Position numbers and translations under genes: made by a program. Positions 1-64,000 of a stretch of DNA of 64,000 bases are shown here, piece after piece (within the stretch, counting starts at the first letter, position 1; every line of letters starts with the position of its first letter). The stretch comes from Macrostomum lignano (taxonomy: Eukaryota): assembly GCA_002269645.1 (NCBI GenBank), contig NIVC01001983.1, positions 62,001 to 126,000 on the forward strand. Direction: 5' to 3'. The notes under the pieces are model-generated. The model was not told where the DNA came from. It made no database searches and saw nothing but the letters and a program-made list of their open reading frames with translations.

Positions 1-146
1 CCACTTCCCCCGTTTCTGCCAGACACCGGTCGCGGACACGACAGCTCCGCGGCAGTCTCCATCTGGATTTGGCCTTCTGTGTACTTAAACTGCCGACATG
101 GGGCTGTAAACACTGCGTCTCCGTCTGCCTCCTTCTGGGTTGAATT
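1..146 (-). CDS. Probable exon of an unidentified gene, at the window edge
   Basis: Minus-strand acceptor TTTTTCGTTTTGAGTTTCTCAG ends at 147, followed by GC-rich sequence. One frame reads FNPEGGRRRRSVYSPMSAV* (stop 85-87); the other two are open to the window edge. The frame is unresolved and no family was recognised. Confidence 0.3.
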
Positions 147-214
147 CTGAGAAACTCAAAACGAAAAATAGAAAGCTGTGCATGGAGCTTTGTGAAACAG
201 ATTTGTGATCCACC

Positions 215-1244
215 CTGTGTCAGCAGCTGAGCAGCTGAGCAGATCATTCAATAGTCTACTGTGTCAGCAGCTGAGCAGCTCAGCAGATCATTCAATAGTC
301 TACTGTGTCAGCAGCTGAGCAGCTCAGCAGATCATTCAATAGTCTACTGTGTCAGCAGCTGAGCAGCTCAGCAGATCATTCAATAGTCTACTGTGTCAGC
401 AGCTGAGCAGATCAGCAGATCATTCAATAGTCTACTGTGTCAGCAGCTGAGCAGCTGAGCAGATCATTCAATAGTCTACTGTGTCAGCAGCTGAGCAGAT
501 CAGCAGATCATTCAATAGTCTACTGTGTCAGCAGCTGAGCAGCTCAGCAGATCATTCAATAGTCTACTGTGTCAGCAGCTCAGCAGATCATTCAATAGTC
601 TACTGTGTCAGCAGCTCAGCAGATCATTCAATAGTCTACTGTGTCAGCAGCTGAGCAGATCATTCAATAGTCTACTGTGTCAGCAGCTGAGCAGATCATT
701 CAATAGTCTACTGTGTCAGCAGCTGAGCAGATCATTCAATAGTCTACTGTGTCAGCAGCTGAGCAGATCATTCAATAGTCTACTGTGTCAGCAGCTGAGC
801 AGATCATTCAATAGTCTACTGTGTCAGCAGCTGAGCAGATCATTCAATAGTCTACTGTGTCAGCAGCTTAGCAGCTCAGCAGATCATTCAATAGTCTACT
901 GTGTCAGCAGCTGAGCAGCTCAGCAGATCATTCAATAGTCTACTGTGTCAGCAGCTGAGCAGCTCAGCAGATCATTCAATAGTCTACTGTGTCAGCAGCT
1001 GAGCAGCTCAGCAGATCATTCAATAGTCTACTGTGTCAGCAGCTGAGCAGCTGAGCAGATCATTCAATAGTCTACTGTGTCAGCAGCTCAGCAGCTCAGC
1101 AGATCATTCAATAGTCTACTGTGTCAGCAGCTGAGCAGCTGAGCAGATCATTCAATAGTCTAATGTGTCAGCAGCTGAGCAGCTGAGCAGATCATTCAAT
1201 AGTCTAATGTGTCAGCAGCTTAGCAGCTCAGCAGATCATTCAAT
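215..1244. repeat. Minisatellite, 36/44-bp unit (TGTGTCAGCAGCTGAGCAGATCATTCAATAGTCTAC, optional extra GCTSAGCA)
   Basis: Direct tandem copies; accounts for ORF 525..914 (QQLSRSFNSLLC repeats). Confidence 0.97.
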
Positions 1245-2046
1245 ACCAGACGCACGAATCGAATGCAATTGACTTTATTACGAGCTATATTTTCAAATCT
1301 ATATGCATTTGGACCTTCTCTATATGCCATTTATCATCGTCTCAGTCTCAGATTATACGGTGGATGCGGCATCCGCTATACTGAATCAGTCTGCTTCTCC
1401 TAGTCCCAAGGATTTTTTCCTAAAAATCTGGCTGCAGACCGGAGGCCCGCATTAGAATGAGAATATGTGTGCCTGTGGGCTGGAGAGAGAGAGGAGAAGA
1501 TGGCTGCTAGGCGGCCGGGGTTGTTGCCACCAGAAGAAGAAGCCCCAGCAACAGCAGACAAGGCCTAAGGGTTGGGGGGAGGTCCTGATGCCTGTCATGA
1601 AATTTTAAGGCTGAGAGCTGGCAAGGAGACTGGGGCACTCTCTTCCCTTCCTGGCTGTCTCTTATTTTCGCCATCACCCCCCGAGGCAGCAGCTCTGAAG
1701 TCAGGCAATACCGCCGCCTCCTCTCCCTGGCCTCTGCACACAATGAAAGCTGCTGCTCCACTGCATCCACTGACTGCGCGTTGAAGTTAAGAAAGTGGGA
1801 AACTGCCCCCCCCCCTGATGCAGCAGCTCGTTTCCTCCTACCGTAAGCTCTTTGCTAGGCAACAGGCTGTGTGGCTTAGGCTAGATACGCTTAGCTGAGC
1901 AGTGCTTACTCGTGTTTCTCTCTCATTGTCTCGGCGTTTATACAGCTGCCAGCATCAGAATCATGTACTTTTAAGGTGGGAGGGAGAAAGACACCCTTAA
2001 AACTGTTTTGAAAGCCAGTAAATGGATCAGTTAGCTGACAGAATCC

Positions 2047-2250
2047 CTGAAGGGTAGGTGCGTTCTTCTCCTAATGCATCAGGTCATTGTCTGAAGGGTA
2101 GTGCCTTCTCCTAATGCATCAGGTCATTGTCTGAAGGGTAGTGCCTTCTCCTAATGCATCAGGTCATTGTCTGAAGGGTAGTGCCTTCTCCTAATGCATC
2201 AGGTCATTGTCTGAAGGGTAGTGCCTTCTTCGTCTAATGCATTGATCAGG
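2047..2250. repeat. Minisatellite, 40-bp unit (CTGAAGGGTAGTGCCTTCTCCTAATGCATCAGGTCATTGT), about 5 copies
   Basis: Direct tandem copies. Confidence 0.93.
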
Positions 2251-2297
2251 CCATTTATATCTGGAGTTTAAAAATTGAAATTTTGGTGCCTTATCAG

Positions 2298-5200
2298 GTG
2301 AAGAGGAGAGATTTAGGGAGATCCATAGTGAGTAGATGGAGACAGGGAGAGAGATTTAGAGAGATCCATAGTGAGTAGATGGAGACAGGGCAGATTTAGG
2401 GAGATCCATAGTGAGTAGATGAAGACAGGGAGAGAGATTTAGGGAGATCCATAGTGAGTAGATGGAGACAGGGAGAGAGATTTAGCCAGATTCATAGTGA
2501 GTAGATGGAGACAGGGCAGATTTAAGGAGATCCATAGTGAGTAGATGGAGACAGGGCAGATTTAGGGAGATCCATAGTGAGTAGATGGAGACATGGAGAG
2601 AGATTTAGAGAGATCCATAGTAAGTAGATGGAGACATGGAGAGAGATTTAGAGAGATCCATAGTGAGTAGATGGAGACAGGGTAGATTTAGGGAGATCCA
2701 TAGTGAGTAGATGGAGACAGGGCAGATTTAGGGAGATCCATAGTGAGTAGATGGAGACAGGGCAGATTTAGGGAGATCCATAGTGAGTAGATGGAGACAG
2801 GGCAGATTTAGGGAGATCCATAGTGAGTAGATGGAGACAGGGCAGATTTAGGGAGATCCATAGTGAGTAGATGGAGACAGGGCAGATTTAGGGAGATCCA
2901 TAGTGAGTAGATGGAGACATGGAGAGAGATTTAGAGAGATCCATAGTAAGTAGATGGAGACATGGAGAGAGATTTAGAGAGATCCATAGTGAGTAGATGG
3001 AGACAGGGCAGATTTAGGGAGATCCATAGTGAGTAGATGGAGACAGGGCAGATTTAGGGAGATCCATAGTGAGTAGATGGAGACATGGAGAGAGATTTAG
3101 AGAGATCCATAGTAAGTAGATGGAGACATGGAGAGAGATTTAGAGAGATCCATAGTGAGTAGATGGAGACAGGGCAGATTTAGGGAGATCCATAGTGAGT
3201 AGATGGAGACAGGGCAGATTTAGGGAGATCCATAGTGAGTAGATGGAGACAGGGTAGATTTAGGGAGATCCATAGTGAGTAGATGGAGACAGGGCAGATT
3301 TAGGGAGATCCATAGTGAGTAGATGGAGACAGGGCAGATTTAGGGAGATCCATAGTGAGTAGATGGAGACAGGGCAGATTTAGGGAGATCCATACTGAGT
3401 AGATGGAGACAGGGCAGATTTAGGGAGATCCATAGTGAGTAGATGGAGACAGGGCAGATTTAGAGAGATCCATAGTGAGTAGATGGAGACAGGGAGAGAG
3501 ATTTAGGGAGATCCATAGTGAGTAGATGGAGACAGGGCAGATTTAGGGAGATCCATAGTGAGTAGATGGAGACAGGGCAGATTTAGAGAGATCCATAGTG
3601 AGTAGATGGAGACAGGGAGAGAGATTTAGGGAGATCCATAGTGAGTAGATGGAGACAGGGAGAGAGATTTAGGGAGATCCATAGTGAGTAGATGGAGACA
3701 GGGCAGATTTAGGGAGATCCATAGTGAGTAGATGGAGACATGGAGAGAGATTTAGAGAGATCCATAGTGAGTAGATGGAGACAGGGCAGATTTAGGGAGA
3801 TCCATAGTGAGTAGATGGAGACATGGAGAGAGATTTAGAGAGATCCATAGTAAGTAGATGGAGACATGGAGAGAGATTTAGAGAGATCCATAGTGAGTAG
3901 ATGGAGACAGGGTAGATTTAGGGAGATCCATAGTGAGTAGATGGAGACAGGGCAGATTTAGGGAGATCCATAGTGAGTAGATGGAGACAGGGCAGATTTA
4001 GGGAGATCCATAGTGAGTAGATGGAGACAGGGCAGATTTAGGGAGATCCATAGTGAGTAGATGGAGACAGGGCAGATTTAGGGAGATCCATAGTGAGTAG
4101 ATGGAGACAGGGCAGATTTAGGGAGATCCATAGTGAGTAGATGGAGACATGGAGAGAGATTTAGAGAGATCCATAGTAAGTAGATGGAGACATGGAGAGA
4201 GATTTAGAGAGATCCATAGTGAGTAGATGGAGACAGGGCAGATTTAGGGAGATCCATAGTGAGTAGATGGAGACAGGGCAGATTTAGGGAGATCCATAGT
4301 GAGTAGATGGAGACATGGAGAGAGATTTAGAGAGATCCATAGTAAGTAGATGGAGACATGGAGAGAGATTTAGAGAGATCCATAGTGAGTAGATGGAGAC
4401 AGGGCAGATTTAGGGAGATCCATAGTGAGTAGATGGAGACAGGGCAGATTTAGAGAGATCCATAGTAAGTAGATGGAGACATGGAGAGAGATTTAGAGAG
4501 ATCCATAGTGAGTAGATGGAGACAGGGCAGATTTAGGGAGATCCATACTGAGTAGATGGAGACAGGGCAGATTTAGGGAGATCCATAGTGAGTAGATGGA
4601 GACAGGGCAGATTTAGGGAGATCCATAGTGAGTAGATGGAGACAGGGCAGATTTAGGGAGATCCATAGTGAGTAGATGGAGACAGGGCAGATTTAGGGAG
4701 ATCCATAGTGAGTAGATGGAGACAGGGCAGATTTAGGGAGATCCATAGTGAGTAGATGGAGACAGGGCAGATTTAGGGAGATCCATACTGAGTAGATGGA
4801 GACAGGGCAGATTTAGGGAGATCCATAGTGAGTAGATGGAGACAGGGCAGATTTAGGGAGATCCATAGTGAGTAGATGGAGACAGGGCAGATTTAGGGAG
4901 ATCCATAGTGAGTAGATGGAGACAGGGAGAGAGATTTAGCCAGATCCATAGTGAGTAGATGGAGACAGGGCAGATTTAGGGAGATCCATAGTGAGTAGAT
5001 GGAGACATGGAGAGAGATTTAGAGAGATCCATAGTGAGTAGATGGAGACAGGGCAGATTTAGGGAGATCCATAGTGAGTAGATGGAGACATGGAGAGAGA
5101 TTTAGAGAGATCCATAGTAAGTAGATGGAGACATGGAGAGAGATTTAGAGAGATCCATAGTGAGTAGATGGAGACAGGGTAGATTTAGGGAGATCCATAG

Positions 5201-5552
5201 TGAGTAGATGGAGACAGGGCAGATTTAGGGAGATCCATAGTGAGTAGATGGAGACAGGGCAGATTTAGGGAGATCCATAGTGAGTAGATGGAGACAGGGC
5301 AGATTTAGGGAGATCCATAGTGAGTAGATGGAGACAGGGCAGATTTAGAAAGATCCATAGTGAGTAGATGGAGACAGGGAGAGAGATTTAGGGAGATCCA
5401 TAGTGAGTAGATGGAGACAGGGCAGATTTAGGGAGATCCATAGTGAGTAGATGAAGACAGGGCAGATTTAGAGAGATCCATAGTGAGTAGATGGAGACAG
5501 GGAGAGAGATTTAGGGAGATCCATAGTGAGTAGATGGAGACAGGGGAGATTA
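2298..5552. repeat. Satellite array, 40/43-bp unit (GATTTAGGGAGATCCATAGTGAGTAGATGGAGACAGGGCA) with higher-order block duplication
   Basis: About 3.25 kb of tandem units. The variant pattern at 2641 recurs at 3871 (offset 1230) and again near 5140. Confidence 0.97.
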
Positions 5553-7664
5553 AGAGACATGAGCAGCTGCAGTGGTAGAGTGTGAGAATGACAGATATTC
5601 ATGACGCAGACTGCAATGCTAAGTTATGAACGCAGTTTCAAGCTTCCACCCTGGGCAAACTCTGTGAAGTAGAATTCTTACTAGCTCATGGAGCTAACAA
5701 ATTTTCCAATCAATATTGGCATTTGCAAGTCGCAGGCCTCTCAGAGGCAGTTGCGGCGCGCTTGACATTCAAGTTATTTTCTGAAATTCACTCCGGGCAG
5801 AGCCTTGGCAGTCGGAAAGCGGACTTGGCCCGTAATTCAATTAAAAAGCAGCCCAGACACCGAAGTACCCCCGCCTTGGCTTCGGCGTTCACTTTGAGGA
5901 GAGATTGCTAATAAAATGAATTCGCTGTGCACCAGGTACTGCATGAATAATTCCCTTAAGTCTCTAAGCTGGCACTAATTGAGTTTGTCAAGCTCTCGTT
6001 CCGTTGAGGATTGGGGCAGTAAAAATGGAGTTTAAAATAGCAAAGTCTGCCGCGAGTCAAAGTCATCTCTGTGGCTGGGTTCGATCAAAACAGCCCCTCT
6101 TCTATTTCTGGCGATCTCTCAAAGGTCGGCGCAACTCACCGGGCCGAAACTCGAAAGCCTGTCAGCTCCCTCTGCTGCTCTCGCTGATCGGGTGGTGCAG
6201 TGTAGCTCGGGAGCTTGATCTGTCTGATGGTGGACAAGGGGTGAGACTTGGCCCGTGCTTTTTGGGGTTACTATATTAGCTAATCTTCCACCGCGCTCCT
6301 CCCTGTCCCCGGCCCCCTATCTGCTCTCCTTTATCCCCCTCTGGGCGCTGGCTGGCTCTCAAAATACAGAAGATTGGCTGGCTGGCTCTCCGGAATGGAA
6401 GCGGCATGCGGTGCGGTAGCTGGGGGAGGGGAAGGCGGAGGCGGGAGAGCCGCCTGGGGGGTCTGAGCTGGTGGCATGGCAGCTGCTGCATCAACCGCTG
6501 GCTCTGAGTACACACGAACACAACACACACTGCTATAGCACCTGAGAGCCTGAGGCCAAGGCGCATAGTTAATGGCGCTGATACGGCCGCGCGGAATTGG
6601 ACTGCTCCGGTGAGGGGAGGGGAGATATTGAGACATCTGGGTCCGAGGCAGAACGGAAGAAGCGAGCGTGTTTAGCTGTCTCCCCAGCCAGCCCCCTTCT
6701 GCTGCGTTCCCAAACCGCTGGTGGGAACCAGGGATGTGCAATCGATGAAGAGAGTGACGTGAAATGATTTTTCTCTGTTGGGTTGAACTACCGATTGGTA
6801 ATGTATTTTCTGGATAGTAGGCCTTTTAAACAGCCGGCTGGGACACGCAGGCTTGTACTACAAGATGAATCGAGGACCAGGCAGAGAGAGAGAGAGTGGA
6901 CTCCGCGGGGATTGTCCCTGAGGATTATTCTCCCAAAAAACTTCGCCCAGCCACTTTTTTCAAACCCTTCCCTTCTAAAGCACTTTGCATGGCTGAGAAA
7001 CAAAGGAGAAAAATCAGCAGGTGATGATTTGAGTTCAAACTGTAGCTTAATTCACATTTGGCCTGGGCAATGCTACACAGCCACAATGGCATCTGTGTGA
7101 CTCCCAATTGTTCAACCTCCGCGGTATGAGGTTTGGTTTCTGAGTCAATCCACTCTTACATTCACATCCTGCTGCATCCTCTCCGCCATCCTCCCTTGCC
7201 CCATCTACCCACCCCAGCAGCCGGAGTACGACCGTATCTGGTATCGGCGCCGGCTGTGGGTCTATTTTTAACCATTGCTGTTATTCTATTAGCAATTCCA
7301 CGCCTACGGGTTTTCGACTCTCTCTCTAATCCTCAGCTTCGCTCTCTGAGTCGAACTGGCGTCCTCACTCTGGGAGCGAGTGAATGAGTGAGTGTTGACC
7401 TGCTTCAGAGTCTCCGTGATCTCTCCGCTCCCCCCATGGGAGCCGGGCGGAACCCGCTATAATTCGACGTGCTAAAAAGCATTTTCTTTAATCTCTCCGG
7501 TTCACAATTCTAGAGAGCGGCACGTATTCTTCGAATTAAGTATGGCAATAATCCGCAATGCCGTGCTCTTGTGCCGGTTGTAAAACATTTATCGAATCCT
7601 CTCCTCTCGTCTGTTGTCGCCAGGTTTTAAGAGGCCTAAATCACTGGGATGTGTAGTGGAGTAT

Positions 7665-8413
7665 TAGCTCACTGAGGGATTGGATAGATTGGTCAGTAGC
7701 TCACTGAGGGATTGGATAGATGGGTCAGTAGCTAACTGAGGGATTGGGCAGAGGAGGGTCAGTAGCTGAGGGATTGGGTAGAGGGGTCAGTAGCTCACTG
7801 GGGGATTGGGTAGAGGGTCAATAGCTGAGGGATTGGGAAAAGGAGTCAGTAGCTCACTGAGGAATTGGGTACGAGTAGAGGGGTCAGTAGCTGAGGGATT
7901 GGTTGGACGGGTCAGTAGCTGAGGGATTGGGTAGAGGGGTCAGTAGCTCACTGGGGGATTGGGTAGAGGGTCAATAGCTGAGGGATTGGGAAAAGGAGTC
8001 AGTAGCTCACTGAGGAATTGGGTACGAGTAGAGGGGTCAGTAGCTGAGGGATTGGGTAGAGGGGTCAGTAGCTCACCGAGGGATTGGGTAGAGGGGTCAG
8101 TAGCTCACCGAGGGATTGGGTAGAGGGGTCAGTAGCTCACCGAGGGATTGGGTAGAGGGGTCAGTAGCTCACCGAGGGATTGGGTAGAGGGGTCAGTAGC
8201 TCACCGAGGGATTGGGTAGAGGGGTCAGTAGCTCACCGAGGGATTGGGTAGAGGGGTCAGTAGCTCACCGAGGGATTGGGTAGAGGGGTCAGTAGCTCAC
8301 CGAGGGATTGGGTAGAGGGGTCAGTAGCTCACCGAGGGATTGGGTAGAGGGGTCAGTAGCTCACCGAGGGATTGGGTAGAGGGGTCAGTAGCTCACCGAG
8401 GGATTGGGTAGAG
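7665..8413. repeat. G-rich minisatellite, 32-bp unit (GAGGGATTGGGTAGAGGGGTCAGTAGCTCACC)
   Basis: Degenerate on the left, near-perfect from 8047 to 8413. Confidence 0.95.
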
Positions 8414-8857
8414 GGCTCTTTGGTCATTGAAGGACGGAAGCTGTAATAGAGGTTTCATCAGCTAATCGATCTCATCATTTGATGATGCATGTTACACCTC
8501 AAACTGCTAAGAAAATTGCACACTGTATCATGGCCGGAGAACCAATATCTGAACACAAGTGCCTTGCCTAAAATACGTCAGTATTCCACTTTACAATGCA
8601 TCGCATATCCTATACCATCATAGAGATGTAATAAAAATTATTTCAATATTTGCTTTCTCCCTTCATCTGATCTACAGGAAAATCAGCAGCAAGCATCACT
8701 TCCACGGATTCAACAATTTTGCAGCTAAACTCAGTTTCCACTTTTAAGGGACTGAAGGGTTTTCGACCAGTCAGTCTGATTAACACGAACAGGTTTTACT
8801 GTCTATATGTAAGCAGTGTTTCATGGGGTAATTGATTCTTCCAACTCAAAAAACTGC

Positions 8858-10985
8858 TTCTGTTACTGTCCGACACTGTTTCTGTTACTGTCCGACACTG
8901 TTTCTGTTACTGTCCGACACTGTTTCTGTTCTGTCCGACACTGTTTCTGATACTGTCCGACACTGGATCTGTCACTGTCCGACACTGTTTCTGTCACTGT
9001 CCGACACTGGATCTGTCACTGTCCGACACTGTTTCTGTTACTGTCCGACACTGGATCTGTCACTGTCCGACACTGGATCTGTCACTGTCCGACACTGGAT
9101 CTGTCACTGTCCGACACTGGATCTGTCACTGTCCGACACTGGATCTGTCACTGTCCGACACTGGATCTGTCACTGTCCGACACTGTTTCTGTTACTGTCC
9201 GACACAGGATCTGTCACTGTCCGACACTGTTTCTGATACTGTCCGACACTGTTTCTGATACTGTCCGACACTGTTTCTGTTACTGTCCGACACTGTTTCT
9301 GATACTGTCCGACACTGTTTCTGTTACTGTCCGACACTGTTTCTGTTACTGTCCGACACTGTTTCTGTTCTGTCCGACACTGTTTCTGATACTGTCCGAC
9401 ACTGGATCTGTCACTGTCCGACACTGTTTCTGTCACTGTCCGACACTGGATCTGTCACTGTCCGACACTGTTTCTGTTACTGTCCGACACTGGATCTGTC
9501 ACTGTCCGACACTGGATCTGTCACTGTCCGACACTGGATCTGTCACTGTCCGACACTGGATCTGTCACTGTCCGACACTGGATCTGTCACTGTCCGACAC
9601 TGGATCTGTCACTGTCCGACACTGTTTCTGTTACTGTCCGACACTGGATCTGTCACTGTCCGACACTGGATCTGTCACTGTCCGACACTGGATCTGTCAC
9701 TGTCCGACACTGGATCTGTCACTGTCCGACACTGTTTCTGTTACTGTCCGACACTGTTTCTGATACTGTCCGACACTGGATCTGTCACTGTCTATCACTG
9801 TTTCTGATACTGTCCGACAATGTTTCTGTTCTGACCGACACTGTTTCTGTTCTGTCCGACACTGTTTCTGATACTGTCCGACAATGTTTCTGTTCTGACC
9901 GACACTGTTTCTGTTCCGTCCGACACTATTTCTGATACTGTCCGACAATGTTTCTGTTACTGTCCGACACTGTTTCTGTTCTGTCCGACACTGTTTCTGA
10001 TACTGTCCGACACTGGATCTGTCACTGTCTATCACTGTTTCCGATACTGTCCGACACTGTTTCCGTTACTGTCCGACACTGTTTCTGATACTGTCCGACA
10101 CTGTTTCCGTTACTGTCCGACACTGTTTCTGTTCTGTCAGACACTGTTTCTGATACTGTCCGACACTGTTTCTGATACTGTCCGACACTGTTTCTGATAC
10201 TGTCCGACACTGTTTCTGATACTGTCCGACACTGTTTCCGTTACTCTCCGACACTGTTTCTGATACTGTCCGACACTGTTTCTGATACTGTCCGACACTG
10301 TTTCTGATACTGTCCAACACTGTTTCTGATACTGTCCGAAACTGTTTCTGATACTGTCCGAAACTGTTTCTGATACTGTCCAACACTGTTTCTGATACTG
10401 TCCGACACTGTTTCTGATACTGTCCGACACTGTTTCTGATACTGTCCGACACTGTTTCCGTTACTCTCCGACACTGTTTCTGATACTGTCCAACACTGTT
10501 TCTGATACTGTCCGACACTGTTTCTGATACTGTCCGACACTGTTTCCGTTACTCTCCGACACTGTTTCTGATACTGTCCGACACTGTTTCCGTTACTGTC
10601 CGACACTGTTTCTGATACTGTCCGACACTGTTTCCGTTACTCTCCGACACTGTTTCTGATACTGTCCGACACTGTTTCCGTTGCTGCCCGACACTGTTTC
10701 CGTTACTGTCCGACACTGTTTCTGATACTGTCCGACACTGTTTCTGTTACTGTCCGAAACTGTTTCTGTTACTGTCCGACACTGTTTCTGATACTGTCCG
10801 AAACTGTTTCCGTTACTGCCCGACACTGTTTCTGATACTGTCTGTCACTGTTTCTGATACTGTCCGACACTGTTTCTGATACTGTCTGTCACTGTTTCTG
10901 ATACTGTCCGACACTGTTTCTGTTCTGTCCAACACTGGATCGGACTGTCCGACACTGGTTGTTGCTGTCCGAAACTGGTTCTGTG
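8858..10985. repeat. Minisatellite, 22-bp unit (TACTGTCCGACACTGTTTCTGA and CACTGTCCGACACTGGATCTGT variants)
   Basis: Tandem copies; accounts for all ORFs between 8832 and 10826. Confidence 0.97.
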
Positions 10986-11650
10986 ACTGTCCGACAGGTT
11001 CTATCGCTGTCGAAAACTAGTAAATACAATTTAAATAAATCAAACTCATAAGCGAGAATCTTGTATTTTTAAAAACTCCTTTCGATTAGAAGCGTAAAGT
11101 TTGTGTGCCCTGCAGTGCACAGTGCCCCAATGTTTTAGTGAAATATATCTTTGTTGATTCACTCGAACATTAGAAAGTACAATCGAAAGAAAGCATAGGC
11201 AAACGTAACAGACAGTGAACTAATACACACGGAAGTCCAGCTTGGGGACTGCACTATGTATAGTGGGAAAATCACAGAGGAAATTCAACTATAGACTTAT
11301 TAAGTTGATAATATATATATATATATATAGTTAACATACCATAATATGAATATAGTAGGCACAGAACCACTGGCCCACTGCCTTGGGTGATTAGACAGAG
11401 ATAATATTATTATAATAATTAATGCCGTTCATATAAATTTATGTGAACCTGCTTTAGGTCTCGCAGTAGTATACGCTGAATAATCAATCTTAGAAAAGCG
11501 CAACAACAACATTTCTTAGAAAGGCGAGCACAACACGCACGCTAAAGCAATGAGCCATGCGTTTGTACACTTGACCAAGGCCATAGGAAGTTTAGCCCTT
11601 TAATCAGTCCAGAGCCTCTAGCTAGAGCCCAATTTGCAGTTGCTGCCAGT

Positions 11651-13919
11651 TCAAGACATCTGCAGCAGAGCCGAAATAGCGGCGTCCTTGTTGCCGCCGT
11701 GGGCCTCTAGCACGGATTTGATTACTTCTGTGTCGGTGTCGGGGAACACCTCCTGCACGCTGCCAATGTCTGCATCCGTGATCTGCACAGGCTGCTGCTG
11801 CTGCTGCTGTTGATGAGGCCGCGGATGCTGGGCTGGGTAATAGCCGCCAGCTGGTATGTACTGGACCTGCGGCTGAGGCGGCAGGTTCTCCAATGTGAGC
11901 ACCAGGCTGATCATGCCCTCCTTATCGTCGCCTTGACGACCGCTAAGTGGATACCAGTCGTCTACGGTGCTGCCCTGTGTTGGAGATATCAGGAATATAT
12001 ACTTAGCCAAATAGACTACTTGTATAAGTAGCATTATGCAAATAGACTCACAGCTAGTGGCGCGAGAATCAGAGGCGCAAATATTTTTCTAATGCTCTGA
12101 GACAGAGGTATGTATTCAATGCTTTTGAATAAATTAGGAACCTAACAAAATATACATGCCTAACTTCGAATTTTCACCCAGCCGTGCGACTTACCTATGA
12201 AAAATTTTTTGTACCAATCAATGGTAATTTTGGGTAACCGGCAGGAGTAACTATAACTGTATTTTTAAGGCTAATTGCCTCGTCAGCTAATTAGTACTAA
12301 GCCTGTATTTTCTGGGTTTCTTATTAAACAAATAGCCATGCCATTTCAGAATATTTCATGTCCAAAGTTTCAATTCTAAACTATCCACTTTCGCAGAATG
12401 CTGCATTACATGGCCAGGACGCGAAATTTCGGAATCAGACCCCGAAAAAACCCAGACCAAACCCTCTCACCTGGAACACCCGAGCCGGCAACTGGATAAG
12501 AGTCCAAGCGATCCGGTCGTCCTCGGCAAACGTCATCTCATTGTAGATCTCGATGTTGATGGCGTCGACGCCGTCAAGGAGGAACACCGAGAATGATTTG
12601 CTCCAGCGCGGATTCTTGGAACCGTTGACCGCTGTTGGCGTCTCGAACACGTGATGGCCGACAGTGAGCCGGCAGTACGGATCCATGCGAGTGATGCCGT
12701 AGTTTTTGGCCAGCTTCGCCTGCGGAAACAGGCGCGGCGCGTCGCGCAAACATACTACTTATTAGCTAACTGAAGTATCGGTAGTGAAAACGCGTTTTGT
12801 CAATAAATATCGCAAACTGTGTGTATCGCAACTCTTTGTAAATTTTGATTAGATCAAAGGACCTGGCAGGGGCAGTAACAGGGCTTAAGGAGAGGGGGCT
12901 ACTCGCAGTAAAATGATGGCAGTCAAACAGCCCCATCTGCTTCCACGCCTCTCCTTCCCCTTCTGCTTCCACTCCTCTCCTTCCCCTTCCCCATCTGCTT
13001 CCACTCCTCTCCTTCCCCTTCCCCATCTGCTTCCACTCCTCTCCTTCCCCTTCCCCATCTGCTTCCACTCATCTCCTTCCCCTTCCCCATCTGCTTCCAC
13101 TCCTCTCCTTCCCCTTCCCCATCTGCTTCCACTCCTCTCCTTCCCCTTCCCCATCTGCTTCCACTCATCTCCTTCCCCTTCCCCATCTGCTTCCACTCAT
13201 CTCCTTCCCCTTCCCCATCTGCTTCCACTCCTCTCCTTCCCCTTCCCCATCTGCTTCCACTCATCTCCTTCCCCTTCCCCATCTGCTTCCACTCATCTCC
13301 TTCCCCTTCCCCATCTGCTTCCACTCCTCTCCTTCCCCTTCCCCATCTGCTTCCACTCATCTCCTTCCCCTTCCCCATCTGCTTCCACTCATCTCCTTCC
13401 CCTTCCCCATCTGCTTCCACTCATCTCCTTCCCCTTCCCCATCTGCTTCCACTCATCTCCTTCCCCTTCCCCATCTGCTTCCACTCATCTCCTTCCCCTC
13501 CCCACCTGCTTGTGTACCCCTCCTCTCACCCTCCTATCACCCCTCCATATATACGAGAGTGTCCCAGTAGTGTCACTTTTGCTTGCTTCCACAAGTATAT
13601 GCCTTAAAAAAGTTAGTGGCTTATTTTAGCTTTCATGGAACAAGTTCTCTACCTGGTTAACGGTGACAATCAGCCTGCCAATAGCATTGGGCGGCACATT
13701 ATAGAAGGCCTGCTGGTGCGAGAACTGGCTGACTGGCGGGTACTGCGGCCCGCCGGTCATCGAAACCCGCTGGCCGGGCGCTCCGGCTGGCGGTGCAATT
13801 CTTAGAAAATCAGGCCCCAGATCGCCTAGGAACACCTGGCGGCGACGGGCCTCGCGAATGGCTTCGGGACTGCCAGAGGCGGCAGCGTCGCTACTGGGCA
13901 CAGATTGAACCTCAGTCAT
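11651..13919 (-). CDS. TOLLIP: Toll-interacting protein (N-terminal TBD, C2 domain, C-terminal CUE domain), 279 aa
   Basis: Exons 13919-13653, 12719-12471 and 11974-11651, all with GT-AG phase-0 introns. Motifs: RQVFLGDLGPDFLRI; AKLAKNYGITRMDPYCRLTVGHHVFETPTAVNGSKNPRW; VDDWYPLSGRQGDDKEGMISLVL; VQEVFPDTDTEVIKSVLEAHGGNKDAAISALLQM. Confidence 0.95.
12930..13502. repeat. Pyrimidine-rich minisatellite, 32-bp unit (CCCCATCTGCTTCCACTCATCTCCTTCCCCTT), in TOLLIP intron 1
   Basis: Tandem copies; accounts for ORFs between 12766 and 13629. Confidence 0.96.
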
Positions 13920-15115
13920 GACTGCTAGGATTAATTGAATTGATGCAGCAATCATAGAAGAAAAGACATTCTGCGAATAAAAAAATCAAGCAATTAAGAT
14001 AATAAACAAGCAATTGATAGGGTTCAAAAACGTTTCACTGGGTAGCTAGTATAGTTTATGCATATTTGTCAAAATGCTAATAATTAGAATCTATTATCAG
14101 ACTATTATCCTTGCCAAACCTACCACCTCCCATTTTTTCTAAATTATTTTTTGTTCAGTATAATAAAAATCCTTGACATTTAGTATTTTTTGGAATAAAA
14201 ATAATAAAGAAAGGAATATACTTCTATGACAAATGCTTAAAATTAGATTTTTATAGAAACAATAAACACAAAACATTCTTCAAAGCAATAGCTAACGGGT
14301 ACAATTTGTAGTCAAAAAGATCTACATGGTCCATGCCAAGGGGTCATTTTAAAAGTTGTTTACAAGTGGTCACAAGTAACCAATAGGTCTTAAATATTTC
14401 TATTAATCTTATTTAAAGATTATGATTATGATTATGATTATGATCATTATGATTAGTTTTTTGTGCTAATCATACTTAACTTGCACTGAAAAAAACTTTT
14501 TTCTATACTTTGGCAGCAATATTGTGCTTTTAATCATTGTTTCTATGATTCATTGGCTGTTTTGACATGGATTCTATGCACTGCACCAAGTGTTGCACAG
14601 TACTACATTATATTCCACTACACTGCCTTATAAAAAAATGCTTTGCATTACAGGGTCATTTTGAAAATATCTATCATTTTGAAAAAGCTATCTGCCATTT
14701 AGCCACTTCTCCAATAGGGACCTGTTCTATCATGCATCATTGCATTAGTTGATATTGTCCTAGTTATAGAGTTACTCAATTTATTTAATTTGACAACAAA
14801 ATATTTATAAATATCTGAAGTTATCTACAATATAGATAGTATAGACCTATCTGACACTGTTTAAGATATGCAATATTGGGCTTAGCATAGCTGTGTAGTA
14901 TGAGACAGATAAGGCTTATAAGCTAAGGTCTATAATCTTACACATTTGCACTCCCTTTATTCTAGTCCAAGAATATTAGGGGACCTCCCTCCAAGTTGAC
15001 TCTTAAGCTAACCCAAGGGTTCACATTTTGCATGTGTTCAAGGCAGCTTTAGAGCTACTAGACTGACTATTAGAGAATATATGCAATGGGGGTTACATAT
15101 ATATATATATATATA

Positions 15116-16667
15116 CAAGCTGTTGAAACCCGCGGATTTTGAACCCAGGGAACTCCATTCCCTGGAATTATTTTTGCTTTTATTTATTTTTTTTCTCTCA
15201 TCTCACTCTTCTCTACTCTCCTCTCTCATTGATCCTCTCTCTTATCTCTCCCCTCTTTTCTCTCCATCTTCTCACCTCTACTATTTCCTCTCCCTTCTCT
15301 CTCCCCTCCTCTCGCTTCTTTGTCCCATATTCTCTGCTCTCTCCTCAACCTCCTTGTATGTCTTTCCTGTTATCTTCTATCTTTTCTTTTATCCCCTCTC
15401 GCCCCTCCTCCCTTTCTAATAGTCTATTCCTTTTCCTTTTCACTCTCATCTGGCCCGTAGCCATGAGCTAGATTCTTTATCTGGCCTTTGAGATAAAAAT
15501 CTGCCAATCCCTGCTTCGAAAGCCAGTTTGTGGGACGTAATACTATCATGGTTGTTATCATTTCTCATGCTTTAATCACATCATCTTTCTGGTCAATTAG
15601 CAGCCCTAAGAGAAATTTGTATATCTCTAGCTCCACTACCACAGTCTGCAGCAGTCTAACAACCATGGAAATACGCATTTCTTAGGAGGCCATTTAAATT
15701 TTTAAAGTACCTTATGCGAATCTTAATGTTAAAATTTTTATGGTGTAACTAATTTAGTAGGATTGCATTGTAATCAGTTATTCTTATTCATTAATTATTT
15801 GATATTTTTACAAACCATCCCACATCGCCTTGATTTGCCATCCTTGTTTAACTGTGCAGACTTGTCTATTCAGAGGACAGTGGTTTGAAATTGAATCTCT
15901 AGCTAAACTCTCTCTTTTCCACGCCTCTCCACTCGCGGGGGTACAGAGAAGGCTATTAAAAAGTTATTCCAAAACACTGTACATTCGCTATGTACATTGA
16001 GCCCTACTGCTTGACCTTTTGTCTAGGCTGGGGGAATGAGTGAGTGAGTGGCACAAACAACAGAAAAAGTAGACAAACTTCACATGCTTATAGTTTCTGT
16101 CCTGATTAAGATACAGAGTTAAGACTTTACATTTAGATAGAGAATGAGTCAATAAAGAATTGTGTCAAATTTGAAGCCAATTGCCTCACATGGAGCAAAG
16201 TTATGGCAGCCGAAAGTTAGTCATTTTAAAACCTATTTACACCCTTTGCCCAGATCGGGAGAGGCAGGTGGGCGGAGGTTGGGGTGGCTGCCTCACTGGA
16301 AAAACAGCCTAACTTTAAAAGTGCACAGCGCCATTCAGGATTAACTTTGATACTCAAAATTTTACACAATTGTGTCAAAATAGTTGAAGACTGTTTGTGT
16401 AAAATTTGAAGAGAATAGGTAGAAATGAAGCAATGCTATGGAGGATTTAGTGAAAAAATTGCGTGTTTTGAGCAGTTTTTTGTACTTTTAGGTAGGAAGA
16501 CTTGAGTCTAGGAAATTTAAAGGTAGCCTAAGACATTCTCCGTAGTAAGTTTAGGGTGGGTATAAAGTTTGGTGTAATTTGGTTAAGCAGTTTGGGAGTC
16601 CATAGTGATCAAATTTTTACACAGCCACATAGACACACAGACAGAGTTTTGATTTTTATAGGTAGAT
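15116..16667. mobile_element. Putative non-autonomous element (possibly Helitron-like) sitting in a (TA)n tract
   Basis: (TA)n on both sides. Starts CAAGCTGTTGAAACCCGCGG and ends CAGACAGAG...TTTTTATAGGTAGAT, with an internal CT-rich tract. The superfamily assignment is inference only. Confidence 0.35.
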
Positions 16668-18572
16668 ATATATATATATATATATATATGTCTATCTTCT
16701 TTACATAGTCATCTATTTGCTTACACAATATTGCATAAACTGTATAATTATAATACACATGATTCATATTATTTTATAGCTCTACTACCAACTAAGTCCT
16801 GGCTAATTCCAATTTTGTTGGAATTATCCTTTCATACAATTACTACTATACTACTATAGATTATATATTTGACTATATTATATGTACACATGTACTTATG
16901 CTAATAGCAAGGGGTAACTAGATTTATCACTATTTCAAATTAATGACTTGTAGATGAAAGGGCAGCAGACAAACTGGCAACAGACAAAATGACTACCAAC
17001 CTTATAAATAGCCTATCTTTTTGCCAAACCTGGGTGTTTTTTTTTCGCCAGAGACAAGGTGCGAAATCGCACCTTATGCCAAATTTCAAGGTGCAATTTT
17101 AAGGCTTAGAGTGCAATTTCTCTTGAGTCTTGTTTCAGACAACTGGGAATGTATATTTTAATATCTTACATAAGGCTTTAGCCATAGGCTATATCGCCTA
17201 TATGACTTAATAGGATTTAAAAAGTTATTTTGTTTCATATTTTAAGGCAGTGCATGAAAAATAGCTTAAGCATGGTTAAGCCTTTAAAGAAAAATGGTTA
17301 TAAGACTAATAAGACTAAGATAAGATATAAGACTAAGTTCTAATTCTAACTTAACTAGCTTAGCCGCCTAGCTAGGCCTATTTAACTTTGATAAGAGTTC
17401 CATCCATTTTAACTTTGTTTACTATTTAATTGACTAATACATTTACTAATTTTAAAAGAAGCTTTGAGCATAAAACAAGGGTAGCCCATAGCTGATAGTT
17501 TGAACCATTGGAAAAGCACGATTGATAATATTGTAAGTCTTGTCATGTCATTGACTTGACATTGATCAATTATCTTGATACTTATGCCGCGATTAAATCA
17601 GATTAACGTCTTTCCTAAAAAGGTTTTTAAACTCACGCGGAACTGTGATGTCATAATTTGGCCATTAAAACATTTTGACTAGATATGTTGTCAATGATCA
17701 CTAATTTATAAATACAAAGAATTTATGTTCAATGATCTGCTCCCTCCTGTACACCGATTTTTACAGTGATTTATTGGTGAATCAGTAATAATGTAATTAT
17801 TACTATTTATTGAAACTACACATAGTAGTAATTATGCGTTAGTAATTTATAGTTTATCACACGTCCCTCGACAGTTCCCGCGTCAAGTAAATTGTATTTT
17901 TTCTAATTCAACGAGAGCCATTTCAATTTTTTATCGACTGACGACTATGTATTCCAAATGAACTCGAGTAGAATGACAGGAAACTTCATTTCTTAAAATA
18001 AATGGTTCTGGGCAATGAACTAGCGAGGGGGCTAGGCCATCTACAAATGTTTCATTTTTGAAACAAAATAGCGATAATTTCTTATGCAACTCACACCAGA
18101 GCAGAGATACTTCAACACGAGACGCAGGAATTCTCTAACTTCTTTTTATAGTGCCGTATCTAGACACTCGTTTTAGCGCAGCGAACACTTATTTTGGCGA
18201 GCTACAGCAAAAATCCGCATTTCCATGTTCTGTGTAATAGTTTGTTTTTGTCAATAAAGCTTTTGAAAGTTTCCAAGTCCAAGACGAAAGCATTAATTGG
18301 AATGACCCCATAGAGCTTTTACGAGGGCATCGTAGTCTAGCGGGTGCATCGATCGAGGATTGAGGAAAAGACCGCCCCACCCATCCCGCTGACCCGCTAT
18401 AGCCCGGCCTGGTTACTGGGAGGGGGACATATTATACCCCTCTGTTCTCCAGGTGAGGATGCCCCTATCTACTGTAGCTGAAGTCATCCCACAAATCTAG
18501 ACGTTAGACGCTAGGTATAAAATAATATACACATGTAATACAACAACAACAACTACTACTACAACAACAACA

Positions 18573-18664
18573 CCCTCTGGGCTTTACGCCTAGACTGCGG
18601 GCTTCCCGCAGCTCCTACTCGGCGCCGCGTTTTCGTCGCGGAGGGGACCCTTTTCCGAGCGCCG
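18573..18664 (+). ncRNA. Candidate HDV-like self-cleaving ribozyme at the LINE 5' end
   Basis: By-eye fold: P1 CCCUCU 18573-78 with GGAGGG 18640-45; P2 CGGCGC 18620-25 with GCGCCG 18659-64; P3 GCG 18627-29 with CGC 18637-39; L3 UUUUCGU; J4/2 CCGA 18655-58. J1/2 holds two hairpins and P4 is minimal or absent. Activity is untested. Confidence 0.55.
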
Positions 18665-18677
18665 TAAATCGGACACC

Positions 18678-21600
18678 ATGTCCCACGTGCAACTGTTGCT
18701 TTTGTGTTTCGCGATTTTCTCCAGCATGGTGTACCTTGGTTGCGACACCGGAAACGCTGGCAGCGAGGCACGCCGGCTCTCCACGCTCCTGCTCAGGGCT
18801 GGTGACATCGAGCCGAACCCAGGTCTAGGCCCGACTCATATTTGTGGGCGGCGTGAGTGTGGTCGCCCCCTCCGAGGGAGATCCCTCCACTGCCATCCAT
18901 GCGGGCAAGACTTTCACCTCCAACGTGGCTGTTCCGGCCTCAGCCGCTGGGCGGCCGACAAAAAGATCGGTTCTCCCGACTGGCGCTGCCCAAATTGCTC
19001 GGGCGGCCCTGACACCAATCCCGGCAACCAGGCCACAGGATCACCAGAGGAACCTGCTGATGGCGCCATCCGTGGATACGGCAGACGTGAAGAGCTCCTC
19101 CGTCGCCTCCGCGAAGAAAAACCTAAGTGCGCCCACCGTAACAAACCCGTCAGGGTCAGCTCCGTCATCGCCTGCTGTAATACCTGTGAAGGTTTCTTCC
19201 ACAATGCGTGCACGGCTGCGAAACGGGAGCAGATCAAACGCGAAGTCAGCCGAGGTCTCTGGAGATGCATCTGCTGCTCTAATGCTACCCGCCGGCCTAG
19301 CCCGACATCTCCGTCACAAGATGACCCCTCTGAACCCCTAAGACACCACCCGCGCATCCTGTCCGGCTGGAACAAAGCCAAGCCGAACCTTAGAATTATC
19401 CAATGGAATGCGGACGTTATCTCGAACAAGATCGGAGAGCTCGAAGAGCTTGCTCACAGGGTCAAAGCTGATATCATCACTGTCCAAGAAAGTAAGCTTA
19501 CGTCGTTCCACAAGACTCCCAAACTGCCAGGGTTCGCTGTGATCCGCAAAGACCAAAAGTTGAGAGGCGCGACCCCAACATCAAAGGAGGCGGCCTCCTG
19601 TGCTACATTCGGCAAGGCATTCCATTTCGTAAACTCCGGGGATGGACAGGCGGCACCACTGAAGGATGTCGCTTTGTCATCAATGACTCTGCCAGAAACA
19701 AGCTGATCATCTCCAATATCTACCGCCCCCCATCCGGCGTGTGGAGGGCGAAGACCACCGGGAGCACCCGAGCGTGGAAGACTGGCTCAAATGTCACAAA
19801 CGCGAGCTCATCACTGGGGATCTGAATCTCCACCACCCAGCTTGGGGCAGCGAGGGAGACCAAGGCAGAGACAGCGCTGCTCAATGCAGATGCCTCCTTG
19901 ACTGGTGCTCCACCTCTCAGTACCGCATTCTAAACACTGGTGAACACACCTGTGTCGACCGCCACTCCGGTCGTACCAGTGCCCCCGACCTCACCATTGC
20001 CAGCGGCGGACTTGCCTCCCAGTGCACCTGGACTGTTTTAAATGAACTTGGCTCCGATCACAAACCCATCCTTGTGACGCTGCAAGCGCCCCGGAACACC
20101 CTTGCCGAGCTCAATCAGTTCCACTGGTCCTGGAAGAAAGCTGACTGGCCCGCCTACAGGTCCCTGCTCGGAGCGGCCGATACCAATCTAAACCGCGGTA
20201 CCATTAAGCAGCAAGTCAACCGCCTTTGCAACGGCATGCTGACTGCCGCCTCTGCCGCTATTCCGAAAAAGAAGGTCTCTAAGAAGAATAAGCCGTATTG
20301 GGACGAGGAACTGAACGAACTCAGTAATACCCGGAACCAGCTCCGTGAGTCTGGCGCCCCGCCCGACCTCTGGAGGGAAAAAAGCCTTGAACTCAGCAAG
20401 CTCTGCGCCGACAAGAAAAGCGCTTTCTGGAAGGAGTACGTGCACAAACTGTCAAAATCCTCCGACTCCAAACAGACCTGGAGAACCATCAAGTGCCTCA
20501 ACAACGGAAGGCAAGGGTCGAACCCCAATGAAATTCTGGTTGTTGACGGACGCGAACTTTGCACCGACAAGGACAAGGCGAACGCCTTCGGCCGCTACTA
20601 CAAAGACATCAGCTCCCTTCACCACGACGCTGCTGACCGCAAGTTTAAGGTCAACACAGCCAACAGGCTAGCTAATTACCACTCCGACGATCTCAACTAC
20701 CACCGTCCTTTCACTACAGGAGAGCTGCGGAGGGCCATCGATAAACTCGATCCTAGCAAAAAATGCGGCCCCGACGGCATCGAGGCTGCCTTCTTCATTA
20801 ATCTCCCTGATTCCTGGCTTAACGCCTGGCTGAAAATCTTCAATCGCTGCTGGAGCATCGGCCATTGCCCAGGAGCCTGGAAAAAGGCCGTCATCATCCC
20901 GCTGCTGAAGGACGGAAAAGACCCCAAAGAGTGTGGAAGCTACCGCCCCGTCAGCCTCACCTCTATCTGTTGTAAAATCCTGGAGAGGCTGATCCTGGAC
21001 CGCCTCTTTCACTGGGTGGAGTAACACAATAAAATCCTTCCCTGGCAAGCCGGTTTCCAACGCGGCCGTAGCTGTGAGGAGCAAGTGGCCCGGCTGGTCC
21101 AGGCCATCCAGGACGGCTGGGAACAGTCTCCGTACCTGAAGACCCTAGCAGTTCTGATCGACCTCTCGCGCGCTTTCGACCGCGTCTGTAGGACCCTGCT
21201 CATCTCCCGCCTGATAGATGAAGGCCTGCCGGCCTGTATGGTGAGATGGTTTGCCAGCTTCCTGGAGGGCAGGCAGATTGCGGTCCGCATTGGGAGCACC
21301 ATCGGAAAATGGCGCAGGCTCAGGGAGGGCGTCCCGCAAGGCGCCGTCAGCTCCCCGGTCCTGTTCCTTCTTTACATCAACGCCTGGGCTGACCACATCG
21401 TCCAAGATGTCGATTACAGTGGATACGCGGACGACCTCGCCATCTGGGCCTCCGGCAGAAACATCACAGATGTCCGTGAACGCATTCAAAGGGCCCTCCG
21501 CCTCATCGAAAAGTGGGCCAAAAATCTTCGCATCGAGCTCAACCCGTCGAAGACTGAATATTGTCTGTTCTCCCGTAACCGAGCCGATCGCGACACCACC

Positions 21601-23076
21601 GTTGAACTCTCGATGCTTGGCCGTCCTATTCCCAGCAAGCTGGCGCTGAAGTTCATCGGGGTCTGGATTGACCGCGGTCTTCTTTTCGACAAACACCTGA
21701 GCGAAATCAAGAACAAAATGCTCCGTCGAACCGCCATCATCAAAGCTTTAGCAAACCGGGAATGGGGATGGGATCGCCTCCTCCTGATCAAAGTCTACCG
21801 TGCTCTGGTCGAGTCGGTGATCTGGCATGCAGCATCGGCCTGGACGCCCTGGCTGTCCAAGACTCGCCTGGATGAGCTCGACCGCGCCCAAAGGGAGGCG
21901 CTGCGCACCATCACCGGCCTGCCACGATCGACCCCCACGGAAGCTATTTACCTGGAAGCTCAGGTCGACCCCATCAGCGTTGAGGCCCACAGGCGCGCTC
22001 TGCTCACCTACGAGAAAGCCATCCGTCGCCCTCTCAGCGACCCGTTTCGCAAGATCTGCGAAAGGCACTCGAACGTCCGACTTGCGGCTAACAGAGGCCT
22101 GCGCGAACAAGCGAGGCGCATCTGCGACTCCATGATGCCGCTCCCGCGCATGTCCTTCCACCTTACCCGACAGCCACCCTGGGCCTCTCTTGTAGACCAG
22201 GGCATCGACTGTTTCACCAACCTGCCAGACCTGGGAGCCACTCCGACCGAAAAAATTTTTGCAGCTATTGAGCAACGCTGCCCAGGTTCCTGCACCTACT
22301 ACACCGATGGCTCGGCCACCGGAGGGGTCGAAAACGGCGGAGCCGCATGGATCCTCCTCGACCAAAAAAGCACCATCCGTCGCCGCCGGCACGCAGCAGC
22401 GGGTCGCTGGTGCAACTCCTATGAAGCCGAATTAATGGCCATCAAGCTCGCCCTGGAAGACATTATCAGCTCCGAGCCGCGCCAAGCCCTCATTTTAACC
22501 GACAGCCAGAGCGCCATCGCCGCCATCAAAGCTGACCGTCCAACCCTCAACCTGCGGCTTGAGCAAGTTAAAGATCTCCTCGCTAACGCAGCCATGCACA
22601 CGAAGATTACCCTGAAATGGGTTCCGGGACATTCGGGAGTGCCCGGTAACGAACTGGTCGACGCAGAGGCCAAGCTCGCGGCCACCCTGCCTCAGGACGA
22701 GTCCGAAATATCCCTTGCAGCCGCTAAAGAGCGCATCCGTCATCATCTCAAGTACCGCCCAACCCTTCAGGGGCACATGGCCGAGGTCTACGGTAAACCG
22801 ATCTCCTTCCATCAGGGACCACACCGTCAACAAATCCTCGTGGCGCAGGTCGGAGCAGGCCACTGCCCAGACCCCAACTACTATCGCAACCGCACAGGCA
22901 TCACCGAAGGCGGCCCCTGCCGACTTTGCCTGGATGTCCCGGACCAATTTCACTTCTGGACCTGCCCTAAGCTCGAAGCAATTCGACAAAACATTGGCGT
23001 CACTAATCTAAGCGACTTTGCACGTGGTGATATGGTGGCGCAGCTCCTGAGAGCCGTCGACTGGCGGCCCCTGTGA
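18678..23076 (+). pseudogene. Disrupted LINE polyprotein (signal peptide, 2A-like, 2x PHD, APE endonuclease, RT, RNase H, CCHC)
   Basis: APE motifs IIQWNA, QESKL, GGGLLCYIR (shifted frame), NIYRPP, GDLNLHH, PDLT, SDHKP. RT motifs GPDGI, YRPVSLTS, QAGF, DLSRAFD, GVPQGAVSSP, YADD. RNase H motifs YTDGS, SYEAEL, TDSQS, WVPGH, GNELVD. Frameshifts near 19555-19585 and 19738; in-frame TAA at 21022-21024. Confidence 0.92.
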
Positions 23077-23088
23077 GATGCTTACCGC

Positions 23089-23090
<2 letters not shown>

Positions 23091-23154
<64 letters not shown>
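23091..23154. repeat. (ACA)n microsatellite shared as the 3' end of the Ingi-like LINE (+) and the tail of an RTE fragment (-)
   Basis: About 21 perfect trinucleotide units between two oppositely oriented 3' ends. Confidence 0.95.
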
Positions 23155-23560
23155 AATATATAGCCCCGCATATATGGTCACAGTCAGAGCAGGGCGCGTC
23201 AGATGGCGCGCCGCAGAGCCTGAAAGCGGACGAAGTGCGCCCCGTTAATATGGTACCCCAGCGTCGCATAGCAGGCAGTCCACATGTCGACGGGTTCGGT
23301 CAAACCCCGCCTGACCGGTCCCTGCAAGGTGAGCAGCAGGACGTCCTAAACAGGTTGGGGGCAGTAGTCCTCGGCCCGGATAACGCGACCCGCCAGTTGA
23401 AGTCGCAGCCGGGGCAAGATGATGCACGGGCGCTGCAGCTTGGCCCGATCGTACAGGGCCTCGGTCCCGACGCTCTCGTCAGCTCGAAAAGCCGCATGCA
23501 CGGAGCAGCCCTGAGTGCGCCGAGTCCAACTGCCGCTCTGGCGTAGCCGTCAGCGTTCAC
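23155..23560 (-). mobile_element. 5'-truncated, degenerate RTE-type LINE 3' fragment
   Basis: Minus-strand RRHVDCLLCDAGVP resembles RRFVDCLLADAGAP of the copy at 25095-25476. The two share the plus-strand 3' UTR motif CAGTCAGA..CAGGGCGCGT next to a (CAA)n tract. Confidence 0.65.
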
Positions 23561-23574
23561 GTCTCTATACAAAA

Positions 23575-23912
23575 ATAATATTAATATTAAATAATAATAA
23601 TATGTAATAACTGAATACACCTGCTCTTATAGGCAGATGTGCAACCAACAGCTCAGCCGCAGCTATTGCGCGGCGCATCTGAAGGCTGCGTACGGCTGTT
23701 CAGTCCAAGGACTGGGGGGCGCCACACACACCCTCAATTACTGTACACCAGCTAATGCTGGCACCCATGCATTTTGCAGCTGGGTGAACTGAAGCAATGC
23801 AGAGTTAAATGTCTTACTCAGTACACCAGTTGTTCCGAGTAAGGTCGAGAATCGAACCCCCGACCTTTAAGTCGTGAGTCCGACGCTCTAACCATGCTGG
23901 GCCACAAACTCC
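23575..23912 (-). mobile_element. tRNA-derived SINE with a Nin/Deu-like central domain
   Basis: Minus-strand A box TGGCCCAGCATGG and B box GGTTCGATTC, then GAGTAAGACATTTAACTCTGCATTGCTTCAGTTCACCCAGCTGCAAAATG (Nin/Deu-like core by recollection) and an AT-rich (TTA)-type tail near 23575-23610. Confidence 0.75.
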
Positions 23913-25094
23913 TCTGTTAGGCATGACCGGCCTATATCACCTGTTATAGGTATACATTAGGAAGCTAGGATCTCGGTCGCCGATTACAGCACTCGGTATG
24001 TACACTGTAGAATGGCTTGTACAAAATTTTCGGCGTCTATATTTAGACTTAAATCCAAACGCAGTGGATTAGCTTAGCTAATACTGCACAAGCACAGTTC
24101 TACAGGGTACATGCTCGAATTGAGACCAGTGCTGAGTACTAAGGATTGATTGATATGCTAAGTGTAAAGGATACTCGCGCAGACAACAACAGGACAGCTA
24201 GAGAACTTACGATCATAGAGCTGTCTATTGATTTTATGGAACAGTTAAACGCAAAGCAAATACTTTAACAGGCGAAAATACTGTGACCTCGGATCGAGGG
24301 CGCCGATTTATAGGCGTCCCAAGCTCGCACGAGTTCATCGGTACAGGAGGCCGCGCGGCCATGCAGTCAATTGCGCAGCAAATCGAACCCCTCATTTTTG
24401 GAATGGAGGGGCAGCTGGATTTCACGGTCGATTGGACTTGCTCGAACGTTGAGCTATTAATTTTTCTCTCTATGTATATGTGCTTGTACGAGTATAATAT
24501 AGAAATTTTGAGCGAATCACTGCGCTTAGCCCAATCGGAGCTAATCTTAGTAAAACAATGATCGCGACGTTGCGTTTCGCTTGAAGAGCCACCAATTTAA
24601 AAAAAGCAATATTCATTCTTGAAAATATTAATTTGCGAGTACATTATTAATGATAGCTGGAATGTAGCTCGAAAATGGTAAATTTGAATTTTTAAGCCCT
24701 AGCTACATCATCAGCTCTACGAGTATGCGTTCTCACGCAGCCAGCTGTGCTACTTAGCAAACCTTACAAATTTTAATTTGATACGTTTTCGCTGAGCGCC
24801 AATTGGAGTTTATGCTCGATAAGAATAAACCATACCTGGTGGCTGCAGCAATTAATTTTTTAATTTCATAGCTGATTAACGCTAGATACTCAGCCATGCA
24901 GAGACAAACTGTTTGCCTAGCAATTATATACACAATGCTCCAGTATGGCTAATTGCGTATTTGCAAATCGTTTAACGAAATCTTTTCGTAGAAATCTTTT
25001 ACAAAACAAAATGCAGATAGAAATTGCATAACAAGTTCCGTCGTAACTTACTTGTACTGTAAATATCACAGTAATAATTGTAACAAGCCAACAA

Positions 25095-25476
25095 CAACAA
25101 CAACAGAATACAGTCAGACTCACAGGGCGCGTTAGCAGTCGGACTCACATGCAGGGCGCGCTTCAAGGCCAGCAGGTCGCGAATGAACGCCACGCCGCCG
25201 GCCGAATCCGGGGCGCCGGCGTCAGCCAGCAGGCAGTCGACGAAACGCCGAGTGCGCGCCTGCCCCCGCCAGTACGAGTAGGGTTCCTGCAGCGTTAGCA
25301 GCAGCACCTCCTGCACCGGCTCTGGCCAGTGCGACTCGGCGCAGATGATGTGGCCTGCCAGCTGGAGTCGCCGACGGCGCAACAGGTCGCTTGGACGAAG
25401 CAGGCCGGCGCGGCGATACAAAGCCGCGTTGGCCACTCGCTCGTAGCTGATCTTGAAGGCGGCACGCAGCAGGGAC
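25095..25476 (-). mobile_element. 5'-truncated RTE-clade LINE with (GTT)n tail and 14-bp TSD
   Basis: Encodes the RT C-terminus ANAALYRRAGLLRPSDLLRRRRLQLAGHIICAESHWPEPVQEVLL. Identical TAACAAGCCAACAA at 25081-25094 and 25477-25490. Confidence 0.85.
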
Positions 25477-27272
25477 TAACAAGCCAACAATGACAAGAAC
25501 TGTTAGAAAATTGGTCAACATAACTGTATTGGGCACCGTCCGTCTATGTGTCATTCTGTACATGTATGAACGTAAAAAACAGCGTCACAACACACGCTGT
25601 CGAGTTCAAAGGCCTTAATGAGTAAATCCATGATGCGCCCTGCCAGCTGGAATCCATAATACTAAAATATGCCTCTATAGGTTGCACGCAGCTTTCCAAG
25701 TTGATGAACTGCTGAGCGTCTGAGAAATGCAATTAATGTCTTGACAAATTAAAATTGTGTTTATTCGAATGAAAAAAATGGATTAGGATCATTGCACATA
25801 CCAAAATTCAATAAAAAGATAAATATTTGCCAGTATTCTATATAATAGCTAAATGTTTACTGAAATTAACAAACGCTTAAAGATGGTCCATGGACACATA
25901 CTTCGTACATTAAATGTGAGCTTGTGGATCAAACCTCGGACAAAGCCCGCACAATGTGCACATGCTTAATTCCTAAGCAAATTCAAAGGCGGAAAACCAA
26001 AACAATGTCACTATTCTCTGCAAAAACCTGCCACCAGTGAAATTCATTTCATTCATGATTACGCGTTCGTTCTAAATGGCATCCACTTCGAATTCATGCC
26101 TAATTTTTGAATTCTTGTTAGGATACGGTTTACGAAACATCAGCAAATCATGCTGCTTGTGTGCACGTATCGCATTCTGCTGGGTTTAGAATTGGTTAAT
26201 TCGACTCCTTAAATTTCCAAATTTAACTTCGTGTATGTGTAAAACAAACCATACAGACAAAAATACAAATTAGGAAACATTGGTAATCAAAAATTCGGTT
26301 TATGAATTTTAAATAACTTATTTAGAATGGATTCTGTATATAATGTAAAACTCTGTTGTATTACATGGCATGGCATTTTTGCTACGAATTCGATATGCAA
26401 CATTCCTGACTATTTTTCGCAGCACTTAAAATTTTTCTGCTTATTTAAATAGATTTGGATCAAACGCGAAGTAATTCAGAGTAAGTAAGATATATTTCTA
26501 CAAGCTTGTAATTGCTTCAAATAATTATTTTTCTTAGATCATAGTAGGTTCGGAAATAATGGTAGGTTCAGACTCAGAATGTCCTTAAAGTAAGTTCTGA
26601 CGACTCAAAGCCAAAGAGACTAAAAGTTAAAACTTGACAAAAATATCTGTAGTCATAGAAAGTCAACAAAATTGATGCCATGAAACTAAATTAACCAAGC
26701 CATCATTGAAACATTCCAAATATGAAAAGAACTTGCTTTTTTATTTTTCACACATTTTGATATAGCATAATTTTAATAAACATCTGCCCAGAAATCTCAA
26801 AAAAGATATTTAATCTGCAACCAAAACGTAAAAATTCTCCATGAATAATACATCCGTACAAGCAAAATTTAAAAGTAAATTCGATGAACTAATTGAATGT
26901 TATAACTGAACTTATAGATTTGATTATCTGTTATGGACCCATATATTTCTTAAATAAAGGTTTGTTTGTGTTGTTGATTGAATGTCATGATTAAAAATAC
27001 TTAGCTATTGGACATTTGTGCATTCAAAAGTACCATAATGATCATGAAGAATGGCTTTCTTAGGACAATAAACCAGTTAAGTTTATAGTAGATACCTTAT
27101 ATAGAATTAAAAGGCATGCCATTTAAATAAAAAAATGAATTGTATTCAATAATTCAAACAATTTTTTTTCTTTTTAATTTAGCTATCTGCATTTGTCATT
27201 CTGAGTTTCTTTTTATAGATTAGGTTAAGCTAATTTCGAAGGCTAATTTTAATTATGTATTATTATTATTAG

Positions 27273-30200
27273 ATGGCTAGCAGAGGCTCAGCGCTGAGGC
27301 CCGGCACAGCCTCCAGATTGAAAACTGCAATGCGCCCGGAGACAAAGGGCGGCTCGGCAGTTGCCGCAGGAGCCAACGTGCGGGTAAGAATGACTCTTCC
27401 ACGATTCAGCCTTACGCTTTGAGACCATTGACTTATTGGAATTGCATTTTTTCTGCTTTTCTTCCCAAGTTCGAAGATCGGCCCATCACCCAGCAAGGCC
27501 TTGGCGGATTGAAGACCGGCGGCAAAGGCCTCCGACGCCAGCACGAGGACAAGAGCTACTACATCGGCCTGCTGCGCTCCAAGATCAACGAGCTCGCCTC
27601 CGAGATTGGCCAGCTGAAGCAGAGCTTCGAAACCATGGAGGAGGAGAGCAGCAGCTTTGTGCAATACGAGAAGATGGCGGAGACCCTGGCCGGCGACATC
27701 AAAGCGCTGCAGGGCGAGCTGGCTGACTACAACACGCTGGTGGACAAGCTCAACACCGACCAGGATGTGGCCAACATTCAGATGGACTGCGAGGAGCTTC
27801 GAGGCCAAAACGAACGAGAAGAACGCGAACTTGAACGCGTGTTCAGCGAGCGCAAAGAGGCCGAAGCTGCGGTTCGCTCAGTTGAACAGGAGCTGGAGCA
27901 GGAGAGGCGCATGGCTGACAGTCTGGTGCAGCAGATGCAGCCGGCGCAGCAGAGACGCTACCAGCAGTTGAAAGAGGAAAACGGGCAGCTGGCCAAGCAG
28001 CTCGAGTCCGGCCAAGAGGAGCTGGAGGAGCTGCGGCGGCGACGCGGCCACCTGGAGGACGAGCTGGCGCCGAATCCCGTCAAGCAAGAGGCGGTGCGAC
28101 TTAGCGAGCAGCTGCGCGAGGCTGAAGAGAGGCGGGACGGCCTGCTGGAGGAGGCCAGGGCGGCCGGGAACCCGCAGCAGGAGCGGGAGAGACTGCTGGC
28201 TCAGGTGAGACTTTGAGGGAGACTGCTGGCTCGATCAGGTGAGACTTTGAGAGAGACTGCTGGCTCAGGTGAGACTTTGAGAGAGACTGCTGGCTCAGGT
28301 GAGACTTTGAGGGAGACTGCTGGCTCAGGTGAGACTTTGAGAGAGACTGCTGGCTCAGGTGAGACTTTAGGAGAGACTGCTGGCTCAGGTGAGACTTTGA
28401 GGGAGACTGCTGGCTCAGGTGAGACTTTGGAAAAAGATTGAGAGACTGCTGGCTCAGGTGAGACTTTGAGAGAGACCGCTGGCTCAGGTGAGACTTTGAG
28501 AGAGACTGCTGGCTCAGGTGAGACTTTGGAAAAAGATTGAGAGAGACTGCTGGCTCAGGTGAGACTTTGAGAAAGATTGAGAGTGCTTTTAAGTGTACAT
28601 CTGAGAGCCATTGTGCGCATACCGCAAGGAGACTTTCATCTACTGTCCGGCACAGGTAATGATACCAGTATATTTCTCTCCAACAGGTAAAGGAGGACAA
28701 CCAAGAGATCGGCACGATGGAACGGCAAACCAGAGAGGCGGTGGAGCGCCTGCAGATGTTGCAGAGCGAGATCCGAGCCACCGAGCAGGACATCGAGGAC
28801 GTGTCCGGTCAGCGGTCGCAGCAGTACAGGGAGCTGCGAAAACGAGAGGAACAAATGGACGAATTTCTCGGCAGCTACGACTCCACATTCTCAAGCGAGA
28901 AGGCCAAACTGAGCGAGCTGGAGCGCCAGGTCGTGGAACTGCTGGACTTCATCACCAGGAGCATGGGCCGCGTGAGCTCGCTGCCATCGGCCACCGACTT
29001 CCGCTCAATGCAAGACCAGCTGAAGTTCAAAGCCAACGAGAAGGACAAAGCGGACGCGACAGCCGCCAACCTGACTGGCGGCCACGTGAAGGTGCAGCAG
29101 GACCTGCTGAAGATCGACCAGCTGGAGAGGAAAACCACGGAGGAGATTGAGTCGCTGAAAGAGCGAATCAAAGCGATGCAGGACGAGCTGGTTCGCTACG
29201 GCGACATTGGCGGCCTGATGGCCGAGAGCGAGGCGAAGAGGGAGTCGGTAAGGCGGGAACACACTCTGGCCTGCTATGTTTTATAAAAAAAAGTCTAACG
29301 TTTCTATTGTTAGTAGTCTAGTCTGGTTTTCAGCAGATTTATTAAATTGTTTAGGATACCTTGGAATATACAAATGGGTCTCATGTATATCTTGTACAGC
29401 ATCGTATATGTACGAGATTTGCCCTGCTCAGATGTCAATATTCCATAAGGAGGGTTTGATAGTTAATCAGTGCGAGAAAGCAGTGAGATAAATGTTAATT
29501 ACCGAGAAATTTATACGGCTATCAGCCTAGTTGTGTTAGTTGTATTTTATTAAACGGTTTCATTGTAAACAAAAAAGTACCTATTTAAAATGCAGTTTTT
29601 CAAATGAACAAATGTACTGATTGATCTTAATCGAATTGAAGGGTATATAAGTAAGGAAAGGTGATTAAGTAATTAATAATGCAACTCGCAGCTGGCTGTT
29701 GGCACATTTTGAATGAAAAATAATTATTTTGGTTGAATATGAACTACTGTACGATATAGTACTGCTGATAGTAGTAATATTTGTAGCTGAACCGAAAAAT
29801 ATTGAGATTAACATTTCGAATTTCTTTAAAATACTGATCTTTACTTTTTAAAATAATTGGCTGACAGGGAAGTTTCACATAAAAATATGGGTTTACAGAA
29901 AATGACTCAAGTTAGTCTCAGTTCAGTTGGAACTTAGATATTTCGATATTCCTGAACTGCTGATTATCCTGAAGGGTTTCTTGCTCTGAACTCCCTGAAA
30001 TATCTATAACGCTGGACTGCCTGAATTATCTATATAGTGACTATATCCCTGAACTCCTTGGAGTATCTCTAACCCTGAACTCTCTGAACCGCCTGAAGTA
30101 TCTCTAACCCTGAACTCCCTGAAGTATCTCTTACCCTGAACTCCCTGAAGTATCTGTAACCCTGAACTCCCTGAAGTATCTCCAACCCTGAACTCCCTGA

Positions 30201-33200
30201 AGTATCTCCAACCCTGAACTTCCTGAAGTATCTCTAACCCTGAACTTCCTGAAGTATCTCTAACCCTGAACTCCCCGAAGTATCTCTTACCCTGAACTCC
30301 CTGGAGTATCTCTAACCCTGAACTTCCTGAAGTCTAACCCTCAACTCCCTGAAGTATCTCTAACCCTCAACTCCCTGAAGTATCTCTAACCCTAAACTCC
30401 CTGAAGTATCTCTAACCCTAAACTCCCTGAAGTATCTCTAACCCTGAACTTCCTGAAGTATCTCTAACCCTGAACTCCCCGAAGTATCTCTTACCCTGAA
30501 CTCCCTGAAGTATCTCTAACCCTGAACTTCCTGAAGTCTAACCCTCAACTCCCTGAAGTATCTCTAACCCTGAACTCCCTGAAGTATCTCTAACCCTGAA
30601 CTCCCTGAAGTATCTCTTACCCTGAACTCCCTGAAGTATCTGTAACCCTGAACTCCCTGAAGTATCTCCAACCCTGAACTCCCTGAAGTATCTCCAACCC
30701 TGAACTTCCTGAAGTATCTCTAACCCTGAACTTCCTGAAGTATCTCTAACCCTGAACTCCCCGAAGTATCTCTTACCCTGAACTCCCTGGAGTATCTCTA
30801 ACCCTGAACTTCCTGAAGTCTAACCCTCAACTCCCTGAAGTATCTCTAACCCTCAACTCCCTGAAGTATCTCTAACCCTAAACTCCCTGAAGTATCTCTA
30901 ACCCTAAACTCCCTGAAGTATCTCTAACCCTGAACTTCCTGAAGTATCTCTAACCCTGAACTCCCCGAAGTATCTCTTACCCTGAACTCCCTGAAGTATC
31001 TCTAACCCTGAACTTCCTGAAGTCTAACCCTCAACTCCCTGAAGTATCTCTAACCCTGAACTCCCTGAAGTATCTCTAACCCTGAACCCCCTGAAGTATC
31101 TCTAACCCTAAACTCCCTGAAGTATCTCTTACCCTGAACTCCCTGAAGTATCTCTAACCCTGAACTTCCTGAAGTATCTCTAACTCTGAACTCCCTGAAG
31201 TATCTCTAACCCTGAACTTCCTGAAGTATCTCTAACCCTCAACTCCCTGAAGTATCTCTTACCCTGAACTCCCTGAAGTATCTCTTACCCTGAACTCCCT
31301 GAAGTATCTCTTACCCTGAACTCCCTGAAGTATCTCTTACCCTGAACTCCCTGAAGTATCTCCAACCCTGAACTTCCTGAAGTATCTTTAACCCTGAACC
31401 CCCTGAAGATTTCCAAAAACATTTCCCATCACGATTTCCCAATAGCGTCAAGTTTTGCTAGCAAGTCGCTACAAAGCATCCCGAAGGCTGTTAAAGCGGC
31501 TCTCGTTGCGGGCATCAGACCCGGCGCACTTCGGCAGAGGCTGGCAGCGGTGGCCGATGCGGCGACCGAGGCAGAGCAGCGAATATCAGCAGGTAGAGAG
31601 CCAGACAGACCAACACCAGAGCCGCTGCCCCAGCTGACATCCAGGCCATTGTTAACTTGGCAGAGTTGCCGTCCAGTTCGCCAGGTGCACCGGAGAGGAT
31701 CACGACACCGAACACGGCTACAGATACCAGCAGGGCCACAGCTAGGAGCAGCAGAGCCGTGAGCAGGCGGGTCACTCCGCTAGATGAGGCCTCTTCCGGC
31801 TGCTGGCTCACTGACAGCAGCAGCACTTGATACTTAATTAGTTTCTTCATTTCCGCCTTGTCCTGCCCTTATGGTCAGCTGTATTCTCTCGCGAAAAGTT
31901 AGAAAGTATAATTCAAAACCTTCCAAGTCCTGTCACTTTTATGTGGAGCCCTGGCTTGACTTGGGGGTGGGGCTCTCAACCCCTCCCTCCGTTCTCTTTC
32001 CCTTATCTCGCTAAATTGCACATAGCCTCGACTTATATAATATCGATTTTTGCTCTGCAATTCTTCTCGCTCGGGTTATTGCGCAACTCCTCGCTCTGCC
32101 CCTGTCTGCCCCCCCTCTGTGCCATCTCTCTCTTTCTCTTTAGTTCGATTTTTGCACCGAGTTTTCAAAAGTCACAGCGAGAGGGAAGGGTTCAGAACAG
32201 GTCAAGTCCGACATGCATAACTAGTTTTGTTGACACACTGTGGATGAGAGGTTCACGAGCTTCATTTGTCACGAAATCTGTAGGCAAGTCAGAGTTAGGT
32301 TGGGGATGAAATCAGTGTGCAGCAGCGGCAGTGGCTTACAGTGGTAAATTCCCCGAAGGGGGAATTAAAAGAATTCGGTGACAGTCACGACTTGTTATAA
32401 ATACATGAAAATAGAAAAATAAATCTGTTTATTTTCATAGACTAACATAGGCTTCAGGTTCTCGCAATGAGAAGTCTAGATATAATAAGAAGCCTGATGC
32501 TGTGGATTTCAGGCTCAGGTAATATGAAGTTCAGGCAATATAAAGTTCAGGTAATATTAAGTTCAGGTAATAAGAAGTTCAGGTAATAAGAAGTTCAGGT
32601 AATAAGAAGTTCAGGTAATATGAATTTCAGGTAATATAAAGTTCAGGTAATATGAGGTTCAGGTAATATAAAGTTCTGGTAATATGAAGTTCAGGCAAAA
32701 TAAAGTTCAGGTAATATTAAGTTAAGGTAATAAGAAGTTCAGGTAATATGAGGTTCAGGTAATATAAAGTTCAGGTAATATTAAGTTCAGGTAATAAGAA
32801 GTTCAGGTAATATGAATTTCAGGTAATATAAAGTTCAGGTAATATAAAGTTCAGGTAATATGAATTTCAGGTAATAAAAAGTTCAGGTAATATAAAGTTC
32901 AGGTAATATGAGCTTTAATAAGGTTCAGGTAAAGTATATCCCTCCCGAAAATCCGCTCAGCTCGGCAAGGAGCGGGCCGTCCTAGGCCGGCGCCGAGAGC
33001 AGATGAAACGACTCAGCCGCAGCCTCTCCTCCGCCTACGAGACCAAGAAGAAGGAACTGTCCGAGAATGAGAACCATTCTCAACTGAGCAACCTGGAGCG
33101 CAAGTGGCAGCATCACGAGCAGAACAATTTTGTCATGAACGAGTTTATCGCGTCGAAAACGGCTGAGTCCGACACCAGCCTGGTTTCCAGCAAGGTCCTG

Positions 33201-33266
33201 TCGCTGTCTCAGAATCTCAATAGTCGATTAATGCAGAATGCAGCTAAAGCCCAGACTCTGGCCTGA
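27273..33266 (+). CDS. IFT74: Intraflagellar transport protein 74, 570 aa
   Basis: Exons 27273-27383, 27470-28204, 28687-29247 and 32961-33266, all with GT-AG phase-0 introns. Motifs: DRPITQQGLGGLKTGGKG..DKSYYIGLLRSKINEL; KALQGELADYNTLVDK; ENENHSQLSNLERKWQHHEQNNFVMNEFIASK. Confidence 0.95.
28187..28575. repeat. 30-bp tandem repeat built from the IFT74 exon 2/intron 2 junction (GAGAGACTGCTGGCTCAG|GTGAGACTTTGA), about 12 copies
   Basis: The first unit begins in coding sequence (ERLLAQ) and spans the donor site. Confidence 0.95.
30040..31408. repeat. 26-bp minisatellite (CCCTGAACTCCCTGAAGTATCTCTAA) with a 486-bp higher-order duplication, in IFT74 intron 3
   Basis: Variant markers recur at offset 486 (30151/30637 and 30391/30877). 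Confidence 0.96.
31515..31850 (-). CDS. Putative 111-aa two-TM membrane protein nested antisense in IFT74 intron 3
   Basis: GC3-rich ORF with two long hydrophobic segments. In-frame upstream TAA, and a CTAAC branch-like motif with pyrimidine tract and AG shortly upstream of the ATG. No family recognised. Confidence 0.5.
   Translation of the reverse strand: MKKLIKYQVLLLSVSQQPEEASSSGVTRLLTALLLLAVALLVSVAVFGVVILSGAPGELDGNSAKLTMAWMSAGAAALVLVCLALYLLIFAALPRSPHRPPLPASAEVRRV
32512..32932. repeat. 15-bp minisatellite (AAGTTCAGGTAATAT) ending about 30 nt before the IFT74 exon 4 acceptor
   Basis: Tandem copies, each containing TTCAG|GTAA. Confidence 0.93.
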
Positions 33267-33484
33267 CGCTTCATATTTGACTTGATTCTAATATCCTAAT
33301 AGTCGTTTTTGGCTGCTTATCTTTGTCTTTATCTTTGGCTAGCTTAGCTTTAGTTGTTCTGTTGCTTTGATTTGCTTCAAGCTTTTTTATATGGTTAAGG
33401 AAAGATATTTTGAAAAAGAAAAATTACATGTACAAACAGTATACAGTACAGGAAGATCAGTGGTAGGGGAGCGCCAGAGGATTG

Positions 33485-33787
33485 GAAGCCATGGCTTTAT
33501 GCTGATATGGGATAGTAGGGGTCAGAAGCCATAGACTATGCTACGGAGAGAGTCAGTAAGGGTCAGAAGCCAAAGACTATCCTATAGACTATAGACTATG
33601 ATGGAGAAGCCATAGACTATGATACAGAGAAAATCGGTATGTGTCAGAAGTCATAGACTATCCGACGGAGAGAGTCAGTAGGGGTCAGAAGCCATAGACT
33701 ATGCTACGGAAAGGGTCAGAAGGGGTCAGAAGCTATAGACTATGCTACAGAGAATGTCATCAGTAAGGGGTCAGAAGCCATAGACTA
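33485..33787. repeat. ~40-bp satellite (GGTCAGAAGCCATAGACTATGCTACGGAAAGGGTCAGTAGG), left block
   Basis: Same unit and orientation as the block at 35835-36310. Confidence 0.88.
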
Positions 33788-34169
33788 CTGCAATCTATGA
33801 TCACACTTTTCCTCTGTTTCTTTCCGATATCGTTAAAATTGTTTCAACTCTTGCAATAAATTTATTACAAACTGCAAACATAATTGCATGGTCTGGCAAT
33901 ATCCTTATAACAAACTATTTTGTTTTAAACCTTAACAAACATTATTGCAGAAAGCATCTCAGTTTAAATTCAAAGTCAGCAAATTTTTAATTCTCTGTAT
34001 CTCAATTTTCAGTTTGTGATTTATGCAATACATGAAATATACAGAAGTAGAATATTTGCAAACGCTTTTTTATAGACGCAAACGTGTTTATCACTTTAAT
34101 AAATTGCTGAACCAATTAATGTTCAGATGTCTCTAGCAAGTATGCTTTGTGGCAGTGTCTAAAACAAAC

Positions 34170-34224
34170 AAACTAACTAACTAACTGACGGACTGACAAA
34201 CTAATTAACTAAATAACTAAATAT

Positions 34225-34291
<67 letters not shown>

Positions 34292-34361
34292 GCTAACTAA
34301 CTAACTAACTAATTAACTAACTAACTAACTAACTAACCAACTAACTAACTAACTAACTAAT

Positions 34362-34436
<75 letters not shown>

Positions 34437-34437
34437 T

Positions 34438-34490
<53 letters not shown>

Positions 34491-34491
34491 T

Positions 34492-34528
<37 letters not shown>

Positions 34529-34610
34529 TTAACTAACTAACTAACTAACTAACTAACCAACTAACTAACTAACTAACTAATTAACTAACTAACTAACTAA
34601 CTAACTAACC

Positions 34611-34655
<45 letters not shown>

Positions 34656-34734
34656 GCTAACTAGCTAGCTAACTAACTAACTAACTAACTAACTAACCAA
34701 CTAACTAACTAACTAGCTAGCTAACTAACTAACC

Positions 34735-34811
<77 letters not shown>

Positions 34812-34816
34812 GCTAA
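34170..34816. repeat. (TAAC)n microsatellite
   Basis: About 650 bp of near-perfect tetranucleotide repeat. Confidence 0.98.
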
Positions 34817-35834
34817 GTAAATAAGTGACTGGCTGAATAAAAGGGTACAATTCATTTATTTTTTTATTTGTGCCGTCTTCACTCCGTTTCTCTATCTTTA
34901 ATTTTTTTACATTTTTTCACCACACTTCGCGCCCATCTTGTTACTCGTACAATAAATCCCTTATTCTCCTTGGAACTGTCATGAACTGATAATGGCTAAT
35001 CCGTAAATCCTGCATCGATTTAAAATGAAATTCGATTCTCAACAATTCACCCACAGGTAATCCGATAGATAAGCCTATTGCGAAGCGGAACGCTAAGCTT
35101 GTTGAACGAACGAACAAAAATTATTTAAAACAAGTCATTCTCTCAGCCCTTTTGTTTGTCTTGTGAAGCCCAGCCATGCAGGTGATATAATATCATTATT
35201 ATTACTGTTATTACCTGTTGAAATCAGCAATTTACACTGCCGCAAGCCGTCAGGTGAGGCGCGGGACCAGCGGCAGTTAATTAATGTTGAAGCAATTTCT
35301 ATTTGAGTTGTTAAACAAGCAAACGTCAATAGCTCATCAGCGACTTCAGCAAAAGGCCTCGCGCCATTTTAGTGGCTCAAAAAATATGCAATTGCCGTTC
35401 ATCCGCACGCAGTTAGCGTTTTTGAAGCTGCATTTAAAGTAATTGTGGTTATAGAATTTAACAAAGCATGACAGAGAATAACAATGGGAACCTTGGTTTG
35501 TCACTCTACCTAATAATTTGGGGCAATTCTGCCCATAATGCTGACTCCTAAGCTGCTAACAAGCGCGCCAACAGATGATGTAGTAGATTACAAATCTAGA
35601 TTCACAGGAATCTGAAGCTACAAAAGTCATTTTCAATGTTTGTTTCAACCGAAAAAAAATTAACGTTTTATTTTGCGAATTTGCGAATGCTAGGCTACAG
35701 ATAAGAAGATAACAATAATAAATAATAAAACGTGTAAATAAAAACAATGCCCCAGTATCATATTGGAGGCCTGATGTGCTTGGTGCATGCTGCTTGTGCA
35801 ATATAATGTTGACACTAACAGAGTTTTGCTAAAG

Positions 35835-36310
35835 GAGAAGTCAGTAAGGGTCAGAAGCCATAGACTATGATACGGAAAGGGTCAGTAGGTGTCAGAAGCC
35901 ATAGACTATGCTACGGAAAGGGTCAGAAGGGGTCAGAAGCTATAGACTATGCTACAGAGAATGTCATCAGTAAGGGGTCAGAAGCCATAGACTATGATAC
36001 GGGAAAGTCAGTAAGGCTTAGAAGCCATAGACTATGATACGAGAACGTCAGTAGGGGTCAGAAGCCATAGACTATGCTACGGAAAGGGTCAGTAGGTGTC
36101 AGAAGCCATAGACTATGCTACGGAAAGGGTCAGAAGGGGTCAGAAGCTATAGACTATGCTACAGAGAATGTCATCAGTAAGGGGTCAGAAGCCATAGAAG
36201 CCATAGACTATGATACGGGAAAGTCAGTAGGGGTCAGAAGCCATGGACTATGATACGGGAAAGTCAGTAGGGGTCAGAAGCCATGGACTATGCAACAGGA
36301 AAGTCAGAAA
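35835..36310. repeat. ~40-bp satellite, right block
   Basis: Contains a ~100-nt stretch matching 33680-33787 at about 35890 and again at about 36105. Confidence 0.9.
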
Positions 36311-36646
36311 GGGTCATTCGTACTCCTACACGTCTACACTCTTACCCCCGCCTACGCGATCTTCTATTTTTAGGTGTGCCAAAGATGAGTGCCAGTGGCG
36401 CCAAACTGGGCTATCGGGTGCACTAAAATAGCGTCTGCTAGCTGTGCAAACATGAGAGCTAATAAAAGAAATCGTTGCGCTCGTACGAAAAGCCGTGAAA
36501 ATAGTTGGTTAATAACCACGGTAATGTCTGCTGCAGACTATGCTGGTGCGATGCTAAATTCTACCATTGCGATTAAAAAATCATTAGTTTCTTTATTTTT
36601 TGTTTTTATTTGGGAACACAAAAGTTGCTCAAATGTTTCAGAACTC

Positions 36647-45037
<8,391 letters not shown>

Positions 45038-45257
45038 TTCGACAGTTAAAAAAACTGGATGAGGCAAAAAGCGCCGAGAGCTGACAGCAAGTGCACAGTT
45101 TTATGAGGAAATTTTTCATCCAATAACGTCTGTTGAAAGGCTGCATCGTCACGTGATTCGTATCGAACTGGCTGTTGGCTCTCTTGGAAAATTCCCCTGC
45201 CAGTTGACAGGTCACTGCCGACATCAGATACTCATTTTCTCTCGTTTGTAACCAAGC

Positions 45258-45380
45258 TATTCTCTCTACTAGACTGAGTACAGGCATTCTACTAGACTGA
45301 ATACAGACACTCTGCTAGACTGAATACAGACACTCTACTAGACTGAGTACAGGCACTCTACTAGACTGAGTAGACACTCT
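45258..45380. repeat. Short 23-bp tandem repeat (CTACTAGACTGAGTACAGGCACT)
   Basis: About 5 copies upstream of the GPCR start. Confidence 0.8.
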
Positions 45381-45874
45381 ACTTTCATTTGTGCCCCAAA
45401 AAATAGGTCTGGTGGGTCATGTAACTTAAGCTTGTTTTCGAGCTCCCAATCGGATCTAATTGCCGCATTAAAAATTCAAAGGATGCAAGGCCAACCATGC
45501 AATATTGCCATGCAGCGCACTTGTAATGTTTCTCAGACAAGCAAAATGACTGCTCAGGTAAATCAGGCGGAAATCACGCAGAACGGCGCGCTCTGCCAGC
45601 ACGCAACGAGCCATAGATGCACAAATGGGAGTAGATATAATATTCTTACCAGGCTACTTACAGTAGAGTATGTCAAAGACGATCTTTTCAGGGAAGCAGA
45701 AAATCAAGCGCAAATTTTATTGGGAACACAAGGCCATAATTAAATTTTATACTAATCAGAGAGGATAAACTGACGAATGTAGGAAATAATCATAGTGATT
45801 CAAACACGAGTGAATGAGGAGATTCACACAAAAGGGAATTAGGAGATTCACACGAGAAAATCAGGAGATTTACA

Positions 45875-48812
45875 CACAAGGGAATTAGGAATTAGGGAAT
45901 TAAAAGAAGATTCAAACATCAGGGAATTAAAAGAAGATTCACAAATCAGGGAATTAAAAGAAGATTCACACACGAGGGAATTAAAAGAAGATTAACACAC
46001 GAGGGAATTAAAAGAAGATTAACACACGAGGGAATTAAAAGAAGATTCACACACGAGGGAATTAAAAGAAGATTCACACATCAGGGAATTAAAAGAAGAT
46101 TCACACACGAGGGAATTAAAAGAAGATTCACACACGAGGGAATTAAAAGAAGATTCACACACGAGGGAATTAAAAGAAGATTCACACACCAGGGAATAAA
46201 AAGAAGATTCAAACATCAGGGAATTAAAAGAAGATTCACACATCAGGAAATTAAAAGAAGATTCACACATCAGGGAATTAAAAGAAGATTCACACATCAG
46301 GGAATTAAAAGAAGATTCACACACGAGGGAATTAAAAGAAGATTCACACACGAGGGAATTAAAAGAAGATTCACACACGAGGGAATTAAAAGAAGATTCA
46401 CACACGAGGGAATTAAAAGAAGATTCACACACCAGGGAATAAAAAGAAGATTCAAACATCAGGGAATTAAAAGAAGATTAACACACGAGGGAATTAAAAG
46501 AAGATTCACACACGAGGGAATTAAAAGAAGATTAACACACGAGGGAATTAAAAGAAGATTCACACACGAGGGAATTAAAAGAAGATTCACACACCAGGAA
46601 ATTAAAAGAAGATTAACACACGAGGGAATTAAAAGAAGATTCACACATCAGGGAATTAAAAGAAGATTCACACACGAGGGAATTAAAAGAAGATTCACAC
46701 ACGAGGGAATTAAAAGAAGATTCACACACGAGGGAATTAAAAGAAGATTCACACACGAGGGAATTAAAAGAAGATTCACACATCAGGGAATTAAAAGAAG
46801 ATTCACACACGAGGGAATTAAAAGAAGATTAACACACGAGGGAATTAAAAGAAGATTCACACACGAGGGAATTAAAAGAAGATTCACACACGAGGGAATT
46901 AAAAGAAGATTCACACACGAGGGAATTAAAAGAAGATTAACACACGAGGGAATTAAAAGAAGATTCACACACGAGGGAATTAAAAGAAGATTCACACATC
47001 AGGGAATTAAAAGAAGATTCACACACGAGGGAATTAAAAGAAGATTCACACACGAGGGAATTAAAAGAAGATTCACACACGAGGGAATTAAAAGAAGATT
47101 CACACATCAGGGAATTAAAAGAAGATTCACACACGAGGGAATTAAAAGAAGATTAACACACGAGGGAATTAAAAGAAGATTCACACACGAGGGAATTAAA
47201 AGAAGATTAACACACGAGGGAATTAAAAGAAGATTCACACACGAGGGAATTAAAAGAAGATTCACACACCAGGAAATTAAAAGAAGATTAACACACGAGG
47301 GAATTAAAAGAAGATTCACACACCAGGAAATTAAAAGAAGATTAACACACGAGAAAATTAAAAGAAGATTAACACACGAGGGAATTAAAAGAAGATTCAC
47401 ACATCAGGGAATTAAAAGAAGATTCACACACGAGGGAATTAAAAGAAGATTCACACACGAGGGAATTAAAAGAAGATTCACACACGAGGGAATTAAAAGA
47501 AGTTTCACACACCAGGGAATAAAAAGAAGATTCAAACATCAGGGAATTAAAGATTCACACACGAGGGAATTAAAAGAAGATTCACACACGAGGGAATTAA
47601 AAGAAGATTCACACACGAGGGAATTAAAAGAAGATTCACACACGAGGGAATTAAAAGAAGATTCACACACCAGGGAATAAAAAGAAGATTCAAACATCAG
47701 GGAATTAAAAGAAGATTAACACACGAGGGAATTAAAAGAAGATTCACACACGAGGGAATTAAAATAAGATTAACACACGAGGGAATTAAAAGAAGATTCA
47801 CACACGAGGGAATTAAAAGAAGATTCACACACCAGGAAATTAAAAGAAGATTAACACACGAGGGAATTAAAAGAAGATTCACACACGAGGAAATTAAAAG
47901 AAGATTCACACACGAGGAAATTAAAAGAAGATTAACACACGAGGGAATTAAAAGAAGATTCACACATCAGGGAATTAAAAGAAGATTCACACACGAGGGA
48001 ATTAAAAGAAGATTCACACATCAGGGAATTAAAAGAAGATTCACACACCAGGGAATAAAAAGAAGATTCAAACATCAGGGAATTAAAAGAAGATTCACAC
48101 ATCAGGAAATTAAAAGAAGATTAACACACGAGGGAATTAAAAGAAGATTAACACACGAGGGAATTAAAAGAAGATTCACACACGAGGGAATTAAAAGAAG
48201 ATTCACACATCAGGGAATAAAAAGAAGATTCACACACGAGGGAATTAAAAGAAGATTCACACACGAGGGAATTAAAAGAAGATTCACACACGAGGGAATT
48301 AAAAGAAGATTCACACACGAGGGAATTAAAAGAAGATTCACACACCAGGGAATAAAAAGAAGATTCAAACATCAGGGAATTAAAAGATTAACACACGAGG
48401 GAATTAAAAGAAGATTCACACACGAGGGAATTAAAAGAAGATTAACACACGAGGGAATTAAAAGAAGATTCACACACGAGGGAATTAAAAGAAGATTCAC
48501 ACACCAGGAAATTAAAAGAAGATTAACACACGAGGGAATTAAAAGAAGATTCACACACGAGGAAATTAAAAGAAGATTCACACACGAGGAAATTAAAAGA
48601 AAATTAACACACGAGGGAATTAAAAGAAGATTCACACATCAGGGAATTAAAAGAAGATTCACACACGAGGGAATTAAAAGAAGATTCACACACGAGGGAA
48701 TTAAAAGAAGATTCACACATCAGGGAATTAAAAGAAGATTCACACACCTGGGAATTAAAAGAAGATTCACACACGAGGGAATTAAAGATTAACACACGAG
48801 GGAATTAAAAGA
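45875..48812. repeat. 27-bp satellite (GGGAATTAAAAGAAGATTCACACACGA), about 2.9 kb
   Basis: Accounts for all CESSFNSLV and NLLLIPSCV ORFs. Confidence 0.98.
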
Positions 48813-50034
48813 AAAAGGTTTTCATAAGAAGTTAATCGATTTTTTTTTTAGAGGACATTTAAGATCGCTTTAAGTTATGCTTTTATCGAATTAGGAAAGC
48901 AGAAATAGCACTAAACCATGATAGCTCCTTACCTTTCTAAGAATACATGTATAACAACGAACACAATAGTTCAACCTTGACACCAAAGCTACAACCTGGT
49001 AGGCCTTAATTATCAATAATTAAGCTTTCATGGTCACGCTTCATTAATCTGTTCATCTAAGCTAGGCTGTGACAGGGCACATCCGGCCACTAAGAAAACG
49101 CTTCGCCCCTAAACACCGCTTATCCAAGCTTGCAGCAAGTAAGACTGAAACTAGAAGCTTGCCACAATTAGCAGCAATTTGCGCTTCGATTGACTTCAGC
49201 ACACGCAGGCTGGCACATCCGCCAGTATAATCGATAAAGATCATTTATTCTTTTTTTAAAATAACATTCGCGTATAAATGTAGATCAATGCGCCTCTTGA
49301 ACGGACGCTATTCAGCGCCAGAAATTGCAAAAGCAACAACAACAAGGAAGCCGGTCAGGGGAAAAAACACATGTGTACAAGTACAGGGCGAAAAAATAAT
49401 AACTGATGAAAAATTTCGATTTCTCAAAGTCGTGGGAAAATATAGAAAATAGACATGGACTAAGCAGGTAGGGAAAAATCAAGATGATTACAAAAATATA
49501 GCAAAAAATAATGAGCGAATGCATCGAATCAATAAAATTAATCAATGGACAGAACCCGCACTCATTAGGAGATGGCGAGCCTGCTAAGCATTTGAGCACA
49601 CAATGCCTATAAATAAGCAATAAATATAATACTAAAAAAGCCAGCAAAATCAGGTGTAAAAAAGCCATTTGAATCAGTGGAATAAATATTAATTAAATTC
49701 AATCAATTTGGCAGAACCAAAGCTCGGTTTGGGTTCGAATAGTGTGTACAGGGAAAAATCAGTGCTTTAAATACATACTGATTGGAATATAGAAATTGCC
49801 TGAATCAACTGGAAAGGTGATACAAAGTACTGTCTATATAAATAACAATAAATAACAGCTAAAAGTGCAAGCAGGACAGCAGTTAGCGCGAAAAGTTAAG
49901 CCACGGAAGTTTAAGAATTAGCATATTAGTAAAGAACAAGTAAAGAACAGTTCTTGATTGCGTATAAGACGTAGCAAAGCTACGATATGAGAACGAATCG
50001 TTAAAAACGTTTAACCAAATCTAACAGGGATGGG

Positions 50035-50692
50035 ACAGGGGGTGGCATCTCACTGATGGGTCAAGGATGGGGTGGCATCTCACCGATGGATCAAGGATGG
50101 GGGTGGCATCTCACTGATGGATCAAGGATGGGGTAGGGGGTGACACCCCTCTGATGGATCAAGGATGGGATAGGGGGTGACACACCTCTGATGGATCAAG
50201 GATGGGGTAGGGGGTGACACCCCTCTGATGGATCAAGGATGGGATAGGGGGTGACACCCCTCTGATGGATCAAGGATGGGATAGGGGGTGACACCCCTCT
50301 GATGGATCAAGGATGGGATAGGGGGTGACACACCTCTGATGGATCAAGGATGGGGTAGGGGGTGACACACCTCTGATGGATCAAGGATGGGGTAGGGGGT
50401 GACACACCTCTGATGGATCAAGGATGGGATAGGGGGTGACACACCTCTGATGGATCAAGGATGGGGTAGGGGGTGACACCCCTCTGATGGATCAAGGATG
50501 GGGTAGTGAGTGACACCACTCTGATGGATCAAGGATGGGGTAGTGAGTGACACCACTCTGATGGATCAAGGATGGGGTAGTGAGTGACACCACTCTGATG
50601 GATCAAGGATGGGGTAGTGAGTGACACCACTCTAATGGATCAAGGATGGGTAGGTGGTGGCACCCTTCTGATGGATCAAGGATGGCGTAGGG
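50035..50692. repeat. 37-bp G-rich minisatellite (GATGGATCAAGGATGGGGTAGGGGGTGACACCCCTCT)
   Basis: Tandem copies about 150 bp beyond the stop of the receptor ending at 50846. Confidence 0.95.
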
Positions 50693-50845
50693 ACTGACCT
50701 TCAATGACCTTCAATGAGTATAGACTTCAGACTCTAGCGCAATGAACAATGAAAATATAAAAACTAAAACTAGAAGTTACAAGCGCCTCACACTAGCCTG
50801 GTCACTGTGCAATGTTTTGAACAAAACCACAAACACTCGATTCAA

Positions 50846-53648
50846 TTAGTTTGCCGAGTTGTCCCGCTTCTTTTTCTTGGCCGAGTATTCACCAATGAAC
50901 GAGCCGTCCTCGGTGAAATCGCCCACTAAAGAGTATAAAATGATTTAAGTTTATTATATAATGGAATTATTGCACAATTTATAGATACAAACACACAAAT
51001 GAGCACTCACTATCGCCCATGTCGTCTTTGTAGACGTCCAATTCTCGATCGTCTTGACTCTTGATTGACACACCCGAGTAGGAATTCAGCGACATTCTTT
51101 CAGCCCGCATTGGCGCCTCCTCCGCCGGCTGGTACTCCTTGAAGTGCTCCTCCTTGACCTCCAACTCGGGATGGTTGCCCTGCTGGCGCTCCTTCTCGTC
51201 GACCAAGTAAGTCTGGCCCGAGTCGCGTCTCAGAAGCAGCACCAGGAGTATGATTGCAATTAGAACAATGAGAGCGGCCAGGGTGATGCCAGCAATGAGG
51301 CCGGCACTGGCGCTGGCTAGCCCAGCAGCCGGCTGCTCGTCGCTGATCCAATTGAAACCCAGTCTAATGCTTAAATCGGCGAGCAAATCAGCCGAGTCAA
51401 AGTCGGTGGAGTAAAAGCAGGTAGAATCGGCTCGGCAGTCTCGGTCACCAAATGACACAATAGGCTGGCCGTAGCGCTCTTTGTGCAAGTTTAGATTAGT
51501 AAGCTTCGTACCGGAGGAGTCTTTGTACCCAAAATTAAATACTGGCGTTAAATATTTGTACTTTTGTAGAATAGAGATGACTTCTTTTTTAGCGTTAGGC
51601 AATATTTTAAACAACAAACGGTTCGTCTCGGGATAGAACTTTGATACAGAAATATCCTGTCCATGGATGGTATGAATGTTTTCAAGCAGCTCGTTGTCAA
51701 TCTTAAAATAGGCAAACACTTTGACACCGCTTGCCGCCAACCGACGAGTCATGTCGGGGCTCAAAGAGACTTCAAAAGTACCGCCAACTTTGTTGGAGCA
51801 TTTCTGCTCAGAACAAGGCTTAGCAGACGTTCGATTGAAACTTAAAATCGTGGGTCGCTTAAGAAAGATGACATTGCTGCTGCTCTGGATGTTGTATGAT
51901 GGTAGGCCAACCTTCTGGGCATCGGCAGGGCTGACAGATGCATCGCACACGAATCGATGAGTGAAGTTCAGATAAGTTGAAGAATCGGAGACAGGCACCC
52001 GGGAGATTGTCAGGTTTAGTGTTTTGGTTTCGTTTGTTTTAAGAGTTGACTGGCGAACGGTGGAAACAGAAGAGGAAAACATCTGATTAAATTGGTCCAG
52101 ATCGAGCTTTTTCCACTTCTGATCAGCGGTGCCAATGGTGTGAAAGGCTGGAATCACGTCGACTTGGTCCATATTAGTGTAGTACACTGTGCAGTTATAA
52201 GAGAGAGTCTCGTTTTCAATTGCAAATACTACTTGAGGCAAGTCTCCCGAAACAATTTTGCTGTCGCTATCGTGCAATCTTGTTAAAAACTGGGGCATGG
52301 AGACAATTTTAACGTCAAACTTGAAGCTCTTCCCGCCAGCCTCGCACCTGTATTCACCGGAGTCGTTCTCGAAAAGCTCAGCTGGAAATTCGATTACATT
52401 TCCTGTTCGAGAAATTTTCAGTCCCTGAACATAAGTCCATTCGCTTTGACCGTTGGACACAATTTGTTGGTTGCCATGGTAAAATCTAAACACCTGGTTA
52501 GGATCGTCACAAATAATTGGACACACTAACGGGGTGTAGTCCATGCCAGCAAATATGCTCACTGATCGAGCCGTGCCCGAGCCAACAATCGAACATTCAG
52601 TGGTTCTTGAACCCATTTGCTTATAATTCACAATAGTAGTAGATATTCTCTGCTTAACCTCATCAACCTTGAAATACGGCTGGCTATGACCAGCAAAAGA
52701 AACTAGAGTGCAAATACCGATTTCTTTGGGCGATCCTCGGTCTCTGAAGAAGTTTGATATGGCGGTTGTTAGTCCATATTTCGAATAGTACAACCTGCCG
52801 TCATTCAAGCTTAATCCAATATGTTTTAACAAATTAATATTATTCTCATTCATCTTTGAGTAGTAGTTAACAAACATAGAGACCAAATGCGACTGGAAAT
52901 TCTGACAGTCGCCGGCATCGAATTGCAAAATTGCCCCAATGTTGATCTTTGCCTTGATAAAATCCGGAGCTGACCGAATCCGATCGACAATCTGCTGGTC
53001 GATAAAGGGCACATAAGAGAATGGATCGTCGGTAGTGTTCATCTGGATCATGAAATTGATGGCCGGCACAGTTAGAAAGCGCTTATAAAAGCTGTCAATA
53101 ATGGCGTCGTTAGACGATGAACTGGGCGATTTGCTAATAGCGTCTAGGTTGTAAACAAACAGACTGTTGGATGTGATTGTGCCGACAGGAAATTCAACCC
53201 GGATGTACAGTTGAATCTTTTGAGAAAACACGTTATCGTAAGTTTGCATCGAATCCAAAAGTGTAAAATAGAAGTCAATGCCTTCCTTTCCGCTCACTTT
53301 ACTAATGGTGAAGGGCATAGTGCCCGGACAATAATTACTCTGCGACTGAACGCTACTAAGAGCGACTTCCTCCGGAGGACTCGACTCAGTACACCTGTAA
53401 ACTAGAACCTTGGTGCCAGAGCTGTTGCCAGTATCGCCGCCAACGTTAATCCTGATAATAAGCCGCTTATCTTTGTTAAGAAAGGCCAACTTGTTGGATA
53501 CGCCAACTTCCCAGACGTCGTCCCAGGACAGCATAATTTTGTTAGACTGTGAGTACACAAACTGTGGCGACTTCTGCGCAACACTAACTGCTAGTAGGGC
53601 CGCCAGCAGCACGCATAGCCAGCTGAAAGTCTGGCTCCAAGCCATCAT
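50846..53648 (-). CDS. Divergent L1/neuroglian-family type I membrane protein, paralog A (degenerate Ig domains, TM, FIGEY tail)
   Basis: Exon 1 is 53648-51011 (signal peptide, ectodomain with an Ig motif CPII..DSGEYRC, TM, RRDSGQTYLVDEKE..FKEYQP). Phase-1 intron 51010-50926 (GTGAGT..TTTAG). Exon 2 is 50925-50846 and reads (M)GDFTEDGSFIGEYSAKKKKRDNSAN*. Confidence 0.85.
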
Positions 53649-56330
53649 GCATCAAAATGGCAAAGGGAGCATTGTGAAAGGATTCTAAACTTTTAATAAG
53701 TCTAAGACAAACATTAGAGTTTCCAGTACAGTAGACATATTGAATTTTCCTACCAAAAGTGGGGGATCGGCCCTACCACAGCAAAAAGTGGGGAGGGGGC
53801 AGTGGTGCCAATAAACCTTTCAGGCTTTATGAAGTTTAATAAAATCTAAATAAAAACACTAGAGAAGTTCTCTAAATAAAAACACTAGAGAAGTTCTCCC
53901 AAATAAAATTCAGATTTTAAGAATTCTTCGACTTGAAATTTTCGCATTGCAAAAGGCTCAAAATGAATGAACGCGTATTTATTTTTGTTCGCAAATCGAT
54001 ATTATAATTTTGCAAAGCGGCGAAAAAATCAGTTATAAACACGACGAGAGAAAACATTTTTTTCGAGGACGCACGAGTAACAGATTTGAGAATTTCGCGT
54101 AACAAAAATCGGTAAAAAAAACACGCGGGATTAATTATTAGGAACATGGCGATCGGGTAAGCAGGTATTAGAGCAGTTATTATAAAAAGCATAGAAATAT
54201 TGTGAGCTAATGAAGCAAGGAAAGCAGTCAGAATTTACAGCACAAAGAGGTGCAAAGCTGACAAAAAAGTTTAGAGACATGTAACTGCACCTCTGAATGG
54301 CAATTATTTTACGAAATTAATAATTTTAGGACAGAAAATCAAATAAAACACTGCACTGCACACGGGGTAAGAGTCGGGTGAAGGAAATTTCTCCTGGCCA
54401 GTTTCTGTATTCAAAGCTCCTTGAGCTGACTAGGGCCTAAACTAAAGCTTGCACAACCAGCCGACCTTATGATTATGCATTATAACAAGAATGCTAGGAA
54501 CAAGATAACGATCTTGATCTGACCCCTAATGCCCACAGGCAAGCCAGGCCTTATTCTGTAATATCTGCACATGCAGTATGTAGGACCCGCAATCTATGCA
54601 GTCAACAGGCCATCAATTCAAACAAGTTGTACGCATGGCGCATATTTTCCCTAGTTAGTTATATGGGAATACGGCCGCGAAATCTCTCCCAGCTCCTATG
54701 GGACCAATGCAAATGGAACTTGTTATTGCCTCTCTTGCCGCCTAGATACGTGCTACACCTCCATCCGCTGGCAAGGTACGCTTTCCCATAGGTTAAAAAA
54801 ATAGCAAAAGACCAATTCGGCTGGCTAAATATAACAGTAAGAGGAATGCCGACAGGGGTTAGTATGCCATTCTTAGAAACTAAAATGTTGAACAAATTCC
54901 AGTTTAAACTAACTAAGCTTGACTAAAGGTGGTATTTTAAAGTAAAAAAATGACAAAAAGTTGATTATTACACAATTAAATGTTGCTTTTAAAACAAAAG
55001 AAGCAGAAAAAGCAATGAGTAAAGCAGTAAATTTGCTGCAAATAGCAGCCACACAGCTGACTAAATTAAAAATACGTTACTGTAATTCAAAACTTACGCA
55101 ATGTTACTAACAAAAATATTGACAGCTGTGCTTTTACATTAAACTCATTAGGTTAGCTATTCAGGACTTAATATATCGGATAAATGAAGAAAAAAACTGT
55201 AACAGACACTGATATGCTGCTTTTGACTAAATGGGAGGAAAAAAAGCAAAAATTGATTGCTGCTTGAAGCAGAAAAAAGTTAGAATTCTAAACACATTGT
55301 ATTGCTACCGTGGAGATTAGAACTTGAAAAAAACACACCTCTTTAAAAAAATAAACGCCTAAATAAAATTGCAATAGCCCGGCTAATCGCGGCGGTTCTG
55401 ATTAGTATGAAGATTGAATATTTAATATTTGATCGGGGTTATTTCGAGTAGCCTCACTGCCACCGTTGATATCATTTGCATCAGGCTTAGTAGTATCAGA
55501 CCACACAGCTCGGGGGTGATTATTTAGCTTAGACCCACACTAAACTATAATAAGCTATCTGAAGGCAGAACAGAGCGCATATCGACCGCCCTCCCTCCTG
55601 CCTTCCTTGACCGGCCTTAAACCTTCCTCTCTAAACCTCAGACCGGCCCGCACGCACGCACTGGGCGTGGGCAGAACTAGAGAAAGAGAAAAAATGGTCA
55701 AACCCGCTTCCAAAAATGCATTATGCAGATATATATGGAAGCTGACTTGTGCTAACAAATATCTATATCTATATATGACTATATTGATAAACTAAGACGA
55801 AATGCAAATACAGTTAGAAATGAGCTACAGCTCAGTCATTGAGAGCAACAGAACCGCTAACCTAAGTCTTCATCTGTCTTTTTAGTTTAGATATTACTGT
55901 TCAATAGACGGAGTTTGCTACTACGGTAGCTGAGGCAGCGATGAGATTGCACACAGGACATAGAAACATATTCTAATACATGTAATCTCTCAGATTTTTG
56001 TAAATTTGTTCAAACGGACAAAGTACTGTGATATGCATACAGATAACTAACGTTATGCGAAAACGCTATAAAAAGCAAAGGAAAGGTTGATACCATAGTG
56101 TATAGCCGCATAACAAGTATAAATATTTTAAACTGAACGAAAAACCTACAGAGGCACAAAGCCAGACAACACACAGAGAAAAACACTGCTAAATATTATA
56201 AAATATGACACGCTAGCAAATCATTACACTAGGCTGGCAATCCAATAAGCTATAGATAAGCTTAACACTACCCTCAGCTGACTGAACAGTTATCCACCTG
56301 GCTGTCTATCGCCACTTTCGTTCTCGCCTT

Positions 56331-59300
56331 TCACACTTGATGAGCGTTGAAGGCGTCGCGTCTACGCGCGTCCGTAGAATAATCGCCGATGAATGAGCCG
56401 TCCTCCACGAACTTTGCTGTAAAAGACAAGGAATTGCAAAGTTTTGAAATCCTAGTATTTCCATCGGATGCTAAAGCTTTCACACTCTCTCAAGGATTTG
56501 TCTCTCCCTTGAATCTCAAGACTTTGCCACCTTTAGCAACTCGGTCTTATGTGCCAGCGGGCCAGGCAGTCACATTAACTTTGTGACTAAACTGGAATCT
56601 CGGCTTGGCTCTGCTTGTGCAATCAACGCCCTTGAGGGCCAACCCCCAAGACACGTTAATTAAAGTGTACATGCCTAACGATAAATAAAGTTAGGGCCGC
56701 TGTACACTCCTGTGTGTGCCTGCTCAGGGGAGTCGGCGGAATGGGAAGTAAGTAATGCCTCTCGCTGATTGTGTGACAATGTCGCTTAAAGTGCGCCAGG
56801 ATGCGCACAGAGAGGGTCTCTTTTAGATTCAGAGGATTAAATTTACAATTCAGAGCATCAAGAAGTTCACACTTGATTTATTTGAACTTTTTTTATCCCA
56901 AAATGCCCTCTCATGACCCCAGATTTGTTTATAATCCAGCACTTGAATAATTTTAACCTGAGTTCGCAATGTTGAGCTTTGTGCTTGGCCCCATTTACAC
57001 AATAGTTGCGCATATGGGCGGAAAGACAGGGCAGAATTAGTCTATAAAATTTATTAACAGGCGCTGTGAGACTGATAAGAGATAAGAGATAAAGGCGGGC
57101 TAAATACTCTTCGTCTCGACAATTTCTTTAGGCTTAAATTCTTTACATGGCAAATGGAGCACTCGGCCAGTCATAACAGCGGGAGCTCATTCATTTTGAT
57201 CGCAGTTAGTTTTACGATTCTAGAAATTAGCCTTTTTTGGGATGGAGCTTGACCATATTAGGTTTGCTTTGCCATGAAGATTATGCCAATTAAGTCATGC
57301 TATGTATCGTACACACTGAACAGTACTTACTGCAGTCTATATCGTCGTTGCCATATTCCTCAAGCTCTTGGTCATCTTTGCTACCAGCAGAGATACTCGA
57401 GCCCACTGACATCTGCCTGGCCTTCAGCGGGCCCTCCTCGGGTCGCTGATACTCTTTGAACTGCTCCTCCTTGGCTTCCTGCTCAGGATGATTGCCCTGC
57501 TGGCGTTCCTTCTCGTCGAGCAAATAGGTCTGACCGGTGTCGCGTCGAAGAAGGAAGACGATGAGTACGGCAATAATTAGCAGTAAAACAATAGCCAATA
57601 TGATTCCCACAATGATGCTAGTGCTGGCAGTCGCCGCATTTTCGCCAACAACAGGCTGACCCTTGAAGTCCAGGCCAAGCATGAGGCCTTGAAGAGTGGT
57701 GTCAGCGTCAAAGTCGGTAGAGTAGAAGCAGAGATCGTCCGATCGACAGTCGCGCTTACCAGCAACAAGTTGGCGCGGGCCGTAGCGCTTCTTGTCAAAA
57801 ACTAGATTGGGCGATTTTGTGCCCTCTTCGTAGCGAAAGTTGAATATTGGTGTCAGCGTCTTGCGCGACTGAAGCTCGGTTAACACCTCAGGCTTTGTTA
57901 TGCGATTAACTTTAAAGGAAAGCTTTGTTGTATCCGGATCGTAGGATACTTTTGCCACATCCGGCTGATTAAGCACCTTGACAAAGTCCAAGTAATCATC
58001 ATCAATCTTGAAGTAACCTGTCACGGAAACGCCAATCGCTTTCAAATAGGCGGCAAGTTGAGGCTTCAGTGAAAATTGGAAATACGCCCCATCCGAGGCG
58101 GTGCACGACTGCAAGCTACAGTTCTTTGCCATGCTTATGTCGAAGCTGTTTAGTAGAGGACGGCTCAAAAAGAAAACACTGCTGCCACTCTGCACGCTGT
58201 AAGATGGCATACCAATCTTTTGGGTGTCAGCTGTGCCAACAGTTACGTCACACACGCAACGATGCGTGAAATTCAATCCAGTTGACGGATTTGCTGGCGG
58301 AACTTTGCCAATATTGAATGTTAGCGTCATCGATTCAAGTTGAGAAACTTTCGGCACAGTTATAACATTGGACACCGGAGTAGCCATTAGACGATTGAAA
58401 CTATCTAAATCGTATTTTTTCCAATTGTTTTCGCCCAAGGCAGCACTGTAAAAGACCGGTAAGACATTTGTAGTTGCAACGTTGGTAAAGTATGCCGTGC
58501 AGTTATAAGATAGTCCTTCGCCTTCCATAGCATACACTGTTGGTGGCAGATTACCAGAAATTTCTGAGCTAGAGCTGCTACCATACGATTTTGACGTAAA
58601 CTGCGGCATGGAAATTACTTGCGTGTTAAAGGTGAACCTTGTACCACCAGCGACGCACGTATAGGCACCCGAATGTTTATTGTAAATTATCGGCGGAAAC
58701 TCTATTATGTTGCCCGTCTTGGAGATTCGAATCCCATTCACTTCTGTCCAATCGCGCCGCGTATCCGGAACAAGACCCTTATCACCGTGAAAAAATCTGT
58801 ACACTTGGTTTGGACTGTTGCATATAATGGGACAAACAAGTGGAGTGTAGTCCATACCAGAGAATATTGTGACCGCTTTTTGATTAGTAGAACCGATTAT
58901 TTTGCAATTTGAGTTTCGATCTCCAAGTGTCTTGTAGGACAGCTCAGTCTTTGGTATCTTCTGCGCAATAGAGAATGTTTTGTCATAGGGTTGGCCTTGG
59001 CCTGCGAACGATAAAGTTGCGCAAATACCAATCTGAACCGGACTCTTGGAAGAAAAAAAATCAGAGATTATGGAACTGAGACCGTATCGCGAGTAGTGCA
59101 ACAGACCAGTCTCCGTGTCCAAATAGATATGCTTAAGTAGATTCTGGTTTCTTTCATCCAATTTTGAGTGATAGTTGACAAAGAGCGACGCCCTTGATAT
59201 CTGATAGGACTCGCATGTGCCAGCGTCAAAGTTAAGAATAGCTCCGATGTTAATCTTCGGTTTGAGAAATTCTGGAGCCTCCTTGATTATTTGGCTCATG

Positions 59301-59914
59301 GCAGGATCCAAAAATTGCGTACTATCAAACTCTGTATCCGGCATGTTCTCCGACATTCGCTTCAGAAACTGTTCAGCCCCTGCAGAAAGGAAACGCCTAC
59401 CATCCGGGTTCAGTTTGCCAATGGCATCTAAATTCCATACAAATAGGCTATTGGATTCAAGAACGCCAGACGAATGCTCGATGCGTACTCGCAATTCGAT
59501 TTTGTCAGAAAAGGCATGCGAGTATGGTAGTTTTGACGACAGTAGCGTGAAGTCGAATTCATTTTCGCGCTCGTTTTTAAGCCTCACTGAAAATGGTATA
59601 GTGTCTTTACACTGGACCTCATTTGAGCTGGACTTCAATGATTCCATGTCCATCATTGACTCAACATAATCTCGCCTGCACTTGAACTGTAGAATTCTTC
59701 TCAAGCCAGTACCAACATTTCCTACGACTACGATTTTAATTATTAGCCGTTTGTCAGTGTTCAAAAATGCTAACATGTTTGACGATCCAACTTCCCATGT
59801 TTCTTCCCAGGACAGCATGATCTTGTTGGTCTCGGAGAACTTGAATCTTGGCTTTTCATTGGCTGCGAGAGTGGCAGCAATTATGCAGAAGAGGATCAGG
59901 TGTTGATAGTGCAT
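56331..59914 (-). CDS. Divergent L1/neuroglian-family type I membrane protein, paralog B (FIGDY tail)
   Basis: Exon 1 is 59914-57331 from MHYQHLILF (signal peptide). Phase-1 intron 57330-56417 (GTAAGT..TTACAG). Exon 2 is 56416-56331 and reads (T)KFVEDGSFIGDYSTDARRRDAFNAHQV*. Collinear with paralog A along its whole length (KIMLSW..WEVG.SN.LAFLN.DKRLII, SGMDYTPLVCPIIC, RDCR.D..CFYSTDFD). Confidence 0.85.
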
Positions 59915-61173
59915 AACAGCATGAATATAGAAGTTTAGATTTGTTTTTGTGTTACATTGTTCAAAACACAGCAACATGAATACAATAAGTCCATGATACT
60001 TTGCTACATTATCATTTTAAGATTATATAAAGTAGCAGAAAAAATACTTATCATTTTCACTGCTATGCTTTTGATATCAGTAAACCAGAAAAGCTCAAAA
60101 CTTTCAAATTTAGACAAAAATGATCTCCCTTAAAATCAACATTTTTCTGCCAACCAAACTTCTGGGAAAATTTGTTTTACACTTATTATCATGTGCATAC
60201 AATGTACAACATAGAATTATAAAAAATGAAACTTACAGAAGTTTACAATTATGAAATATATGAAAAATAGACAAATGAAAGACTAAAGACGAGACTGTCA
60301 CCACTGCCTTAGCCCTACAAAGTACAGATCATAGAAGGTTGGCAATAGTCAGTCAATTAACAATGTCAACTTATTATCTCTAGGACCAAGTTTAAGTTCT
60401 GCTTCTGCTATCATTAGGGCCTATTGGTTTTTTTTAGCTCATGTAATGTTACAAGTGTTTAAACAGCAGTTGTGCCAGAGGGTTTGCTTAATCAGGATAT
60501 AATCACTAGCCTATATATAGGTCACAAAGATGATTTTACAAATATAATAATTATATTTACCTTATAGATTGATATTCGCAATCATATTCAAATTTTAACA
60601 AGCTTATTATTAACTTTTGTTTAATTCAAACAACAAAGTATAGCCATTGGCTTTAAGCTGGAAATTGATTTTCAACTTTTATTATAATATTATATATTTA
60701 TATATATCTATGACAAACCAAAGTCTCATAGCTCTACTTTAAGTAGAAGTGTCTATTAGCAAATATTAGGCTAAATTTTGAATAATATAAAGATAAAATT
60801 GCATGTTTTATTTTAATAGTTTAAATAAATTAACTGTTGTAACAAGGCTACAAATTTTTATTTGTCATAAATAGTTATTTTGTCAAATAAACAATGTTTA
60901 TCATAACAATATATTGGGTTTTCGGTTGGTAAAGTTGGTTCATGTATCTAATCAACATGAAATTCCTATTTTATAGCTAAATGGTCATATTTATATAGAT
61001 ACAAAGTTAAAAGTAAAAACAAAGGAAAAGTTTTGTTTAGATTAATATACAACAATTATAGTTAATTGCTTTTTATTTTTGTAAGTAAAGATTGACTAGA
61101 ATCTTTGATTTAATTCTAAAACATCTTGTCCATTAAATATTTATAGCAATTTAACAAATTAAAACTATATATA

Positions 61174-61458
61174 CTCAGCAACATTGAAAAGTCGCCACCC
61201 TTTGCCCCAGTGAGCAGTGTCTTTCAACCAGAGTCTATCACCTGGGCAACAATTTTGATATTAAAAATGCTTGAAAAACTATGAAAACTGGGCAGAAGCT
61301 TCAATCTATCCAATCTTTGCCCTCCACTCTTCCCAATCTCTCCTCACCTAGCTCAAATCTGCATTGCGTGGTGCAAGTTGCGTCACTCAAAAGTCAATAC
61401 TGAGCTAGAATTTATTTAAGCGTACTCTCAAAACTGGCGACTTTTTAATATTGTTGAG
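61174..61458. mobile_element. Tc1/mariner-type MITE (285 bp)
   Basis: TIRs CTCAGCAACATTGAAAAGTCGCCA and TGGCGACTTTTTAATATTGTTGAG, with TA on both flanks. Confidence 0.75.
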
Positions 61459-61500
61459 TATATATATAATTTAAACAAAAAGTAACATGATGCTGAACAG

Positions 61501-62151
61501 ATAATTCAAACAAAAATGAATTCATGTTTTGGGATACATTTCTTACTCTAATGCCATATTCAGCTTTAAAAATTTGTAAGCAGAAATTTTCTGTCTCAAT
61601 GGAAAAAAATTGGCATGAATGCAAAGTGTGTCAAAAGATGAATTCATTGGCACCCCTTACAAACACATTTTGGAAGCAAATATCTTGGGAAATACAAAAA
61701 GGAATCATGTGTCTAAGATGTCATTGCAAAGCTGAGACATATTTCAAGAAATGATAAAAGTTTCAGAGCAAATGATTGAAGCATTAAGATGCAGCAATAA
61801 ATCAAAGTTTTGGTTTATCTTGGTTAAAGATTGTTGATCAACAAAAAGTTTGAAATGTGTTCTTATGTTCTACCTTCCTTAGTGTGGAACTTCTATCACT
61901 TCTTGACATATGTCTCAGCTTTGCAATGACATCTTAGACACATGATTCCCTATTGTATTTCCCAAGATATTTGCTTCCAAAATGTGTTTGTAAAGGGTGC
62001 CAATGAATTCATCTTTTGACACACTTTGCATTCATGCCAATTTTTTTTTCTTTGGGACAGAAAATTTCTGCTTACAAATTTTTAAAGCTGAATATGGCAT
62101 CAGAGTAAGGAATGTATCCTGAAATATGAATTCATTTTTTGTTTAAATTAT
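61501..62151. mobile_element. Foldback element or long inverted repeat (arms about 265 bp, spacer about 120 bp)
   Basis: 61501-61765 is a close reverse complement of about 61885-62151 (e.g. GGCATGAATGCAAAGTGTGTCAAAAGATGAATTCATTGGCACC and GGTGCCAATGAATTCATCTTTTGACACACTTTGCATTCATGCC). Confidence 0.85.
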
Positions 62152-62774
62152 TTGCCTAAAGAAAAAAATATCTGTCTGGTGAATATCTATTGGGGAACCT
62201 ACACAAAAAATGTGATAAAATTGGAAAAAAACAGGGACTTCTTGAACTTTAGATATATAAAAATATTTCTAATTTTTGGATTTTCTAAAACTTTTTGCCA
62301 GAGTCTTGGAGGCTATCCAAAATGATAATAAAGCAAAGAAAACTGCATAAAATTATATTCAAAGTTAATAGGAGCTCAACTCAATTTTTGAATCCCCTAT
62401 GTTAGGCCTAGTTTTGGAGAATTGTAGGCCTATTTGAAAATTATGCTTTTTTTAGAATCATGACTTTTCAAGGTAAATATTTTCTAGAGTTTAATGAATT
62501 CATTCTAAAAAAACATTTAGAGGGTTAGATTTGTAACTCCCATAAAAAAAATCTATTTTAATTTTTTTTCATTCAGTTTGTTATAGTACAATGAGAGTGC
62601 CATATCAAATTAGTGTTTTTAAAATGTTGATACATGGTTTGCTACCTTTCTTACCTCCTACTTTTGATTTGGTGTCATTCTCTCATGGTTGTGACTAGCT
62701 GTACATTATTTTACTTGTTTACCTAAACTTAATTTCTACTAGGCCTAATTTGTATTGTTGTCTCTATTTTGAAA

Positions 62775-63972
62775 GGGATGCCCATCAAAATGGCCACACG
62801 CGGAATGGCCACACGTTGAAATATTTTAAAATATATGTTATTGTTCTTCTTCTGGTCTCTCACTTATATGGCTCTTGTTCTACTTCAAATATCAATGTGA
62901 GAGCCAAATAACTGAGGCAGCGGATTCAACTGACTTTTCCTGATGATGCAAACACTTGATGGTAACTTACAGACCGTTGTATTTGATGGTCACAATCTCG
63001 AGATGTTATCTTACAAAATATAATGTCTAAGGTGGAATTCCAAATAAGAAGCTTGTTCAATTTAAGTCACAAGGTGTTTCTAGTTGTTCGGGTGAACCGA
63101 AGGTTCAGTCTATTGTAGAACGTGGATTGGGTGTTGGTTTAGCTTTAGTGAGTCAATTTATCAGTTTTAGCATTTGGGTTGAGACCCTAACTGTGTTAAT
63201 CAAAATTAGTCAAAAGGAGGTCGGCTGGGAGAAGGGCGAAGAAGAGAAAAGGCGAGCTTCTTGCTTGGTTAACATGAGCTTTTATAGTACTTTTCAGTCT
63301 TGATCGCATTGGATGGTACATAACTGTTTTTCATTGGTTGAGGTTGGGGTCGTGTCCTCAGCTTTTGCTATTTGGAGTGCATTCATTGGTTAAAATACAT
63401 TCAATCTGGATGGGAACTTTCTTGAGTCAAAATGTATCACTTCAACGTCAAAATGGCCACACTATCAAAACAGCCACATGACAAAATGGCCACATAAAAC
63501 AAAAAGGGTTGCAGATTGACTTTGTTCTATTTGTTATGTTAAGGAAGCTTCGTTATGTTAATTATTTTTAGCTTTGGTATTTGCATCAGCATCAAAATTC
63601 AAAAGAAGTGAATGCATTGAGATATTGTAAAATTTATGTAGGCCGAAAAGGATCCAAAAGCTAAGACGAAATTGTATTTTATGGAGCGACCAGCAGTTAT
63701 GCAAATTTTAAAAGATGCTAAAATAGTTATGTAAGAAAGTTAAAAAATGCTAAAATGGTTCACAAAGTATCACAAAGTAAAATTTACCACAAAAGTTAAA
63801 AAGTTAGGAGCTAGGAGCTTTCTACTTAAATGTACATTCAACCTTCCACTTCTCTTATCTCTTATTATTACAAATTATTACATCGTGTGGCCATTTTGTC
63901 GTGTGGCCGTTTTGACAGTGTGGCCATTTTGTTGTGTGGCTATTCCACGTGTGGCCGTTTTGACGGCACCCC
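62775..63972. mobile_element. Non-autonomous TIR DNA transposon (~1.2 kb) with subterminal AAAATGGCCACAC repeats
   Basis: Left end GGGATGCCCATCAAAATGGCCACACGCGGAATGGCCACAC; right-end reverse complement GGGGTGCCGTCAAAACGGCCACACGTGGAATAGCCACAC. Flanking direct repeat TTTGAAA(GG) at 62768 and 63973 (7-9 bp, boundary ambiguous). Confidence 0.78.
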
Positions 63973-64000
63973 TTTGAAAGGTAACTACAGCTGCTGATAT

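What the first reader, a model, noticed from the sequence alone, without database searches (positions are those of the whole stretch)
50846..59914. Tandem pair of FN3-less, highly divergent L1/neuroglian-like receptors
Seen: two collinear ~900-aa type I membrane proteins whose tails match the L1 family (RR..G.TY...EKE...G......F.EY.P, then EDGSFIG[E/D]Y). Known: canonical L1/neuroglian has 6 Ig plus 5 FN3 domains in about 1200-1300 aa. Here no FN3 pattern is visible and the ectodomain is only about 770 aa. By-eye comparison with remembered neuroglian sequence suggests eroded Ig1-Ig4: GTITSNSLFV vs GTATSNSVYV at the end of Ig1 with the canonical Cys apparently lost; IGLSLNDGRLYYSKY vs MTLDPEGNLWFSNV in Ig2; an intact C..DSGEYRC Ig3; and AIENETLSYNC in Ig4. 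An unrecognised ~170-aa Cys-containing module follows. Inference: a lineage-specific receptor family that keeps ankyrin coupling while its ectodomain diversifies, as expected of recognition or adhesion-specificity molecules.
Basis: partly seen in the sequence, partly recalled or inferred. Interest (0 to 1): 0.8.

Follow-up and report, generated by a model that had tools for sequence, protein, structure and literature searches.

The report
Flatworm receptors with an L1-type tail
Two neighbouring genes of the flatworm Macrostomum lignano encode membrane proteins that keep the complete ankyrin-binding tail of the L1/neuroglian adhesion molecules, but their outer part has no fibronectin repeats, only about four immunoglobulin-like domains and one domain with no known relative.

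Summary
Two intact, same-strand genes (905 and 889 aa, 46% identical) lie exactly at the stated coordinates. Each has a signal peptide, a roughly 750-aa ectodomain, one TM helix and a roughly 100-aa tail.

The tail passes Pfam Bravo_FIGEY. It is collinear with neuroglian/L1CAM/CHL1 tails at 33-41% identity and includes EDGSFIG[E/D]Y.

No FN3 or Ig model reaches threshold. AlphaFold2 (pLDDT 82.5, pTM 0.77) gives five domains:
- D1: all-beta.
- D2: mixed alpha/beta.
- D3 and D4: Ig-like.
- D5: alpha/beta, next to the membrane.

The best structural matches to the whole model are the folded-back Ig1-4 "horseshoes" of DCC and Sidekick. D5 alone (pLDDT 88.7) has no significant neighbour in PDB or BFVD.

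An exhaustive HMMER search of 1.84 billion proteins finds ectodomain relatives only in M. lignano. There are seven long-form groups including the two window genes, plus four tail-less short forms, and the genes often sit in tandem pairs. Databases hold them only as auto-named uncharacterised proteins, and I found no paper on them.

Verdict: a lineage-restricted, non-canonical variant of the L1 kind. It probably acts as an adhesion or recognition receptor coupled to ankyrin. Function is untested.

The parts
50846..53648 (-). Gene g1, 905 aa. Exon 1 is 51011-53648, the intron 50926-51010, and exon 2 50846-50925 including the stop.
   Evidence: ORF. Splice sites were read. The spliced translation is about 99% identical (100% as the search table rounds it) to the g1 part of P0001 and 99% identical to P0002.
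56331..59914 (-). Gene g2, 889 aa. Exon 1 is 57331-59914, the intron 56417-57330, and exon 2 56331-56416 including the stop.
   Evidence: The N- and C-termini match the g2 part of the fused public model P0001.
53577..53648 (-). g1 signal peptide (aa 1-24, MMAWSQTFSWLCVLLAALLAVSVA).
   Evidence: Hydrophobic N-terminus read from the translation. The cleavage site is inferred.
53127..53576 (-). g1 D1 (aa 25-174), an all-beta sandwich. It has an invariant Cys pair 21 residues apart (ecto C62/C83) and no canonical B-F disulfide.
   Evidence: AF2 secondary structure. Invariant columns.
52623..53096 (-). g1 D2 (aa ~185-342), a mixed alpha/beta domain with 7 strands and 5 helices. It has an invariant Cys pair 65 residues apart (ecto C224/C289).
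52284..52622 (-). g1 D3 (aa 343-455), an Ig domain with the motifs LVCPIIC and DSGEYRC.
   Evidence: Sub-threshold Pfam Ig_3 hit. Weak, non-significant obscurin Ig match in PDB (E 0.82). Titin-like Ig-repeat hits to profile positions 403-451. hhalign match to L1 Ig3.
51861..52283 (-). g1 D4 (aa 456-596), an Ig-like beta sandwich with a long insertion and Cys (LSYNC)...Cys (HRFVC).
   Evidence: Conserved Cys.
51336..51860 (-). g1 D5 (aa 597-771), an alpha/beta domain next to the membrane (beta-alpha-beta-beta-beta-alpha-beta). It has two local Cys pairs (CSEQKC, DCRADSTC) and an invariant CFYSTDFD motif.
   Evidence: AF2 pLDDT 88.7, pTM 0.85. No Foldseek hit at E<1e-3 in PDB or BFVD. No PDB sequence hit. 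Alignment.
51231..51326 (-). g1 transmembrane segment (aa 775-806).
   Evidence: Hydrophobic stretch. It is followed by the RRDSGQTY stop-transfer sequence.
50885..50911 (-). g1 EDGSFIGEY, the ankyrin-binding motif of the L1 family, located in exon 2.
   Evidence: The motif is defined in PMC2196473.
56379..56405 (-). g2 EDGSFIGDY motif, located in exon 2.
57548..57637 (-). g2 transmembrane segment (aa 760-789).

Best explanation
g1 and g2 are tandem paralogues of a Macrostomum-restricted family of type I surface glycoproteins. They are non-canonical members, or chimeric derivatives, of the L1/neuroglian kind.

Shown:
- The whole cytoplasmic domain is homologous to and collinear with L1-family tails, including the EDGSFIG[E/D]Y ankyrin-binding motif.
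- The ectodomain has no FN3 repeats.
- It is predicted to consist of four N-terminal domains followed by an alpha/beta stalk domain (D5) with no detectable relative. Of the four, D3 and D4 are Ig-like, D1 is a divergent beta sandwich and D2 is mixed alpha/beta.
- In the model these four domains are packed in a folded-back, horseshoe-like head.

Inferred mechanism:
- The head mediates homophilic or heterophilic recognition at cell contacts.
- The tail recruits ankyrin-spectrin. The FIGEY tyrosine acts as a phospho-switch, as in neurofascin and LAD-1.
- Tandem duplication and divergence generate several specificities.
- Tail-less short forms may act as GPI-linked or secreted partners or decoys.
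For: Gene structure:
- Both genes have intact ORFs and matching gene structure, with one phase-1 intron just upstream of the FIGEY exon.
- A second, 97-99% identical copy of the locus in GCA_002269645.1 keeps both reading frames without gaps. Non-synonymous to synonymous codon changes are 7:7 and 2:5.

Tail:
- Bravo_FIGEY is above Pfam's cut-off.
- A tail profile retrieves neuroglian, NrCAM, L1 and CHL1 tail fragments from arthropods, priapulids, annelids, nematodes, rotifers and vertebrates.
- The alignment has invariant G, Y, E, S and Y residues and F-EDGSFIG-Y.
- The ankyrin role of EDGSFIGQY, and its loss on Tyr phosphorylation, are documented in PMC2196473.

Ectodomain:
- AF2 gives pLDDT 82.5 and pTM 0.77, with five domains.
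- The top Foldseek hits are DCC Ig1-4 (3laf, E 2e-12, TMt 0.49, rmsd 10 A over 599 columns) and Sidekick Ig1-4.
- Extended cadherin arrays aligned over a similar length give rmsd 43-69 A. The modelled head is therefore compact.
- D5 is modelled confidently but has no structural neighbour.

Family:
- Relatives occur only in M. lignano: seven long-form groups including g1 and g2, at 35-53% identity, and four short-form groups at about 20%.
- Cysteines are invariant in every domain.
- Two other family loci are also tandem pairs.
Against: - There is no experimental or expression evidence of any kind.
- Outside D3 there is no significant sequence similarity to L1 ectodomains. Descent from L1 therefore cannot be told apart from capture of an L1 tail by another IgSF gene.
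- The horseshoe reading rests on an AF2 model built from only 11 paralogues. I could not inspect its coordinates or PAE. TMt of about 0.5 is moderate, and no L1-family horseshoe was among the 50 listed hits.
- The fold of D2 is undetermined.
- The FIGEY motif is missing from three of the seven long-form groups, so ankyrin coupling is not a family-wide property.
Confidence: 0.7

Rival explanations
1. Chimeric origin. A Macrostomum-specific IgSF ectodomain family (D1-D4), originally GPI-linked or secreted like the short forms, acquired D5 plus the TM and tail of the resident neuroglian gene by exon shuffling or retroposition. Under this reading the proteins are not descendants of L1 Ig1-4.
For: - Short forms carry D1-D4 without D5, TM or tail.
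- The ectodomain shows no L1 sequence signal except a generic Ig motif in D3.
- The whole ectodomain, TM and most of the tail sit in one exon. As I recall, canonical L1 genes have many exons. The single exon fits a retroposed or reshuffled origin.
- Horseshoe heads also occur in DCC and Sidekick, so they are not specific to L1.
Against: - The short forms are the most divergent members (about 20% identity) and could equally be secondary truncations.
- D3's best match within an L1 protein is the positionally equivalent Ig3.
- No donor gene was identified.
Confidence: 0.3
2. These are the actual, radically remodelled neuroglian orthologues of Macrostomum. The canonical 6Ig+5FN3 gene has been lost and this family took over its roles in septate-junction, axon and epithelial adhesion.
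For: - Searches with g1 and with the tail profile returned no canonical M. lignano L1.
- The tail is conserved along its whole length.
Against: - Those searches use a lossy word index. It missed even 35-53% identical paralogues, so the absence means little.
- The M. lignano genome itself could not be searched here.
Confidence: 0.12
3. The genes are decaying or are gene-model artefacts with no function.
For: - The public UniProt model P0001 is a fusion of g2 and g1 with a spurious internal deletion.
- The locus sits among satellites and a LINE element.
Against: - There are two intact ORFs of about 890 aa, canonical splice sites, and signal peptide plus TM.
- Cysteines are invariant across 11 paralogue groups.
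- The AF2 models are confident.
- A second, gap-free copy of the locus exists.
Confidence: 0.03

Closest known systems
L1 family of IgCAMs (L1CAM, CHL1, NrCAM, neurofascin; Drosophila neuroglian; C. elegans LAD-1/SAX-7)
   Same: - Type I topology.
- A complete Bravo_FIGEY cytoplasmic domain, collinear from the juxtamembrane R-x-x-G-x-x-Y..EKE through F-x-EY and S-x-SL to DxxL..Y and F-x-EDGSFIG-x-Y.
- An N-terminal four-domain head that models as folded back.
   Different: - The canonical architecture is six Ig plus five FN3 (PMC2196473). Here there are at most four Ig-like domains and no FN3.
- D2 is alpha/beta, and a novel D5 stalk replaces Ig5-6 and the FN3 repeats.
- No significant ectodomain sequence similarity exists except in D3.
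- The proteins are about 900 aa rather than 1200-1300 aa.
- The -TFV/-SFV type C-terminus seen in the aligned neuroglians is absent.
Ig1-4 horseshoe heads of DCC/neogenin and Sidekick (PDB 3laf, 5z5k, 5k6u, 5k6z)
   Same: These are the best global structural matches to the modelled ectodomain: E 2e-12 to 4e-10, TMt 0.44-0.50, about 595 aligned columns, rmsd about 10 A.
   Different: - Sequence identity is 9-12%.
- Pfam detected no DCC/neogenin-type cytoplasmic domain.
- As I recall, DCC and Sidekick also carry FN3 arrays, which are absent here.
C. elegans LAD-2 and the short LAD-1 isoform (non-canonical L1 variants)
   Same: They are precedents for variation within the L1 family. The short LAD-1 isoform lacks Ig1-2 (PMC2196473). 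As I recall, LAD-2 lacks the ankyrin motif.
   Different: Those variants still keep standard Ig and FN3 modules. The Macrostomum family has lost the FN3 region entirely and gained an unrelated domain.

Membership tests
L1/neuroglian family | Cytoplasmic Bravo_FIGEY domain (Pfam PF13882) above the gathering score | tested here: met
   29.5 bits (g1) and 36.5 bits (g2) against a cut-off of 23.8. The score would be higher with the FIGEY exon added. A tail profile hits L1-family tails from many phyla.
L1/neuroglian family | Ankyrin-binding motif EDGSFIGQY with the regulatory tyrosine | tested here: met
   EDGSFIGEY in g1 and EDGSFIGDY in g2, invariant in the alignment with neuroglian, L1CAM and CHL1. 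The motif is defined in PMC2196473. Actual ankyrin binding cannot be tested with these tools.
L1/neuroglian family | Six N-terminal Ig domains | tested here: not met
   No Ig model reaches threshold. The AF2 model has five domains in all. D3 and D4 are Ig-like, D1 is a beta sandwich without the canonical disulfide, and D2 is alpha/beta.
L1/neuroglian family | Three to five membrane-proximal FN3 repeats | tested here: not met
   No fn3 hit at E<=1 in g1 or g2, and none at E<=0.1 in any of the 11 family members. The membrane-proximal domain D5 contains helices and has no FN3 or other neighbour in Foldseek.
L1/neuroglian family | Detectable sequence homology of the ectodomain to L1 Ig1-4 | tested here: not met
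   hhalign of the family profile against a full-length L1-like protein aligns only D3 (to Ig3, E 5e-4). D1, D2 and D4 give E 0.19-0.5.
L1/neuroglian family | Horseshoe arrangement of the first four domains | tested here: inconclusive
   The best Foldseek hits are the DCC and Sidekick horseshoes (TMt 0.44-0.50, rmsd about 10 A). Extended arrays give rmsd above 40 A. This is a model only, and I could not see its coordinates or PAE.
Immunoglobulin superfamily (at least one Ig-like domain) | Beta sandwich with a B-F disulfide and the D-x-G-x-Y-x-C motif | tested here: met
   D3 has C..(55-59 aa)..DSGEYRC. A weak PDB sequence match to an obscurin Ig domain is not significant (E 0.82). Titin-like Ig-repeat proteins hit this motif at E 2e-10 to 9e-4. 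452 Foldseek hits at E<1e-3, and the 50 listed are almost all Ig or cadherin arrays.
FN3 or any solved fold, for D5 | Structural match to a known domain | tested here: not met
   Foldseek against PDB gives best E 9e-3 and TM<=0.33 (normalised by query). BFVD gives best E 1.7e-2. A profile search against PDB sequences gives nothing at E<=10. AlphaFold DB was not available.
DCC/neogenin or Sidekick | Family-specific cytoplasmic domain and FN3 array | tested here: not met
   Pfam finds only Bravo_FIGEY in the tail, with no neogenin-type C-terminal domain and no fn3.

The most novel reading that the evidence does not exclude
Macrostomum has replaced, or supplemented, the otherwise invariant bilaterian 6Ig+5FN3 neuroglian architecture. 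The replacement is a multigene family in which an L1 tail is driven by a remodelled horseshoe head and a stalk domain of a previously undescribed fold (D5). This would show that the ankyrin-coupling module of L1 can be redeployed on a different ectodomain.
Probability: 0.2. Interest if true: 0.7.

Novelty: new variant of a known kind. Interest (0 to 1): 0.45.

Why it matters
As I recall, the 6Ig+FN3 ectodomain of L1-type adhesion molecules is conserved together with the ankyrin-binding tail from nematodes and insects to mammals.

A family that keeps the tail intact but has a much shorter ectodomain without FN3, and with a domain of unknown fold, would be a natural experiment. It would show which parts of L1 are needed for membrane-skeleton coupling and which for recognition.

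M. lignano is amenable to transgenesis and RNAi, so the question can be tested. The D5 domain is also a candidate new fold.

The limits are that the family is restricted to one lineage, nothing is known of its expression, and the proteins already sit, uncharacterised, in public databases.

Tried and rejected
1. Word-indexed protein searches.
- They returned only two or three full-length hits and missed paralogues that exhaustive HMMER found.
- The tail search returned only fragments shorter than about 210 aa.
- They therefore cannot show whether M. lignano has a canonical neuroglian.

2. PDB sequence searches with the ectodomain profile and the D5 profile.
- The only hit was a non-significant obscurin Ig match, and D5 gave nothing.

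- Only D3 aligned.

4. An SEA-like or ferredoxin-like identity for D5, suggested by its beta-alpha-beta-beta-beta-alpha-beta order.
- Foldseek found no neighbour of any fold class, so I do not claim it.

5. dN/dS.
- The paralogues are too diverged (46% aa identity).
- The two locus copies are too similar, with 14 and 7 changed codons. That is only weakly consistent with constraint.

6. A search for a missed FIGEY exon downstream of the 873-aa paralogue in L002.
- None was found within 3.4 kb, and the reading frame ends in an in-frame TGA.

7. Literature searches by Pfam name, gene identifiers and topic.
- No paper covers this family. Bravo_FIGEY appears only as a Schistosoma genotyping marker.

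8. The closest non-family tail, P0044, comes from a 584-bp metagenome contig of unknown organism. This was uninformative.

Full report
**What is there**

The window comes from the flatworm Macrostomum lignano. The g1 product is 99% identical to NCBI 'hypothetical protein BOX15_Mlig011430g1', which UniRef names 'Neurofascin/L1/NrCAM C-terminal domain-containing protein'.

Two long ORFs lie on the minus strand, at 50979-53648 and 57290-59977. Each continues across one GT..AG intron into a short terminal exon that encodes the FIGEY motif.

- g1 = 53648..51011 + 50925..50846, 905 aa.
- g2 = 59914..57331 + 56416..56331, 889 aa.

These models reproduce the termini of the public models. UniProt entry P0001 turned out to be an erroneous fusion of g2, with an internal deletion, and g1.

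The two proteins are 46% identical end to end, and the window has no further copy. The same tandem pair is present at 97-99% nucleotide identity on contig NIVC01001207.1 of GCA_002269645.1, with both frames gap-free.

**Tail**

Pfam reports Bravo_FIGEY above threshold in both proteins and nothing else significant.

A profile of four family tails retrieves neuroglian, NrCAM, L1 and CHL1 tail fragments from chelicerates, crustaceans, priapulids, annelids, nematodes, rotifers and vertebrates. E-values go down to 1e-21.

In a multiple alignment the tail is collinear over its whole length at 33-41% identity. The shared elements are:
- juxtamembrane R-x-x-G-x-x-Y-x-V-x-EKE;
- F-x-EY;
- S-x-SL;
- D-x-x-L-x-x-Y;
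- an invariant F-x-EDGSFIG-x-Y.

EDGSFIGQY is the documented ankyrin-binding motif, and phosphorylation of its tyrosine abolishes binding (PMC2196473). Homology of the tail is therefore solid. Ankyrin binding itself is inferred.

**Ectodomain**

No fn3 model hits g1 or g2 at E<=1, and none hits any of the 11 family members at E<=0.1. The only Ig signal is below threshold and falls in one domain.

AlphaFold2 on an 11-paralogue alignment gave a confident model, with pLDDT 82.5 and pTM 0.77. It has five domains:

| Domain | Predicted character | Conserved cysteines |
|---|---|---|
| D1 | all-beta | invariant pair 21 residues apart |
| D2 | 7 strands plus 5 helices | invariant pair 65 residues apart |
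| D3 | classical Ig | C...DSGEYRC |
| D4 | Ig-like with an insertion | LSYNC...HRFVC |
| D5 | alpha/beta | two local pairs (CSEQKC, DCRADSTC) |

Foldseek against PDB ranks the folded-back Ig1-4 horseshoes first:
- DCC (3laf, 5z5k) and Sidekick (5k6u, 5k6z), at E 2e-12 to 4e-10;
- TMt 0.44-0.50 and rmsd about 10 A over about 595 columns.

Extended cadherin arrays aligned over similar lengths give rmsd 43-69 A. Linear three-Ig tandems give mostly TMt 0.2-0.3 (up to 0.46). I read this as a compact, horseshoe-like head. It is an inference from a model whose coordinates I could not inspect.

D5 folded alone is even more confident (pLDDT 88.7, pTM 0.85; order beta-alpha-beta-beta-beta-alpha-beta). 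It has no neighbour at E<1e-3 in PDB or BFVD, with TM<=0.33 normalised by query against PDB. It also has no PDB sequence match. D5 is not FN3.

Profile-sequence comparison with a full-length L1-like protein aligns only D3. It matches the positionally equivalent Ig3 at E 5e-4. D1, D2, D4 and D5 score at noise level.

- GTITSNSLFV forms the last strands of D1.
- IGLSLNDGRLYYS is a beta hairpin in D2.
- LSYNC is the B-strand of D4.

Homology to neuroglian Ig1, Ig2 and Ig4 is nevertheless not demonstrated.

**Family and distribution**

An exhaustive HMMER search of 1.84 billion representative proteins with the g1+g2 ectodomain profile found 18 hits.

- Ten are family members, and all are from M. 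lignano.
- The other eight are giant Ig-repeat proteins that match only the D3 F-G motif.

The family has seven long-form groups including g1 and g2, at 35-53% pairwise identity. It also has four short-form groups at about 20% identity. The short forms end after D4 in a short hydrophobic C-terminus and have no D5, TM or tail.

Two other family loci are also tandem pairs.

FIGEY is present in g1, g2, P0004 and P0005. It is absent or degenerate in the P0028/P0030, P0007 and P0036 groups. For P0030 the frame ends in TGA and no FIGEY exon lies within 3.4 kb downstream.

Between g1 and g2 the tail is the best-conserved part, at 59% against 43-52% for the ectodomain domains. Across all long forms it is not, at 43% against 35-45%.

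**Interpretation**

The best-supported reading is a lineage-restricted, non-canonical variant of the L1 kind. It has an adhesion or recognition head, a novel stalk, and an L1 tail that probably couples to ankyrin-spectrin under tyrosine-phosphorylation control.

I cannot tell whether the ectodomain descends from L1 Ig1-4 or whether an unrelated IgSF family captured the L1 tail. The single-exon ectodomain and the tail-less short forms keep the chimera scenario alive.

Whether M. lignano also has a canonical neuroglian could not be determined with the tools available.

**Novelty**

The proteins are in NCBI and UniProt with automatic names only. I found no paper that mentions the genes or this architecture.

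I rate the finding a new variant of a known kind, of moderate interest. The tail-plus-FN3-less architecture and the orphan D5 fold are unusual. Everything about function is inference.

Noticed in passing
window 18678-23546 (+): Consecutive ORFs encode an endonuclease/reverse-transcriptase domain (Exo_endo_phos_2), RVT_1 and RNase H. This is a non-LTR (LINE-type) retrotransposon, apparently broken into several frames.
   Followed up: partly
window 215-1245, 2309-5557, 7665-8415, 8853-10996, 12953-13511, 30047-31408, 39229-40012, 45894-48813: The window is unusually rich in long minisatellite arrays with 20-44 bp units and up to about 108 copies at 85-98% match. Examples are a 40-bp unit x79 with a 492-bp higher-order period, and a 27-bp unit x108. 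Several 'ORFs' of 150-460 aa are just these repeats.
   Followed up: no
window 41144-42305 and 34163-34824, 40326-40720: There is a perfect (GATA)n microsatellite of about 290 copies at 100% match. (AACT)n has about 165 copies and (GTA)n about 132.
   Followed up: no
window 50038-50692: A 37-bp tandem array (about 16 copies) starts about 150 bp downstream of the g1 stop codon, within or just after the 3' UTR. The same array is present in the other assembly copy, L001, where BLAST aligns it at many offsets.
   Followed up: partly
window ~55885 (between g2 and g1) vs L001 7136-7750: The second copy of the locus (GCA_002269645.1) carries about 610 bp more here. Identity is 99.2% on one side of this point and 97.0% on the other, which suggests an indel or a haplotype or homeologue difference.
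   Followed up: no
public model P0001 (UniProt A0A1I8GV.., 1558 aa): This gene model fuses g2 and g1 into one protein and deletes about 235 residues from the middle of g2. It is an annotation error, not biology.
   Followed up: yes
window 59915-59977: The g2 ORF extends 21 codons upstream to another in-frame ATG (MLLCFEQCNTKTNLNFYIHAV...). This extension is not hydrophobic, and the public model starts at 59914, so 59914 is the likely start.
   Followed up: partly
L002 and L003 (GCA_002269645.1 contigs NIVC01002404.1, NIVC01000506.1): Other members of the family also lie in same-strand tandem pairs. One pair is a 723-aa plus an 873-aa long form. The other is two short forms of 723 and 658 aa that are 72% identical. 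A retroelement pol gene lies upstream of the second pair.
   Followed up: partly
short-form family members P0009-P0012, P0043: These proteins stop after D4 and end in a short hydrophobic stretch, which could be a GPI signal or a minimal TM. P0010 additionally has a Thr/Pro-rich, mucin-like insertion between D2 and D3.
   Followed up: no
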